This document shows, piece after piece, positions 1 through 64,000 of a stretch of 64,000 nt of DNA. How positions within the stretch are numbered: the first letter of the stretch is position 1; each line of letters begins with the position of its first letter. Below the pieces are notes generated by a model. It saw only the letters and a list, made by a program, of their open reading frames with translations, was not told the origin of the DNA and made no database searches. Position numbers and translations under genes: made by a program. The DNA lies in contig JAJRRW010000068.1 of the NCBI GenBank assembly GCA_024279115.1, positions 22,860 to 86,859 of the forward strand, written 5' to 3'. The stretch is from Alphaproteobacteria bacterium (lineage in GTDB: Bacteria > Pseudomonadota > Alphaproteobacteria > Rhizobiales > JAKIUO01).

Positions 1-1
1 G

Positions 2-139
2 GCGGGCATGTTCTTGCATTTCGTGCCCCTGTTCGGCTCTGCTCTGGCCATCATTTTTCTGGGAGAACAGCTGTTTTTATATCATGCGCTGGGCTTTGGT
101 TTGATCTTGCTGGGCGTCACCACAGCGGTCCGGTCATAA
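2..139 (+). CDS. C-terminal end of an EamA/DMT-family permease (5' part outside window)
   Basis: Open frame from the window edge to TAA at 137-139. The translation AGMFLHFVPLFGSALAIIFLGEQLFLYHALGFGLILLGVTTAVRS looks like the last TM helix of EamA-domain transporters. Confidence 0.5.
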   Translation, partial: AGMFLHFVPLFGSALAIIFLGEQLFLYHALGFGLILLGVTTAVRS

Positions 140-156
140 GTGGCGCTCCTATGCGG

Positions 157-732
157 CTATCTGGCCAGCACTTTTGCAGCCTGTTCAAAGGGCGGGGTAA
201 GGGGACGCAATTGCACGGAGATGGCGGTAGGGATCGAATTTTTGAGAATGTGAAAAAAGCCGCGTATGCGAAATTGCTGATGGCCGCCACTGGCCACATA
301 TTCGCATGACACATCATGATAGGGAAACGCCGCGCGCGCGCCTGTGAAAACCGTCAATAGCAAGTGATTATAATTGGCAATCGGCCCCACAATATAGGCC
401 CGGCCAGCCCCCATCGGCAACGCTTGAGGCATAGCGCATGCCGCCTTGTTTTCGCGGGCAAGCCCGTTCACACCGCTGGTCGAAATATAGGGAACCGTGC
501 CGCCGCCGCGCCTCGAAAAATTGATCGAGAGGTCGAGATAAACAAAGCTGAGTTGCGCCAGGCCGGTCAGCTTGTCAATGATCGCCGCCCTTGTCTTTTC
601 ATCAACGGACAAAGGCACATCAATCGTGACTTTTTCGATCTCGACAAATGATACCGCCGCCGCACTTGCGGCAATGGCCCCAACCAGCAAAAACAGAACG
701 ACACACAAACCAGCAAACATATTCTTCAGCAT
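157..732 (-). CDS. Hypothetical membrane-anchored/secreted protein
   Basis: Part of the 157..858 ORF. The internal ATG at 732 is preceded by AGGAG (caaggagcatggaATG). It gives MLKNMFAGLCVVLFLLVGAIAASAAA, a signal/anchor-like N-terminus. No family recognised. Confidence 0.5.
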   Translation of the reverse strand: MLKNMFAGLCVVLFLLVGAIAASAAAVSFVEIEKVTIDVPLSVDEKTRAAIIDKLTGLAQLSFVYLDLSINFSRRGGGTVPYISTSGVNGLARENKAACAMPQALPMGAGRAYIVGPIANYNHLLLTVFTGARAAFPYHDVSCEYVASGGHQQFRIRGFFHILKNSIPTAISVQLRPLTPPFEQAAKVLAR

Positions 733-870
733 TCCATGCTCCTTGAAGACAGCAATTGCCCCTGTGTTCTTGTAGCGCAGAAAAGTGCCGATAAAAAGCA
801 CTCCCCGCCAGATCCCATAAACTGGGGAAGCAAGGAGTGCCAGATTATTTGGATACACCAGTCAGGGGAT

Positions 871-1857
871 CTAGCCAGCTCCGCGCGGATGATCTACACG
901 GGCCTTGCCAATGGCATCGTTCAATACTTCCTGGCGCAGTTTGATGGTTGGATCATTGGACAGGACATTTTTCATCCAGTCAAAACCTAGTTTGAGCAAT
1001 AGCTCATCGTCCGTGCGCAGCTCCTCCACCAGTTCGGGATCAATCAGATAGGTGGTCAAAAACTTGCTCTCGAAAACAAATTTGCGGAACATTTCAACAT
1101 CGGTTGTAGCCATGAAAAACATCTGCTTGGTCTTGTCGGGAACAACCGTGCCATTCGGCCCGCCCATAACTTTCCAGCTCGACATTTTCATCAAGATTTC
1201 GACCCAGCCCCGGTTCTGCTCATCATAGGCTTCAACCCCCTGTTCTTTTCGGAAATCTCCAACCGACTGGTCTTTTGGCTCTTCATGCCCCTGGCAATGA
1301 TCTTCCTTGACGAGGAAAAAGAAATCTTCGGGCCCCTCGGCGCCCTTCATGCGTACAGCGGCCATGCCAAGCGGGTAATAGCGGCAATTAACAGGACGGT
1401 CCTCATAGACCGTGCAGCCCTCTTCCTCATCCATGAACACGCACGCTCCCTTGCCATCCTTGCCGCTCATGCGCAGCTTGGCCACCGGCATATCGGCGCC
1501 GTGCCACATGGCAGGTATCGTGAACAGCTGCAAAAACTCCGCAGGCTTGATCGTCAGGTTTTTTGACAGGCGTATAATGTCAAAGGGTGTCAGCGTAATA
1601 TCGGCACCATGACAGCAGACATTCCAGCAAGACACGCCCTTGTGACAATTGAAGCAAAAATTGTCTGTCGATTTGATTTTAACAGGCTGAACCGGATTGC
1701 CATCACTGGAGCGCACCCCATCGAAAATATCCATATCCATGTCTTTTTCAGCTTCGCGGCGCGCACGGTCTTCCTCGTCGAGGCGATTGGCGTGCTCAAG
1801 CATGGTTTCTTTTTTCAGCTCGTCAATATCTTTTAGTGATTTCTTGTCGTCACTCAT
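871..1857 (-). CDS. YkgJ/UPF0153-type cysteine-cluster (putative Fe-S/Zn) protein with an acidic N-terminal region
   Basis: Cys cluster FCFNCHKGVSCWNVCCHG, plus later CVF..C and NCRYYP motifs typical of the YkgJ family. The ATG at 1857 (MSDDKK) has GGAG 8 nt upstream; an alternative start lies at 1875. Confidence 0.7.
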   Translation of the reverse strand: MSDDKKSLKDIDELKKETMLEHANRLDEEDRARREAEKDMDMDIFDGVRSSDGNPVQPVKIKSTDNFCFNCHKGVSCWNVCCHGADITLTPFDIIRLSKNLTIKPAEFLQLFTIPAMWHGADMPVAKLRMSGKDGKGACVFMDEEEGCTVYEDRPVNCRYYPLGMAAVRMKGAEGPEDFFFLVKEDHCQGHEEPKDQSVGDFRKEQGVEAYDEQNRGWVEILMKMSSWKVMGGPNGTVVPDKTKQMFFMATTDVEMFRKFVFESKFLTTYLIDPELVEELRTDDELLLKLGFDWMKNVLSNDPTIKLRQEVLNDAIGKARVDHPRGAG

Positions 1858-2092
1858 CTCGTTAACTCCGTTCATTGCCTATTGGCCGCTGACGCGCCTA
1901 ACGCTCGCCGCCCAATCTTCTCTACCAGGCGGGCAGCTTTTCAGCTGGAAGCAGGGGATGATCCCCTGCACCTCATTTGGTGATTTGCAATAGCATGTAG
2001 CACGACGGGGGAGAAAACGATAGTTGTTTGGCATGTGCTATGGCTAAAAGAGTGCGCTATGCTGTCGCGAGTGTGGAGCTTGTGCCATGCGC

Positions 2093-2527
2093 CTATGCGT
2101 CCTCATCCTTTGGAGCATAGGCTGCAAACACTTCGGGGCCGGTCATTTTACTGGTGTCATCGGCAAGGTCATAATAACCCGGCTTTTCATCAATGAAAAT
2201 CTGGTTGGTAAGAGTGAGGGAACTCTGGTCCTCAAGCAATCCCGCTGACAGCATGAATTCCCCCGGCCCCAGCAGCTTGTAATAAAGATTGGTTCCGCAA
2301 GTGCTGCAAAAAGCGCGCTCGGCCCAGTCGGATGATTGATAGGCGGTGATATGCTCCTCGCCGCTGATCTCGATATCCTTGCCCACATGCACCGCCATAT
2401 AGGGCCCACTCGCCCAGCGGCGACACATCTCGCAATGACATGTGCCAACCTGATGATGGTCTTTGGTGATTTTGATCTCGACAGACCCGCACAGGCATTT
2501 GCCAGTTCGTTGCACGGTTTCAGACAT
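2093..2527 (-). CDS. GFA/CENP-V family (glutathione-dependent formaldehyde-activating-like) zinc protein
   Basis: CLCGSV..CHCEMCRRW..FCSTCG Cys pattern diagnostic of the GFA domain. Start chosen at MSETVQ (2527); the ORF track extends to 2578. Confidence 0.8.
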   Translation of the reverse strand: MSETVQRTGKCLCGSVEIKITKDHHQVGTCHCEMCRRWASGPYMAVHVGKDIEISGEEHITAYQSSDWAERAFCSTCGTNLYYKLLGPGEFMLSAGLLEDQSSLTLTNQIFIDEKPGYYDLADDTSKMTGPEVFAAYAPKDEDA

Positions 2528-2850
2528 GTTGATCTCCCAATATTTTCGCCATCCCTTCAGAAAGGGGCAAGGTTTCATCGTCTGCGCGGCGGGCGGCAGG
2601 GGATGACCCCCTGCACCTCATCTTATTTTGGGGATATGTGTGACGGGGTGTCAAGAAGCAAGCTGGTGCAGATATACAAGCACACTCAGTACGAAATTTT
2701 TCCACAAACACTTGATCCCCCCCTTGCAAAATCGGTTTCCAAAGGCTGACCTTTGGTGCCAGCTGCATAAGCTGCCCCCCGGCGAGGGGATTATCGAAAG
2801 CATCCGTATTGCTCGAGAGGCCTCGCCATTGACAACCGATGCTCATTCAT

Positions 2851-2885
2851 CAAACAAAAAAGGGCGCTGGAAAAACCAGCGCCCT
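2851..2885 (-). terminator. Rho-independent terminator downstream of aprA
   Basis: Perfect 10-bp stem agggcgctgg/ccagcgccct with a 5-nt loop. It is followed on the minus strand by TTTTTGTTTG. Confidence 0.65.
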
Positions 2886-2944
2886 TTAAATTGTCTTATC
2901 TCACTGGCAAAGGCAAGCCCCGCCAAGTCAAACACACGCGTGTG

Positions 2945-4885
2945 TTATTTGTAGATTTTTTCCACAAGATCGATATGTGGACGTTTGATCATTTCCCATT
3001 CGCCGGTCTTTGGATCGACTTTCGAGTTGACGAAACATTTCCAGTTTTCTTCGTCAAGGTCGAGGAAGTCAGAGCGGTAATAGAAACCAGGATAACGACT
3101 TTCTTCGCGGAACAAGATGTGACGCAGATGCGCTTCACCAGTCCACATACGATGATAGTTTTCCCAGGCACGCATCAGCTCATGGAGATCTTTGGCGCGC
3201 ATGTTCTCACTGTCTTCTTTCAGCATGGCGAGATATTTCAAACCTTCTTCCAGCATAATGCCGTTGGTCTGGTAGTAAGTGGCAACGCCAGCTACATACT
3301 CGTCCATGATTTTCTGCAGACGCATCTGGAACATTTTAGGAGTGATATAATGCGGGTTGATATCTTCCGCAGTGGTCTTGTCCTTATGCTCCATATAGGT
3401 GCGAACAGGCTTGTAGATTTCGTCAGCAAAGCCTTGCGCAGTGCCGTCAAATTCTGGTGCGAAATCGGCGTGATCCTGACAATATTTGACCATTGCCTTA
3501 CCAGCGATACGACCTTCAGCATGTGAGCCTGAAGAGAATTTATGACCAGAAGCGCCAACACCGTCACCAGCTGTAAACAAGCCTTCAACAGTTGTCATGC
3601 GGTCATAACCCCACTGCCATTCGGCAGGCGCGATATCGGAAGGTCCAGAGACCCAGATGCCGCAGCAACCAGAATGTGATCCAAGCAGATAAGGCTCGGT
3701 TGGGATCAGCTCTGATTTGCTTTTCTCAGGGCGAATGTTGAGACCGGCCCAAACGCCAGCCTGTCCAATGCACATGTCGAGGAAATCTTCCCAGGCTTCA
3801 GCAATCAAATGCTTGTACTCGGTTGGATCCATTTTCTCGGCAAGGGCCGCAAGCGCTGTTGGTGTGTCCATGAAGATCGGGCCTTTGCCGTCTTTCATTT
3901 CTTTCAACATCGCATGGTTACGAAGACAAGACGGGATCACGACAGCTTTGTCGTAAGGTCCGTACTGTTCGAGCATGGCAGCGTTTTTGACGAGATAGTC
4001 TTCACCAAAAGCGTTGGTTGCTTTTGATTTAAAGAGCAAGAACCAGGCGCCCACAGGACCATAACCGTCTTTAAAACGGGTTGGAACGAAGCGGTTTTCC
4101 ATCATGGTCAGCTCGGCGCCGACTTCGGAAGCCATGGCATAAGTAGAACCAGCGTTCCAGACAGGATACCAAACACGGCCCATGCCTTCACCTGTTGAGC
4201 GAGGACGGAACACGTTCACAGCACCACCACAGACGTTGAGGATTGCTTTGGCCTTGAAGACGTAGATCTTGTCTTCGCGGTTTGAGAAACCAACAGCACC
4301 GGCGATACGGTTTGGATTGTTTTTGTCGAGCAGATATTTAACGATGAAGACGCGCTCATAGATGTTTTCCATCCCCAGAGCTTTCTTGGCAGCTTCCGCA
4401 ACAATCATCTTGTAGCTTTCACCATTGATCATGATCTGCCAGCCGCCGGAATGAACGGGCTTGCCGCCATCTTTGAGCAGTTTGCCACCTTTGGACTGCC
4501 AGCTTGCGCCATCAACGCGCTTGCCGTCTTCCATTTCTTTCCAAACAGGCAAACCCCATTCTTCAAACAGATGAACCGAATCATTCACATGACGACCAAC
4601 ATCATAGACGAGGTCATCACGGGTGATGCCCATCAGGTCAGCAGCAACATACTGGCAATATTGCTCAGGTGTTTTGCCATCGAGATAGGTGTTAATAGCA
4701 GACAGGCCCATGGCAACCGCACCAGAGCGATCCATAGCAGCTTTGTCTACGAGCGTGATTTTAAGATCGTCGCCAGCCCAGCGCACAGCTTCATAAGCCG
4801 CGCCACAAGCTGCCATACCACCACCCACGAACAGGATGTCGGTATCGATTTCGACGATTTCCGGCTCGCCAAAAGTTCCAGCCAT
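2945..4885 (-). CDS. aprA: Adenylylsulfate (APS) reductase alpha subunit
   Basis: 646 aa. N-terminal FAD fold DILFVGGGMAACGAA, with overall AprA-like sequence and length. Lies immediately downstream of aprB. Confidence 0.95.
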   Translation of the reverse strand: MAGTFGEPEIVEIDTDILFVGGGMAACGAAYEAVRWAGDDLKITLVDKAAMDRSGAVAMGLSAINTYLDGKTPEQYCQYVAADLMGITRDDLVYDVGRHVNDSVHLFEEWGLPVWKEMEDGKRVDGASWQSKGGKLLKDGGKPVHSGGWQIMINGESYKMIVAEAAKKALGMENIYERVFIVKYLLDKNNPNRIAGAVGFSNREDKIYVFKAKAILNVCGGAVNVFRPRSTGEGMGRVWYPVWNAGSTYAMASEVGAELTMMENRFVPTRFKDGYGPVGAWFLLFKSKATNAFGEDYLVKNAAMLEQYGPYDKAVVIPSCLRNHAMLKEMKDGKGPIFMDTPTALAALAEKMDPTEYKHLIAEAWEDFLDMCIGQAGVWAGLNIRPEKSKSELIPTEPYLLGSHSGCCGIWVSGPSDIAPAEWQWGYDRMTTVEGLFTAGDGVGASGHKFSSGSHAEGRIAGKAMVKYCQDHADFAPEFDGTAQGFADEIYKPVRTYMEHKDKTTAEDINPHYITPKMFQMRLQKIMDEYVAGVATYYQTNGIMLEEGLKYLAMLKEDSENMRAKDLHELMRAWENYHRMWTGEAHLRHILFREESRYPGFYYRSDFLDLDEENWKCFVNSKVDPKTGEWEMIKRPHIDLVEKIYK

Positions 4886-4927
4886 AATTAAATTCCTCCA
4901 AGTTTTACAGCATGCATGACGTCCCTG

Positions 4928-5428
4928 TCATGCAGCTACACAATATTGATATTCCATTGCAGCTGGCCTCGCTCGGTTAGAGCGAGCCAGCACAACAATG
5001 TCGTTGTTAAGCGATTGTTGGCAGATCACCTCTTCGGTGAACAGGTTGAGGCCATTGATATCACCTGGCTCTGGCTTGTTGCCATAGGGATCAATTGATC
5101 CAACTGGCGTTGTGCGAACCGGGAATTTGTAGCGCTCAACAGCTCCGTCGCGGAACTTGATAGTCCACATAATGGCACTATCGGTACGCAGTGGGATCAC
5201 AGCGCCGCCCATTGGAACCCAGTCAGCAAAAGCGCGGACTTCGATGGCCTGCTGTGGGCAAGCTTTCACGCAGCACTGGCATTCCCAGCACTGTTCAGGT
5301 TCCTGATTGAAAGCTTTCATGCGCTCGGTGTCGAGCTTCATGAGGTTATTTGGACAGATATACATACAAGCGGTGACTTCACCACCTTTACAACCGTCGC
5401 ATTTGTCAGTGTGAACAAAAGTAGGCAT
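4928..5428 (-). CDS. aprB: Adenylylsulfate (APS) reductase beta subunit (2x[4Fe-4S])
   Basis: MPTFVHTDKCDGCKG..CMYICP and CWECQCCVKACP ferredoxin motifs plus the AprB-type C-terminal tail. Gene order is aprB-aprA. Confidence 0.95.
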   Translation of the reverse strand: MPTFVHTDKCDGCKGGEVTACMYICPNNLMKLDTERMKAFNQEPEQCWECQCCVKACPQQAIEVRAFADWVPMGGAVIPLRTDSAIMWTIKFRDGAVERYKFPVRTTPVGSIDPYGNKPEPGDINGLNLFTEEVICQQSLNNDIVVLARSNRARPAAMEYQYCVAA

Positions 5429-5760
5429 ACTTGGGTTCCCTCCTCCTCGTCGTGGGCATTCGCCCTCGTGGATTATATTGATATAAGAATGAAAGGGATT
5501 TCATGCCCCTCTCCGAGCCGCAATTAGTTGGACTGTGCGGGTTTGTATACCATTTTGACGACAAGTTCAATTGCATCTCCTTCAAATATTCTAATTTTTT
5601 AATTTATGTTTTTTAATAATTCTAAAAAGCAATTATATTGCAGATATTTATCGACCTCGCCAATGACCATTTTCGCCTTAGTCATCGCGCCGTTATTGTT
5701 CAAGAGGTCGGCAATTTCAAAGCCGCGTATATTTTCATACGAAATCATATATCTGATTGA
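5429..5760 (-). promoter_or_regulatory. AT-rich upstream/leader region of aprBA
   Basis: A very AT-rich tract (ttctaattttttaatttatgttttttaataattctaaaaagc) sits upstream of aprB, inside a roughly 700-bp ORF-free interval. The exact promoter was not resolved. Confidence 0.3.
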
Positions 5761-6127
5761 TTAAAGCTATTTTTTAACAGTGAGAAAGCCGGCTTACTGG
5801 CGCGCCATGGAGCGTTTCTGAAAGCCGAAATATCATTTGGCCGCTATAAAAACCGGACATCACTGACAGCCAGTTCGACGCTTGTGCTCATGAAAATCTT
5901 GAAAGTGACAAAGATTGCTGGCGATCGCCCAAAAAACCTTCAAGCTCACCCAATCTTGTATGGAATATCTCGGCGCGCCTGCTATTGGCTCCAAATATGG
6001 CAAGGACGCGAGTCACCAATTGCGGCTTTTGATTCCCTCTTGCTGGAATTTTGACACCGCCTCCCTGGCCACAAATATTGCCAGTCCGGTTGGCGCAAAC
6101 CAACCCCCACCATGAAAGTCAAAAATT

Positions 6128-6607
6128 TCATTCCAATAAATCGATGATTTCAACTTTCTTCTTGGCTTTGGCCACGTCGAGCGCCGTCTCGCCATCCGCG
6201 TCGCAGGTCTTGGCGCTGGCCCCGTGCGATAAAAGCAGTTCCACAATATCTTTTTTGCCACGTGCCGCCGCCCAGTGCAAAGGCGTGCCACCATGCTTGT
6301 CGACAAAACTCGCATCTGCCCCACATTCGATATAGGCATGCACGATCGCCACATTGCCGTTGCGGATACCCTCGATCATGTTTTCGCTGTCATTGAGCTT
6401 GTTGGTGTTCCAGCCCGACACGCCAAAATAGACCAGTTCCCCGTCTTTGACTATTTGCACCATGGGCTCATATGTCAGGGCCTGTGTATCCACCACACAA
6501 GCGCCATTGCCATATTCTTTGGCCGCCGTCTCGGCTCCTTGCATCGATTGAAAGCCATACATAACGCGCCCATCAGGTGAACGCGTAAAATATCTGTGCT
6601 TGGCCAT
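6128..6607 (-). CDS. Ankyrin-repeat protein
   Basis: The C-terminal half carries ANK consensus GGTPLHWAAARGKKDIVELLLSHGA and DGETALDVA. Confidence 0.8.
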   Translation of the reverse strand: MAKHRYFTRSPDGRVMYGFQSMQGAETAAKEYGNGACVVDTQALTYEPMVQIVKDGELVYFGVSGWNTNKLNDSENMIEGIRNGNVAIVHAYIECGADASFVDKHGGTPLHWAAARGKKDIVELLLSHGASAKTCDADGETALDVAKAKKKVEIIDLLE

Positions 6608-6638
6608 ATGGCTGTTCCCTTTCTCACTACTTCCCTGG

Positions 6639-6757
6639 TTCTTTATTGTAACCTGCTTCTTATCGAAAAACCGGTGCCCACTTTTGTCGGAAGCACTCTT
6701 TGCTCTACCGTGCTTCTTATCGAAAAACCGGTGCCCACTTTTGTCGGAAGCACTTTA
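6639..6757. repeat. Tandem pair of repeat module D (44-bp perfect direct repeat, 57-bp period)
   Basis: tgcttcttatcgaaaaaccggtgcccacttttgtcggaagcact occurs at 6654-6697 and identically at 6711-6754. The same family recurs at 25116-25182 and 39284-39350. It has an internal gtgcttc/gaagcac stem. Confidence 0.8.
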
Positions 6758-7447
6758 ATATGGCACATCCACCGCCTTGCACAAGAAGCGCATCAGCGGG
6801 CTGGCGGCTTTAAAGCCATTGATGACATCTGTTAAGAAATCTCGTCGCGCCGCCTTGGTTGTTGTGGCGCCATGCATCAAGAAAAAGCTTTTGCGTTTTA
6901 GATCCTCAATATGGGGATGATCGGCATCATAACCGCGCGGCGGCCGCTTCAGACGATCGCCGCGCAACTCTCCAAACATGGCGTTGAGCTTTTTATTATT
7001 GCGAACACGGCTCCAGCCAGCCCGATCATTATCAATGCTTTGCCGGATGCTTTTGATCTGCCTGGACGCAGGCATCCAGACGCCGCCGCCATAGCGAATA
7101 TTACCGGGCTCCAGATGCACATAAAAACCTGGAGCATGAGCATCGCGCCCGTTCATATGACGAAATTGGATCGCAGCGTTGTCTTTATAGGGCCGCTTAT
7201 CTTTAGCGAACCGCACATCACGGTAAATGCGAAACATCGAGCCGCCGTGCTTCTTCGGGTTGGCGATAAAACAGGGCGATATTTTCTCCAACGACTCGGC
7301 AATGTCCTCGATAAAATCGAGAATCGGCTCAATCACCTGGCGATCATAGCGCTGCTTGTTCGCAGCCAACCATTCGCGAGTATTATGTTCTTTAAGGTCG
7401 ATAAAAAACTGAAAAAACGCTTCATCAAAGCCGTTAAATTTTGTCAT
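6755..7447 (-). CDS. DUF2461 (TIGR02453) family protein
   Basis: Family-typical sequence: FFIDLKEHNTREW, FRIYRDVRFAKDKRPYK, PGFYVHLEPG. Confidence 0.8.
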   Translation of the reverse strand: MTKFNGFDEAFFQFFIDLKEHNTREWLAANKQRYDRQVIEPILDFIEDIAESLEKISPCFIANPKKHGGSMFRIYRDVRFAKDKRPYKDNAAIQFRHMNGRDAHAPGFYVHLEPGNIRYGGGVWMPASRQIKSIRQSIDNDRAGWSRVRNNKKLNAMFGELRGDRLKRPPRGYDADHPHIEDLKRKSFFLMHGATTTKAARRDFLTDVINGFKAASPLMRFLCKAVDVPY

Positions 7448-7577
7448 GACCCGAGCGTTAGCAGAAAAGCCAAGAATCAGATAGCGGCTTATTCATAGCG
7501 ATAGCTTTGGCGCAGGTTTTTCGGCCAGTTACCGTAGACATAAAACAGGCTTTTACAAGGGCTTGACACGCTTGTAT

Positions 7578-8174
7578 TCAACTGTTTGGAGCGCGAACAA
7601 TCTGCACGGGGGCGCCTTTGTCTCGGGGAACAAAACTGGCGAACAAACGAATAGCTGTTGCCTCCATGGACCGAAACCGCAATTTGGCAAATGGCAGAGC
7701 CAGCTTCGACAGCTTGAAATCGGCTATTTTTTCGATACCTGCAGCAACCTTACTCGTTCGACCCGTATAAGGGCCAAATTGCTGCATTTTTTCAATACCG
7801 ACCTTGCCTGGCAGGCGCTTGGCCACTTCTCTTTCCCCGGAAAATTCAATCACCGTCACAAGGCTCATTTTAAAAACCGAAAAGCCTTTATAGACGCCCA
7901 GCAAATCCGGCGACAGCGCCCCGATAGACAGTCCGATGCGCGCGCTATTTTCTGGCCGCTCTGACGCTTTGATCATCAAGGGCGAACTGGCCCATTACCA
8001 GCCACGCGCGGCAAATGTCCGATCAAGGAATGATGTTAATGAGGTAGGTTGAGTGCCAAAATGCGCGGGAAGAGGCTTGAACTGAAACGAAAATCCCATT
8101 GCGCATGCCCGGGCAAAAACAGGTGCCACACCAACCAGCAGCAAGGTGGCAAACAAAAACAACAATGATTTCAA
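7578..8174 (-). pseudogene. Secreted hypothetical protein interrupted by one in-frame TAA (or two adjacent small ORFs)
   Basis: A TTG at 8174 sits behind gggaggg and gives KSLLFLFATLLLVGVAPVFARA, which looks like a signal peptide. The same frame continues into the 7578..7979 ORF, broken only by TAA at 7995-7997. Confidence 0.35.
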
Positions 8175-8441
8175 TTCGAACCCTCCCTATGGAATGTCGG
8201 TATGACCACGAAAGTCACCTTCTGACAAACGCCCCCCCCAATAACAGCCAGGCCAGCCTCACACGAGCTAGAATTGACATGCCCAAACTCAACCATGCGA
8301 ACAATCTTCATGGGGGCTGCGCTGTATCTTGAGGTGCAAAAGCGGCGCGAACTGGTTTTTATATTGAACCAGATCCAGTGTCGAAACGACAAATAAATAT
8401 AGGCTTCAAGCTTATGCTTATTTAATTCAAAGGAGTGGACA

Positions 8442-8786
8442 ATGATTTACAAGATTTTACTGACCTCTATCGCCATCGTGATGAGCACCACTATCGGCAG
8501 CGCCATGTCATTGGGTCCAGCCACCTCGCAACTGGGAGCATCCGTTGGCAACAACCAGCTGCAATTGATCGCGGACCGAAAAGACACGCGATCGAAACGG
8601 CGCGGTAGCCGCCGTAATACTAACAAGCTGTCGGCCTCACGAGGAGGCGTCAAAGACACCTGCCCTGGCGGAAACAAGCCCTGTATCAAAAAGCTTAAAG
8701 CCAGTTGCGACAAAGCCGGTGGCGGATTATCGACCGAGCCAGATGGCGGCGTGGACTGCTATGTCGTTGGTATTCATGACCAATAG
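8442..8786 (+). CDS. Small secreted basic/Cys-containing hypothetical protein
   Basis: RBS aaaggag lies 8 nt upstream. N-terminal signal-like MIYKILLTSIAIVMSTTIGSAMS. No family recognised. Confidence 0.5.
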   Translation: MIYKILLTSIAIVMSTTIGSAMSLGPATSQLGASVGNNQLQLIADRKDTRSKRRGSRRNTNKLSASRGGVKDTCPGGNKPCIKKLKASCDKAGGGLSTEPDGGVDCYVVGIHDQ

Positions 8787-9035
8787 TAGATGAGCCCCGG
8801 CGATATGAGGCTTGGAATGTTCCCCCTGGCATTTCGAGCCTCGAATTCCCTCTGGCGAGGTAATCCCAATGACAAGGGCGGGACCACCAATGCGGCCCCG
8901 CCCTTCAAATTTCGATATGTGTCACCCCAGCGGGGGCTGGGGTCCATACTCCCTTGCCCCTCAATTGAGAGAATGAACCCCCAATCGAAAGACTTGTGTA
9001 TGAATCCTCGCCTGCGCGGGGATGACAAATTCAGT

Positions 9036-10223
9036 TTAGTCATTCAGGCCTTGATAATAGTCCATCAGGATTTGCGCGACTTCGGGGCGCGAAAACTCTT
9101 TGGGCGGCGCTTCACCATTGCCGAGCATTTCGCGCACTGCGGTGCCAGATAGAAGCACGAAGTCTTCCTTGTTGTGATCCGGGGCTTCGCGCATCATCAC
9201 GACCTTATCGAGTTTTTTCGAGTAAGCCGTGTGGTCAGCGGCGAAAATTTCCAGTTCCAGAGCACCGGCTGGCACGTCGTCGAAAATTTCCTGAGCGCCA
9301 AAATCGGTGTAATAGTCACCAACCCCTGCGTGATCACGACCAACGATCAGATGGGTTGCCCCCATATTCTGGCGGAACACGGCATGCAGTACGGCTTCAC
9401 GTGGTCCGGCATAGAGCATATCGAACCCATAGCCGGTGACCATGGCGCTGTTTTCGGGGAAATAGATGTCGACCATCTTGCGGATCGAGGCATCGCGCAC
9501 ATCAGCAGGAATATCGCCCGCTTTCAACTTGCCCAGCAACATGTGAATGACCAGGCCATCAGCATCAAGACGGTCCATGGCCATGTGGCACAGCTCTTCA
9601 TGAGCACGATGCATGGGGTTACGGGTCTGGAAGGCCACAACCTTGTTCCAGCCGCGCGCCTTGATCTCGTCGCGAATTTCAACGGCGGTTTTGTAGGTAT
9701 CGCCAAAATCACTCTCGAAATAGGAATAGTTGAGCACCTGAATGGGGCCCGAAAGCGCCACATTGCCAGCCGCCAAAAACGCCCCAACCCCGGGATGGTC
9801 TTTGTCGGTGGTACCATAAACCTTTTCAGCCACGGTCATCATTTCCTCATCGGAAAAAGCCTCAACCGCTTCAACATTCATAATGGCAATCACCGGATTG
9901 CCATCGACATTGGGATCTTTCAAGGCAATGCGGTCCCCGGAACTGATCGAACCGGCGTCACGCACCATGTTGACAACCGGAGTTGGCCAGAACAGGCCGT
10001 TGGTGGTTTTCATGCCTTGAGCAACTGACAAGGTATCGGCCTTGTTCATATAACCGGTCAGCGGGTTGAAATAACCACCGCCCAGCATCACCGCATTGGC
10101 AGCGGCGGCCGAACTGACAGTGATTGATGTGAGACCATTTGCCTCGCTTTGCAGTTTTTCGTTTTCGGCAGGATCGGAGACGAACAGGGGATTGAGTTCA
10201 TCGGAGCCATGGGGCTTTATCAT
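9036..10223 (-). CDS. sat: Sulfate adenylyltransferase (ATP sulfurylase), single-domain dissimilatory type
   Basis: QTRNPMHRAHEEL and GRDHAGVG motifs. The start at 10223 (MIKPHG) has gaggaag upstream; the ORF track extends to 10250. Confidence 0.95.
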   Translation of the reverse strand: MIKPHGSDELNPLFVSDPAENEKLQSEANGLTSITVSSAAAANAVMLGGGYFNPLTGYMNKADTLSVAQGMKTTNGLFWPTPVVNMVRDAGSISSGDRIALKDPNVDGNPVIAIMNVEAVEAFSDEEMMTVAEKVYGTTDKDHPGVGAFLAAGNVALSGPIQVLNYSYFESDFGDTYKTAVEIRDEIKARGWNKVVAFQTRNPMHRAHEELCHMAMDRLDADGLVIHMLLGKLKAGDIPADVRDASIRKMVDIYFPENSAMVTGYGFDMLYAGPREAVLHAVFRQNMGATHLIVGRDHAGVGDYYTDFGAQEIFDDVPAGALELEIFAADHTAYSKKLDKVVMMREAPDHNKEDFVLLSGTAVREMLGNGEAPPKEFSRPEVAQILMDYYQGLND

Positions 10224-10618
10224 CGCATCTTCCTCTAAGGTAACTATCATAATTGCGGGCCCTGATCACACCGATACCCGACGAGATGGTCGATCATGAC
10301 AGGTTCAAATAATGTGATGGGCTGCTTTCGTTTATCCATCACAGCGCTTTATTGCAAGCCCCCCAACCGCCCTTATTGACGCATTATTCCCCTTAGAACC
10401 TCCCTTATCGGCGCCAAACATTGATGCAAACCCCCGGCTTTTTAGGGACATTTATTAAAAAATCAGAAGATTTGAACATTCGAAAATTTACAGATATGAA
10501 AATTTGCGCTATGTCTGGCGGAAAGAATACCAAAACCGATCCCCTTTATAACCAGTCAGCTCGCTATTGGGTCTGGCAATTTGAAGTATGGATCACCATG
10601 AGGATGGAGGCTTTTTGC

Positions 10619-12289
10619 ATGGCTGGTGACGACGATCTGGAAGACGAATTTGCGGCGTTTGAACGCGAAGCAAAAGAAGCGGCTGCCAAAGCCCAGGAAG
10701 AAATGGCCAAAAACGCCAAAAAGGCGGAGCCCGCAGCTGAACCTGTTGCCGCGAGCGATGAGCCAGAAGAAGAAGACGAATTTGCAGCCTTTGAGCGTGA
10801 AGCCAGAGAAGCTGCCGCAGCCGCGGCCTCTTCCATGGGCGGCGGCGCAAGCGGCGGCACGTCCAGCGCAACCGCTTCAAGTGCACCAAAAGCTGACGAC
10901 AAAGCTGACGAAGAGGAAGAAGACGACACTCCCGTTGGTGTGCTGTCCGATGCTGAAAAAGCCGAAAGAGACGCGGCGCAAGCGGCGGCGGTTAAAACCA
11001 TTAACAAGGCCTCCAAGGCCCTGTTTGGCGCCACCAGCCAGACCATTCTTGTGGTCGGCGGTGGTATCGCTGGTGTCACGGCTGCCATTGAAGCGGCTGA
11101 AACCGGTTATGACGTCATACTGCTGGAAAAAAATTCCTATCTTGGTGGGCGGGTAACGCGGCTGAATCGCTATTTCCCCAAACTCTGTCACCCCTCTTGT
11201 GGTCTTGAGATCAACTATCAGCGCATCAAAAACAATCGCAATCTGAAAGTCATGACCATGACAGAAGTTGTTGGCGTTTCTGGCGCCAAGGGCGATTACA
11301 AGGTCAAAATCAAAACCGCACCGCGTTTTATTGACGAAGGTTGCAACGGTTGTGGCTCTTGTTCCAATGCCGTTGAGACAACCGTCGACAATGAATATAA
11401 TTACGGCATGGATCAGATCAAGGCGGTCAACCTGCCCCACGAACATGCCTTTCCCATGAAATATGTGATGTCACCAGACGTCATCGGCACCGATGATGCT
11501 GACAAAATCAAGGAGGCCTGTACGTCTGGTCATGTTGATCTTGAGGCCACCGCTACGGATGGCGATCTGTCGGTTGGAGCCATCATCTGGGCCACCGGCT
11601 GGACACCATATGACAGCAACAAGCTGGAGCATTACAGCTACAGTCATAGTGCCGACATCATCAATAATGTTGAGATGGAACGCCTCGCCAGTCCAGATGG
11701 ACCAACCAATGGCAAAATTCTCAAGCCATCGGATGGCAAAGAGCCCAAACGCATCGCCATGATCCAGTGTGCCGGATCGCGCGACATCAATCATCTGCCT
11801 TATTGCTCGATGATCTGCTGCCTCGCCAGCCTCAAGCATGCCGCTTATGTGCGTGAACAATATCCCGACGCGGAGGTTGATATTTATTATATCGACATTC
11901 GCGCCCACGATAAGATGAGCAGCTTTTATGAGCGCGTCAAACGCGACGCCAAAGTCAATTTCATCAAATCAAAACCCGGTCACATCACCATTGGTGCTGA
12001 TGGTCGCCCCTTGATCCACGGTGAAAATACCATCGGTGATCGTGAAATTTACGATGAAGCTTATGATCTCGTCGTTCTGGCCACAGGCATGGAGCCTAGC
12101 CTGCCCCTCGAAACAGATTTCGAAGCGGCCCCCGAACGCGACGAATATGGCTTCGTCATCAATGGATCGGACAGTGACAATGGTCAGTTCGCAGCTGGCG
12201 TTGCCGGTGGTCCATTTGACGTTGCGCTATCAACACAAACAGCAACAGCTAGCGCCTTGAAGGCCATTCAAGCTGTTCGCGGTAACTAA
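10619..12289 (+). CDS. qmoA: QmoA-like HdrA-family flavoprotein with a roughly 140-aa acidic/Ala-rich N-terminal extension
   Basis: The ATG at 10619 sits 8 nt after ggagg. FAD fold VVGGGIAGVTAAIEAAETG follows the extension. QCAGSRD and MICC motifs are HdrA/QmoA-like. It is the first gene of a four-gene operon. Confidence 0.85.
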   Translation: MAGDDDLEDEFAAFEREAKEAAAKAQEEMAKNAKKAEPAAEPVAASDEPEEEDEFAAFEREAREAAAAAASSMGGGASGGTSSATASSAPKADDKADEEEEDDTPVGVLSDAEKAERDAAQAAAVKTINKASKALFGATSQTILVVGGGIAGVTAAIEAAETGYDVILLEKNSYLGGRVTRLNRYFPKLCHPSCGLEINYQRIKNNRNLKVMTMTEVVGVSGAKGDYKVKIKTAPRFIDEGCNGCGSCSNAVETTVDNEYNYGMDQIKAVNLPHEHAFPMKYVMSPDVIGTDDADKIKEACTSGHVDLEATATDGDLSVGAIIWATGWTPYDSNKLEHYSYSHSADIINNVEMERLASPDGPTNGKILKPSDGKEPKRIAMIQCAGSRDINHLPYCSMICCLASLKHAAYVREQYPDAEVDIYYIDIRAHDKMSSFYERVKRDAKVNFIKSKPGHITIGADGRPLIHGENTIGDREIYDEAYDLVVLATGMEPSLPLETDFEAAPERDEYGFVINGSDSDNGQFAAGVAGGPFDVALSTQTATASALKAIQAVRGN

Positions 12290-12306
12290 TAAGAGGGTAA
12301 AGAGTT

Positions 12307-14577
12307 ATGAGCGAAGAAGTTTTCGAACACAAACCCGCCGCCTATCTGTGCGGTGGTTGCGGCATCAAGGATGCTCTGGATATGGATGCGCTGGAAACAG
12401 CCATCACCGGCGGCATGATGGTCTCCAATGTCAAACAGTCCGATGCCTTTTGTTCCGGCAAGGGCCTGGAGACGATCAAGAGCGACATGAAAAGCGGCGA
12501 CGTCAATCAAGCCATTGTAGCTGGTTGTTCGCCGCGGGTCATGGTGCAGGAATTTAATGAGGTCGGCGGTCAGGTGTTTCGCGCCAATATGCGTGAACAG
12601 GTGATCTGGCAACAGCCCGCCAATAACGAAGACACGCAGGCCCTGGCCACCGATAATATGCGCATGGCCATTACCCAGGCCCGCAAGTCCGAGCCACCCC
12701 AGGCTCATTGGGATGGCGCAACCTCTTTGAAACTACTGGTGGTCGGCGGTGGTATCACCGGCCTGACAGCGGCGCGCGAAGCCTCCAAAACCGGTGCCCA
12801 AGTGGTGATTGTTGAAAAGACCGACAAGCTGGGCGGCTGGGCTGGCAAATGGAGCAAATTCATTCCCGAAAATGCCCCGTACCGCGAGCCTGAAGACAAT
12901 CCCGTCCCTGCCCTCATCGCCGAAGTCGAGAACGATGACAATATCACGGTATTGTTCGACACGATTGTCGATCGCACCGAAGGTGGTCCAGGTGAATTTT
13001 CCTGCCGCCTGAAAAATGGTTCGGGGACCAATTGGGATATTTATGGCGCGGTGGTTTTGGCCACGGGCTGGCGTCCTTACACCAGCGAAGATCAAAAGAA
13101 ATTCGGCATCGGCGAAACCGATGGCGTTGTCACCGACATTGAGATGGAAGAAAAGCTGTCCTCTGGTGATCTCAAAGATGTCAAAAATATCATCTTCATC
13201 ATCCCCGGCGATAGCGACCGCATGGTCTACAGCTCCGGCGTCTCTGACAAGGTGGCCATCAAACAGGCTCTGCAAATGACGCAGGCCGATCCCGATGTGA
13301 TGGCCTATATCATTCATGAAGATTTCCGCTCTCATGGTCTGGCCGAAGAATTTTATCGCCACGCCCAGGAAAAAGGCGTCATCTTCCAGCGCGGCGAAGT
13401 GAAAAGCATCAGCTCTGATCGAACCGTCACCGTTGATGACGAGCTTCTGGGGCTGGAAATCCCCATGAGCGGCATTGATCTGGTGGTTGTCTCAACCGGC
13501 ATGGTTCCCAACTCCACCAATATTGATCTTGAGGCCACCGAAAGAGGCGCCGATCAATTAAAGTCCGACATCAACCCCGTTGCGCCGATCTTTACGGTCA
13601 ACGGGACGCAGGTTGACGAGGACCTCGCGGAAACGGCGGCTGACGCTGAAGCAGAGGAAACGATCCCCGAAGGGGGTCCTCTGCTCAACCTGCAATATCG
13701 TCAAGGACCCCATGTGCCGGTTCTGGCCAACGGCTTTGCGGACAGTCACTATATCTGCTTCCCCTATGAAACACGCCGCTCGGGCATCTACACGGCTGGT
13801 CCGGTGCGCCGCGCCATGACTGCCTCTGAAGCCATCAACGATGCACAAGGTGCCGTCCTCAAGGCCATTCAGGCCATGCGTCAGGCCAATGAGGCCAAGG
13901 CGGTTCATCCGCGTGCGGGCGATTTGTCGTTCCCAGAATTTGGTCTCGATATCTGCACCAAGTGCCGTCGCTGCACGGTGGAATGTCCGTTCGGTGCCAT
14001 TGATGAAGATCCTGAAACTGATTATCCAGTGGTCAACCCGACGCGTTGTCGTCGTTGCGGCACCTGCATGGGCGCTTGTCCCGTGAGCACCATCAGCTTC
14101 AAAAACTACAATCCGGCCCAGGTCTCCGACATGGTTGCCGCTGGTACAGAAGAGTGCCCTCCCGACAAACCACGTATTCTGGTGCTGGCTTGCGAGAACG
14201 ATGCTTATCCGGCAATGGATATGGCGGGCATTAACAGACTTGAAGCCAGTCCCTATATGAGAGTGATACCGGTGCGCTGCCTTGGCTCCGTGACCCTTTT
14301 GTGGGTCAAAACGGCGCTGGAAAAAGGCTATGATGGCATCATGCTGCTGGGCTGCAAATCCGGCGATGATTATCAGTGTCATTTCGTCAAGGGATCCGGC
14401 ATTGCGCAAGAACGCATGAGCAAGGTGGGTGACACGCTACGCTCCATGATGATGGAAGAAGAACGGGTCCAGGTCAACGAGATCGCCATCGCCGACAGCG
14501 AGCGGGTCACACAGATCCTCAATAATTTTGGCAAGCAGATCGAAGATATCGGTCTCAACCCATTTAAAGGATTTTAG
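12307..14577 (+). CDS. qmoB: QmoB-like HdrA-family flavoprotein with two ferredoxin motifs and a C-terminal MvhD-like domain
   Basis: VVGGGITGLTAA. Ferredoxin motifs CTKCRRCTVECP and CRRCGTCMGACP. The C-terminal ILVLACENDAYPA..VRCLGSV..GCKSGDDYQCHF matches the MvhD/FlpD type. Confidence 0.9.
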   Translation: MSEEVFEHKPAAYLCGGCGIKDALDMDALETAITGGMMVSNVKQSDAFCSGKGLETIKSDMKSGDVNQAIVAGCSPRVMVQEFNEVGGQVFRANMREQVIWQQPANNEDTQALATDNMRMAITQARKSEPPQAHWDGATSLKLLVVGGGITGLTAAREASKTGAQVVIVEKTDKLGGWAGKWSKFIPENAPYREPEDNPVPALIAEVENDDNITVLFDTIVDRTEGGPGEFSCRLKNGSGTNWDIYGAVVLATGWRPYTSEDQKKFGIGETDGVVTDIEMEEKLSSGDLKDVKNIIFIIPGDSDRMVYSSGVSDKVAIKQALQMTQADPDVMAYIIHEDFRSHGLAEEFYRHAQEKGVIFQRGEVKSISSDRTVTVDDELLGLEIPMSGIDLVVVSTGMVPNSTNIDLEATERGADQLKSDINPVAPIFTVNGTQVDEDLAETAADAEAEETIPEGGPLLNLQYRQGPHVPVLANGFADSHYICFPYETRRSGIYTAGPVRRAMTASEAINDAQGAVLKAIQAMRQANEAKAVHPRAGDLSFPEFGLDICTKCRRCTVECPFGAIDEDPETDYPVVNPTRCRRCGTCMGACPVSTISFKNYNPAQVSDMVAAGTEECPPDKPRILVLACENDAYPAMDMAGINRLEASPYMRVIPVRCLGSVTLLWVKTALEKGYDGIMLLGCKSGDDYQCHFVKGSGIAQERMSKVGDTLRSMMMEEERVQVNEIAIADSERVTQILNNFGKQIEDIGLNPFKGF

Positions 14578-14579
14578 AC

Positions 14580-15179
14580 ATGACAGTCCCTATGCCGACA
14601 TCCAGTCGCAAATATGATCTCAATTTTGCCCGCTGGGTCCGCGACAATGTCGCGGGCGGCGACAAAATGAACATGTGCATGCAATGCGGCACCTGTTCGG
14701 GTTCATGTCCCATCGGCACAGAAATGGAAGATGGTCCGCGCAAACTGTTCATGATGATCAGAGCCGGCATGAAAGAAGAAGTGCTTTCCTCCAATTCTGT
14801 TTGGGAATGTACCAGCTGCTATCGCTGTGTGGTACGATGCCCGCGCGGCGTCCCTGTCACCTATCTGATGCAGGGCCTGGCGGCTCTTGCCTCCAAAGAG
14901 GGCTATGCCCCCAAAGTTGAGAACAATTATTTCTCGCGATATTTCTGGAAGAGTGTTGAGCTTACCGGCAAGACCGATGAACGCCTTGTGCCCACGGCCT
15001 ATTTCTTCTCATTTGGCCTGATCGAGGGCATCAAGCGCTCACTTGGCAATCTGAAGATTGCCTTCAACATGGCCAAAGCTGGACGCATGCATATCGGACT
15101 GCCTCACCGCATCAAGGATACCAAAGGCCTCAAGGCCATCCTTGCCAAAGCCGCGCAAATCGAAGATCAAAAAAGCTAG
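14580..15179 (+). CDS. hdrC: HdrC-like 4Fe-4S dicluster subunit
   Basis: CMQCGTCSGSCP and CTSCYRCVVRCP motifs. Starts 2 nt after the qmoB stop. Confidence 0.8.
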   Translation: MTVPMPTSSRKYDLNFARWVRDNVAGGDKMNMCMQCGTCSGSCPIGTEMEDGPRKLFMMIRAGMKEEVLSSNSVWECTSCYRCVVRCPRGVPVTYLMQGLAALASKEGYAPKVENNYFSRYFWKSVELTGKTDERLVPTAYFFSFGLIEGIKRSLGNLKIAFNMAKAGRMHIGLPHRIKDTKGLKAILAKAAQIEDQKS

Positions 15180-15191
15180 GAAGGGAGTTTT

Positions 15192-16100
15192 ATGATGAGT
15201 AAGAAAAAGAAAATGACCTATTATCCGGGCTGTAGTTCGCAAGGCTCGGGTCGCCATCTGGACGAATCTATCCGCGCAATCCTGCCTGATCTCGGGGTTG
15301 ACGTGGTTGATATTGATGACTGGAACTGTTGCGGAGCCTCCGTTGGTAATATTGGTGGTGGCCCCTTGCCCAACCTGGCGCTGACAGGCCGCAATCTGGC
15401 TCTGGCACAAGAACAGGGCAATCAGGACATTGTGACCGGTTGTGCCGCTTGCTATTTGAACACTCATGGCGGCAATGAGAAAATCAAGGCTGACGTCAAA
15501 AAACGTCGCGACGTCAATGATGCTCTGGGAGAGGCTGGCCTTTCCTATGATTACGACCTCGATGTACATCACGTCATGGAAGTCATCGTCAATGATATCG
15601 GCATGGAAGAAGTCGAGAAACAAGCCACCAACAAGCTCAAGGGCCTCAAAGTGGCCGGCTGGGTCGGCTGCCAGACGGTGCGCCCGTTCGCGGGGACGGA
15701 AACAGGTGGCAAATACGCCACCTATGAAGACCCCACCTTCCTTGACGAGATCACAGAAGCCTGCGGCGCTGAAGTCACCGACTTTGCTCCCAAGACGAAC
15801 TGCTGCGGTGGGTCTGTTGCCGTTATGAAACCCGAAAAAACCCTGCACCTGATGAAAACCATTCTCGATGCAGCCGTTGAATCTGGCGCTGACGTGGTGA
15901 GCACTCCTTGCCCGCTTTGCCAGACCAATCTGGAAATGTATCAAGACGCCATCAACAAGGAATTTGGCACGAACTATAATATGCCAGTGGTGTTCCCCAG
16001 CCAGCTCATCGCGGTTGCCATGGGCAAGGACAAGGAAAAGGATGCCGGCCTGCAACGCCAGACCATCCGCTCGAAAAAACTTGAAGATATGGCCAAATAG
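15192..16100 (+). CDS. hdrB: HdrB-like subunit with two CCG domains
   Basis: YYPGCS..NCCGAS and GCQ..NCCGGS..CPLCQ motifs, i.e. duplicated CCG domains. Confidence 0.85.
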   Translation: MMSKKKKMTYYPGCSSQGSGRHLDESIRAILPDLGVDVVDIDDWNCCGASVGNIGGGPLPNLALTGRNLALAQEQGNQDIVTGCAACYLNTHGGNEKIKADVKKRRDVNDALGEAGLSYDYDLDVHHVMEVIVNDIGMEEVEKQATNKLKGLKVAGWVGCQTVRPFAGTETGGKYATYEDPTFLDEITEACGAEVTDFAPKTNCCGGSVAVMKPEKTLHLMKTILDAAVESGADVVSTPCPLCQTNLEMYQDAINKEFGTNYNMPVVFPSQLIAVAMGKDKEKDAGLQRQTIRSKKLEDMAK

Positions 16101-16130
16101 CCGCTTCAATGCACACAACAATAAAGATCA

Positions 16131-16165
16131 AAAAGGCGCTGTAAATTCTCACAGCGCCTTTTTTG
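16131..16165 (+). terminator. Rho-independent terminator after hdrB
   Basis: aaaaggcgctgt / acagcgcctttt stem followed by a T-run. Confidence 0.75.
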
Positions 16166-16419
16166 CTGGCGATCGGTTTTGAACGTGAACTCTGCCTTAC
16201 CAGCATGTTAAATATTGGTAATAAAAGGCAGTAACTTCAAATTTTTACCCCAAACAGGTCTAATTACCGGCATTATGTAGCCTCGTTTCTCAGTCAATTC
16301 TATAGCTATTGAAGTAACGCTCGTTAAGTCCACAAATGGCTGTTTGGTCAAGTGGCAAGGGCAACAGGCAACAAATGACTTGAGACAAGTAAATTGGAAA
16401 TACCGGGGGGTATTGTAAT

Positions 16420-16824
16420 ATGGCCGATTTTGAAAATGCCTTGGCAAAAGCCGTCATGAGCTCGCTAAGCGAAGAAGGCGAAAAGGAGGATGTTTGTAAG
16501 CGGCCTCCCGAGATTGAGGCGCGGCGCATCCTTGATCTGTTTAACGATATGAATGTGACCAATGGGTTCGCCACCGGCGACCTGGTCACCTGGAAACAGG
16601 GGTTGAAAAATGGCCGCTATCCGCAAAAGAATTATCCAGCCATTGTGACGCGCATCTATGAGACCCCGCTCTCGCGCTCTGATATGGAATCAGGCTCCAA
16701 CCATTTTCGCGAACCGCTGGACCTGGTGATCCTTGTCGATACCGGCGATGAAGTCAGCGAATTTCATGTCGATAGTCGGCGCTTCAAACCTTATGAGGGG
16801 CAAATTGACGGATTTGGTGACTAG
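16420..16824 (+). CDS. Hypothetical protein
   Basis: 134-aa ORF with plausible composition. No family recognised. Confidence 0.45.
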   Translation: MADFENALAKAVMSSLSEEGEKEDVCKRPPEIEARRILDLFNDMNVTNGFATGDLVTWKQGLKNGRYPQKNYPAIVTRIYETPLSRSDMESGSNHFREPLDLVILVDTGDEVSEFHVDSRRFKPYEGQIDGFGD

Positions 16825-17034
16825 CCCTCGCATGCTTTTCCCCTAGGCATCACCCATGACCTGGATCAAGTCACCAACGATAAGCTTTTCCGCGTTACGA
16901 GGTGCAAGCTCATAAAAAATAATTTATAGGCACCTTGGGGTAGTCTCGCAGATTGTGACGTTTTCTGCGGGACTGCTTTCCGTTCCTGGATCGTGCGAAC
17001 ATCTAGAGTGTCCCTCTTGACCAAGACGGATACC

Positions 17035-17946
17035 CTAGCGGCGTGTCTGTTGTGTCTTCTTGCCGCCAAATGGTGGTTTTTTTCTCGGTTTTTTAACAGG
17101 CTTTGCCTTGCTCTCTATTGTTGATTTAAGCTGTGGTGTGGTTGTTTTTGCACTGTCTGCCCGCTGCACCTGTCGCTTTGGCCCTAGCTCAAATTGATCG
17201 CTTAGCTGCTTGCCAAGCTGCTCGGCCAACACGCGGCGCTTGACCTCTTCCACCGCCCCGGACTTGAGATCGCTTAGCTGAAACGGCCCATAGGAAAGAC
17301 GGATCAGGCGGCTGACCTTCATCCCCAAATGTTCCAGAACCCGGCGGATTTCACGATTTTTTCCCTCCGAGATAGACATGGTGATCCACGGATTATTACC
17401 GTCGCGCTCCAACTGAGCCGATATTTCACCATAACGCACGCCCTCAATGGTCAAGCCATTTTTAAGACCGTCCAGCTGCGTTTGCGTGATCCGGCCAAAG
17501 GCCCGCACCTTATAGCGCCTGCTCCATCCCGTTGCGGGTAACTCCAGATGCCGGGCCAGCCCCCCATCCGTGGTTAAAAGCATCAAGCCTTCGGTGTTAT
17601 AATCCAGCCGCCCCACCGAGATCACTCGCGGCAGATGGTCCGGCAGAGCGTCAAACACCGTTGGTCGTCCCTGCGGGTCCTTGTGAGAGGTCATGCGCCC
17701 ACGCGGCTTGTGATAGCGCCATAAACGCACCGGTTCGCTCACAGGCAAGGGCTTGTCATTGACCACAATAACATCACTGGTACTGACATTGAGCGCCGGA
17801 CTTTTTAGCACCTTGCCATTCACCACGACCTTGCCAGCCTCGATCAAACGCTCGGCGTCCCGGCGCGAACATACGCCGGCACGGGCAATCACCTTAGCGA
17901 TGCGCATGCCCTCTTTCACTGGTTTTTGTTCTGAAGTTTTTGACAA
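17035..17946 (-). CDS. rluB: Pseudouridine synthase, RsuA/RluB family, with S4 domain and basic C-terminal tail
   Basis: S4 motif RIAKVIARAGVCSRRDAERLI and catalytic GRLDYNTEGLMLLT. Confidence 0.85.
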   Translation of the reverse strand: MSKTSEQKPVKEGMRIAKVIARAGVCSRRDAERLIEAGKVVVNGKVLKSPALNVSTSDVIVVNDKPLPVSEPVRLWRYHKPRGRMTSHKDPQGRPTVFDALPDHLPRVISVGRLDYNTEGLMLLTTDGGLARHLELPATGWSRRYKVRAFGRITQTQLDGLKNGLTIEGVRYGEISAQLERDGNNPWITMSISEGKNREIRRVLEHLGMKVSRLIRLSYGPFQLSDLKSGAVEEVKRRVLAEQLGKQLSDQFELGPKRQVQRADSAKTTTPQLKSTIESKAKPVKKPRKKPPFGGKKTQQTRR

Positions 17947-17994
17947 TGGACCTGCCCTTGATTTAATGGCTTAACCTAATGAGTTGGCGCGCAG

Positions 17995-18123
17995 CTTGTC
18001 TTCGCCAGACGGGCAGCCTATTCAGCTGGAACCAAAGGCGAGCCTTTGGAAACCTTTCAAATAAGGGGTTTGGGGGCTGGTCCCCAATGCCAGCTGCAAA
18101 GCTGCCCGTCTGGCGAAGACAAG
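17995..18123. repeat. 129-bp compound hairpin element (REP-like)
   Basis: 23-bp perfect inverted repeat cttgtcttcgccagacgggcagc (17995-18017 vs 18101-18123). Inner stems are ccaaagg/cctttgg and tgggg/cccca. Partial relatives occur at 1925-1976 and 25183-25245. Confidence 0.75.
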
Positions 18124-18163
18124 TGCTCTACGAGCACTCAACAACCGCAAACAAGGATGCACA

Positions 18164-18628
18164 GTGGCAAATCATACACGCACAAGCAACAGCTTTATGG
18201 AACTGGCTTTAACGCAGGCCAGGAAGGCGCGGGCACGCGGTGAGGTGCCGGTGGGAGCGGTGATCGTTGGCCCAGACAAATCCGTTATCGCGCAGGACGG
18301 CAACCGCACGCTGGAGCTTCAAGACCCCAGTGCCCATGCCGAGCTTTTGGTCATTCAGCAAGCTTGTCAACTGATTGGCAGCGAGCGGCTCACCGGGCAT
18401 GATCTTTATGTCACGCTGGAGCCTTGTACCATGTGCGCCGGGCTCATCAGCTTTGCCCGTATCCGGCGGCTCTATTTCGGCGCTTATGATGCCAAAAGTG
18501 GCGGCGTTGAGCAAGGCGCCTCGTTTTTTGGCCAAACCACCTGCCATCACGCCCCCGAAGTCTATGGCGGCATGGATGAAAGCCGCTGCGCGGACCTGCT
18601 CACCGGTTTTTTCACGGCAAGGCGCTAA
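18164..18628 (+). CDS. tadA: tRNA-specific adenosine deaminase
   Basis: HAELLVI and TLEPCTMCAG deaminase zinc motifs. Confidence 0.85.
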   Translation: MANHTRTSNSFMELALTQARKARARGEVPVGAVIVGPDKSVIAQDGNRTLELQDPSAHAELLVIQQACQLIGSERLTGHDLYVTLEPCTMCAGLISFARIRRLYFGAYDAKSGGVEQGASFFGQTTCHHAPEVYGGMDESRCADLLTGFFTARR

Positions 18629-19521
18629 GCCTTTGCTTTTGAGCTTTCCATCGCCTTTTCCAGTTCGCGTTTGACATCATCCTTGAGCGTATCGCACCTG
18701 TTGAGGATCTCTTCCATCTTGAAAAAGTCGAGCACCTTGAAGCGCCCCACCGGTGGCGATAATAAAATGTCGGGCTGATGGTCATGCAGTTTTTCGCGCA
18801 GGATCGAGCGCATGATGATTTGCGACGTGCCAATCAGCGCTTCCATGGAGCCTGGCATGCTTTTACCATCGCCGCGCGGCTCGCCATTGACATCAATGGC
18901 CAGCGAAATATCCATCTGCCCTTCAAGGCTCTCATAAGGCAACGGATTAACGAACCCCCCATCGATCAGAATATGGCCATCAATGACAACGGGTTCCAAA
19001 AGAGCCGGCAGCGCCGCACTGGCGGCAATGGCCGGCAATAACGGGCCACTTGTGACATCTCGTTGCATTTGCGTATGGTAGTCTGTGGTGATGGAAATAA
19101 ACGGGATTTGCAGCCCCTCGAAATCTTTCGGCAGGCTCGCGGGCAATAGTTGTTCCAGCACGGTTTCCACATTGAACAAAGCAGGGGAAAACGGGTTCCA
19201 GATCTGCGTGCGCGAACCCGGCCATTTGCGCATTACCTTGCGCACCAGATTGCTCTTTTTATGGAACAGCTCCTCGCAATGAGCACGTATTTGCGCCCCT
19301 GACAGGCCAGACGCATACGCCGCCCCAAAAATCGCGCCGATGCTCGTTCCTGCGATCAGAGTTGGCTTGACGCCCATCTCATCAAGGGCTTCGAGCACCA
19401 AAAGATGCACAAGCCCGCGCGCGCCGCCACCGCCGAGCGCCAGCCCGATAGTGGGTTCACTCCCATTGCTGTTTTGGTGTTTTGGCTCTTGGGATGTCTT
19501 GTTGATCATTTTTCCTGACAT
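18625..19521 (-). CDS. Patatin-like phospholipase
   Basis: GGGGARG oxyanion motif and GTSIG nucleophile elbow. Confidence 0.85.
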   Translation of the reverse strand: MSGKMINKTSQEPKHQNSNGSEPTIGLALGGGGARGLVHLLVLEALDEMGVKPTLIAGTSIGAIFGAAYASGLSGAQIRAHCEELFHKKSNLVRKVMRKWPGSRTQIWNPFSPALFNVETVLEQLLPASLPKDFEGLQIPFISITTDYHTQMQRDVTSGPLLPAIAASAALPALLEPVVIDGHILIDGGFVNPLPYESLEGQMDISLAIDVNGEPRGDGKSMPGSMEALIGTSQIIMRSILREKLHDHQPDILLSPPVGRFKVLDFFKMEEILNRCDTLKDDVKRELEKAMESSKAKA

Positions 19522-19586
19522 GGGGGCCTCGTTCGGATTTAAGTGCGATCAAAATGGTTTTCAGTGGCCGCGGGGGGCCGAGCGGA

Positions 19587-20870
19587 TCAAGTGCTTTGTT
19601 TTTCCCGCTCAACCGCTCGCCAGCCAATATCCTTGCGGTAAAAGCCTTGCGGCCAGTCGATTTTGTCGATCGCCGCATAGGCCTTGTCGCGCGCCTGCGA
19701 AACGGTGTCGCCAAGGGCGGTTATGTTCAGCACCCGCCCGCCGGTTGCCAGGATGCGGCCATCCTCATTTTTGGTGCCAGCATGGAAGATCATGACATCG
19801 GGATCATTGGCCGCCTCTTCAAGCCCCTTGATCTCGCTACCGCTGTCATAGTCTCCAGGATATCCCTTTGTCGCCATGACAATGGTGATGGCGGGACGCT
19901 CGTCAAAGCGATTGACCATACGCTCGAGCTTGCCATCAGAAGAGGCCAGCATGACCGGCAACAAATCGGAGCGCAACCGCGCCATCTGCACCTGACATTC
20001 GGGATCGCCAAAGCGCACATTATACTCGATCAGCTTGGGCCCCTCGCTGGTGATCATCAACCCGGCAAACAGCACGCCCTTGAACGGCATCCCCTCCGCC
20101 TTCATGCCCTTCAAGGTCGGCAGGATAATCTCATCCATGGTGCGCTGGCACATGTCTTTGGTCATGACGGGAGCGGGAGAATACGCGCCCATGCCGCCGG
20201 TATTTGGGCCCGTATCGCCCTCATAGGCACATTTATGATCCTGCGCCGTGGGGAATTCCATGGCATAATCACCATCGGAAATGACGAAAAAGCTGGCTTC
20301 TTCGCCGACCAGACATTCTTCAATGACAAGTTTCGTCCCCGCCTCCCCAAAACGCCCGGCAAAGCACTCTTTGGTGGCTTTTCGCGCCTCATCCTGGTCT
20401 TTTGCAATGATCACGCCCTTGCCGGCTGCCAGGCCGTCCGCCTTGATGACAATCGGGTAGGCGCACTCATTGAGATAGGACAATGCGGGCGCTTCACGTT
20501 CAAAGATTTCGTAAAATGCGGTCGGGATGTCATATTTGCTGCATAATTGCTTGGTGAAGGCTTTTGACCCTTCTAGTTGAGCCGCCGCCTTGGTAGGCCC
20601 AAAGGCCTTGATGCCCTCGACTTCAAGGCTGTCCACCAAACCATCCACCAGCGGCAACTCGGGCCCAACGACCACCAGCCCGACATTATTCTCCCAGCAA
20701 AAATCGACAATCGTCTGGTGATCGGTGACATCAAGATCAAGGCAGGTGGCAAGCTTGGCTATGCCGCCATTGCCGGGCGTACAAAAAACATCTCCGGCCA
20801 TCTGACTGCGTGAAAAGGCATAGGCCAGCGCATGCTCACGCCCTCCCGAGCCGATTATTAAAACACCCAT
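19587..20870 (-). CDS. purD: Phosphoribosylamine-glycine ligase
   Basis: MGVLIIGSGGREHALAYAF, ATP-grasp core and typical length of 427 aa. Confidence 0.95.
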   Translation of the reverse strand: MGVLIIGSGGREHALAYAFSRSQMAGDVFCTPGNGGIAKLATCLDLDVTDHQTIVDFCWENNVGLVVVGPELPLVDGLVDSLEVEGIKAFGPTKAAAQLEGSKAFTKQLCSKYDIPTAFYEIFEREAPALSYLNECAYPIVIKADGLAAGKGVIIAKDQDEARKATKECFAGRFGEAGTKLVIEECLVGEEASFFVISDGDYAMEFPTAQDHKCAYEGDTGPNTGGMGAYSPAPVMTKDMCQRTMDEIILPTLKGMKAEGMPFKGVLFAGLMITSEGPKLIEYNVRFGDPECQVQMARLRSDLLPVMLASSDGKLERMVNRFDERPAITIVMATKGYPGDYDSGSEIKGLEEAANDPDVMIFHAGTKNEDGRILATGGRVLNITALGDTVSQARDKAYAAIDKIDWPQGFYRKDIGWRAVEREKQST

Positions 20871-20956
20871 TTCATTTAATCCCCGGATTGCTAATTTCGT
20901 TATTGAAGCGTTTTTACCTAAAGTCTATCTATAGAGCCAGTTAAAACAGGAAATAA

Positions 20957-22492
20957 GTGCAAATGCCTATGGACGGACTGCCACTGGACAGGAATGGCAA
21001 TGACAAGGGAGCGGACAAGGAGACGGGCAAGGGCAATGTCGCCGAATTTACCGTCTCTGAATTGTCTTTTGCCGTCAAGCGCACTGTGGAGCGCGGCTTT
21101 GAACATGTGCGGGTGCGCGGTGAACTCGGGCGCATTTCGACCCCTGCGTCCGGGCATATTTATCTCGATCTTAAAGATGACAAGGCCGTCATTAACGGGG
21201 TGATCTGGAAGGGCAATGCGCAAAAGATGAAAATCCGCCCCGAACAGGGGCTGGAAGTCATCGCCACGGGCAAGCTCACCACCTTTCCCGGTCAGAGCAA
21301 ATATCAAATCATTATTGAAAGCATCGAGCCTGCCGGGGTCGGCGCGCTGATGCAATTGCTGGAGCAGCTCAAGAAAAAACTGGAAACGGAGGGCCTGTTT
21401 GCCGACGAGCGCAAAAAGCAAAGACCGTTTTTGCCCCGCACCATCGGCATTATCACCTCCCCCACCGGCGCGGTTATCCGCGACATGATGCATGGCTTTA
21501 CCGAGCGCTTCCCCTCCCATGTGATCGTCTGGCCGGTGCGCGTGCAGGGCAAAACCAGCGGCGAAGAAGTGGCGCGGGCCATTCGCGGTTTTAATGCACT
21601 TGATGACAGCGCCAGAGTGCCGCGCCCCGACGTGCTGATCGTGGCGCGTGGTGGTGGCTCGCTGGAAGATTTATGGGGCTTTAACGAAGAAGTGGTGGCA
21701 CGCGCGGCCGCCGACAGTGATATTCCGCTGATCTCTGCGGTTGGTCATGAAACCGACTGGAGCGTGCTTGATCTGGTGGCTGATTTTCGCGCTCCCACCC
21801 CCACCAAAGCGGCCGAATGGGCGGGGCCTAAATATTCCGAACTGATGGAGCGGCTCGGCGAACTTGGCCATCGGCTCAATCTGGCCAACCGGCGCGCACT
21901 CGAAGCGCGGCGTAGCCGATTGCTGGCCGCCTCGCGCGGTCTGCCCCGCCTGGCCGATCTGTTGGCGCTACCACGGCAAAGAGTGGACGAGATGAGCCGC
22001 CGCCTGTCCGGCAGTCTCTTGCAACTGGTGCGCGAAAAACGCTCCCGACTGGAGCGTCTGCCCCTGTCTGCCAATATGCTGATGATGCGTCAACGCCAAG
22101 GACGCGAGCGTCTGTTGATGGTGGGAGGGCGCGCCGATCGCAGTTTCAAAGCCCTCATCGAGCGCCAGCGTTTCGCCCTTGAAGGACAGCGAAAACTACT
22201 GGCAAGCCTGAGCCATAAATCCGTATTGGAGCGCGGCTTTGCCCTTGTTCGCGATGAAAACGGTGCCATGCTCCGCTCGGTCAACGACATGCAAAGCGGC
22301 CAGTTGGTCGAGCTCGAAATGACAGATGGAAACATCCATAGTCAAATTGTCGGCGCTAGCACAAAAGCCGCATCTGGCGCTCCAATAAAACCCAAGCCCG
22401 CAACAAAACCCAGGCCAGCGACAAAACCAGCAGCGCGAAAAACGCGCAAAAAACCGCCCGTTAACGGCGGGGGACAAGGGTCACTGTTTTAA
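20957..22492 (+). CDS. xseA: Exodeoxyribonuclease VII large subunit
   Basis: OB-fold N-terminus (VRVRGELGRISTPASGHIYLDLKD), ARGGGSLEDLWGFNEE motif, and a coiled-coil C-terminus. Confidence 0.9.
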   Translation: MQMPMDGLPLDRNGNDKGADKETGKGNVAEFTVSELSFAVKRTVERGFEHVRVRGELGRISTPASGHIYLDLKDDKAVINGVIWKGNAQKMKIRPEQGLEVIATGKLTTFPGQSKYQIIIESIEPAGVGALMQLLEQLKKKLETEGLFADERKKQRPFLPRTIGIITSPTGAVIRDMMHGFTERFPSHVIVWPVRVQGKTSGEEVARAIRGFNALDDSARVPRPDVLIVARGGGSLEDLWGFNEEVVARAAADSDIPLISAVGHETDWSVLDLVADFRAPTPTKAAEWAGPKYSELMERLGELGHRLNLANRRALEARRSRLLAASRGLPRLADLLALPRQRVDEMSRRLSGSLLQLVREKRSRLERLPLSANMLMMRQRQGRERLLMVGGRADRSFKALIERQRFALEGQRKLLASLSHKSVLERGFALVRDENGAMLRSVNDMQSGQLVELEMTDGNIHSQIVGASTKAASGAPIKPKPATKPRPATKPAARKTRKKPPVNGGGQGSLF

Positions 22493-22828
22493 AACCAATC
22501 ATTGCTTTGAAGATCATTGCTCACGAGATCTTTGCTCTGGAGACCATGCCCCGGCAAAACCGCCCTGCAGAACGCGTGAACATTTGCACCCACGCAAAAC
22601 ATGAGGGCAAATACTCACACGCTCACAGCGATATCTGGCAAGGTGTCGCCAATATTACCCGAGTAATTGACAAGCCGAAAATTAGTCATTGTTTTTACAA
22701 CAATTATTTCTTGTCATCCCCGCCTGCGCGGGGAAGCACAGTGGTGTATGCGGGGATATCACTGATATATAACGCTAAATCAACGCATTTTCTTTAAAGC
22801 CGGAAGGTTTCCTTATCCGTTATTCAGC

Positions 22829-23044
22829 CTATTTAAAAGCGTTTCCAGGTGTTGCACCAAGCGCCTTGAAAATCATCGCAGCAGGGCAAAATCCAGTCAA
22901 CGATGCCTGAAACAGATTGGCACCAACAAAACCAGGTATGATCAACCAATAGCTACCAAAATCCATCCAGTTTAAATAAGCGCCAGCAGTGCCAACCAAG
23001 ATAAAAACCCCGGCCATCATCATCACCATACGGTCAATATTCAT
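22829..23044 (-). CDS. DUF2892 (YgaP-like) small membrane protein
   Basis: Two TM helices and the NLFQASLTGFCPAAMIF motif. The ATG at 23044 follows gggagagg. Confidence 0.65.
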   Translation of the reverse strand: MNIDRMVMMMAGVFILVGTAGAYLNWMDFGSYWLIIPGFVGANLFQASLTGFCPAAMIFKALGATPGNAFK

Positions 23045-23259
23045 TTTTTCTACCTCTCCCAATTGTTGTTCATTTCACAAAATCACCTTAAAGAGTCTGC
23101 CCCGTGAAAACAATATAAACAAAGCTCAAAATGTCGCGTAGATGCGCCAAATAGCGCAATCTAGCCATGCTTCCGCGTTAATTAGAGCAAACCTCTTGCG
23201 CCACAACCATGAGCAGAATATAACCCGCAGCAATTAAGTTTAACACGGGAGCAACGACC

Positions 23260-24084
23260 ATGACGTCCAAAACAACCAACTCGATCCGATTACGGACCGT
23301 AGCCCTGTCGCTTGCGCTCGCTTTTGCCGCGACCCCGGCCATGGCAGCAAAATGCGGGAATGGCGCAGGCGGTTTTAACGCCTGGAAAGCTCAATTTGCC
23401 AAGGAAGCACGCGCCAAGGGAATTTCGCAAAAAACCCTCAACCGAGCCTTCAAGGGCGTCTCTTATGACAAGCGCGTCATCCGCCTTGATCGCTCGCAAA
23501 AAAGCTTCAAACTGTCATTCGCGCAATTTTATAAGCGCCGCGCCGCTGGTCTTGTTGGCCGCGCCCGCGCCAAGCTCAAACAAAATGCCCGCCTGCTGCG
23601 ACGCATCGAAAAACGCTTTGGCGTTCCTGGCCCGATCCTTATCTCGATCTGGGGACTGGAAACCGGTTTTGGCGGTAATTCGGGGAAGATGAATGTCGTC
23701 AGGTCTCTGGCCACCTTGTCCTATGATTGCCGTCGCACCGCTTTTTTTACCAAGAACCTCTATGCGGCCCTCAAAATCATCCAGCGCGGCGATATGAGCC
23801 CCGGCCAGATGCGTGGTGCCTGGGCCGGCGAACTTGGACAGACCCAGTTCATGGCCGATTCCTATTTACGTTTTGCGGTTGATTTTGACGGCAATGGTCG
23901 CCGTGATCTGGTGCGCTCACGCGCCGACGTGCTTGCCTCCACCGCCAACTATCTGCGCGGCCATGGCTGGAAACGCGGCGGCTCCTGGGGACCTGGCACC
24001 CACAATCACAATGTCCTGCGTAAATGGAACAAAGCCGGTGTCTACCGCAAAACCATCGCTAAAATGGCCAATGCCATCAAATAG
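23260..24084 (+). CDS. Lytic murein transglycosylase (MltB/SLT_2 family), secreted
   Basis: Signal peptide, WGLETGFG and GAWAGELGQTQFM motifs. Confidence 0.85.
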   Translation: MTSKTTNSIRLRTVALSLALAFAATPAMAAKCGNGAGGFNAWKAQFAKEARAKGISQKTLNRAFKGVSYDKRVIRLDRSQKSFKLSFAQFYKRRAAGLVGRARAKLKQNARLLRRIEKRFGVPGPILISIWGLETGFGGNSGKMNVVRSLATLSYDCRRTAFFTKNLYAALKIIQRGDMSPGQMRGAWAGELGQTQFMADSYLRFAVDFDGNGRRDLVRSRADVLASTANYLRGHGWKRGGSWGPGTHNHNVLRKWNKAGVYRKTIAKMANAIK

Positions 24085-24121
24085 AAGCCTCAGTAATTAG
24101 GGATGAATGAAAAGAGATTGA

Positions 24122-24158
24122 ACAAGGGGCGAGCGCATAGACTGCACTCGCCCCTTGT
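24122..24158. terminator. Hairpin between convergent genes (possible bidirectional terminator)
   Basis: 12-bp perfect stem acaaggggcgag/ctcgccccttgt. The flanking T/A tracts are weak. Confidence 0.45.
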
Positions 24159-24183
24159 TTCAGGCCTTACGACTTTTCAAACC

Positions 24184-24732
24184 TTATGACTTGTCGGCTT
24201 TTACAGCCCTGCGGCTGATGCTATCGAGCCAGGTCATGCCAATCGCCGAGACCACAAATGTCATATGAATAATCACCGCCCACATCAGCTTGTCATTGTT
24301 TATTTCATTGATATCCATGAAAAATTTCAACAAATGAATAGATGAAATCGCCACAATCGAGGCCGCCACCTTGGTTTTCAGGCTACCCGCATCAAGCTTG
24401 CCGAGCCAGGACAGCTTTTCATCGCCCTCACTAATATCAATGCGCGAGACAAAGTTTTCATATCCCGAAAACATGACCATCACAATCAGGCCGCCAACCA
24501 GCGCGATGTCGACAAGTGTCAAAACCAGCAGCACAAGATGGGCTTCCTTGATGACAAAAATCATCGGCACCACATGGAATATCTCCTGAAAGAACTTTAT
24601 CCCCAAAAGCATCAGAGCCAACGATAGCCCAAGATAAATAGGAGCCAGCAACCAACGGCTCATATACATGAGACGCTCGCCCGTTTCCTCCAGCGTTTTA
24701 AAAAAACTACTCATTGGTTGATATGACCTCAA
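24184..24732 (-). CDS. UPF0114/YqhA-family membrane protein
   Basis: [29 protein letters not shown] pattern typical of YqhA. Confidence 0.8.
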
Positions 24733-25076
24733 TCTGTTAAGTTTTGCGATTGCTTATATGGCGGATAAGCCTCCCCAACACAACCCAAAAAGCGCCCGAC
24801 ACCCCATCGCCAAAGGGACCAATGCTGATAAATGGAGGGTAAGCGGGGGACCAGCGGAACATAATGCGCTCGCCGCGCGAAAGCCTGTGCGGCCGGCAGC
24901 AAGGACCAGTCCCTGCACCCTGTTATGGGGGGGGACTGGTCCTTGCGTTATGTCTGGACCAGTGTAGCGCCGCCCCGCCGCCCAATGACGCTCCCTCGAT
25001 GCAAGATGTTTGAGAGAACGGGGCAATGACATTCCAAACCACCCTTTCGCTGGTCTAAACTCGATAACCTCCTCCC

Positions 25077-25182
25077 CTAGGGTCTTTCCGTTTTAGGTTG
25101 ACAAAATGAAAGCCCCTAGCTCTTTGTTTTATCGTGCTTCTTATCGGAAAACCGGTACCCACTTTTCTCGGAAGCACTCTAA
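25077..25182. repeat. Adjacent repeat modules C and D joined at CTAG
   Basis: ctagggtctttccgttttaggttgacaaaatgaaagcccctag, followed by ctctttgttttatcgtgcttcttatcggaaaaccggtacccacttttctcggaagcactcta. The same modules occur at 39083-39125 and 39284-39350. Confidence 0.8.
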
Positions 25183-25249
25183 TCGGGGTTTGGGGACTAG
25201 TCCCCAACGCTGTCTGCGAAGACGCCCGTCCGGCGAGGACATTACTTTT

Positions 25250-28200
25250 CTACTGCACAACCGCGCCCTCACCGACCACCACAAAAGGGGCCCAATAGGA
25301 GGGGTGCGAGGCCAGATCATCGTCTTTCTTTTGAAGCACCCACAACATGGCCAGACGCAGCGCCTCGGCTCTGCCAACGGGCTGACCGGCGGTTTGCCCC
25401 TCGTCAATATATTTGAAGGCTTTGGTGGTCAGCAAGGTGGCGGCGTCTGAATAGACCGGCCAGTGGGAGACCAGCAGCGATTTGGCGCCTGCGTAAAAGA
25501 ACGCCTGCGCCAGACCTGACAGAGCTTCGGCCCCCGGCTTATCGCCAGAGGCGGTGTTGCAGGCCGACAGCACAACCCAGTCCGCATTGAGGTGCAATTG
25601 CGTAACTTCTGATGCGGTGAGCAGGCCATCGTCGATAGTGGTGGCCTTTTGCGGCACACTGAGCGCCAGAGCGGGCTCCCCCAATCCCTTGATATCTCCC
25701 GATATCAGCCCGTGCGTGGCGAAATAAACGATCTTGTGACGCGCCAGTTCACCAGACTTGTTCAACTGTTTGACAATGGCCTCGCTGGCCCCTCGCCCCA
25801 GCTTGATGTCGCCAAGCGGTACATTGAGCGTCTTGGCGACATTGATCAGCTCGTCTCTGGTGTCGGGCAATTGCGACAGCTGTGACAGGGCCGCCAGGTT
25901 GACCTGCCCACCGCGATAAAAACTGGCAAAACCAGCCGTGTTCGAGACCCGCGCGATGGGCTTTTTTTGTTGCGAAAACACCGGATCTCCAAAACCGATC
26001 AGGGCCTTAGGCGGGCTGTCGCTTTTACCGGCAAACTGGCGCAAGGCTTTGAGGGAGGCGATACTTGGCAAAGTGGTCAGGGCATATTTTTTAATCAACC
26101 AGCTTGCCTCGCGATAGATTTGACTTTCGCCTGGCGCGCCAGATGTGGGCGGGTCGGTGATCAACACCTGAAACGGCAGACCGGTCAAGGCGTCCGACGC
26201 GATGATGATCAGATGTTTCTTGCTGCCGATGACGTCTTCGAGGGGTTGCAGCAGATCCTTGTAGAGCTTGTGCGAAGCATCCAGATCAAACGAGGTTTTG
26301 ACTTTCACCTCCAGGGCCGGTTGCGCATTTGATGCAAACCCCCTTGTGCCAGCGGTCAGCGGATTGAGGGAGAGCCGCAAATGGGCTACCTGTTTGCGCA
26401 ATTCGCTGCGCTTCAGGGGCACCCGGTGCCAGGCGAATTGTGTATTGGTCAGCGCCCAGATATAAACCGCCTGATTGGAGGTCATGAAATAAATCAGCGC
26501 CTCATCGCCTTGAAGCTGTTTTTGAACATCGCTGCCGGTCAGCGGTTGGGGATTGGCAAGGCTGGCATATTCAGGAAACTGCGCAGCCAGTTTTTGATCA
26601 AGGCTTTTGATCTTGTCGCCGACCTCGATGAGCGAAACCCGCAGCCTTTTAATCGCCGCACCATCACGCGATTTGCTGGTCGCACCAACCAGGGAGGCCA
26701 GCTTGCTATCGAGTTTGGTATAACGCCGTGTGAGGTACTGACGGTGGCGCACATTGCTGGCCAACTGCCCACTACCCGCCGCAAAACGCGCCGACATTTG
26801 CGCAAGAGCCGCGCCTGCCGAGGTGCGAAGGGCTTTTTGCGCCGCATGCAACCCCTGTTCCATCAAGGCATCGCGATTTGAGCCGGTTTTTTGCAGCAGA
26901 TCCTTGTTGCTGGCCACATGCCACGAGGTGATCGCCAGACCGGAAAACACACCGCGACGCCCGCCGCCTTTGGCATCATTTTTACCTTCTTGTTTATGGA
27001 TCAGTTGCAGTTCTTCAATGCGCGCGGCCCGGCGATAATTGGCAAGGGCAACAAGATAGTTCTGCTGCCACAGATAAAGCTTGCCCATCTGATAATGAAT
27101 ATAGCCGGTTTTGATATGATCGCGACCATTGGCCTTGATGGAAATCTCCAGCGCCTTTTTATAATGGCGCTCAGAAGCGACATAATCCTGGCGGGCAAAA
27201 TCATTTTCGCCAAGCAATCGCCAGATATTGGCCAGCATGGGATGGTTTTCGCCAAAGGCTTTTTGATTGATCGCGATGGCTTTACGAAACAGTTTTTCCG
27301 CGCCTATATAATCTTTGCGATTGCCGTAAAGAGCGGCCAGATTGCTCATGGCAAGGGCCACTTGCGGATGGCGGGGGCCATAGGCCTTGAGCAGCGCATC
27401 CATGGCCAGCTTATAGGTCTTTTCAGCCGCCACAAATCGCTTGGCGATGCGATAGGAGCCGGCCAGATTATCATAAAATACGCCGATCTGTGGATCGGAG
27501 GGCCTTGCGGGTTTTAGATAGATGGCAATTCCACGCTCTTGCAGCTTTATGGCCTCGCCTGTGCGGCCCTGATAGCCATAGACAGCGGCCAGATTGTTCA
27601 GGGCCAGCGACACCGTGCGATGCTCGGGACCCAGATTTTCTTCAAATAGGGCCAGCGCTTTCTTGTGAAATTTCTCGGCCACATCAAATTTCTCAATCTC
27701 GATATTGAGCACACCAAGATTGTCGTAAAGACGCCCCAGATTGATCGGTTTGGCATTGCTGGCATCCAGATGAAAAGCCAGCGCTTTTTTATAAGCAGCG
27801 CCACTTTCGCCATAACGCCCGGTTTCGCGGTACAGCCCGCCCAGATTGCTGTAAACTGCACTTAATGTGGTTTTTTTTGGTTTTGATCGGGCCTGCTCGC
27901 GTTTGAGCGCCGTCTTCATCAAAGTCTCGGCTTTCTTGAATCTGGCGATTTGACGATTGAGCTGACCCAGAAAAATCATCGCATGAATGACTTTGGTGGC
28001 GCTTTCGCCCTCTTTTTTTATGAGAATTTCAAGGCGCCGCGCATAGACTGGTACCGCCGCTTCATAGCGCCCCAGATCCTCATAAAGCGTCGCCAGATTA
28101 CGCAGATGAACCAGTAATTGCGGGCTGTCTTTCCCTTCTTTTTTTTCGGTAATTTCAATCGCCCGCACCAGCGCCCGCCCCGCCAGGTCAAAATCCTTGG

Positions 28201-29149
28201 CGCGGTAAGCATAAGCCGACAAACGATTATGCTTGCCCGCCAGAGAAATATCATCAACGCCGAGCTTGGCTTCATTGAGGGAAATGAGCTGTTTGGCCAG
28301 CAAAATGGCCCGATCATACTGTTTCAGGCTGGAGGCGATTTCCGACAATTCCGTCATGGTCTGCAAGGTCAGGGGATGATCTGGACCTAACAGGATTTTG
28401 CGCGCTTGATAGACCTCGTCAAATAGCGTGATCGCAGCTTTATAATCTTTTTGCTTGGTATAAATTACCGCCCGATTGCTGATCGACATTATAGTGGTTT
28501 TATGGCGTCGCCCCAGCACCGTTTCATTGATGTTGATGGCGCGCTTGATCTTGACAATGGCCCCGCCATACTCCCCCGCATTGATCTCAATAACCCCCAG
28601 GCGATCAAGCGCAAAGGCAAGTCGTTTGGCATTTTTGGGAGGCGTACCACCATACAGCTCCACAAGCTGCAACAAGATTTTGGTTTCTTTGGCTGGCTGA
28701 CCGATCGCCAACAAGGCTGTTTGCAGATCTTCCAGGGTCCCCAATATGCGCTTGTCATTTGGCGGAAGCAGAGCCTTGCGGATCGCCAACGCCTCTTCAT
28801 AAAGGGGCACCGCGTGCTTGTAGCGCCTCGTCGAGGTATAAAGGACGGCCAGATTATTGATCTGGGACGCCGTCACCAGATGCTTGTTACCCAGCAGCTT
28901 GCGCGCCAGTTTAAGAGCTGTTTCGACCTCGACTTCCGCCTCCTTGTAGAGCTTTAATTTAAAGAAGTTCAAAAACAGCGCATGGGCCTTTTTAAAACGG
29001 GCGATGTCGCTGGCCTGGGAGCTGGAGAGTTCGGATTTCGCAGCTTTTGGCTTCGCCTCCTCGCCACTGGCCGCAACAAACATGCCCAAAGAAAACAATA
29101 GGATTGATGTCAAAAACATCGAGAAACTGCGTCTAAAATGAGAGGCCAT
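25250..29149 (-). CDS. Secreted multi-TPR protein with C-terminal CHAT (caspase-like) protease domain
   Basis: Signal peptide MFLTSILLFSLGMFVAASG. About 900 aa of TPR-like repeats (NLAxxY..G.Y.eAe periodicity). The C-terminus has the His/Cys dyad context YFATHG and VVLSACNTASGD. Confidence 0.9.
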   Translation of the reverse strand: MASHFRRSFSMFLTSILLFSLGMFVAASGEEAKPKAAKSELSSSQASDIARFKKAHALFLNFFKLKLYKEAEVEVETALKLARKLLGNKHLVTASQINNLAVLYTSTRRYKHAVPLYEEALAIRKALLPPNDKRILGTLEDLQTALLAIGQPAKETKILLQLVELYGGTPPKNAKRLAFALDRLGVIEINAGEYGGAIVKIKRAININETVLGRRHKTTIMSISNRAVIYTKQKDYKAAITLFDEVYQARKILLGPDHPLTLQTMTELSEIASSLKQYDRAILLAKQLISLNEAKLGVDDISLAGKHNRLSAYAYRAKDFDLAGRALVRAIEITEKKEGKDSPQLLVHLRNLATLYEDLGRYEAAVPVYARRLEILIKKEGESATKVIHAMIFLGQLNRQIARFKKAETLMKTALKREQARSKPKKTTLSAVYSNLGGLYRETGRYGESGAAYKKALAFHLDASNAKPINLGRLYDNLGVLNIEIEKFDVAEKFHKKALALFEENLGPEHRTVSLALNNLAAVYGYQGRTGEAIKLQERGIAIYLKPARPSDPQIGVFYDNLAGSYRIAKRFVAAEKTYKLAMDALLKAYGPRHPQVALAMSNLAALYGNRKDYIGAEKLFRKAIAINQKAFGENHPMLANIWRLLGENDFARQDYVASERHYKKALEISIKANGRDHIKTGYIHYQMGKLYLWQQNYLVALANYRRAARIEELQLIHKQEGKNDAKGGGRRGVFSGLAITSWHVASNKDLLQKTGSNRDALMEQGLHAAQKALRTSAGAALAQMSARFAAGSGQLASNVRHRQYLTRRYTKLDSKLASLVGATSKSRDGAAIKRLRVSLIEVGDKIKSLDQKLAAQFPEYASLANPQPLTGSDVQKQLQGDEALIYFMTSNQAVYIWALTNTQFAWHRVPLKRSELRKQVAHLRLSLNPLTAGTRGFASNAQPALEVKVKTSFDLDASHKLYKDLLQPLEDVIGSKKHLIIIASDALTGLPFQVLITDPPTSGAPGESQIYREASWLIKKYALTTLPSIASLKALRQFAGKSDSPPKALIGFGDPVFSQQKKPIARVSNTAGFASFYRGGQVNLAALSQLSQLPDTRDELINVAKTLNVPLGDIKLGRGASEAIVKQLNKSGELARHKIVYFATHGLISGDIKGLGEPALALSVPQKATTIDDGLLTASEVTQLHLNADWVVLSACNTASGDKPGAEALSGLAQAFFYAGAKSLLVSHWPVYSDAATLLTTKAFKYIDEGQTAGQPVGRAEALRLAMLWVLQKKDDDLASHPSYWAPFVVVGEGAVVQ

Positions 29150-29377
29150 CTGCCAGGTTCCTTCGCGAGTTATCCTGCGCTATCGCACCATTTAAACGAG
29201 CCGATGGCAAGGCCTGTTTACGCGGTCGGCGCACAAACAACCCGCCCGCCCGGTCTCTCGAACAGACGATCTTTACGCGCCGCAATGACATATTTTTACC
29301 TAACGCCATGTTCAAGCTGGATTGCGCGCCCGCAAGCAGCTAAAATAAGAAAAATATTTTATTTGCAAAAATATTTT

Positions 29378-29404
29378 GAACCTGACCCGTCGCCAACGCG
29401 ACTA
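29378..29404 (+). promoter_or_regulatory. Candidate ECF-type promoter upstream of the sigma gene
   Basis: GAAC, then 17 nt, then CGACTA, ending about 29 nt before the ATG at 29433. It resembles the GGAAC..CGTC architecture of ECF promoters. Confidence 0.3.
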
Positions 29405-29432
29405 TCCATTCACAAGCGGAGACCAAACGCCC

Positions 29433-30005
29433 ATGAGCGGAACCTTCGGAAAATCTTCCGACCGGAAGCTGATCGAGCGGATCGCCAACGCTGACAAGGC
29501 CGCTGTACAGGCCCTGTTTGCAAGGTTTCATGTGCGTATCTATCGCTTTATTATACGAATGGTGGGGAATGAAGCTGTGGCTGAAGAATTGGCAAACGAA
29601 GTTTTTCTGGATGTCTGGCGCCAGGCCGGGCGGTTTGAAAGCCGCTCATCGGTCAGCACCTGGCTGATGGCGATTGCCCGCAACAAGGCGATTTCGCACT
29701 TACGCCGCAAAAAAGATCTGCCACTTGACGAGGATGCCGCCAACCAGATTGTCGATACGCAGGACAATCCTGAGGTCGTCGCCCAAAAAAGCGACAAGGG
29801 TGCGGCTATACGCGAGGCTATAGATTCCTTATCGCCGAACCACAAAGCGGTGATTGATCTGGTCTACTACCATGAATTGTCGGTGCGCGAGGTCGCCAAA
29901 GTACTTGATGTGCCGGCCAACACGGTCAAACCCCGCATGTTTCACGCCCGAAAAAAACTGGCTGAAAAACTGACCAAAGCTGGAATTGATCGCGGCTGGC
30001 CCTAA
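29433..30005 (+). CDS. ECF-type RNA polymerase sigma-70 family factor
   Basis: Region 2 (YRFIIRMVGNEAVAEELANEVFLDVW) and region 4 HTH (LSVREVAKVLDVPANTVKPRMFHARKKL). The alternative TTG at 29376 is less likely. Confidence 0.85.
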   Translation: MSGTFGKSSDRKLIERIANADKAAVQALFARFHVRIYRFIIRMVGNEAVAEELANEVFLDVWRQAGRFESRSSVSTWLMAIARNKAISHLRRKKDLPLDEDAANQIVDTQDNPEVVAQKSDKGAAIREAIDSLSPNHKAVIDLVYYHELSVREVAKVLDVPANTVKPRMFHARKKLAEKLTKAGIDRGWP

Positions 30006-30063
30006 GGGTTGAGCGTATTTTGAGAGTTGCCGCCATGATGAATTTGGTGAGGAGGGTTCGAAA

Positions 30064-30756
30064 ATGAGCGAGAAAGACGACACAATGCTTGGAACAAGTT
30101 TGCAAAATGAAGTGGCCTCCCTGTTGCCATTTTATATCACCGGCCGCCTTGGCCTGCGCGACCAGATGCGGGTCGAGCAATGGCTCAAGGATGACCCGCG
30201 CGGACAAAAAGCGCTGGATAATGCCTATGCTGATCAGCGCGCCTCCATCGATGCCAATGAAGCCATCGCCTCCCCGTCTGGAGCGCTTGGCCGCTTGCTC
30301 AAGGATATCGACGCCGAGCCCTCGCAAACCTGGTCGAACTATGTCGGCGGCAATATGCTGTCATGGGTGATGAGTTGGCTCAATATCATCCCTTCGACCC
30401 TGACATGGGGCGCTGTTGCCGCTTTGTTGCTGGTGACTGTAACGCAATCCACCCTGCTTTTGACCAAAACTACCAATACGCCGTTTGAAGTGTCCAACGG
30501 TAAAAACGGTGCGGCCACAAATCCCGACATCAAAGGAACCAGCGCCTTTATCCGCTTTGCTCCCAATACCGGCATCAATGATATCTCCACCTTGTTGCAT
30601 GAGGCTGGTGCCGTTTTGATCGATGGACCGCGCGGCAAGAACACATATGGGATACGTTTGGTTGAAGACAATAAACGCCCCTCCATCAAAGAGCGACTGG
30701 CAAGCCTTGCTAAACGCTCGGATCTTGTGCATTTCATTGCGGAGAAAAAGGACTAG
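30064..30756 (+). CDS. Putative single-pass anti-sigma factor
   Basis: Position directly after the sigma gene. N-terminal LLPFYITGRL..RVEQWL helix pattern, one TM (WGAVAALLLVTVTQSTLLL), and RBS ggaggg. Confidence 0.6.
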   Translation: MSEKDDTMLGTSLQNEVASLLPFYITGRLGLRDQMRVEQWLKDDPRGQKALDNAYADQRASIDANEAIASPSGALGRLLKDIDAEPSQTWSNYVGGNMLSWVMSWLNIIPSTLTWGAVAALLLVTVTQSTLLLTKTTNTPFEVSNGKNGAATNPDIKGTSAFIRFAPNTGINDISTLLHEAGAVLIDGPRGKNTYGIRLVEDNKRPSIKERLASLAKRSDLVHFIAEKKD

Positions 30757-32133
30757 ATGCGCAAAGTATTCACCTTGCTTGCTTGCTTAACAGCCCTTTA
30801 CAGCCTGTTGATGAACGATCAGGCGCTGGCCGCCACCGGCTGCCCCTCCGGCGGGGCGATCAGCAAACATCAACGTGAGATGCTGGACAAGCTGCCCCCG
30901 CCAATGCAAACCATCCTGCAAGCGGTCAGACGCCAGACCCAAACCGCCTGCCAGGCCCCTGTTAGCAGCCAGTTACCATCTACGGTAATAGATCCTTTTT
31001 TCATTCCCGTTGGTCTGGATACCAACTCACCAGCCATAGATGGCGAGGCCACTCCAGATGAAGTGGTGGCGATGATCAATGGAGATGGCGCCAATATTGA
31101 TGCCGTTGCCGCCAGCAACGGTCTCACCGTACGCAGCCGGCGGCGCTCTGCCCTGCTTGGCGCGTTCATTGTACGCTTTGGCATCACTGATGGCCGCTCC
31201 CCAGCTGCTGCCATTGCCCTCTTGCAGGCCAATGGCGCCATCGACACCCCCGGCCCCAACCACCTCTATCGGTTACAAGGCTCCGTGCGGGAGCCAAATG
31301 CCTTCGAAAAGGCCCGCTATGCCCCCCAGAAATTTGGCCGACCAGCAAGCGGTTTGCAACTGACGGGAAAAGATGTCGTCATTGGCGTCATTGATACCGC
31401 CATCGACCCGGACCATCCTGACCTCAAAGACGCGGTGCTTGAAAGCTATGATGCCCTGCCCGATCAACCGGTCAATAACCGCCGTCACGGCACCGCGGTT
31501 GCCGGTTTGCTGGCCGGGCGCTCGATGATCCTTGGGGTCGCCCCAAAAGCCAGACTGCTGGTAGCGCGGGCTTTTGATGTGCCGGTCAAAAATGCCAAGG
31601 CCAGCGCCACCACCTATCAAATCCTTGAAGCCCTTGACTGGACGGTCGAAAAAGGCGCCCAGATTATCAATATGAGTTTCACCGGTCCTCGCAATAATCT
31701 GATGTCAAAAGCCTTGTCGGCGGCCGCCGGAAAAAATGTGCTGCTGATTGCCGCCGCTGGCAATAATGGCCCCAAGGCGCGCCCGGCCTATCCTGCGGCC
31801 GAACAATCCGTACTGGCGGTGACGGCGACTGACGTGGACAATCGCATCTATTCCCATGCCAATGCGGGAGGCTATGTATTTGTCGCCGCTCCTGGCGTCG
31901 ATGTGCTCGCCGCCGTGCCTGACAACGGCGTCGATATGGTCAGCGGCACCAGCTTTGCCGCGCCATTTTTGTCGGGTCTGGCCGCCTTGATGCTGGAACA
32001 AAACAAGGGGCTGACGCCTCGCCAATTTGCCAAAACCATCGAGCTGACCTCCCATGATCTTGGTCAGCCCGGGCGCGACCATGTGTTTGGCGTCGGGCTG
32101 GCGAACCTGACCAAAGCGCTGGCACAAAAATAA
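30757..32133 (+). CDS. Secreted subtilisin-like serine protease (peptidase S8) with propeptide-like N-region
   Basis: Triad contexts VIGVIDTAID, HGTAVAGLLAG and SGTSFAAPFLSG, plus a signal peptide. The start abuts the anti-sigma stop (TAGATG). Confidence 0.9.
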   Translation: MRKVFTLLACLTALYSLLMNDQALAATGCPSGGAISKHQREMLDKLPPPMQTILQAVRRQTQTACQAPVSSQLPSTVIDPFFIPVGLDTNSPAIDGEATPDEVVAMINGDGANIDAVAASNGLTVRSRRRSALLGAFIVRFGITDGRSPAAAIALLQANGAIDTPGPNHLYRLQGSVREPNAFEKARYAPQKFGRPASGLQLTGKDVVIGVIDTAIDPDHPDLKDAVLESYDALPDQPVNNRRHGTAVAGLLAGRSMILGVAPKARLLVARAFDVPVKNAKASATTYQILEALDWTVEKGAQIINMSFTGPRNNLMSKALSAAAGKNVLLIAAAGNNGPKARPAYPAAEQSVLAVTATDVDNRIYSHANAGGYVFVAAPGVDVLAAVPDNGVDMVSGTSFAAPFLSGLAALMLEQNKGLTPRQFAKTIELTSHDLGQPGRDHVFGVGLANLTKALAQK

Positions 32134-32360
32134 AGTTCATCAATCACTTAATTCATTTTTCTGACATGCTGGCCGACCATACCTTGTCGCGCGCTGCCCC
32201 ACAGCCGTTAAGCATGAATGGCAGGCGAAATGCCCATTTCGCGGTTTATGTCCTACACTGCGCAAAGCCATAGTTTTCCTTGACAAGACATATTGTCGCG
32301 GACAAACATATGAGTGTGAAATAGATCCAACTTAAATAACCAGAAAAACTGGAGACTAGA

Positions 32361-33380
32361 ATGAAGACAGGTAAACTGATTGTAGCAGCGGTTGCGTTGC
32401 TCGGGTTGTCCGCCACGACAGCCAGCGCTGCGACCACCCTTGAGGCGGTCAAAGCCAAAGGCCACATCCAATGCGGCGTCACGACAGGGCTCGCTGGTTT
32501 TTCAGCTCCCGATGACAAAGGCGTTTACTCCGGTATTGATGCAGATGTCTGCTATGCCGTTGCCGCTGCCGTGTTTGGCGACAAAAACAAAGTCAAATTT
32601 ACTCCCCTGACTGCCAAAGAGCGTTTCACCGCTCTTGCATCTGGTGAAATTGACATTTTGTCTCGTAACACCACCCACACCCTGACCCGTGATGCCTCTC
32701 TTGGCCTCAACTTCACCTATTACAACTATATTGATGGTCAAGGCTTCATGGTCAAAAAATCTCTCGGCGTCAAAGGCGTCAAGGAACTTGACGGCGCGAA
32801 AATCTGCATCCAGGCCGGTACAACAACCGAGCTTAACCTTGCTGACTATTTCCGCACCAACGGCATGAAGTTCCAGCCTGTTGTTTATGACACCTCTATC
32901 CAGACCCGCGAAGGTTTCGACAAAGGTGCCTGTGACGTGCTGACCTCTGACAAATCACAGCTGGCTGCTCTTCGCACCGAGCTGAAAGATCCAAAAAGCG
33001 CAGTTATCCTGCCTGAAACGATCTCTAAAGAGCCACTCGGCCCCGTTGTCCGTCAGGGCGATGACCAATGGTTCAACATTGTCAAATGGGTTCTGTTTGC
33101 CGTCATCAATGCTGATGAAATGAATGTCAGCTCGAAAAATGTCGATGATCTCAAAGCAAAAACCACCAACCCGAACATCAAGCGTCTGCTTGGTACCGAA
33201 GGTGATATGGGCAAAAAACTTGGTCTGTCCGCAGACTGGGCATATAATGCGATCAAACAGGTCGGCAATTATGACGAAATGTACCAGCGCAATGTTGCTC
33301 CGCTCGGTCTCTCAAGAGACGGCAGCGTCAACGCTCTGTGGTCCAAAGGCGGCGTTCTTTATGCGCCACCAATCCGCTAG
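32361..33380 (+). CDS. aapJ: General L-amino-acid ABC transporter, periplasmic binding protein
   Basis: Signal peptide, family 3 SBP features, and position ahead of two long permeases and an ATPase (Aap/Bzt-type layout). Confidence 0.8.
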   Translation: MKTGKLIVAAVALLGLSATTASAATTLEAVKAKGHIQCGVTTGLAGFSAPDDKGVYSGIDADVCYAVAAAVFGDKNKVKFTPLTAKERFTALASGEIDILSRNTTHTLTRDASLGLNFTYYNYIDGQGFMVKKSLGVKGVKELDGAKICIQAGTTTELNLADYFRTNGMKFQPVVYDTSIQTREGFDKGACDVLTSDKSQLAALRTELKDPKSAVILPETISKEPLGPVVRQGDDQWFNIVKWVLFAVINADEMNVSSKNVDDLKAKTTNPNIKRLLGTEGDMGKKLGLSADWAYNAIKQVGNYDEMYQRNVAPLGLSRDGSVNALWSKGGVLYAPPIR

Positions 33381-33501
33381 TAAACTCGTCAAGAGTTGAA
33401 CGCTTTGAACTTGAGGGACCGGTCTCATAATAAAAACACCGGCCGGTCCCTCTTCCTTCTGCCTCAAAACAATTAATAAATAAAGATCTGAGATCTCGTC
33501 T

Positions 33502-34686
33502 ATGGCTGGTCCCAAAAACACTGTTGCGTGGCACCGCAATCCGCTCATTCGTGGTATTTTTGCTCAACTCGTGCTTGTCTTGCTCGTTGTCTGGGGAATA
33601 TCCACCATTTACGCCAATACCGTCGCCAATATGGAAGCCCGTGGCATTCAAATCGGTTTTGGTTTCCTGAACGAAGTGGCCCCCTTTGGCATTGCCTTTT
33701 CCCCCTTTATTGACTTCAATCTTGGCGAGAGCACCTATTTGACGGTGTTTTTCATTGGTATTCAAAATACCATTATCGTCAGTGTATTCGGGATTATCGC
33801 TGCGACCATTCTTGGGGTTACCGTCGGCATCATGCGCCTGTCGGCAAACTGGTTCGTGTCAAAAATTGCGACAATCTATATTGAAGTCTTTCGCAATATT
33901 CCCGTCTTGCTACAGATTATGTTCTGGAATTTTGCCGTTTTTCTACCGCTCCTGCCAGGACCAAGAGAAAGTCTTGGAGGTGGAGGTTTTTTCCTCAATA
34001 ATCGCGGCACCTATCTGCCCAAACCCGTCGTTGAAAACGCCACTGCCAATACGGCATTCTGGCTGGCAATCGCCCTTGGCATTATCGCCATTTATGTGCT
34101 GCACAAGTTCTCGGCAAGACGCCAGGAACAGACTGGTCAAATCCTGCGCGGCAAGCTTATCGGGTTTGGTCTCCTGGCAGCACTGGTGGCATTGGCAACA
34201 ATCATTTTTGGCGCTCCCTTCGCATTTGAAGCTCCCGTTCTTGGGCGTTTCAACATGACGGGCGGCATCGAAATTCCACTTCCACTTTTTGCCTTGTGGT
34301 TTGCCCTTACAACCTATACCGCAGCGTTTATTGCCGAGCAGGTGCGTGGTGGCATCGAGGCCGTCACAAAGGGCCAATGGGAAGCCGCTGGTGCCCTTGG
34401 CCTGTCACGATCACACCTGTTGAAGCTGGTCATAATTCCCCAGGCCATGCGGGTCATCGTCCCGCCAACTATCAGCCAATATCTCAACCTGACCAAGAAC
34501 TCGTCCCTTGCCACGGCCATCGCCTATGAGGATATCGTCGCCTTGTGGACCGGTACATCTCTCAATCAGACCGGGCAGGCCCTGATCATTGTCGCCATGA
34601 CCGTCGTTGTCTATGAATTGCTTAGCCTTATGACGTCCATCGCCCTCAATATTTATAATAAACGCGTACAGCTGGTGGAGCGCTAG
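33502..34686 (+). CDS. aapQ: General L-amino-acid ABC transporter permease
   Basis: 394-aa polytopic protein with a His/Glu/Gln-type permease EAA loop (FIAEQVRGGIEAVTKGQWEAAGALGLS). Confidence 0.8.
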   Translation: MAGPKNTVAWHRNPLIRGIFAQLVLVLLVVWGISTIYANTVANMEARGIQIGFGFLNEVAPFGIAFSPFIDFNLGESTYLTVFFIGIQNTIIVSVFGIIAATILGVTVGIMRLSANWFVSKIATIYIEVFRNIPVLLQIMFWNFAVFLPLLPGPRESLGGGGFFLNNRGTYLPKPVVENATANTAFWLAIALGIIAIYVLHKFSARRQEQTGQILRGKLIGFGLLAALVALATIIFGAPFAFEAPVLGRFNMTGGIEIPLPLFALWFALTTYTAAFIAEQVRGGIEAVTKGQWEAAGALGLSRSHLLKLVIIPQAMRVIVPPTISQYLNLTKNSSLATAIAYEDIVALWTGTSLNQTGQALIIVAMTVVVYELLSLMTSIALNIYNKRVQLVER

Positions 34687-34687
34687 A

Positions 34688-35809
34688 ATGACAGATACCT
34701 TGATACATACCAGATTGCCCGACCGAGCCCCTCCGGCTTCCGAAACAGGCATCATCCACTGGGCCCGGACAAATCTGTTCAGTTCGATCACCAATACGAT
34801 ACTGACCTTGGCGTCTCTCTATGCACTTTATGTCCTGGTGCCGCCCTTGCTCAATTGGGGGCTATTGAATGCCAATCTTGCCGGCACTGACCGCAGCGTT
34901 TGCGACGCCAATCAAGGTGGTGCCTGCTGGACCTTCATCAAGGTGCGCTTCAACCAAATCATGTTTGGCCTGTTCTATGGCTCCAATCCCGATCAGATCT
35001 GGCGGCCCGTCCTCGCCTTCTTCTCGCTGGTGGCACTGGTCATTCCTTTGTTCTTTGACCGTTTCAATTACAAAGGCATGCTTTCTGCCTTTATCCTGAT
35101 CGTCTTCCCGTTCATCGCATTTGCACTCATTCATGGAGCATGGCTTGGACTACCCGTTGCTGATACCAGCGAGTGGGGCGGCTTCTTGCTGACCTTCGTG
35201 CTCGCCAGTGTGGGCATCGTGGCTGCGTTACCTATCGGCATCTTGCTGGCACTGGGGCTGCGTTCCGAACTGCCGATTGTCCGAGGATTTTCAGTTTTCT
35301 ACATCGAGTTGTGGCTCGGCACCCCGTTGATTACGGTTTTGTTCATGGCGTCCGTTCTGCTCCCCTTGTTCTTTCCGGCCGGCGTCGATTTCGACAAGGT
35401 GCTGCGCGCCATGATCGGCATTACATTATTCCAGTCAGCCTATGTGGCGGAAGCTGTCAGAGGTGGGTTGCAGGCTATTCCCAAGGGCCAGTTTGAGGCG
35501 GCTGACGCGCTCGGGCTTTCTTATTGGAAAAAGATGCTTTTCATTGTCCTGCCGCAGGCTCTTAAAATTTCTATTCCTGGCATCGTCAACACCTTTATTG
35601 CTCTGTTCAAAGATACCTCGCTGGTCTCCATCATCGGCCTGCTTGACCTTCTCAACATGTCACAAACGGCCTCCAAGGGGCTGGAGTGGAAGGGCTATGA
35701 TACCGAAGCCTATCTGTTCGCGGCCTTCGTATTCGGGATATGCTGTTACGGAATTTCCCTCTACTCAAGAAGTCTCGAAGAAAAGCTCGATCGAGGCCAT
35801 AAAAATTAA
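34688..35809 (+). CDS. aapM: General L-amino-acid ABC transporter permease
   Basis: EAA loop YVAEAVRGGLQAIPKGQFEAADALGLS. Starts 1 nt after the aapQ stop. Confidence 0.8.
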   Translation: MTDTLIHTRLPDRAPPASETGIIHWARTNLFSSITNTILTLASLYALYVLVPPLLNWGLLNANLAGTDRSVCDANQGGACWTFIKVRFNQIMFGLFYGSNPDQIWRPVLAFFSLVALVIPLFFDRFNYKGMLSAFILIVFPFIAFALIHGAWLGLPVADTSEWGGFLLTFVLASVGIVAALPIGILLALGLRSELPIVRGFSVFYIELWLGTPLITVLFMASVLLPLFFPAGVDFDKVLRAMIGITLFQSAYVAEAVRGGLQAIPKGQFEAADALGLSYWKKMLFIVLPQALKISIPGIVNTFIALFKDTSLVSIIGLLDLLNMSQTASKGLEWKGYDTEAYLFAAFVFGICCYGISLYSRSLEEKLDRGHKN

Positions 35810-35833
35810 GTAAATGTCTGGAAGGACTGACGC

Positions 35834-36628
35834 ATGACAAACACCGATCCCCAAGGCCAGCCGGTCCCGCAGGCACCGGGCACTAACGACAGCTCCTATA
35901 GTATTGACATTGAGGGGCTCAACAAATGGTATGGCACATTTCATGTTCTCAAGGAGATCAATCTGAAAGTCGCCAAGGGCGAACGAATCGTTATTTGCGG
36001 CCCCTCTGGTTCAGGAAAATCGACCCTTATTCGCTGCATCAACAGACTGGAAGAGCATCAAGAAGGCTCGATCATTGTTGATGGGGTTGAGCTTACCAAT
36101 GATGTTAAAAATGTCGACAAGGTGCGCCGTGAAGTCGGCATGGTGTTCCAGCATTTCAACCTGTTTCCACATCTCACCGTTTTGGAAAACTGTACGCTTG
36201 CCCCCATCTGGGTGCGTAAAACGCCAAAAAAAGAGGCTATCGCCGAGGCCATGAAATATCTGGAGCGCGTGCGCATCCCCGAGCAGGCTCTAAAATATCC
36301 CGGCCAGCTGTCAGGCGGCCAGCAACAGCGCGTGGCCATCGCGCGCTCGCTTTGCATGAACCCGCGCATCATGTTGTTTGATGAGCCAACCTCGGCGCTC
36401 GATCCCGAAATGATCTCGGAAGTGCTGGACGTGATGATCGACTTGGCCAATAGCGGCATGACCATGCTGTGCGTGACCCATGAAATGGGTTTTGCCAAAC
36501 AGGTAGCCGACCGTGTGATCTTTATGGATTATGGCGAAATCGTTGAAGAAGCGCCTCCCGAAGAATTTTTCAACAATCCCAAACATGATCGCACGCAGCT
36601 GTTCTTGTCGCAAATCCTGGCGCATTAA
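35834..36628 (+). CDS. aapP: Amino-acid ABC transporter ATP-binding protein
   Basis: Walker [10 protein letters not shown], signature [13 protein letters not shown], Walker [12 protein letters not shown]. Confidence 0.9.
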
Positions 36629-36730
36629 TTCATCTCGCGGTTATTCGCGCTATGCTTGGGCCTCTGCCGGGGCACGCATAGCGTGACGGCCCGTCGGCCT
36701 TGCCGAAGGGTACTTCGGAATTTATGATCC

Positions 36731-36901
36731 CTAAGAGCCCAATTCAAAACGCCTCACTGATTTTATTGGCTTTTTACGGCTCATTATCGGCGCAAATCGC
36801 CTTGAAAGGGACGCCAGCCCCGTTCTGCGACAATTTGCTTGATTCTGAACCGGAAAAAGCCAATAAAATCAAGCAATGAGTTTTGAATCGAACTCTAAGA
36901 G
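36731..36901. repeat. MITE-like element with roughly 45-bp imperfect terminal inverted repeats
   Basis: ctaagagcccaattcaaaacgcctcactgattttattggcttttt pairs with aaaaagccaataaaatcaagcaatgagttttgaatcgaactctaagag. Confidence 0.55.
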
Positions 36902-37009
36902 AATCATTATTTGCCGCTGATTATTCGATTGAGATAATATCAGGATGCAACATAATTGACCATTGGCATCCTGGTATAAAACGACCGTCAACCAAATCGA
37001 GCGCATGCA

Positions 37010-37477
37010 ATGTCCAGCCCTGATGCCAAACGTCTTGCCCAAACAACCGTTCGCAGGCTTGATGACGGCTATTGGACCGCTGGCTATATCACCCCTGAAG
37101 ATCTGAAAATGGCGGCCGATTGCGGCTTCAAATCCATCGTCAATATCCTGCCCAAAGATGATACCGACCAGCATATGAGCGATGCACAGGCCAAGGAGCT
37201 GGCTGAAACATCTGGCCTTGAATATCGCTACATGCCGCTCTATGGCCATCAGGTCAATAATCAATATATCGCCACAGCCTATGGCTCGATGATCAAAGAA
37301 CTGCCCGAACCCGTCTTGAGCTATTGCCGCTCGGGCACTCGCGTGACGCTCTTGTGGGCGATGATCCACGCTGGCAAACTGGATATTGACGACATGCTTG
37401 ATCGGGCGCTCGATAATGGCTACGACATTGAGGTCATCAAGGAAGATCTTGAGAGAGTGTCAAAGAAACGCAAATAG
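37010..37477 (+). CDS. DUF442/TIGR01244 family (Blh N-terminal phosphatase-like sulfur-transfer domain) protein
   Basis: GFKSIVNILP..EYRYMPL..SYCRSGTRVTLLWA pattern with the CxxxxxR loop typical of DUF442. Confidence 0.75.
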   Translation: MSSPDAKRLAQTTVRRLDDGYWTAGYITPEDLKMAADCGFKSIVNILPKDDTDQHMSDAQAKELAETSGLEYRYMPLYGHQVNNQYIATAYGSMIKELPEPVLSYCRSGTRVTLLWAMIHAGKLDIDDMLDRALDNGYDIEVIKEDLERVSKKRK

Positions 37478-37555
37478 CCCTTTTGTTGCGAACAGGTCGG
37501 GCACCGTTGTTTCAGCACGCACGATAAAAGAGACAATAGATCGATAGGAACAGAT

Positions 37556-38590
37556 ATGATTTTTCGCCAATTATTTGACAGTGTTTCATGTACTTACAGC
37601 TATCTCATTGCCAGCAGAGCTGGTGGGGAGGCCTTGATTATTGATCCGGTACTGGAAAAGGTGGATCGCTATTTGACCCTCATTGACGAGCTTGATCTCA
37701 AACTGGTGAAGGCCGTTGACACCCATTTGCACGCCGACCACATCACGGGGCTTGGCGCTTTGCGCGACAAAACCCGCTGCATCACCGTGATGGGGGAGCA
37801 AAGCCTGGTCAATGTGGTGTCCATGCGGGTCGCGGACGGCGATCATATTGATATTGAAGGCGCTCGCCTTGATGTGTTGTACACCCCTGGCCACACGGAC
37901 GATAGCTACAGCTTCTTGATGGGCGACCGTATCTTCACGGGCGATACGCTGCTGATCCGCGGCACGGGCCGCACCGACTTCCAAAATGGCGATGCGCGGT
38001 CTCAATATCATTCCATTTTTGATCGACTTTTGAAGCTGCCCGAACAAACGCTGGTCTATCCAGGCCACGATTACAAAGGCGATACCGTCAGCACGATTGG
38101 CGAGGAAAAAGCCTTTAACCCGCGCCTGCAAGTGCAATCAATCGACGAATATGTCGACCTCATGAGTAATCTCAATCTGCCCAATCCCAAATTGATGGAT
38201 GTCGTTGTTCCCGAAAATATGAAAATTGGACTGGTGCAAAAAGAAAATGCCAAATGCGGCTGGTCGTTGACCGCCCAGCAGGTGGCAGAGCTCAAGGACA
38301 AACCTGATATTTTGTTTGTTGATCTGCGCGATGACAATGAACGCAAAAAAGATGGCATCATCGAGGGCTCAATCCATGTCCCCTATCCCGACTTGCAAGA
38401 ATGTCTTGCTGATCATGGAAAGCTAAGAGCGCAAGCGCTCGACCATAATAAGCGTCTGGTGTTTTTATGTAGCTTTGGAGAGCGCTCCGCCATGGCAGTG
38501 CGCGCTGCCCAGGATCAGGGCCTATCAACCGCCTGCCATATCGCTGGCGGCATCAATAATTGGAAACCCGCTGATCGGTCAACGGGCTGA
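37556..38590 (+). CDS. Persulfide dioxygenase (ETHE1-type MBL fold) fused to a C-terminal rhodanese domain
   Basis: THLHADHITG, YTPGHTDDS and GDTLLIRGTGRTDF are ETHE1/PDO-like. The C-terminal FLCSFGERSAMA..AGGINNW is a rhodanese active-site loop. Confidence 0.85.
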   Translation: MIFRQLFDSVSCTYSYLIASRAGGEALIIDPVLEKVDRYLTLIDELDLKLVKAVDTHLHADHITGLGALRDKTRCITVMGEQSLVNVVSMRVADGDHIDIEGARLDVLYTPGHTDDSYSFLMGDRIFTGDTLLIRGTGRTDFQNGDARSQYHSIFDRLLKLPEQTLVYPGHDYKGDTVSTIGEEKAFNPRLQVQSIDEYVDLMSNLNLPNPKLMDVVVPENMKIGLVQKENAKCGWSLTAQQVAELKDKPDILFVDLRDDNERKKDGIIEGSIHVPYPDLQECLADHGKLRAQALDHNKRLVFLCSFGERSAMAVRAAQDQGLSTACHIAGGINNWKPADRSTG

Positions 38591-38689
38591 AGATCATCTC
38601 GCGCCAATACAACCAACATATTCACTGCACCCGTTAGCGGGTGCGGGGCGTCCATAGCGACCATCTTCAAAATACTTCAAGAGATCAAT

Positions 38690-38917
38690 ATGAAAAAGTA
38701 TAATCACATAGGAATCCCGACAACCGAAAAGAAAGAAGGTGAAGTTCATCTCCCTCATCTAAAGATGTTTGTCACTGACCACGAAAAAAGCCCAAACAAA
38801 ATTCAATGGATACGTTTTGAGGACGATGCCCCGTGTTTTCTAGCCACCTTGCGGTTTTCTTTTTTTTCAAAATTGCTGGGCGACCGCATCCCGCTTTTGC
38901 CAAGCTTTGGATTGTAG
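38690..38917 (+). pseudogene. Probable truncated gene (possible glyoxalase/VOC-like N-terminal fragment)
   Basis: MKKYNHIGIPTTEKKEGEVHLPHLKMFVTDHE..IRFEDDAP reads like a real N-terminus. The frame then runs into low-complexity repeat DNA right at a CTAG (38840-38843). The family call is from memory only. Confidence 0.3.
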
Positions 38918-38956
38918 AAAAATTCCAATAGCGATGTCAGCTTACGAAATAGGCTA

Positions 38957-39086
38957 AACTGTCCAAAGCGTGGGTGGGGCCTCTGTTCGAAAACATCGCT
39001 TCCCGGGCTTGACCCGGGATCCAGGGCAAGGAACAAAAATTTCACACGAAAACAGATCCTTGTTCTGGGCCCCGGATCTGCGCTAG
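38957..39086. repeat. Repeat module A, copy 1
   Basis: gcttcccgggcttgacccgggatccaggg...ttctgggccccggatctgcgctag. Closely similar to 41327-41456. Confidence 0.75.
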
Positions 39087-39125
39087 GGTCTTTCCGTTTT
39101 AGGTTGACAAAATGAAAACCCCTAG
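39083..39125. repeat. Repeat module C (43 bp, CTAG to CTAG)
   Basis: ctagggtctttccgttttaggttgacaaaatgaaaacccctag. Near-identical copy at 25077-25119. The ends ctaggg/cccctag are inverted. Confidence 0.75.
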
Positions 39126-39287
39126 AGCGGTTTGCATTCACTCCCGGCCAGAAACAGCTGAACAGTTTTGCTTCGGTTTCAAGTTAAGAAATGCAGGATA
39201 TATCTGGATATTTTCAAATTTCTTGACGCCGAAAACGGCGCAAAAATATCGGCTGGAATGATTGCGGGTGAACGCAAACTGCTCTAG
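39122..39287. mobile_element. 166-bp MITE (module E) with 20-bp terminal inverted repeats, inserted at a CTAG
   Basis: Left end ctagagcggtttgcattcac. The right end gtgaacgcaaactgctctag reverse-complements to ctagagcagtttgcgttcac, an 18/20 match. It separates modules C and D, which are directly adjacent at 25116-25119. Confidence 0.75.
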
Positions 39288-39350
39288 CTCTTTGTTTTAT
39301 CGTGCTTCTTATCGGAAAACCGGCACCCACTTTTCTCGGAAGCACTCTAG
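39284..39350. repeat. Repeat module D (CTAG to CTAG)
   Basis: ctagctctttgttttatcgtgcttcttatcggaaaaccggcacccacttttctcggaagcactctag. Copies at 25116-25182 and 6639-6757. Confidence 0.8.
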
Positions 39351-39488
39351 CGCTTGTCCGGGGAGCTGTTGATTTTATCTCACGGCGAATCCGTGCCAGC
39401 GCGGGCCTGCGATGGGGCGGCCTGTTCGGCGCTCGCCCGGTCGAGCTCTGATGGAGCCATGTTCGAGGTTTTTTCTTCGAAACGCACC
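39347..39488. repeat. Repeat module B, copy 1
   Basis: ctagcgcttgtccggggagc...gcctgcgatggggcggcctgttcggcgctcgcccggtcgagctctg. Similar to 41453-41629. Confidence 0.7.
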
Positions 39489-39716
39489 GTTTTTGCTGCG
39501 TAAGTTGCAGCCTCGTCCATTTGCCTGTGCGTCACCGCCATATGCGCTAAGAGCGCAAGCGCTCGACCACAATAAGCGTCTGGTGTTTTTATGTAGCTTT
39601 GGAGAGCGCTCCGCCATGGCAGTGCGAGCCGCCCAGGATCTGGGCCTATCAACCGCCTGCCATATCGCCGGCAGCATCAATAATTGGAAACCCGCTGATC
39701 GGCCAACGGGCTGAAG
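39485..39716. pseudogene. Chimeric remnant: TPR-gene fragment (minus sense) fused to a duplicate of the last ~55 codons of the PDO-rhodanese gene (plus sense)
   Basis: 39485-39562 is about 85% identical by eye to 40905-40982 inside the TPR gene. 39546-39716 matches 38422-38592 with about 7 mismatches. The join falls in the shared gctaagagcgcaagcg. Confidence 0.8.
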
Positions 39717-39753
39717 AGAGGGGACTAAGTTTTCTATTAAGTACAATTAGTAA

Positions 39754-39960
39754 ACTGTCACCGTAATTCCAAGATCGACAGGTAATGCGGATTCAAGAAA
39801 TAGACAGGGGCAGGAAATCTTAGAGGGCATTTTGGCAAGTAGCAATCGGAGTACGAGAACTCGACCTACTTTTTACGATATCTTTGACAATAATACGGGT
39901 CGTGGAGTAAGATTCGACTCAGGCAACAGAATGGTTGGTTTTTTGGATGCGTCGAGATGA
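39754..39960 (+). pseudogene. Start-less 68-codon open frame, possibly an orphan C-terminal fragment of a larger (toxin-like?) gene
   Basis: The frame is open from just after TAG-TAA (39748-39753) to TGA at 39958-39960. That stop overlaps the next ORF's ATG (ATGA). There is no start codon apart from an internal ATG 9 codons before the stop, and the DNA is low-GC. The function is speculative. Confidence 0.2.
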
Positions 39961-40208
39961 AAAAAGAAGATATATTAGTGCTGATATGTAGTGACTATCG
40001 TTATGAAGAAGTGATTGCGGAAATCAATATTGACGATAAATTTGTAGCCCAGCTTAACCAGGAAGCTGGTTTGGATAATTTGGTAATCGAGTTTCCTGCT
40101 GCGGATGATGATGAAGATGCGGTGCTAAGAAAGGTCGATCTTGCCGATTTTGAGAAGGGATTGGCATTGGCTAAAAAAAGAATTCGAAACGAGGAGGATG
40201 TTTCATAA
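39957..40208 (+). CDS. Small acidic hypothetical protein (immunity-protein-like size/composition)
   Basis: 83 aa, lower GC than its surroundings, with an ATGA overlap with the upstream open frame. No family recognised. Confidence 0.45.
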   Translation: MKKEDILVLICSDYRYEEVIAEINIDDKFVAQLNQEAGLDNLVIEFPAADDDEDAVLRKVDLADFEKGLALAKKRIRNEEDVS

Positions 40209-40347
40209 ACCCTACAATCTTTTCGGAACTACGCTTCAATTACGGGAATGGTATTGATGTCCCATTCGGCTTCGAAATGAGCCATATTGGAGTTACGGCA
40301 ACAGTTTACTAAATGCACTTAATTCGCCTCAATCACCCTTAACCAAC

Positions 40348-41193
40348 CTACACTCCCACGTGTTTCCCCAGCAAACCCGCCACAATCTTTGCCTCTTTCA
40401 TCTTGCCAACACTCGCATAAAACTTTTCTGCCTGCTGCCAGTTACTGCAGGCTTCCGACACATTGGCTAGTTTCGACCAGGCATTGCCCATATTGGCATA
40501 ATCTGCCGCAAGCTCGGCGCGATCATTTTTCGCTTCATTCAATTTGGCGCGCCTTGAAAAAATCTCGATGGCCTTTTGAAAGTCGCGCAATATAAAATGC
40601 AGCGAGCCAAGATAACCCAGCGTGTGAATGATTTCCTTTTGACGGTTATCCTTATCCCATGTGACCAATGACTTTTCAAACATAGCCTTGGCCTCACTGA
40701 ATTTCTTCTGGCGGCGCAGGATCAGCCCGAGATTGCCAGTGGCTTCAGCAGCACTGATCTCATCCCCCGCTTGCTCGAACCCGGTGACGGCCTTGCTGTA
40801 AAACTCTTCCGCCTTGGCAAAATCACCCTTCATGTGATGCAGCACCCCAAGATCCTCATAGGCCACCGCCTGCCATTTCACATTCGCACCGCTTGCGCGA
40901 AGCTGCACCGCCTTTGCTGCGTAAGTTTCACTCTCGTCCATTTGCCTGTGCATCATCGCCAGATGGGCTAACAGCGCCAGCGGCTTGATATTATCCTGAT
41001 CGACTTGCACCGCTTTGAGAAACGCATCTTTGGCCTTTTCGCCATTGCCTTGCAGGTACACCGCCGCAAGATTGATATAGGCCTGCGACCTTTGGGCGGG
41101 CGTCACCGCCTTCGATGCCACATAGGCATCGGCAACAGATTGAAAGACCGGGTTACGGTGACAGCTTACTAAATATACTAAACATTCGCCCAT
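40348..41193 (-). CDS. TPR-repeat protein (N-terminus possibly truncated/remodelled)
   Basis: Repeated A..Y..LG..y...g.y.kA TPR periodicity. The first ~15 codons are encoded by the 23-bp repeat at 41150-41172, so the N-terminus looks non-native. Confidence 0.65.
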   Translation of the reverse strand: MGECLVYLVSCHRNPVFQSVADAYVASKAVTPAQRSQAYINLAAVYLQGNGEKAKDAFLKAVQVDQDNIKPLALLAHLAMMHRQMDESETYAAKAVQLRASGANVKWQAVAYEDLGVLHHMKGDFAKAEEFYSKAVTGFEQAGDEISAAEATGNLGLILRRQKKFSEAKAMFEKSLVTWDKDNRQKEIIHTLGYLGSLHFILRDFQKAIEIFSRRAKLNEAKNDRAELAADYANMGNAWSKLANVSEACSNWQQAEKFYASVGKMKEAKIVAGLLGKHVGV

Positions 41194-41326
41194 TCCAAAT
41201 AGGCTGTCGCTTCCGCAACCAGCTCATCGCGGAATTTAGACGCCTACTCAATCACCAAATTCCTGGATCAACATCCCTCCAACATCTCATTTTGATCTTC
41301 GATCATGACTATACAAAGATCTGCCG

Positions 41327-41456
41327 AATTGTCCAAAACCTGGATGGTGTCTCAGTTTGAAAGCATTGCTTCCCGGGCTTGAACCGGGATCCAGGGAAAG
41401 TAACAAAATTTTCACACGAAAACAGATCGTTATTCTGGGCCCCGGATCTGCGCTAG
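41327..41456. repeat. Repeat module A, copy 2
   Basis: Homologous to 38957-39086. It ends in gcgctag, directly joined to module B. Confidence 0.75.
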
Positions 41457-41629
41457 CGCTTGTCCGGGGAGCCATTATTCAAGCTGGGGGCACCACCAAA
41501 GGCGGCGCCGTTTTTGCATATCTCACGGCTATTCTTCGCTGCGCAAAGGCCTGCGATGGCGCGGCCTGTTCGGCCGTCGCCCGGTCGGGCTCTGGTGGTG
41601 CGGTACTCAAAGAGTCGTAGTCGAAACAC
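41453..41629. repeat. Repeat module B, copy 2
   Basis: Homologous to 39347-39488 (ctagcgcttgtccggggagc...gcctgcgatgg..gcggcctgttcggc). Confidence 0.7.
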
Positions 41630-41693
41630 GCTCAATTAAACCCTCAACTCCCTTCTTGCTTTGCCGTGAGCGCCGCCGGTGATATGACGATTT

Positions 41694-42224
41694 ATGAGCA
41701 ACGAGCCACCAGACAATCTCGATGGAGGAACGAAACTACCATCCAGCAATCGGCTGGTGGAAGTGTTTTTCGACGAGAACAGTATTGCCCGCTGCACGCC
41801 CGATATCGAACATGAGCGCAATATCGCGATTTATGATCTGCTGGAGACCAATTTTTTTGAACTCATGAAAGAAGGAACGCGCGGCCCTTACAGCTTGCAG
41901 CTGGCACTGGAAGATAACCGGCTGGTGTTTCACATAGGTGATGAGAAACGCCAGCCCCTCAACTCTTTGATGCTCTCCCTATCCCCCTTCAAGCGCCTCG
42001 TTGGCGATTATTTTCTGCTGTGTGAAAGCTATTTCGAGGCTATTAAAACGGCGCCCCCCAGCCGTATTGAAGCCATCGATATGGGGCGACGCGGCCTGCA
42101 CAATGAGGGCGCACAACTGGTGCAGGATCGCTTGAGCGGCAAAATCAATGTGGATTTTGAAACGGCTCGACGATTATTTACGCTGATTTGCGCGCTGCAA
42201 TGGCCCGGGGGACCAGTGCGATGA
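41694..42224 (+). CDS. UPF0262 family protein
   Basis: PDIEHERNIAIYDLLETNFF and RLFTLICAL motifs typical of this alphaproteobacterial family. Confidence 0.8.
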   Translation: MSNEPPDNLDGGTKLPSSNRLVEVFFDENSIARCTPDIEHERNIAIYDLLETNFFELMKEGTRGPYSLQLALEDNRLVFHIGDEKRQPLNSLMLSLSPFKRLVGDYFLLCESYFEAIKTAPPSRIEAIDMGRRGLHNEGAQLVQDRLSGKINVDFETARRLFTLICALQWPGGPVR

Positions 42225-42688
42225 TCAATATGGACCCTGAGATTGCGCGCAATATCCCGGGTGCTGTGCTGTTTGCCTGCTCCATGAACTCTGTGCGCTC
42301 CCCCATGGCAGCGGGTATTTTGCGCCATCTGGCGGGGCGGCGGATTTATGTTGAAAGCGCCGGCGTTCGCACCGGCTCGCCCGACCCGTTTGTAACCATC
42401 GTCATGGATGAAATCGGCATTGACGTCTCCAGGCACAATCCCGTCGCCATCAGTGATCTTCATGACACCAATTTTGACCTGATCATCAGCCTGACGCCTG
42501 AAGCGCACCATCAGGCTCTGGAGCTGACCCGGACCCAGGCCGTTGATGTCGATTATTGGCCGACCCTTGATCCGACCTTTGTCACTGGCAATCGCGATCA
42601 GGTTCTGGATTCTTACCGGACCTGCCGCGATACCCTGTTCAAAAAAATAAAGGCCTTTTTCAATCTTGATCGAAGCGCAAATCTCTAG
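42221..42688 (+). CDS. Low-molecular-weight phosphotyrosine phosphatase / ArsC-like protein
   Basis: P-loop context LFACSMNSVRSPMAAG. The start at 42221 overlaps the upstream stop (ATGA). Confidence 0.8.
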   Translation: MINMDPEIARNIPGAVLFACSMNSVRSPMAAGILRHLAGRRIYVESAGVRTGSPDPFVTIVMDEIGIDVSRHNPVAISDLHDTNFDLIISLTPEAHHQALELTRTQAVDVDYWPTLDPTFVTGNRDQVLDSYRTCRDTLFKKIKAFFNLDRSANL

Positions 42689-42802
42689 AACCACGCCTCA
42701 AAACCCCAAAATCGAAAAATAGTTGCAGAAAACTGCAACAACAGCCTTGCATTTGTCGTCAATCACTCACATGCTTCGAAAAAATGATAGGAATAGAGTT
42801 AC

Positions 42803-43021
42803 ATGGCTAAAGAAGAATTGCTGGAGTTCGAGGGCATCGTCAACGAGCTGCTGCCCAACGCGACCTTTCGCGTCGAACTTGAAAACGGTCACGAGGTGAT
42901 AGCTCACACAGCTGGTCGCATGCGTAAAAACAGAATTCGCGTTCTGGCGGGAGATAAAGTGCTTGTCGAGATGACGCCTTACGATCTCTCCAAAGGACGC
43001 ATCACCTATCGTTTCAAATAG
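42803..43021 (+). CDS. infA: Translation initiation factor IF-1
   Basis: [53 protein letters not shown] is near-canonical IF-1. Confidence 0.95.
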
Positions 43022-43072
43022 GTTTGAGCCCGGTTCTTGCTGATACCGCCTCTTGCATATGGATAAGCTGCT

Positions 43073-43771
43073 TTGGTTGAAAAGATCACCACAGATGTCT
43101 CGGCCCAGGTCCCAAGGGGCAAAAAGTCCGGTCAGGAAAAGCGCGGCCAGCTTGTGCTTGCCTCCGCTTCGCCGCGCCGCCTTGCCCTGCTCGAACAAAT
43201 AGGCGTGGTGCCCAATACATTGCGCCCCACCACCATTGACGAGACACCGGCCAAAGCCGAGATGCCGCGCACCCTTGTCAACAGGCTGGCGCTGGCCAAG
43301 GCGGAAGCTGCTCGCAATATTGTGCGCCAGGAGCCTGATCTGACCTCCGCCTATATTCTAGCTGCCGATACGGTGGTCGCGGTTGGCCGCAAAGTGTTGG
43401 CCAAACCTGAAACGGCCGAAGACGCCGCCGCTTCCCTTTATCAACTGTCAGCCCGCTCCCACCGTGTTTATACCACAGTGTGCCTCATCACCCCTGAAGA
43501 CAAGGTACGTTCGCGCCTCGTTGAAACAAAAGTCAAATTCATGCGCCTGACCAGAGAAGACATCAATGCCTATCTGGCCACCGGGGAGTGGCGTGACAAA
43601 GCCGGTGGATATGCCATTCAGGGGTTCGCTGCTGCCTTTATCACCGGCATCAAAGGCTCTTACACCAATGTTGTGGGACTGCCCCTGCGCGAGACCGTTA
43701 ATCTGTTGCGCGGTGAAAAATACCCGGTTTATTTCAACTGGCTGTCACGAGGTCATGTGGACGGCCAATAG
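43073..43771 (+). CDS. maf: Maf-like nucleoside triphosphate pyrophosphatase
   Basis: LVLASASPRR and GGYAIQG motifs. The exact start is uncertain (non-ATG in the track). Confidence 0.85.
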   Translation: MVEKITTDVSAQVPRGKKSGQEKRGQLVLASASPRRLALLEQIGVVPNTLRPTTIDETPAKAEMPRTLVNRLALAKAEAARNIVRQEPDLTSAYILAADTVVAVGRKVLAKPETAEDAAASLYQLSARSHRVYTTVCLITPEDKVRSRLVETKVKFMRLTREDINAYLATGEWRDKAGGYAIQGFAAAFITGIKGSYTNVVGLPLRETVNLLRGEKYPVYFNWLSRGHVDGQ

Positions 43772-43800
43772 AAAACCCTGGTCGATCGAGGAGGCGCGCT

Positions 43801-44013
43801 ATGCAAATTTCTAAAAATAAAAGCAAAAAAGCAAAAATCATTTCTTGCCCAATCTGTCAGAAGCCACTGGAACAAGCCTTTCGCCCGTTCTGCTCCAAAC
43901 GCTGCGCCGATATTGATCTGTCGCGCTGGCTGAACGGCCATTACGCCATCCCCGTCACCGAAGAAGATGGCAGCATCCCCCGCCCTTTTGGCAACGAAAA
44001 TCTAGAAGAATAA
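43801..44013 (+). CDS. yacG: DNA gyrase inhibitor YacG (zinc finger)
   Basis: CPICQKP..FCSKRCADIDLSRW. Confidence 0.85.
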   Translation: MQISKNKSKKAKIISCPICQKPLEQAFRPFCSKRCADIDLSRWLNGHYAIPVTEEDGSIPRPFGNENLEE

Positions 44014-44144
44014 GGCCTGCAAGTCATAAACGACCCGCGCCAGCAATACTTTCCCCTTGCCTCCCACGACATCAAGGCAATAGAACTGCCTATACCCCGT
44101 GCTCTCAATCAACCAGCCCTTCGCAGGTTTGTTCGAGCATAAAC

Positions 44145-44221
44145 GGTCCCGTAGCTCAGTTGGATAGAGCACCAGATTCCTAATCTGGGGGTCGCGTGTT
44201 CGAATCACGCCGGGATCACCA
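44145..44221 (+). tRNA. tRNA-Arg (anticodon CCT)
   Basis: Cloverleaf: acceptor GGTCCCG/CGGGATC, anticodon stem ccaga/tctgg with loop ttCCTaa, T-arm gcgtg-ttcgaat-cacgc, encoded CCA. Confidence 0.9.
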
Positions 44222-44512
44222 ATTAAAACAAAGAGCTAGACGCTTTGCAATAAGTCCTGAAAACTTAATAGCTAACCCATAGCTAACCTGGAACTATCTT
44301 GTGAGGAGTTGCCTAACGTTTGCTCGACACCTCTCATCTTATGATAAAGATCGAATATCCACATTGCGCAGAAAACAGAATTGGAGGATTGGAAGCCGCA
44401 CACTGAACTACAGCTCGGTATAGGGTTCCGCTTTCCTACCGAAAGCGGTCAAAGGCCGGCTTTCCGAGAAGTGCCAATAGCGGACTTCGTCGTTTCACCA
44501 CATTTCTGTTTT

Positions 44513-45811
44513 TTATTTGTCAGGTCTCTTTTGATTGACAAGAAGTTCCGCGAAGATAACAGCGGCGTAAAGCGCGAGGATGGATAGCAATGTTTCAGGC
44601 TCGTGCTGCCATAGATGGATGATCAGTAACAGTACCGTTGTGCACATCAGCGCCAAGCCGAGCCAGATGAGCCAAAGACTGGCTTTGGTCTGTCCCAGCA
44701 AACGCAGGTTGGCGACTGATACAAGAATGGAAACGACGAGGAAAGTCATGCTGGAAAAGGCGGCGATCACTTTGAGCCCGCCAAGAACAGCGAAGACAAT
44801 CCCGGCCCCGGTGAGAACGCCTACCGCCACAAAGGGTACGCCACGCTCACTGTTTTTTGCCATTATGGGCGGCATGACATGATCGGCTCCCATCGATGCC
44901 ATCATGCGCGAGGCACCAAAAACGGTGGCATTGATCGCCGAACTTGTGGCCATAAGGGCGGCAACGGCGACAAGTACCGCTCCCGCGTTACCAAGCACAG
45001 GTTTTGCCGCGGCCGCCAAGGCATATGCCTCCGCCTTGATAAGATCATCGAGCGGCAGATTACCGATGCCGACAATGGCCAGCAGGATATAGATGATTGA
45101 GGTGATGAGAATCGATAGATAGATGCCACGCGGAATATCACGGTCTGGATTTTTTGTTTCGCATACCGTATTGGTAATTAACTGAAAACCTTCAAAGGCA
45201 ACAAAAATAAGGGCACCTGCCATAAATACAGACGGCACCCCCTTGTCGAGGACGGGTGTCAGATAGTCTGGCCTGATGGTGGAAAAACCAGCAACAGCAA
45301 ACACTCCGAGCAGCAAAATCTTGGCATAGACAACAATATCCTCCGTTCGACCGCTGGCCTTTGTTCCCTGTAGATTGATGAGCAGAAAGAAAACTAGCAC
45401 TGCTACGGACAAGGTCATGCGCAGCAGAGGGTTGCCTGCCTGCCCGAGCAGATCGCCCCCATATGCACCAAAGGTAAATGCATAAAGCGCCAGCGTTCCC
45501 ACATAACCAAGGATCACTGTCCAGCCCGTGATACCGGCTATATGGGGCTGATCGGGAAAAGCATGAGCGAGATAAGTGTAGCTCGCTCCGTCAGAGCGGA
45601 AGGTCAGCGCCAGTTTGATGTAAGAATAGCCAGCGGCCAGCGCAATCAGCGAGCCAATGGCAAAGGCCAGCGGTGCTGCGCGTCCGGTGATGTCAACAGC
45701 CAGACCCAGCACCGAAAAAATACCGCCGCCGATCATCCCCCCGACGCCCATGGCGACAAGTTCGAGCAGGCCAAGGTCCTTTTGTGCCACTTTTTTTCCC
45801 ATCGCAGGCAA
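44513..45811 (-). CDS. APC-superfamily amino acid/polyamine permease
   Basis: 12-TM-like protein. N-terminal LVAMGVGGMIGGGIFSVLG motif. Confidence 0.85.
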   Translation of the reverse strand: MPAMGKKVAQKDLGLLELVAMGVGGMIGGGIFSVLGLAVDITGRAAPLAFAIGSLIALAAGYSYIKLALTFRSDGASYTYLAHAFPDQPHIAGITGWTVILGYVGTLALYAFTFGAYGGDLLGQAGNPLLRMTLSVAVLVFFLLINLQGTKASGRTEDIVVYAKILLLGVFAVAGFSTIRPDYLTPVLDKGVPSVFMAGALIFVAFEGFQLITNTVCETKNPDRDIPRGIYLSILITSIIYILLAIVGIGNLPLDDLIKAEAYALAAAAKPVLGNAGAVLVAVAALMATSSAINATVFGASRMMASMGADHVMPPIMAKNSERGVPFVAVGVLTGAGIVFAVLGGLKVIAAFSSMTFLVVSILVSVANLRLLGQTKASLWLIWLGLALMCTTVLLLIIHLWQHEPETLLSILALYAAVIFAELLVNQKRPDK

Positions 45812-45911
45812 GCCCTTTCAAATTCGTATTATTAAAAAAAGCGGGGCCGGATGAGTAAGGTCTAACAACTCATCCGGCCCTGTTTTGTTTTCTTGTTTTT
45901 GCGATGGCTAT

Positions 45912-47495
45912 CTATTCCGCGGGGACAGCCGCGCCTGGTACAGGCTGGGGAACGGTGACATCGCCGATGCGGCCACCTTGTTTTTTACCTGATGTTTCCA
46001 GATCGATCTCCAGATCTTCCGTGTTTTTGTGCAGCAGGCTACCGGTTGTTGCGCCGGTATTGCGAGCTCCAAGACGAACCAGGAAGATCAGCAAGCCAAC
46101 GAGGGCCAGCCACCACAGGCCGAGAATGATTTTCTGCCCGACAATCGAATTGGGAGAAATATATTCGTACCATTTATAGGTCTCGATCAGCAGCGTGCTT
46201 TTCAAGAACGCCTTGTGGGCATCGTAGAACAAGGTGAAGGGCAGATAGCCAAGGGCAAACCCCATGAAACCGACCCAGGTGTTGAGATAGCCCATGCCAA
46301 TCCGCATATAGGAGCGGATTTCACAGCCAATCAACATCACGGCCCCCGAGCCAAGCAACAATCCGCCAATCAGATTGCCAACGGTTGTTTGATATTTGAG
46401 CGCCCCGGAAAAAGCGGGACCGACATCAAACAAAGCCCAGACAAACACAATGAAACCAAGCATCACAACCCAGGAGGCAACAATACCGATCAGTGGCAGA
46501 TAGCCTCTCATCAGGGTGCGGGTGATGCGCGGCACGCCCATTTTGGCAAATTTACTGTCATTATTGGTCATGGGCTGGGCGACTTCCATGGCGACCAGCG
46601 AACATTCCGTACCAAAGCCACTTTTGGCCATACCAAAGCCACCGACAATCCCGGCCAGCAAGGTCGTAACGACATAGAACCAGCCCTTGGCATCAATGGA
46701 TTTACTGAACGAAACCAGTTCACCCTTTTTAAGATGTTGCAGGCTTTCGGGGTTGAACAAGCCGCCATAAACGGCAACCCCGAACATGGCGACCGAGAAT
46801 AACAGGGCGAGCCAGAAGATGGGCCGTCTGGTGCCATTATACCCGGCTTTATAGGTGGCTGCTTCGCCGCTATCATTGCCTTTGGCATAAGACAGCGTTT
46901 CTTGATGCTTGAAGAACGGCGCAATGCCCGTGCGGCTCATGACCCAAAAGGCACCGGCTCCGCCAATGGCCATCATGCCAGCTGTGACAAAGGAGTGGAT
47001 ATTGAGCAGGGGAATACCGCCGAGCAGATGGTTGAGTGTGCACCCCCCCGCCAGCCTTGTACCATAGCTGAACAACACGCCGCCCAGAAAGGAAACGAAC
47101 AGCACGCGGGCAGGATAATGGGCCCAGATGCGGCTTTCCTTTTCGGCGCGCGTGACCAGCCAGCCACCGATCATCATGCCGACAATCGGCCAGCCGACAC
47201 CGGGAATAAACGCCCCGCCGGTTGAGGCGATGCCGTCAATGGCTTTGCCATAGAGTTCAAAATCTGGCAGATTGAACAGATTATAAAAGGAGACCTCAAG
47301 CCCCCGGAACATCTTGCCAAGATCCGTTGTAACGGTGATGGGTTTGAGAGTTGGTGTTTTGCCGGCCTGTACTTTTGACACCCACAGGCCGATCATATAG
47401 ATCACCTGCGCGATACCAAAAGTGATACCGGCCCAAAAGAACGGCCATTGTTTGCTCATGGCCCTCCTCCATAAAGTTTCTTTCGCCTTTGACAT
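45912..47495 (-). CDS. YeeE/YedE-family sulfur-compound transport protein (long form)
   Basis: Polytopic. Motifs GTRLAGGCTLNH and IGCEIRSYMR are typical of sulfur-transport domains. The start at 47495 (MSKAKE) has ggagg 8 nt upstream. Confidence 0.85.
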   Translation of the reverse strand: MSKAKETLWRRAMSKQWPFFWAGITFGIAQVIYMIGLWVSKVQAGKTPTLKPITVTTDLGKMFRGLEVSFYNLFNLPDFELYGKAIDGIASTGGAFIPGVGWPIVGMMIGGWLVTRAEKESRIWAHYPARVLFVSFLGGVLFSYGTRLAGGCTLNHLLGGIPLLNIHSFVTAGMMAIGGAGAFWVMSRTGIAPFFKHQETLSYAKGNDSGEAATYKAGYNGTRRPIFWLALLFSVAMFGVAVYGGLFNPESLQHLKKGELVSFSKSIDAKGWFYVVTTLLAGIVGGFGMAKSGFGTECSLVAMEVAQPMTNNDSKFAKMGVPRITRTLMRGYLPLIGIVASWVVMLGFIVFVWALFDVGPAFSGALKYQTTVGNLIGGLLLGSGAVMLIGCEIRSYMRIGMGYLNTWVGFMGFALGYLPFTLFYDAHKAFLKSTLLIETYKWYEYISPNSIVGQKIILGLWWLALVGLLIFLVRLGARNTGATTGSLLHKNTEDLEIDLETSGKKQGGRIGDVTVPQPVPGAAVPAE

Positions 47496-47757
47496 GCTTA
47501 AAACCTCCAATTTTGCTGTATTGTCCCCCATGCCTTTCTGGCTCGTTCAGGGGGGTATTGATGGAGGCTAGGTTATGGGGATAGGATAAACTGCTACCTA
47601 GGTATCATCAGGAGAGGTAAAATCTGCGACATATACGACCTCGCGCCCCTCACCGGACAATAATCGCTCAACCATGTAACCAATTGTGGCTATGACCTTG
47701 GGTTCCAAGATCATCCAGCTCTAAAATAGCAAGAGAGTAGAAAGCAGATAAAACCAT

Positions 47758-48501
47758 ATGCCGGGACCAGCCGAAATGAACGATAAGTGCACGCAAGTTC
47801 TCAACAGCTCCGACTTGTTCCAATATATCGGCGAGACAACGGTGCTGGAAATGTTGCAAACCTTCAAGCGCGAGACCTGGGCCCGTCGTCGTTCGGTTGC
47901 CGCCCAGGACGTTCAGGACAGATTTCATGTCATCATGTGCGGGCGCTTGCAGATGGTGCGCATTAATGAAGACACCGGGCGCATGGTGACCCTGCTTTTG
48001 CTTGGCCCAGGGGACTGTTTCGATATTTTGCAATTGCTCAACGGGCAACCCTTTGATGGTATGCTTGAAGCCCGCGATGAACTGCAACTATTGAGCCTTC
48101 CCATGGAGGAGGCGCGCCAATGGATTTCCGCTCACCCCGATTTCAACCGCGCCTTTCTTGCCTATCTTGGCAAACAGATGCACGCTCTGGCCAGTCTTGC
48201 CGGCGATCTGGCCCTGCACGATACAGAGACACGGCTGGCCAAATTGCTGCTGCGCCATCTCGATCCACTTGACCCTGGACACAACAAGATCTCCCTTATC
48301 AATGACCTCTCCCATGAAGCCATTGCCGAAATGATCGGTTCGGTGCGCGCCGTCGTCAATCGCCAACTGCAACATTGGCGCAAAAAGGGCATTGTCAGCC
48401 TCGATCACGGCCATATTCACATCGAAAAACTGGAAAGCCTGCTGGAGCGTACTCATCAGCACCTGCTGCCCCCCCCTGGCCTCAACCAACGGGACGACTA
48501 A
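47758..48501 (+). CDS. Crp/Fnr-family transcriptional regulator
   Basis: cNMP-binding-like N-domain and a C-terminal HTH (SHEAIAEMIGSVRAVVNRQLQHWRKKGIV). No N-terminal Fnr-type Cys cluster was seen. Confidence 0.85.
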   Translation: MPGPAEMNDKCTQVLNSSDLFQYIGETTVLEMLQTFKRETWARRRSVAAQDVQDRFHVIMCGRLQMVRINEDTGRMVTLLLLGPGDCFDILQLLNGQPFDGMLEARDELQLLSLPMEEARQWISAHPDFNRAFLAYLGKQMHALASLAGDLALHDTETRLAKLLLRHLDPLDPGHNKISLINDLSHEAIAEMIGSVRAVVNRQLQHWRKKGIVSLDHGHIHIEKLESLLERTHQHLLPPPGLNQRDD

Positions 48502-48504
48502 TTT

Positions 48505-49809
48505 ATGCATCAATCTGGAAAAACCGTTTCTTTCTGGTCGGCGGTGGCCATGGGCATCGGAGCCATGGTCGGGGCTGGCATTTTCGCGCTGCTCGGGCAG
48601 GCCGGACAGATTGCTGGAAGTGCCGTGTGGATGAGCTTTGCTGCTGGTGGTGGCATTGCGCTTTTGTCGGGCTATTCCATGGGCAAGCTGGGGGCACGTT
48701 TTCCCTCAAGCGGCGGGCTTGTTGAATATCTGGTGCAGGGCTATGGCGAGGGAGTATTTTCCGGCACCATCAGTGTGTTGATGTATATGTCGGCACTGGT
48801 CTCGGTGTCGCTGATCGCCCGCACTTTTGGCACATACGCCTATGAACTGCTGCCTGCGGGGCAGCCGCGCGTCTTTGTCGAAATCTTTGCCGCCGGGATC
48901 GTATTGCTGTTCATGTTGATCAATCTGCGTGGCCCGGGCTCCATGGCGCGGATTGAAAATCTGGTGGTGCTGGTGAAAATGCTGGCGCTTGGTATCTTTG
49001 CCATCGCAGGAATGGTCGCCATGGACCCCGCAAGACTTTCCCCGGACCACTATCCCCCGGTCAATATGGTATTTTTCTCTTTGGCCATCACGTTTTTTGC
49101 CTATGAAGGCTTTCGCATCATTACCAATGCGGCAGAAGATATGCCCGATCCGGCACGCACGCTGCCGCGCGCCATCCTGACCTCGATTGCTATTGTCATG
49201 GTGCTTTATGTCGCCGTGGCATTTGCGGTGTTTGGCAATCTGTCCGCCGATGAGGTCATCAAAGCGCAGGATTATGCCTTGGCGGAAGCAGCTCGCCCGG
49301 TGTTTGGAGCCGCCGGTTTCACAATCATGGCACTAACGGCGCTATTATCCACCTCCTCCGCCATTAATGCCAGCCTCTATGCTGTCACCAATGTCACTTA
49401 TCAGTTGGCACGTCTTGGAGAATTGCCGCATGTTTTTGGCAAGCCCATTGCTCATTCCCGCGAGGGACTGATAATCAGTTCGGCAGCCATCATGACCATG
49501 GCGGTGCTCTTTGATCTGTCGTCAATCGCCGCCATCGGCGCCATATCGACGCTGATCATTCATATGATCGTCCATATCGGTCATCTGCGCCTGATCAAAA
49601 AAACCGGTGCATCGCTGTGGCTGGTGCTGGCGGCTATCGGTGTCAATTTTGGCGCCATACCCCTGTCGGCGATTTTTTTGTATGGCAAACAGCCCAGCAT
49701 CCTGGTCTGGATTATTGGGTTTTTCCTGGCCGCTTTCGCACTTGAGATCATGCTGCGGGTTGTCACCGGCCGCGTCATCGTCAAACGCATCCATAATCAT
49801 GCAGAGTGA
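48505..49809 (+). CDS. APC-superfamily permease (paralog of 44513..45811)
   Basis: VAMGIGAMVGAGIFALLG motif. Starts 3 nt after the regulator's stop. Confidence 0.85.
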   Translation: MHQSGKTVSFWSAVAMGIGAMVGAGIFALLGQAGQIAGSAVWMSFAAGGGIALLSGYSMGKLGARFPSSGGLVEYLVQGYGEGVFSGTISVLMYMSALVSVSLIARTFGTYAYELLPAGQPRVFVEIFAAGIVLLFMLINLRGPGSMARIENLVVLVKMLALGIFAIAGMVAMDPARLSPDHYPPVNMVFFSLAITFFAYEGFRIITNAAEDMPDPARTLPRAILTSIAIVMVLYVAVAFAVFGNLSADEVIKAQDYALAEAARPVFGAAGFTIMALTALLSTSSAINASLYAVTNVTYQLARLGELPHVFGKPIAHSREGLIISSAAIMTMAVLFDLSSIAAIGAISTLIIHMIVHIGHLRLIKKTGASLWLVLAAIGVNFGAIPLSAIFLYGKQPSILVWIIGFFLAAFALEIMLRVVTGRVIVKRIHNHAE

Positions 49810-50013
49810 TACCCAGGTAGCAGAACTCCCGTTTCCCTTGGGGTAAAATGACGTTCAGGTGCAGGTCAGCAAAGACCAAACTCCGACCGGCCCCGTTGTA
49901 AATTCCGCTGGAACGAGAGGACTGACACCATGGCAGACGATATGACAATCATCGGTTTTGACAGCGATATCGCCCACCGGTTCTAGAAAGCGACGCTTGC
50001 CACGGGCATCATC

Positions 50014-50493
50014 ATGGTTGTTCTTGGACTTGCGGGAATAATCGTGCCGCAAATCATATCGCTGATCGTCAATTTTTTTCTCGGCTGGCTGTTGATTGTG
50101 GCCGGGCTGCTTTCGCTTTATGTGATCCATCTAAGCCGCTGGCGCTCTGCGATGACATGGCTAAAGGCTATCCTTTTGCTGGTCACAGGGGGATTGCTAT
50201 TGTTTGACCCAAAGGCAGGAATAGCCGCCCTGGCGCTGCTATTGACCTTCTATTTACTGCTCGATGCCGTCGCCAATTTTGGCTTTGCCTATGATTATCA
50301 TCCGCTAAAGGGCTGGGGCTGGATCGTCTTCAACGGTCTTGGTTCGGCGTTACTGGCAGGGATGGTGATGATTGGCTGGCCTCAAACCTCGGCCCTGCTC
50401 CTTGGCATCTATGTCGGGGTCTCTTTGCTACTCGATGGACTGGTCCTGATTTTCATGAGCCTTGGCGCCAGACCGCCCAGTCACCCACTTTAA
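50014..50493 (+). CDS. HdeD/DUF308-family membrane protein (upstream part cut off by an in-frame TAG)
   Basis: Repeated GxxxxxxG-rich TM helices of DUF308. The same frame is open from the ATG at 49930 except for TAG at 49984-49986. Confidence 0.7.
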   Translation: MVVLGLAGIIVPQIISLIVNFFLGWLLIVAGLLSLYVIHLSRWRSAMTWLKAILLLVTGGLLLFDPKAGIAALALLLTFYLLLDAVANFGFAYDYHPLKGWGWIVFNGLGSALLAGMVMIGWPQTSALLLGIYVGVSLLLDGLVLIFMSLGARPPSHPL

Positions 50494-50559
50494 GTCACAA
50501 CCAAATCAACAACGGGCCTATCGAGCCTATTCTGGTTTTCATTTCAAGGAGTTGATATT

Positions 50560-50949
50560 ATGTTTGAAATACTTCCTCTAAGCACAGGAGCGCTGCTCGC
50601 CGTCAGGGCCAGCGGCAAAATCAGTGTTGAAGATTATGAAAAGACCCTGTTTCCAAAACTTGACGAGCTGTTCGCCACCCACGAAAAGCTGAACATTTTA
50701 ATTCAGTTCGATGAAAATTTTGCAGGCTGGTCATCCCCGCAAGCGGCCATAGACGATGCCAAAATAGGTTTCGAGCACCCCAATGGCTTTGACAAGATTG
50801 CCCTTGTTGGGGCTCCCCAATGGTTTGAATGGGGTATGAAACTTTACAGCTTGTTCGTGAGCGGCCAATTGCGCTCATTCCCTGCCGGGGGACGTGAGGA
50901 CGCTATCAACTGGGTTCAAGACACCAGCAGCAAGGAGCCTTTGTCATGA
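50560..50949 (+). CDS. SpoIIAA-like/STAS (DUF3478) protein
   Basis: RBS aaggag. VRASGKISVEDYEK..L..KLNILIQFDENFAGW pattern of the DUF3478 family. Confidence 0.65.
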   Translation: MFEILPLSTGALLAVRASGKISVEDYEKTLFPKLDELFATHEKLNILIQFDENFAGWSSPQAAIDDAKIGFEHPNGFDKIALVGAPQWFEWGMKLYSLFVSGQLRSFPAGGREDAINWVQDTSSKEPLS

Positions 50950-51475
50950 GTGAAAAAATACTGGTGGCAGTGGATGGCTCGCAGCACACAAAAAAAACAC
51001 TCGCCAAGGCAATCGAGCTAGCGCATAAAGATCAGGCAGAGCTGATTATAATTCATGTCAGCACACCCCATTTTTGACCGAGGAAGAGCTGCAATATGCG
51101 AACGAGCGATGTGGCGAAAAATGCAGGCACCTTGTTGGCGGAGACTTTCTTCCAGCCTTTCCGACCGACCATGAATCCGAACGAAAATATATTGACGACT
51201 ATGAAAGAGCACGGGCGATCTTTAAAAAGCTTTATGGTGAACACACGATCAGTCAGGCCAAGGAACAGGCAGAAATGGCCGGCATTACAACGGTCCGCTC
51301 CCTCATCAAAGAAGGCGATGTCGCCAAGACTGTGCTTGATATTGCTCAAAAAGAACAGGTCGATCTGATCATTGTCGGGCGGCGCGGGCATGGGCGGGTC
51401 GCGACGTTTTTTCTCGGCAGCGTCGCCCACAAAATTATTCAATATGCCGACCGCTCGGTGCTGATGGTAGACTAA
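50946..51475 (+). pseudogene. Universal stress protein (UspA family) with a frameshift
   Basis: The N-part MSEKILVAVDGSQHTKKTLAKAIELAHKDQAELIIIHVSTPHF stops at 51075-51077. The C-part (…VDLIIVGRRGHGRVATFFLGSVAHKIIQYADRSVLMV) continues in another frame that is open from 51029. The shift lies near the CCCC/TTTTT runs at 51066-51075. Confidence 0.7.
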
Positions 51476-51518
51476 GCTGCCAGTGTCTTTGATCTTCAAC
51501 ACAAGTAGGCGATAACGT

Positions 51519-52478
51519 ATGGAATACAAAGACTATTATGGCGTTCTTGATGTCAAAAAGGATGCCACGCAGGCCGAGATAAAAAGTGCTTACAGGAAAC
51601 TTGCGCGGCAATATCATCCTGACCTCAACAAGGACGAAGGGGCGGAAGACAAGTTCAAGGAAATCGGTGAAGCGCATGAGATTTTGAAAGACCCCGAAAA
51701 GCGGGCCGCCTATGATCAGCTTGGTAGCGGCTATCAACCTGGACAAGATTTCACGCCGCCGCCAAACTGGGATGCTGGCTTTGAATATTCGGGAGGTTCC
51801 CCGGATATGGGAGCCGCTGGCGCGCGAGACAGCACAGCCTATTCTGAATTCTTTGAAGACCTGTTTGGGCAGGCAATGCGGGAAAAACGGGCGCAGCAAG
51901 CTCAGTTCCACACAAAAGGTCAAGATCATCACGCTAAAATACTGGTTGATCTCGACGATGTTTTTACGGGTGCCAAACGAGCCATCCAGCTGCAGGTTCC
52001 CAAGGTCACAGCCGACGGCCATGTGATCACCGAGCAGCGCACCCTCAATGTCAATATTCCCAAAGGCCTGCGTGCTGGACAACATATCCGCCTCAAGGGA
52101 CAAGGAACACCCGGGCTTGGCAAAGGGGAAGCGGGGGATCTGTATCTCGAAGTCAGCTTCAAACCCCATCCCCATTACCGGGCGCAAGGGCACGATTTAT
52201 ATCTCGACCTTCCTGTCGCCCCGTGGGAAGCGGCGCTTGGCGGCAAGGTCAAAGCCCCAACGCCTGGCGGATCGGTGGATGTGACCATCCCTGCCAACTC
52301 CTCGGGGGGTAAAAAAATGCGCCTGAAGGGGCGCGGAATTCCAGGCAAAACGCCGGGCGATCTATATATTACCTTACAAATTTCCCTGCCGCCTGCCAGC
52401 GATGACAAGGCGAAAAAACTGTACGAAAAAATGGCCGAGGAACTGGCCTTCAATCCACGCGCCAAGCTTGGTGTCTAG
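51519..52478 (+). CDS. cbpA: Curved-DNA-binding DnaJ-like co-chaperone
   Basis: J-domain DYYGVLDV..YRKLARQYHPDLNK without the zinc-finger region, followed by a cbpM-like gene. Confidence 0.9.
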   Translation: MEYKDYYGVLDVKKDATQAEIKSAYRKLARQYHPDLNKDEGAEDKFKEIGEAHEILKDPEKRAAYDQLGSGYQPGQDFTPPPNWDAGFEYSGGSPDMGAAGARDSTAYSEFFEDLFGQAMREKRAQQAQFHTKGQDHHAKILVDLDDVFTGAKRAIQLQVPKVTADGHVITEQRTLNVNIPKGLRAGQHIRLKGQGTPGLGKGEAGDLYLEVSFKPHPHYRAQGHDLYLDLPVAPWEAALGGKVKAPTPGGSVDVTIPANSSGGKKMRLKGRGIPGKTPGDLYITLQISLPPASDDKAKKLYEKMAEELAFNPRAKLGV

Positions 52479-52497
52479 CTTAAACCGGAGAATTATC

Positions 52498-52833
52498 ATG
52501 CCAGATCGGAAACAACCGGCAGCTTTGGGGGATCTCGTCACCACAAAGCCAGAGCTTACGCTGGCTGAGTTATGTCAAAGCTGTAACCTGTCCAAAGAGT
52601 TGATCACGACTTATGTCGAAGAAGGAATTGTTGAACCGCAAGGTCTGGACAAGACGCAATGGCGTTTTTCCCGTATCGCTTTGATTGAAGTGCGCCGGGC
52701 CTGCAGGCTTGAGCGTGACCTTGGCCTCAATGCGGCGGGGGTAGCGCTGGCTCTGCGTTTGATGGACGAAATTGAGGAGCTGAAGCGCCAACTCGTCCAC
52801 TATGAGCGCCCCGGCATTGGTGATGATTTATAG
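52498..52833 (+). CDS. cbpM: Chaperone modulatory protein CbpM (MerR-like)
   Basis: The ATG at 52498 follows ggag. Its position after cbpA and its size fit CbpM. The track ORF starts earlier, inside cbpA. Confidence 0.7.
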   Translation: MPDRKQPAALGDLVTTKPELTLAELCQSCNLSKELITTYVEEGIVEPQGLDKTQWRFSRIALIEVRRACRLERDLGLNAAGVALALRLMDEIEELKRQLVHYERPGIGDDL

Positions 52834-52857
52834 TATGCGGGCCAAAACCGCACAAAA

Positions 52858-54387
52858 TCAGGCCTGATAGGCGCTCTGATATTGCTCGCGCAACTGGTTT
52901 TTCTGAATTTTTCCCATTTTATTGCGGGGCAAGGCACCCACGAAACACACGCGTTTGGGCAATTTATAATTCGCCAAATCACGTTCAAGCGTCGTGCGAA
53001 TATCATCGACACCAGGCGCGCTTTCCGCCTCGGTCACCACAACCGCTGTCACCCCTTCGCCAAAGTCAGGGTGCGGCACGCCGATCACCGCGCTTTCACT
53101 GATACCCTTGATGGCATCAAGGGCATTTTCCACTTCGGCAGGGTAAATATTGAAGCCGCCTGAAATGATCAAGTCCTTGTTGCGACCAACAATCGACAGA
53201 TAGCCGCGCTCATCTATAAAGCCCAGATCTCCCGAAATGAAAAATCCATCCTCGCGAAATTCCTGTTGGGTTTTCTCGGGCATGCGCCAATAGCCTTTAA
53301 AAATATTGGGACCCCGGATTTCGATGACGCCAACTTCATTGGCGGCCAGAATATCGCCGCTTTCAATGTCGGCAATGCGGATGTCAATGTCTGGTAGCGC
53401 AAAGCCAACCGTGCTGGCCCGGCGCTCTCCCTCAAACGGGTTTGAGGTGTTCATGCTGGTCTCGGTCATTCCGTATCGCTCTAGAATGGCGTGACCGGTT
53501 TGTTGTTCGAACTGTTTATGCGTTTGGGGGGACAAGGGAGCTGACCCCGAGATGAAAACGCGCATATGAGACACGAGATCACGGGTTAATCTTGGCGACC
53601 CCAACAAGCGCGAATAAAAAGTCGGCACTCCCATCATGCAAGTGGCGCGCGGCAAAGCATCAAGTACATCATCAACATCAAAGCGGTTCTGGAAAATCAT
53701 CGAGCCGCCCGAGTTCAAAACGGTATTTGTCGCCACAAACAGACCATGCGTATGAAATATGGGCAAGGCATGCAGCCACACATCCGCACTCGTAAACTGC
53801 CAGCAATCCACCAGCGCTTGCGCATTGGAAGACAGGTTCTTATGGGTCAGCATCGCGCCTTTTGAACGCCCGGTGGTCCCCGAGGTATAAAGGATCGCCG
53901 CCAGATCATCTTCTTCGCGGTGCAAATCTTCAAAATCCGTTGCAGCCCTATTGGCCATGGCGATAAGCGTGCCCGCCCCTTCTTGCTCGAATGTCTCAAC
54001 CCTGCCCAGCCCGTTGCTTGCCACGATCTGCTCCAGGGCCGCTTGTCTGGTCGAGACGCAAACAACCAGCACAGGCTCGGCATCCGTGATAAAATAGGAC
54101 AGCTCTTTATCCTTGTATCCCATATTGAGAGGCAGGAACACAGCTCCGGCGCGCAGACAGCCCAGATATAAAAACAAGGCATCGGCGGTTTTTTCGACCT
54201 GGGCCGCAACCCTGTCCCCCGGCTTTGTGCCAAGCGATACAAGCGCATTGGCAAATTGCGCCGAACGCTTCAACATACCGCCATAGCTGATCACCTGACC
54301 ATCGGGCAGTTCCAGAAAAGGCGCGTCAGCGTTGCTGATTGCACGGCGAAAAATTGCGAACAGATTATGATTTTGTGAGTTCGTCAC
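52858..54387 (-). CDS. matB: Malonyl-CoA synthetase (AMP-forming acyl-CoA ligase)
   Basis: GDRVAAQVEKTADALFLYLGCLRAGAVFLPLN closely resembles rhizobial MatB. AMP-binding motif YTSGTTGRSKG. Overlaps the matA stop. Confidence 0.8.
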   Translation of the reverse strand: MTNSQNHNLFAIFRRAISNADAPFLELPDGQVISYGGMLKRSAQFANALVSLGTKPGDRVAAQVEKTADALFLYLGCLRAGAVFLPLNMGYKDKELSYFITDAEPVLVVCVSTRQAALEQIVASNGLGRVETFEQEGAGTLIAMANRAATDFEDLHREEDDLAAILYTSGTTGRSKGAMLTHKNLSSNAQALVDCWQFTSADVWLHALPIFHTHGLFVATNTVLNSGGSMIFQNRFDVDDVLDALPRATCMMGVPTFYSRLLGSPRLTRDLVSHMRVFISGSAPLSPQTHKQFEQQTGHAILERYGMTETSMNTSNPFEGERRASTVGFALPDIDIRIADIESGDILAANEVGVIEIRGPNIFKGYWRMPEKTQQEFREDGFFISGDLGFIDERGYLSIVGRNKDLIISGGFNIYPAEVENALDAIKGISESAVIGVPHPDFGEGVTAVVVTEAESAPGVDDIRTTLERDLANYKLPKRVCFVGALPRNKMGKIQKNQLREQYQSAYQA

Positions 54388-55754
54388 GATACTTTCTCCA
54401 CGATTTGGAATGAAGAAGACCCTTTGGCCATTCGCGAAATCGAACTGGCTGCACGCACCATGCCCTCATTGGCAAACGCCTCATGATTATTTTCGATCTC
54501 GTCGAGATCGTAAAGATAATTGACCATAATCCCTGCGGATTGGCCAAAGCTTTTTGCGGAGTGATCGGCCAGCCAGTTAATGCGCTCCAGACGCGCCCCA
54601 TTTCCCAGATGAAAACGGGCCACCGGATCATAGGGTTTTTGATGCCGATCCTTGGCATGAAGGAAATACCAGGCGCAAAGCGGCACAAGTATATCTTGCA
54701 GAACCTGTTGCTGGTCCTCGCTGGCAGGCCAGCCATGGGCCAATAGATCCTCGATGACAAGCAACTGCTCGTCTGGTAATTCTGGAGCGGCTTGCGGCTC
54801 CCTCCCCCGATTGTCTTGGGCCAGCTGTCGCAGCCAGCGCAAAAAACCCGGCACCGGTGAGAGCGTTACAAATTGCTCCAGTTGAGGAAGCTCGCGCAGC
54901 AGTTCTTGCGCGACTTGTTTAATCAAAAAACTGCCAAAGGAAATCCCTGACAGCCCTTGTTGGCAATTACTGATGGAATAAAAGGTCGCCAATCTGGCGT
55001 GCCTGTCTTTGGTGATTTCGCGCTTGGGGGCAATCACCGGTTCAATCGCGTCCGGAATATCTTTCCCCAGCGCAACCTCCACAAAAATCAACGGCTCTTC
55101 GGCAAGGGCTGGATGAAAAAATGCATAGCAGCGACGGTCCGTTGGCTCGATACGCTGGCGCAATTCTTCCCAACTGGCGATCTCATGCACCGCTTCATAT
55201 TTGATGATTTTCTCAAGCACAGATGCGGGCGTCGACCAGGTAATACGCTTCAAAACCAGAAAGCCACGATTGAACCAGGAATGAAACAGATGGTGCAGGT
55301 CGGCATCGACCTCGCCAAGACGAGGATTTTTTCCCAGGCGCTTCAACAACTCTTCTCGCAGGCGCACCAGTTTTATAGTGCCCTGCGGGGCCTGATTGAG
55401 GCGGCGAAACAGTTCTTGTCTTTGTGGCTCGGCTTTTACGTGCAGCTCCAGGACCGCCTCCACCGTTGCTGTGTCCCCAATATCGGCAATGATTTCATTG
55501 ACGCTTTTGAGGTCCGGCCCAAACTGCTTCGCAAGAATATCGAAAAAAGCATCAAGTTCTAGGGCGTCCATGTCCTCATAGACCGAAAAAAAATCACTGG
55601 CCAGGGCAATGCCAGAGGCTTCTCCTTTTTGCGACAGCAACGCCTTGGCGATTGTTTGCAGATCTTTTGGTTCTGGCGACACCTGATGCACATCGACAAA
55701 GCTGCGCCCCCGTTCAGAGATTGCCACAATAAGATCGCTGAAAAAACTGGTCAT
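54384..55754 (-). CDS. matA: Malonyl-CoA decarboxylase
   Basis: MCD-family motifs (FYSISNCQQGLSGISFGSFLIK, RFHLGNGA). Confidence 0.85.
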   Translation of the reverse strand: MTSFFSDLIVAISERGRSFVDVHQVSPEPKDLQTIAKALLSQKGEASGIALASDFFSVYEDMDALELDAFFDILAKQFGPDLKSVNEIIADIGDTATVEAVLELHVKAEPQRQELFRRLNQAPQGTIKLVRLREELLKRLGKNPRLGEVDADLHHLFHSWFNRGFLVLKRITWSTPASVLEKIIKYEAVHEIASWEELRQRIEPTDRRCYAFFHPALAEEPLIFVEVALGKDIPDAIEPVIAPKREITKDRHARLATFYSISNCQQGLSGISFGSFLIKQVAQELLRELPQLEQFVTLSPVPGFLRWLRQLAQDNRGREPQAAPELPDEQLLVIEDLLAHGWPASEDQQQVLQDILVPLCAWYFLHAKDRHQKPYDPVARFHLGNGARLERINWLADHSAKSFGQSAGIMVNYLYDLDEIENNHEAFANEGMVRAASSISRMAKGSSSFQIVEKVS

Positions 55755-57100
55755 ACCACCACCGGTCCCATCAGGTAATTGGGCAGCCAGGTGGCTATGC
55801 CGGGGAACAGGCAGAGCAACAAGATGCCAATCACCATACAGATCATGAAGGGCAGCGCCCCCTTGAGAATGGTTTGCAAGGAAATGTCAGGGGCAATGGA
55901 GTTGATCACGTATAAATTAAGCCCGACCGGCGGCGTGATGAGGCCAATTTCCATATTGATGGTGAACATGACAGCGAACCAATAGGGGTCGAAGCCGGCC
56001 TGAATGACGATCGGCAACAATATCGGTGCCGTCATCAAAATCACCGCCACCGGCGGCAGGAAGAAACCAGCAACCAGCAAAAAGAAATTGATGGCCAGGA
56101 TCAGCACCCATTTATTGAGCCCGGCGGATGCTATCGCCTCGGCAGCGGCCTGGGTGATATAAAAAGACGACAACATCTGCGAGAAAAGCGCCGCGCAGCC
56201 AATGATCGTCAAGATCATCACGCTTTCTTTCATCGATGTCGATAAAATCGCCCACAGGTCGCGCGGTTTCCACATGCGATAAATGATGATGGCGAGCAAG
56301 ATACAAAATGCGGCGCCAACGCCAGCCGCTTCAGACGGCGTCGCAACACCGCCATACAGCACCCAAAGCACCCCGACAATGATCGAAATAAAGGGCAGCA
56401 CGCGGGGCAGAATGGTAAAACGGTCTTTCCATGTCACCTGCCGGTGATTGGAAAAATTATAGCCCGATTTCCAGGCCGTATAGAGCGACCATGCCATAAA
56501 CAGCAAAGTCAGCATGAGCCCGGGGATCAATCCAGCAAGAAACAATCGCCCGATGGAGGTTTCGGTGGCAATGCCATAGACGATCATGGTGATGGATGGA
56601 GGAATGAGAATACCAAGCGTTCCCCCCGCCGCAATCGCGCCGGTGGCCAGCCCATCAGGATAGCCCCGCTTGCGCATCTCGGGAATACCCATTTTACCAA
56701 TCGCTGCGCAGGTCGCGGGGGACGACCCCGAGAGCGCGGCAAAGATCGAGCAGGCACCAATATTGGATATGATCAACCCGCCAGGCAAGCGATTGAGCCA
56801 GCGGTCTAGCGCTTCATACAGATCCTTGCCAGCCGGAGAGGCGGCAACCGCCGCTCCCATGACGATAAACATGGGGATCGACAGCAGCGTAAATTCGGCC
56901 AGTCCGGCGAAATAATTATCCGCCAGAGTTGATATGGCGAGGGGGCCCTTGAACGCCACAAAAAAAATGACAGCCGTAACGGCCAACGTAAAGGCCACAG
57001 GAAGACCAAGAGCCAGAAGAATAAAAACAGTCAGACAAATCAGCAGGCCAATCGCACCCGTACCCATATCAATGTTCCCTTTTGTGTGTGAGGCCTTCAT
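55751..57100 (-). CDS. dctM: TRAP transporter large permease (mat-cluster, MatM-like)
   Basis: 449-aa polytopic DctM-type sequence. Overlaps the matA start. Confidence 0.9.
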   Translation of the reverse strand: MKASHTKGNIDMGTGAIGLLICLTVFILLALGLPVAFTLAVTAVIFFVAFKGPLAISTLADNYFAGLAEFTLLSIPMFIVMGAAVAASPAGKDLYEALDRWLNRLPGGLIISNIGACSIFAALSGSSPATCAAIGKMGIPEMRKRGYPDGLATGAIAAGGTLGILIPPSITMIVYGIATETSIGRLFLAGLIPGLMLTLLFMAWSLYTAWKSGYNFSNHRQVTWKDRFTILPRVLPFISIIVGVLWVLYGGVATPSEAAGVGAAFCILLAIIIYRMWKPRDLWAILSTSMKESVMILTIIGCAALFSQMLSSFYITQAAAEAIASAGLNKWVLILAINFFLLVAGFFLPPVAVILMTAPILLPIVIQAGFDPYWFAVMFTINMEIGLITPPVGLNLYVINSIAPDISLQTILKGALPFMICMVIGILLLCLFPGIATWLPNYLMGPVVV

Positions 57101-57566
57101 GGCGCGAGGCGTTGATCATGCAAGCAATGGCTTGCAAGGCTAACAGTCCAAACCCGACGGGCATGGAAAGATATGGTATCCACATGGGAAACTCATAGAT
57201 GGAATCGGTGGTCCAGTTGCCCCTAAAAGCCTGCTCGGTCAGCTCAAAGCCCTTCCAGAACATCAAGGCGGCAAACAAAAAGACAATAAAATCTCCGATC
57301 ATCTGCATGATACGTCTGACATTATCAGAGGCGTAGACCATCACCAGACCAACCGAGACATGACCGCGCTCTTTCAGAACATAGGCGCTGCCAAGCATTG
57401 TCGCGGCAACAAGCGAATAGGTCACAACCTCGGTTTGCCAGGCCGCAGACCCCACAAGGACGTAGCGAATGAACACCATCTGACAGACAATACCGATCGC
57501 AATGCCAATTAACGAAGCGGCGATGATACCCGCAAGGTTCGACAAGCGTTCAATAAACGCCACCAT
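57069..57566 (-). CDS. dctQ: TRAP transporter small permease (MatQ-like)
   Basis: 4-TM DctQ-like. The start at 57566 has ggagga upstream; the track ORF extends to 57740. Confidence 0.8.
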   Translation of the reverse strand: MVAFIERLSNLAGIIAASLIGIAIGIVCQMVFIRYVLVGSAAWQTEVVTYSLVAATMLGSAYVLKERGHVSVGLVMVYASDNVRRIMQMIGDFIVFLFAALMFWKGFELTEQAFRGNWTTDSIYEFPMWIPYLSMPVGFGLLALQAIACMINASRHEGLTHKREH

Positions 57567-57761
57567 ATTCTCTTCCTCCAGTTTGTTTTTTTTTGGGGGG
57601 GGGCGGCGCCAAAACGATTGTTCCAGCACCATCAATATCAACAAAGATGTCAACCAGGTGCCAGGAGCAATATCAACTGCAAAGCCGGTATTGCTCCTGG
57701 TCAGTTTCAACAGATCAAACAATGCCCGATCGACAGGCAATGCGCGATTGACAGGCTGGGC

Positions 57762-58751
57762 CTATTTGACGGCCAGAGCTTTTTTGATCAGTTCAGCACC
57801 GTTTTTGACCTTTTTGGTGAACACCGCATAGGAGGTTTTCTCGGCAATTTCACGCCACGCAGCGGCATCTTGTGCACTCATTTCAACGACTTTGACACCG
57901 GCTTTTTTGTAGGTATCGACCATTGTCTTATCAAGGCCGGCAGCTTCTTTGGCAAACCAGTCCTCGGCCACTTGTCCAGCCGCCATCACGGCTTTTTTCT
58001 GCGCATCGTTGAGCTTGGCAAAGGAGGCCTTTGACATCAAAATAGGCTCATACATGAACCACAAGGCATGGGCGCCGGGAGCTGTCAGACATTTCACCTG
58101 CTCATAAATACGGTATGAAACAAACGACCCGGACGACGTATTTGCGCCATCGAGCACGCCTTGTTGCAAGGCGGTGTAAATCTCGGACGACGGCATCGAC
58201 TGGATCGAGGCCCCTGCCCCTTGCAACATTCTGTTGAACGCTTTACCAGCCGCGCGGAACACCTGTCCCTTTACATCAGCGGGCGCGAGTACACATTTTT
58301 TCTTGGAGGCAAAACCGCCAGCCAGCCAGGTGTCGGAGATCACCGTCACACCAGCTTTGTCGATGATCGCCTTGATGTCAGCCATAAACGGACTGTCATT
58401 CATGCGCATGGCATGGTCATGATTTTTGACAAGGCCGGGCATCAATGTGGAATCAAATTCGGGATGGCGATTTGCGGCATAGGCCAGAGGGAAAGCGGAA
58501 ATATCCAGCTCGCCGGTGGTCAGTGGCGCCCATTGTTCCTTTGGCTTGTAAAGTGATTTGGTGGGAAACACCTTGACCGTGGCACCAACATTGGCCTTGG
58601 CCAGTTCATCGGCAATGATCTGCACCATTTTGTGGCGCACATCTTTGGTGTTCCATTGATGCGAGGCGCGCAATTCTATAGCATTTGCTGATGTGGCAGC
58701 AAAAATAATCGCTGTCGCACCCAGCAAAGTTTTCAAGAGACGTTTCTTCAT
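57762..58751 (-). CDS. dctP: TRAP transporter substrate-binding protein (MatP-like)
   Basis: Signal peptide plus DctP-family sequence. First gene of the dctPQM-matAB run. Confidence 0.85.
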   Translation of the reverse strand: MKKRLLKTLLGATAIIFAATSANAIELRASHQWNTKDVRHKMVQIIADELAKANVGATVKVFPTKSLYKPKEQWAPLTTGELDISAFPLAYAANRHPEFDSTLMPGLVKNHDHAMRMNDSPFMADIKAIIDKAGVTVISDTWLAGGFASKKKCVLAPADVKGQVFRAAGKAFNRMLQGAGASIQSMPSSEIYTALQQGVLDGANTSSGSFVSYRIYEQVKCLTAPGAHALWFMYEPILMSKASFAKLNDAQKKAVMAAGQVAEDWFAKEAAGLDKTMVDTYKKAGVKVVEMSAQDAAAWREIAEKTSYAVFTKKVKNGAELIKKALAVK

Positions 58752-58992
58752 TTTTTCCTCCCGGGAAAATCACACCTGAACTAAACCCGCGATTTTTTCT
58801 CATTATCAACAAGCGGGCTCGCTTTTTATACACACAAACTAAAGTCACCCTAGATTGTATACAAGTCAAGCTCTATTGTCTAGAATGTCAATATTGACGG
58901 TGATCAAACTTGAGAATCTGTGCCAAATGCCGGTCGTTTTCCTGTCGCAACGGCGCTCTTGGTGCTAAGATATATGTGCGAGCCGCAAGAGG

Positions 58993-59685
58993 ATGATTAT
59001 GGACACCAAACCACCAAGACATGCTGATCAGCTAAGACACGTGCTCGAAGAAGAGATTGCTTCAAGCCTGCTTGCGCCTGGTACACGCCTGGAAGAAGTG
59101 GCGCTGGCCGAGCGCTTTGGTGTCTCGCGCACCCCCATTCGCGAGGCCTTGCAAATGCTGTCGGCTTCGGGACTTGTGGATCTGCGGCCACGGCGCGGCG
59201 CGGTTGTTGCCTCGCTAAGTCTGGAGCGCCTGCTGGAAATGTTTGAAATGATGGCATTGATGGAGGCCATCTGCGGACGCCTTGCGGCGCGGCGCATGAC
59301 CGAGATTGAGCGCCAGCATCTGCAAAAACAACATGATGTCTGCGGCGAAGCGGTGCGCCGCAATGATATAGATCTGTACTATACGGAAAATGTCCGGTTC
59401 CATGGGGTAATCTATCAAGGGTCCCACAACAAGTTTCTGGCCGATGAAGTCAAACGTCTGCAACGCCGTTTGCAGGCCTATCGCCGCTTGCAACTGCGAT
59501 CTAGTGGACGTATGGCCGAATCTTACGCCGAACATACCAATATTACCAAAGCCATCATCGAGGGTGATGGCGAACTCACCGCCAGCCTGTTGCAAGGTCA
59601 TGTCTCGGTACAGGGCGACCGCTTTGGCGACTGGCTCTCCACCTTGTCCGCCGCACAGCTGGTCAGCAATGATGCGAGCGGCTAA
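58993..59685 (+). CDS. GntR/FadR-family transcriptional regulator (FCD domain), divergent from the malonate operon
   Basis: w[19 protein letters not shown] plus a C-terminal FCD-like helical domain. Confidence 0.8.
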
Positions 59686-59793
59686 GCGGCTGCAGCCGCG
59701 CTCTCGTCATGTCCGGACAAGCCAAGCGCAGATACGGGAGCACGGCAATGAGAAGCTGCGTGGCGTGGCTTGCCTGACGCAAACGTTTTCTCT

Positions 59794-61713
59794 TTACCCG
59801 ACCAGTCCGCCATCGTCGCGTTTTATGGCGATGATTGAGGAGCGCGGGACGCGATTGCCGCCATTGGGAAAATGGCTCTTGCCGCGTTCGCCGGGATGCT
59901 GGATGCCCACAAACATGGTGCGCCGGTCAGCGCTCCAGGTGAGGCCGGTGATTTCGCATTTCTTGGGCCCCACCAAAAAGCGCCGAATTTCGCCGCTGAC
60001 GGCATCCGCCGCCAGCATTTGATTATTACCCATGCCTGCAAAATCTCCCTTATTGGAGGTCTTGCCATCGGTCTGGATCCATAGCGTTCCGCTTTGGTCA
60101 AATTTCAGCCCATCGGGCGAATTGAACATATTGTCCGCATTAATATTTGGTGAGCCCTTGCGCGCATCAGTGTGCACGGTTGGATTGCCCGCCAGCACAA
60201 ACAGCTGCCAGTCGAACCCCGGCCTGGTGTGGTCTCCTTCATCAGAGCGCCAGCGAACGATCTGGCCATATTTGTTTTGCGCGCGCGGATTGGGACCGCC
60301 CACCGGCATGTCATCGCCGCCCCGGTTGGGTTTCTTGCCGCGATGTTTGTTATTGGTCAAAGCGCAATAGACTTCGGCGGTGGCAAGATTGGCAGCGATC
60401 GATTCCGGGCGGTCCATGGTGGTGGCGCCAACCGCAGAGGCGGCTTGCCTTGTGTGAATACAAATCAGGGCTTGTGAGGCCATGCCCGTGGTCTGAGGGG
60501 TCAGCGCCAGCCATTCGCCGCGCAGATCATCGTGGAATTTGGCGGCGTAAAGCTGGCCACTATCAAGCAGATCGCGATTGTCGCCGCCCTCGATAAATTT
60601 TCCATCGCTGACAAACCGATAGAGAAATTCGCCGCGCTCATCATCCCCCATATACACCACGACCCGCCCATCGCCGTTAATAACCAGCTCGGCATTTTCA
60701 TGCTTGAAACGGCCAAGAGCGGTACGCTTCTTTGGCGTTGACTTAGGGTCAAGGGGATCAATTTCCACCACATAGCCAACCCGGTTAGGCTCAAAGGGGT
60801 GTTCTGATACATCAAAGCGCTCATCGCTTGAGGCCCAGTTATAGCCCCAGTCCCTGGCCCCGATCCCATAGCGCTGCAACACCTCTGGAATGTCCCTGGT
60901 CAAATCACTGCGCGTAAAATAACCGTTGAAATTTTCTTCACAGGTCAGATAGGTGTGCCACGGCGTCTGCCCATTGGCGCAATTGGCCCAGGTACCAAGC
61001 GAGCGGGTGCCGCTGGGATCAGCCTTGGTTTTCATCAAATCATGACCTGCTGCTGGCCCGGTGATCTGCATGGGCGTGGTGGCCGTGATGCGCCGATTGA
61101 AGGGGCTGTCTTTGACGATCGACCATTTGCCGGACTTTTTGTGCTGCGACTGGCTTATCTCGCAGATGGTGACGCCGTGCGCTGCCATGCCCTTGCGCAC
61201 ATCATCAAGGGTTTGCGGACGGCTGGCATCACGATTGCCAAACAGGGTCGGGCGATTGGCATATTCATTATTGAGCGCCAGGATCGAGCGGCCCTGATGC
61301 GAGAACAGATACATGCCATCATTATTGTCACCAACTGACAGTTCCTGACTGGCACCAGTGCCACCGCTTTGTTCATCAAGCGGTTGGCTTTTTGACCACA
61401 GCTCATCCCCCCACGACATCAGCACGTCCCAGCTATAGCCAGCAGGCACCGTGACACTATCGGCGCTATTGGCGGCCACGGCCTGAAAAGTCAGAGCATT
61501 GCCTGCCAGCGAACGCGCCTCAAGACCTGGTACGCCGCTGCCGACCATTGCCGCCACCCCAAAAGCGGCGCTGCCACCAATAAAGGCGCGGCGCGACAAC
61601 ACGCGCTCGATAATGTGATTGATTTCCACGTCCCCATCGAGGGGATCAGACGATTGCCGCTTCAAGTGCTGGCTATTTTGGTGCGAACGAGGAGTTTGGA
61701 TTTTTTTCTTCAT
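59794..61713 (-). CDS. phoX: PhoX-family (DUF839) secreted alkaline phosphatase with Tat signal
   Basis: Twin-arginine SRRAFIGGSAAFG. The beta-propeller-like DUF839 sequence includes the MDRPE motif. Confidence 0.8.
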   Translation of the reverse strand: MKKKIQTPRSHQNSQHLKRQSSDPLDGDVEINHIIERVLSRRAFIGGSAAFGVAAMVGSGVPGLEARSLAGNALTFQAVAANSADSVTVPAGYSWDVLMSWGDELWSKSQPLDEQSGGTGASQELSVGDNNDGMYLFSHQGRSILALNNEYANRPTLFGNRDASRPQTLDDVRKGMAAHGVTICEISQSQHKKSGKWSIVKDSPFNRRITATTPMQITGPAAGHDLMKTKADPSGTRSLGTWANCANGQTPWHTYLTCEENFNGYFTRSDLTRDIPEVLQRYGIGARDWGYNWASSDERFDVSEHPFEPNRVGYVVEIDPLDPKSTPKKRTALGRFKHENAELVINGDGRVVVYMGDDERGEFLYRFVSDGKFIEGGDNRDLLDSGQLYAAKFHDDLRGEWLALTPQTTGMASQALICIHTRQAASAVGATTMDRPESIAANLATAEVYCALTNNKHRGKKPNRGGDDMPVGGPNPRAQNKYGQIVRWRSDEGDHTRPGFDWQLFVLAGNPTVHTDARKGSPNINADNMFNSPDGLKFDQSGTLWIQTDGKTSNKGDFAGMGNNQMLAADAVSGEIRRFLVGPKKCEITGLTWSADRRTMFVGIQHPGERGKSHFPNGGNRVPRSSIIAIKRDDGGLVG

Positions 61714-61766
61714 GTCATCCGTCCATGCGTTTTCGTCGAATTAGCTCCCATCAAGAAACATCTTGT

Positions 61767-62747
61767 TTATCCATCGCGCTTGGGCTGGCGGGGCTTTTTT
61801 TTACGTTTCTTGGTTTTTTTGCTGGGCCTCACAACGCGGCGCTTGGGACGGCAGACGGTGGGTCGCAAATTGGCGGGCTCGGCCTTTTGGTTGGCCCCAC
61901 GGGGAAAATCAGCCAGAAACAGCTCTTTCTTTTGCCCCCCGAGCAGCATTTTCCACTCATAAAACTCAAAACCATAGGTCAGCAAGGCCTTGGCCCGCAC
62001 GGCGCGCTGGCCGCCGTTTTTGGCTCCCAACACAACCGCGATCAGACGGCGACCATTTCTGGTGGCGCTGGCGACAATATTATAACCCGACGCGCAGACA
62101 ACACCGGTCTTCATGCCATCAGCACCCTCAAAGGTGCGCAAAAGTGAATTATCAGACCGCAGCTTGCGCCGGCCTATTTTCATGGACGAACGAGAAAAAC
62201 GAGCGCGATGCTCAGGAAAGTCTTTCCAAAGAGCCTGCGTCAGAAGCGCCAGGTCACGTGCCGTTGAAACATGTTTGACATCATGCAGGCCGTGAGGATT
62301 AACAAAATTGGTGCTGTTCATGCCAAGCGCTTGGGCCTTGCGGTTCATGCGGGCAGAAAAACCCTCTACCGTGCCGCCAACTTTTTCGGCCAGCATAACC
62401 GCTACATCATTGGCTGATTTGATGATCAAGGATTGCAGGGCAAGCTCCACCGACATGCCGATACCAACAGGATAGCCACTCTTGCTGGGCGGCTCCAATA
62501 TGGAGCGCTCGGATTGCAGGACCGCATCTGTGAGCTTTAATTTACCATCCCTGATGGCTTCAAACACCAGATAGGCCGTCATTAATTTTGTGGTGGAGGC
62601 GGGATGCCAGGGCAAGTCCTGATCTTCCGCATAAAAAATCTTGCCGCTGTCTGCATCCATCAGCAGCGTCGGACGGGCATTGGCCGTGCCAAATACAAAA
62701 GCTGTCAAAAACACAGCCATGCTCAACAAGAGGCTAAAATACTTCAA
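61767..62747 (-). CDS. D-alanyl-D-alanine carboxypeptidase (peptidase S11) with Lys-rich tail
   Basis: SxxK (ASTTK), SxN (SAND) and KTG motifs, plus a signal peptide. Confidence 0.85.
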   Translation of the reverse strand: MKYFSLLLSMAVFLTAFVFGTANARPTLLMDADSGKIFYAEDQDLPWHPASTTKLMTAYLVFEAIRDGKLKLTDAVLQSERSILEPPSKSGYPVGIGMSVELALQSLIIKSANDVAVMLAEKVGGTVEGFSARMNRKAQALGMNSTNFVNPHGLHDVKHVSTARDLALLTQALWKDFPEHRARFSRSSMKIGRRKLRSDNSLLRTFEGADGMKTGVVCASGYNIVASATRNGRRLIAVVLGAKNGGQRAVRAKALLTYGFEFYEWKMLLGGQKKELFLADFPRGANQKAEPANLRPTVCRPKRRVVRPSKKTKKRKKKPRQPKRDG

Positions 62748-63039
62748 AATAATGGCAATCCGACTGTCAATTTCAAGGGTGTTATCGAGAGTTGCCTATA
62801 GCGACCCGACACTGCTTTCAATCGTCCGCCAGACCATATGATCTGGCGCTCGAACATCGCCCGATAACCAGCATAACATATCACAGCAATCAATCCGTGA
62901 CATCAACAATTCGCCCCTGGTCGCATAAATCATCAATGGTCTGTGATCACCGCGCATCAGTAATGGCAAGGAGGCAAATACCAGACACTCCACAAAGCCC
63001 GACAGGGCATTTAAACAGACAAGCCGTGAGATAAAAGAA

Positions 63040-63126
63040 TGGTGCCCCTGGCCCGACTCGAACGGGCACGTCCTTACGAACAACAGATTTTGAATCTGTC
63101 GCGTCTACCAGTTCCGCCACAGGGGC
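63040..63126 (-). tRNA. tRNA-Leu (anticodon CAA), class II with long variable arm
   Basis: The reverse complement GCCCCTGTGGCGGAACTGGTAGACGCGACAGATTCAAAATCTGT...CAGGGGCACCA folds with acceptor GCCCCTG/CAGGGGC and loop ttCAAaa. Confidence 0.9.
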
Positions 63127-63336
63127 AATGGACGAACCACGGTCGGGGTCTGCCCGCACGCATCGTCCTTGCTCCAAAGTGTCTTATCGTGCGCAGCCAT
63201 GATGAGCAAGAACAGAATCAGCGATCAGGCACTTTTCCGCACAGGGGGAAAACTCCTTCACAGATTACCATCATTGCGATAGTAAAATCAGCTAACGGCA
63301 AAATGCAGATCGGTGAAACCGGATTTGGGGAATAAT

Positions 63337-63918
63337 ATGTTTCGACGCCTATATGAGTGGATGATGAAGATGGCAGAGCACCCCAAAGCGGTGTGGGCGA
63401 TGTCATTGGTGTCTTTTGTCGAGAGTTCGTTTTTTCCCCTGCCCCCCGATTTAATGCTCATTCCCATGGTGCTGGCCAAACGCGCCAAAGCTTTTGTATA
63501 TGCGTCCTATGCGACGATTTCATCGGTGCTTGGCGGCATCCTTGGATATGCCATTGGTTATTTTTTGTTTGATTTGGTCGGCCAGCCAGTGCTCGATTTT
63601 TATGGCTATGGCGATAAGTTCAGCTCCTTTTCTTCGCAATATAATGAGTGGGGCGCCTGGATTGTGCTAATGGCGGGGATCACGCCGTTTCCCTACAAGG
63701 TCATCACCATAGCAAGCGGCGTCACGGGTCTCGCATTCCCGGTATTCCTTATAGCCAGCATTGTCGCCCGCGCGATCCGATTTTTCGCGGTCAGCGCCCT
63801 GCTTTACTGGTTCGGCCCGCAAATTCGCTCCTTTATCGAGCGCTATTTCGGCCTTGTGACCATCGCCTTTTTTATCCTGTTATTTGGTGGTTTTGCCTTG
63901 ATCAAACTGATCGCCTGA
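63337..63918 (+). CDS. DedA/YqaA-family membrane protein
   Basis: VSFVESSFFPLPPDLMLIPM motif typical of YqaA/DedA. Confidence 0.8.
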   Translation: MFRRLYEWMMKMAEHPKAVWAMSLVSFVESSFFPLPPDLMLIPMVLAKRAKAFVYASYATISSVLGGILGYAIGYFLFDLVGQPVLDFYGYGDKFSSFSSQYNEWGAWIVLMAGITPFPYKVITIASGVTGLAFPVFLIASIVARAIRFFAVSALLYWFGPQIRSFIERYFGLVTIAFFILLFGGFALIKLIA

Positions 63919-64000
63919 CCGGCTGATCACCTAAATTTGTAGTGCCAATGGCATTTATTTTCGCACTTGAATGGCGTATCAGAGCGCAGGACATTTTTTA

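What the first reader, a model, noticed from the sequence alone, without database searches (positions are those of the whole stretch)
38957..39488. Nested insertions of CTAG-bounded MITE-like modules, with an empty-site comparison inside the same window
Seen in sequence:
- At 41453-41456, module A is joined directly to module B through a single CTAG.
- In the paralogous copy at 38957-39488 the same A and B are separated by three extra modules, each delimited by CTAG. These are C (39083-39125), E (39122-39287) and D (39284-39350).
- At 25077-25182, C and D are adjacent through one CTAG, so E is absent there.
- E has clear 20-bp terminal inverted repeats (ctagagcggtttgcattcac / ctagagcagtttgcgttcac, 18/20 match).
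- D also occurs as a tandem pair at 6639-6757.

Established knowledge: IS630/Tc1-mariner-type elements and some IS5-group elements insert at TA within CTAG-like targets, and they spawn non-autonomous MITEs.

Inference: this genome hosts several families of small non-autonomous elements that repeatedly target the same CTAG, producing stacked insertions. No transposase is present in the window.
Basis: partly seen in the sequence, partly recalled or inferred. Interest (0 to 1): 0.58.

Follow-up and report, generated by a model that had tools for sequence, protein, structure and literature searches.

The report
Nested small transposons in Bru-RS repeat
A non-coding stretch of this alphaproteobacterial chromosome is a three-deep stack of small non-coding mobile repeats, each inserted at a TA inside the rare CTAG word of the one below; the middle layer belongs to the Bru-RS repeat family of Brucella, so the finding is real and tidy but of a known kind.

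Summary
CTAG is rare in the window (44 sites against about 94 expected), yet it marks every module boundary.

The modules are not five equal units:
- C plus D form one Bru-RS-type repeat. A profile built from 26 Brucella melitensis Bru-RS elements aligns end to end with 25080-25180 (E 1.7e-8).
- D is the conserved hairpin of that family. It occurs widely in Alphaproteobacteria and shows compensatory base changes.
- E is a 160-bp MITE. It has 18/20 terminal inverted repeats and folds as a full-length hairpin. It sits at the internal CTAG of the C+D unit, and the E-free C+D unit at 25116 serves as the empty site. A second copy lies in an unrelated context in a related MAG. Its ends (TAGAGCGGTT) match the ends of Bru-RS module 2.
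- A plus the first ~35 nt of B form a third, 149-bp MITE that also occurs in a relative. The rest of B is a duplicated gene flank.

So E lies inside a Bru-RS-like unit, which lies inside another MITE. Both insertions show a TA/CTAG target duplication. The responsible transposase was not found. An IS5/IS427-type (IS711-like) or IS630-type enzyme is inferred.

Verdict: new members of known kinds, with modest interest.

The parts
38976..39082 (+). The left terminal repeat starts at about 38976. The segmental paralogy with copy 2 extends about 20 nt further left, to 38957.
   Evidence: 88% identical to 41346-41452. The terminal repeat is shared with the element at L002:4979-5135.
39083..39086 (.). 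CTAG holding the left copy of the TA (or CTAG) target duplication made when the C+D unit inserted into MITE-G.
   Evidence: The empty site has one CTAG at 41453-41456; the filled site has CTAG at 39083 and at 39347.
39086..39122 (-). Module C, a small palindrome in the position of Bru-RS module 2.
   Evidence: The twin copy at 25080-25116 aligns with positions 64-103 of the Bru-RS profile within a full-length hit, at low posterior probability. It is self-complementary (I5).
39125..39284 (.). Element E, a 160-bp MITE flanked by TA at 39123-39124 and 39285-39286, each within a CTAG. The terminal inverted repeats are GAGCGGTTTGCATTCAC and GAGCAGTTTGCGTTCAC.
   Evidence: Terminal repeats of 20 nt at 90% complementarity, counting the CTAG. 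Full-length DNA hairpin, -35.1 kcal/mol, z -6.2. E is absent between C and D at 25116-25119. A second copy, 88.6% identical, lies at L152:10683-10824 next to a GST gene with a TTAG flank.
39287..39347 (-). Module D, equal to Bru-RS module 1: a conserved hairpin (outer stem GTGCTTC/GAAGCAC, inner stem GAAAA/TTTTC) followed by the A-rich tail GATAAAACAAAGAG.
   Evidence: Bru-RS profile hit 39348-39276(-), E 6e-9. Partial Rfam matches to Brucella sRNA CI408 and CI27. Covariance model hit of 78.9 bits.
39347..39350 (.). CTAG holding the right copy of the target duplication of the C+D insertion.
39351..39380 (+). Truncated right terminal repeat of MITE-G copy 1 (the start of module B).
   Evidence: Aligns with 41457-41494 and with the right terminal repeat of the L002 element.
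39381..39488 (+). The rest of module B: a duplicated copy of the sequence that follows the ABC ATPase gene (segment H).
   Evidence: Aligns with 36629-36704, 41505-41627 and the equivalent flanks in L001, L002 and L004.
41346..41494 (+). MITE-G copy 2, uninterrupted. Its internal CTAG at 41453-41456 is the empty site for the C+D insertion and lies in the palindrome CCCCGGAtctGCGCTAGCGCttgTCCGGGG.
   Evidence: The junction is confirmed in a near-identical strain (L149 and L161).
25077..25182 (-). Intact C+D unit of Bru-RS type. It is 100 bp between its flanking TAs and 106 bp from CTAG to CTAA. The CTAG at 25116-25119 is the empty site for E.
   Evidence: Bru-RS profile positions 2-103, E 1.7e-8. 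98% identical to the C and D at 39 kb.
25183..25250 (.). Module F, another dispersed palindromic repeat with the core GGGGACTAGTCCCC, directly next to the C+D unit.
   Evidence: Also found at about L153:10665-10735, downstream of a GST gene in a relative.
6639..6757 (-). Tandem pair of module D alone (57-nt period), with no internal CTAG. The flanks are CTGG and TTAA.
   Evidence: Bru-RS profile hits on module 1 only, E 2.6e-5 and 1.9e-4.

Best explanation
The locus is a three-level nest of small non-autonomous DNA elements in a hypervariable intergenic island.

Layers:
- Layer 1 is a 149-bp MITE (here called G), equal to module A plus the start of B. It is present in two segmentally duplicated copies.
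- Layer 2 is a unit of 100 bp with two hairpins (D plus C) that belongs to the Bru-RS family of palindromic repeats. It inserted at the TA of the CTAG inside one G copy and duplicated that target.
- Layer 3 is E, a 160-bp MITE with 17-20-bp terminal inverted repeats. It inserted at the TA of the CTAG that separates the two hairpins of the Bru-RS-like unit, again duplicating the target.

Inferred mechanism:
- A DDE transposase encoded elsewhere in the genome binds the GAGC(R)GTT... ends, excises or copies the element, and integrates it by staggered cuts at TA within YTAR.
- The enzyme is most likely of the IS5 family, IS427 group (IS711-like); IS630/Tc1-type is the alternative.
- CTAG is depleted in the genome but is built into the ends and centres of these repeats. 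The repeats therefore offer the preferred targets and the elements pile into one another.

Shown: the anatomy, the target duplications with their empty sites, membership of C+D in the Bru-RS family, and the independent occurrence of E.
Inferred: the transposase family, and that the Bru-RS-type unit itself moves by the same route.
For: - Boundaries and empty sites were read directly. One CTAG at 41453 corresponds to CTAG at 39083 and 39347. One CTAG at 25116 corresponds to CTAG at 39122 and 39284.
- CTAG is rare: 44 against 94.5 +/- 9.3 expected.
- E has 18/20 terminal inverted repeats and folds as a full-length hairpin with z -6.2. An 88.6% identical copy lies in MAG Vin_4, 21 nt after a GST stop codon, flanked by TTAG and with no C or D nearby. 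That contig ends inside E. The orthologous site in a relative lacks E.
- A different 190-bp MITE with related ends (CTAG|AGCAGTTTGCATTCAC ... GAATGCGAACTGCC|CTAA) lies in a soil metagenome contig.
- C+D matches a profile of 26 B. melitensis Bru-RS elements (sequences from the supplement of PMC2267715). It matches the window over the full length at 25180-25080 (E 1.7e-8). At 39348-39276 it runs from D straight into E's terminal repeat, as if that repeat were module 2 (E 6e-9).
- The two C+D copies differ at 2 of 106 positions, which points to a recent copy event.
- Every flank seen fits YTAR: CTAG|CTAG, CTAG|CTAA, TTAG, TTAA.
- Bru-RS-type hairpins are absent from 190 kb of relatives at 80-85% identity, against 4 copies in this 64 kb. 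This patchy distribution fits a mobile element.
- Published precedents: IS711 duplicates TA in YTAR and prefers Bru-RS (PMC3163539, PMC2266754). The IS5-derived 100-nt MITEPsy1 duplicates CTAG or YTAA (PMC3189936). IS630 family elements duplicate TA; a reference title cited in PMC2170065 reports preference for TA in 5'-CTAG-3'.
- An IS5-family element in Asticcacaulis is flanked by CTAG on both sides.
Against: - No transposase with matching ends was found. None lies in the window, and exact-pattern scans of genomes, metagenomes and viral contigs found none.
- E has only one complete copy available, so its copy number in this genome is unknown.
- The direction of each event (insertion versus precise loss between CTAG repeats) cannot be proved from two alleles.
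- The D hairpin shows compensatory changes across genera and occurs as a tandem pair without CTAG. This suggests selection on structure, or a spreading mechanism other than classical cut-and-paste.
- The terminal inverted repeats of the C+D unit are weak (8 of 11).
- A 2-bp TA duplication cannot be told apart from a 4-bp CTAG duplication.
Confidence: 0.7

Rival explanations
1. The modules are REP/BIME-like or RIME-like structured repeats. They would spread by a route other than a DDE transposase, for example a RAYT-type Y1 transposase acting on hairpins, replication slippage or gene conversion. CTAG would be the conserved foot of each hairpin rather than a target duplication.
For: - The D hairpin is conserved from Brucellaceae to Caulobacterales, with covariation in 10 of 17 pairs (score 0.334 against 0.121 +/- 0.021 in shuffles, 0 of 500 reaching it).
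- D occurs as a head-to-tail tandem without CTAG.
- Hairpin 1 combines with different second palindromes in different genera, as in mosaic elements.
Against: - At both nested junctions the empty allele has exactly one CTAG and the filled allele has two. That is the signature of a staggered-cut insertion.
- E has long terminal inverted repeats and no REP-like GT(A/G)G head.
- No Y1 transposase domain was found in the window, although such a gene could lie elsewhere.
Confidence: 0.15
2. C-E-D is the ancestral composite. The 25-kb copy lost E by precise deletion or excision between the two CTAG repeats, and A2|B2 likewise lost C-E-D. On this view the 'empty sites' are secondary.
For: Direct repeats of CTAG flank each unit, so slippage or excision could remove a unit cleanly. 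With only two alleles per junction the direction is formally ambiguous.
Against: - E occurs alone in an unrelated context in another genome.
- The E-free arrangement C+D is the canonical Bru-RS layout in Brucella and other genera.
- The relative's G element at L002:4979-5135 has no internal C+D.
Confidence: 0.08
3. The whole 38957-39488 block is one composite repeat copied by segmental duplication or recombination. The modules never moved separately.
For: The surrounding 38.4-41.7 kb is full of segmental duplicates. These include a rhodanese C-terminal fragment at 96% identity, a TPR gene fragment at 86%, and three copies of the ABC gene flank. The two A-B copies themselves arose in this way.
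Against: C+D occurs without A, B or E at 25077. D occurs alone at 6639. E occurs alone in L152. G occurs without an insert at 41346 and in L002.
Confidence: 0.03
4. The modules are functional RNA or regulatory elements (small RNAs, terminators, mRNA stabilisers). Their arrangement would reflect selection at this locus rather than mobility.
For: D gives partial Rfam matches to two Brucella 'sRNA' families (CI408, E 1.7e-6; CI27). The hairpin is conserved with covariation.
Against: - The matches cover only 58 of 435 model positions and score far below the gathering threshold (30 against 398 bits).
- Only one terminator-like site (40504-40519) was found in 38.5-41.8 kb, fewer than in shuffles, and it lies outside the modules. 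The promoter-like sites found give no transcription unit for the modules.
- In the two cases examined, copies lie in either orientation relative to flanking genes.
- A structural role for D would not explain the target duplications.
Confidence: 0.04

Closest known systems
Bru-RS1 / Bru-RS2 palindromic repeats of Brucella (Halling and Bricker 1994; family members listed in the supplement of PMC2267715)
   Same: - The C+D unit has the same length class: 106 bp from CTAG to CTAA, against 103-106 bp.
- It has the same layout: TAG, hairpin with a GAAAAG...GGTTTTC core, A-rich tail, TAG, second palindrome, TAG.
- It matches a Bru-RS profile along its full length (E 1.7e-8).
- It is intergenic and multi-copy.
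- Its internal TAG has received a TA-duplicating element, as Bru-RS does with IS711 (PMC3163539, PMC2266754).
   Different: - The host is not Brucella. It is an uncultured relative at about 52% GC that carries aprAB, sat and qmo-like sulfur genes.
- The outer stem sequence differs (GTGCTTC).
- The second palindrome (C) is only weakly similar to Brucella module 2.
- The inserted element is a 160-bp MITE rather than the 842-bp IS711.
- Here an empty-site comparison shows the Bru-RS-type unit itself flanked by a target duplication.
IS711 (IS6501), IS5 family, and related IS427-group elements
   Same: TA duplication within YTAR and a preference for Bru-RS repeats are published for IS711. The flanks of E, of C+D and of the L130 element all fit YTAR. 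An IS5-family element in Asticcacaulis (L155:6546-7394) is flanked by CTAG on both sides.
   Different: No transposase gene is present. I could not obtain the IS711 inverted-repeat sequence, so similarity between E's ends and IS711's ends is untested. The ends of the Asticcacaulis element (GGCTCAGG) differ from those of E.
MITEPsy1 of Pseudomonas syringae (IS5-derived; PMC3189936)
   Same: A ~100-nt non-coding element with 18-nt terminal inverted repeats that inserts at CTAG or YTAA and duplicates the target. Its mobility has been shown experimentally.
   Different: The sequence is unrelated, the host is a gammaproteobacterium, it duplicates 4 nt, and no nesting into structured repeats was reported.
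IS630 / Tc1-mariner family elements and their MITEs
   Same: They duplicate TA. A reference title cited in PMC2170065 reports that IS630 prefers TA within 5'-CTAG-3'.
   Different: E's ends were not compared with any IS630-family end. From memory, a GAG... terminus is more typical of IS5-family subgroups.
RIMEs (Rhizobium-specific intergenic mosaic elements) and E. coli BIMEs
   Same: They are intergenic mosaics built from a few palindromic modules in varying combinations. Rhizobium sp. NXC24 carries a unit with the same hairpin-tail-TAG-palindrome layout as C+D (L160).
   Different: BIMEs are built from REPs that are linked to RAYT transposases, and no sign of that was found here.

Membership tests
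Bru-RS palindromic repeat family (applied to C+D) | Sequence similarity to Brucella Bru-RS elements | tested here: met
   An HMM was built from 26 full-length B. melitensis Bru-RS sequences (supplement of PMC2267715). nhmmer against the window gave 25180-25080(-), profile 2-103, E 1.7e-8; 39348-39276(-), E 6e-9; and two module-1-only hits at 6.6-6.75 kb. No other window hit had an E-value below 1.
Bru-RS palindromic repeat family (applied to C+D) | About 103-106 bp and palindromic, with two hairpin modules | tested here: met
   The unit is 106 bp from CTAG to CTAA at 25077-25182. Hairpin 1 folds like the Brucella consensus. C is self-complementary (I5).
Bru-RS palindromic repeat family (applied to C+D) | Dispersed, multi-copy and intergenic | tested here: met
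   The 64 kb holds two full units and two module-1 copies, all between genes. The rest of the genome could not be read.
Bru-RS palindromic repeat family (applied to C+D) | Preferred target for a TA-duplicating insertion element | tested here: met
   E sits exactly at the internal CTAG with a target duplication, and the empty site is at 25116. The published property concerns IS711 (PMC3163539, PMC2266754).
MITE (applied to E) | Small, non-coding, with terminal inverted repeats | tested here: met
   E is 160 bp with 18/20 terminal inverted repeats and no conserved ORF. The only open frame is interrupted in the second copy, and no protein homologue was found.
MITE (applied to E) | Target-site duplication, shown by an empty site | tested here: met
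   C|D has one CTAG at 25116-25119. C|E|D has CTAG at 39122 and 39284.
MITE (applied to E) | Several dispersed copies | tested here: inconclusive
   There is one copy in the window and one in a related MAG, in a different context and at a contig end. No copy was found in plasmid, viral or JGI metagenome collections.
MITE (applied to E) | Autonomous partner IS with the same ends | tested here: inconclusive
   Exact scans with 16- to 19-nt end patterns returned only chance hits, the second E copy and one other MITE. These scans are insensitive to diverged ends.
IS5 family, IS427 group (IS711-like), as the source of the transposase | TA duplication in a YTAR target | tested here: met
   Flanks seen: CTAG|CTAG for E, TTAG for E in L152, CTAG|CTAA for the L130 element and for C+D at 25 kb, CTAG|CTAG for C+D at 39 kb, and TTAA for the D tandem. 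The same flanks also fit IS630.
IS5 family, IS427 group (IS711-like), as the source of the transposase | A DDE_Tnp_1-type transposase whose inverted repeats match E's ends | not testable with these tools
   The window has no transposase, the whole genome was not retrievable, and the IS711 end sequence is not given in the papers held.
IS630 / Tc1-mariner family, as the source of the transposase | TA duplication with a preference for CTAG | tested here: met
   The flanks are as above. This feature does not discriminate against the IS5/IS427 group.
IS630 / Tc1-mariner family, as the source of the transposase | Ends similar to those of a known IS630-family member | not tested
   No IS630-family end sequences were available for comparison.
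REP/BIME (RAYT-associated) | Conserved GT(A/G)G head on the hairpins and a RAYT (Y1 transposase) gene | tested here: not met
   The module ends read TA|GAGC, with no GTAG head. No Y1_Tnp domain was found among about 50 window ORFs. A RAYT gene elsewhere in the genome is not excluded.
RIME1/RIME2 of Rhizobium | Similarity to the published RIME consensus | not testable with these tools
   The defining paper (PMC177356) is not held. Only the general description of RIMEs as intergenic mosaic repeats could be read (PMC2573895).

The most novel reading that the evidence does not exclude
Bru-RS/RIME-type 'mosaic' repeats of Alphaproteobacteria may be true MITEs assembled from mini-modules that share TA|GAGC(G/A)GTT ends. 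On this reading the conserved hairpin module, the variable second palindrome and larger relatives such as E would all be moved by one TA/YTAR-targeting transposase lineage. They would insert preferentially into each other's terminal or central CTAG. That would explain how the mosaics arise and why IS711 favours Bru-RS. This window would be the first case in which a Bru-RS-type unit is caught with a target duplication next to its own empty site.
Probability: 0.3. Interest if true: 0.5.

Novelty: new member of a known kind. Interest (0 to 1): 0.3.

Why it matters
- The finding places an unnamed repeat cluster in a known family. It extends Bru-RS-type elements to an uncultured lineage that carries aprAB, sat and qmo-like sulfur genes.
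- The empty-site comparisons show that such units can be flanked by TA/CTAG target duplications. To my knowledge, how Bru-RS/RIME repeats spread has never been established.
- It is also a clean small example of self-nesting. Mobile elements that carry the genome's rare preferred target pile into each other instead of into genes.
- In practice, repeats of this kind break short-read assemblies and seed false small-RNA predictions. The Rfam 'Brucella sRNA' models CI408 and CI27 contain this hairpin.

Tried and rejected
- The single genome-contig scan used a 16-mer from E's end. That pattern was too short for 596 Gb, so almost all 118 hits were chance. Only L043 held a real E copy.
- The metagenome scan with a 19-mer gave 20 loci. 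Only L130 was a related element. The apparent inverted partner in L135/L142 lies in eukaryote-like sequence with no transposase.
- The viral-contig scan found nothing.
- BLAST of E against plasmids at a lax threshold gave only chance hits to enterobacterial plasmids.
- A protein search with E's longest reading frame found nothing, so E is not picked up as a spurious gene anywhere.
- Exact-protein look-ups meant to compare strains returned only contigs of 0.9-1.5 kb from three runs. These confirm the A2|B2 junction but do not reach E.
- The window's own 120-kb NCBI contig is listed in the collection, but its DNA could not be fetched.
- A profile of Bru-RS module 2 alone did not significantly hit C or E. 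The similarity of C rests on the full-length alignment, and that of E rests on its 10-11 terminal bases.
- A and A2 differ at two stem positions without clear compensation, so I dropped the idea that A is a structured RNA. Its terminal repeats identify it as a MITE instead.
- The RIME paper was not held, and the IS711 end sequence could not be found in the papers held.
Full report
**1. Checking the observation**

- Reading the four stretches confirmed every stated feature.
- At 38957-39488 the order is A, CTAG (39083), C, CTAG (39122), E, CTAG (39284), D, CTAG (39347), B.
- At 41327-41627 the paralogous A2 and B2 meet at a single CTAG (41453-41456).
- At 25077-25182, C and D meet at a single CTAG (25116). 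Each differs from the 39-kb copy by one base. This unit ends in CTAA rather than CTAG.
- E has 20-nt terminal inverted repeats at 90% complementarity.
- D also occurs as a head-to-tail pair at 6639-6757 with a 57-nt period. That pair contains no CTAG.
- CTAG is strongly under-represented in the window: 44 sites against 94.5 +/- 9.3 in dinucleotide-preserving shuffles. Four CTAGs falling exactly on the junctions within 270 bp is therefore not chance.

**2. What E is**

- E folds as a single-stranded DNA hairpin along its whole length (-35.1 kcal/mol, z -6.2).
- It has no conserved reading frame and no protein-level relative.
- A second copy, 88.6% identical, turned up in MAG 'bacterium isolate Vin_4'. 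It lies 21 nt after the stop codon of a GST gene, is flanked by TTAG, and has no C or D nearby. The contig ends inside it, as assemblies do at repeats.
- A relative whose GST is 94% identical has no E at that place.
- A different 190-bp element in a soil metagenome contig has related ends and CTAG/CTAA flanks.
- E therefore meets the anatomical criteria of a MITE. The C|D junction at 25116 is its empty site.

**3. What C and D are**

- D gave partial Rfam matches to two Brucella 'sRNA' models.
- BLAST with the Brucella consensus found the same hairpin on replicons named Ochrobactrum, Pseudochrobactrum, Bartonella, Rhizobium, Sinorhizobium, Shinella, Asticcacaulis and Azospirillum.
- Fifteen examples fold alike. 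The outer stem differs between genera but stays paired, there is a 3' bulge, the inner stem GAAAA/UUUUC is invariant, and a 3-bp tip covaries.
- On a covariance-model alignment the covariation score is 0.334 against 0.121 +/- 0.021 in shuffles (0 of 500 reach it). Ten of 17 pairs change on both sides.
- In the Asticcacaulis, Bartonella sp. HY328, Rhizobium sp. NXC24 and Martelella copies the hairpin and its A-rich tail are followed by a TAG-like word (ATGG in Martelella) and a second palindrome. In Agrobacterium vitis a second palindrome also follows, but the TAG there has decayed to CTTGG.
- The supplement of PMC2267715 lists the Bru-RS elements of B. melitensis, and they have exactly this layout.
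- A profile built from 26 full-length Bru-RS elements hits the window only at the four D sites.
  - It aligns end to end with the C+D unit at 25180-25080 (profile positions 2-103, E 1.7e-8).
  - At 39348-39276 it runs from D straight into E's terminal repeat, as if that repeat were module 2 (E 6e-9).
- C+D is thus one Bru-RS-type element. D is module 1. C stands in the place of module 2, with only weak similarity to it.
- E's ends (TAGAGCGGTT and TAGAGCAGTT) are the same as the ends of Bru-RS module 2 (TAGAGCGGTTCC).
- Neither the covariance model nor the profile finds a significant hit of this family in 190 kb from relatives at 80-85% identity. The family is therefore patchy, as mobile DNA is.

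**4. What A and B are**

- A plus the first ~35 nt of B make up a 149-bp element (41346-41494 in the uninterrupted copy).
- Its ends match both ends of a 157-bp element with 31-nt terminal inverted repeats in relative L002. It is a third MITE family, here called G.
- The CTAG that received C+D lies inside G, in the short palindrome CCCCGGAtctGCGCTAGCGCttgTCCGGGG.
- The rest of B is a copy of the sequence that follows the ABC ATPase gene. That sequence is present three times in the window and is conserved in relatives.
- Similarity between the two A-B copies extends beyond G on both sides. They therefore arose by segmental duplication within a variable island (36.7-41.65 kb) that carries different genes in each relative.

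**5. Mechanism**

- At both nested junctions the empty allele has one CTAG and the filled allele has two. This is what a staggered cut at TA (or at CTAG) produces.
- All flanks seen fit YTAR.
- Published systems behave the same way.
  - IS711 duplicates TA in YTAR and prefers Bru-RS (PMC3163539, PMC2266754).
  - MITEPsy1, derived from an IS5-family element, duplicates CTAG or YTAA (PMC3189936).
  - IS630 family elements duplicate TA, and a reference title cited in PMC2170065 reports preference for TA in 5'-CTAG-3'.
- An IS5-family element in Asticcacaulis is flanked by CTAG on both sides.
- I infer that a trans-acting DDE transposase of the IS5/IS427 type, or less likely the IS630 type, moved E and probably the Bru-RS-type unit as well.
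- This step is not shown. The window has no transposase, and no partner IS was found.
- The two C+D copies are 98% identical, whereas A and A2 are 88% identical. The C+D insertion is therefore younger than the A-B duplication.

**6. Rival explanations**

- A REP/BIME-like, non-DDE origin is kept at moderate weight. The reasons are D's covariation and the CTAG-free tandem pair. It does not explain the target duplications.
- Loss instead of gain of E is possible in principle. It is less economical, because E occurs alone elsewhere and the E-free C+D is the canonical layout.
- A single fixed composite is contradicted by the independent occurrences of each unit.
- A purely RNA-level function is weakly supported and would not account for the junctions.

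**7. Verdict**

- The parsing into five equal modules is not. There are three elements (G, the Bru-RS-type C+D unit, and E) plus a duplicated gene flank.
- The kinds are known: MITEs, Bru-RS repeats and TA/YTAR-targeting transposition.
- The members are new. The one point of wider interest is the direct evidence that a Bru-RS-type unit carries a target duplication and that its module 2 ends are shared with a larger MITE.

Noticed in passing
window 36700-41650; compare L001-L005: The stretch between the ABC ATPase gene and the UPF0262 gene is a hypervariable island. L001 has about 116 bp here. The window holds BLH-phosphatase, MBL-rhodanese, a TPR gene and pseudogene fragments. L002 holds a TIR-WD40 gene, L004 a Sel1 gene, and L005 HTH, AHSA1 and glyoxalase genes. 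Three diverged copies of the ABC gene's 3' flank lie at 36629-36704, 39381-39488 and 41505-41627.
   Followed up: partly
window 38422-38593 vs 39546-39717; 39484-39561 vs 40905-40982: There are segmental duplicates inside the island. One is a 96% identical copy of the rhodanese C-terminal coding end, and it still gives a Pfam Rhodanese hit as a 100-aa ORF. The other is an 86% identical fragment of the TPR gene. Both look like pseudogene debris.
   Followed up: partly
window 25183-25250; L153:10665-10735: Another dispersed palindromic repeat (module F, core GGGGACTAGTCCCC, about 70 bp) abuts the C+D unit. It recurs downstream of a GST gene in a relative, at the very position where MAG Vin_4 carries E.
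   Followed up: partly
window 2945-15179: This is a cluster of sulfur-metabolism genes: AprA-like and AprB (APS reductase), ATP sulfurylase, and three Qmo/Hdr-like FAD and Fe-S proteins including an FlpD domain. A Sulf_transp protein lies at 45912-47531. Together they suggest a sulfur-oxidising alphaproteobacterium at about 52% GC.
   Followed up: no
L130:6000-6197 (JGI contig Ga0307477_10000703): A ~190-bp MITE has ends related to those of E (GAGCAGTTTGCATTCA and GGGCAGTTCGCATTCA) and CTAG/CTAA flanks, but an unrelated GC-rich palindromic interior.
   Followed up: partly
L155:6546-7394 (Asticcacaulis excentricus pASEM-1): An annotated IS5-family element of about 850 bp is flanked by CTAG on both sides. 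It lies 1.5 kb from a Bru-RS-type two-hairpin unit at L155:5000-5110.
   Followed up: partly
Rfam RF02599 (BASRCI408) and RF02600 (BASRCI27): These Brucella 'sRNA' models contain the Bru-RS module 1 hairpin. They will therefore give partial hits on Bru-RS-type repeats in other Alphaproteobacteria.
   Followed up: no
window 41308-41335 (- strand) and 38911-38940 (- strand): Sigma-70-like promoter matches (10 of 12 positions) lie just left of each G copy and point away from it. One faces the TPR gene at 40348-41193. The duplicated flank may carry that gene's promoter.
   Followed up: no
L001:10220-10292: The D covariance model gives a weak hit (23.7 bits, E 0.022) immediately after infA in a relative. 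This may be a decayed copy or chance.
   Followed up: no
Martelella L151, Ochrobactrum L154, window 6635-6638: In several copies the boundary CTAG reads CCAG or CTGG instead. The repeated CTAG-to-CCAG/CTGG change could reflect the same pressure that depletes CTAG genome-wide.
   Followed up: no
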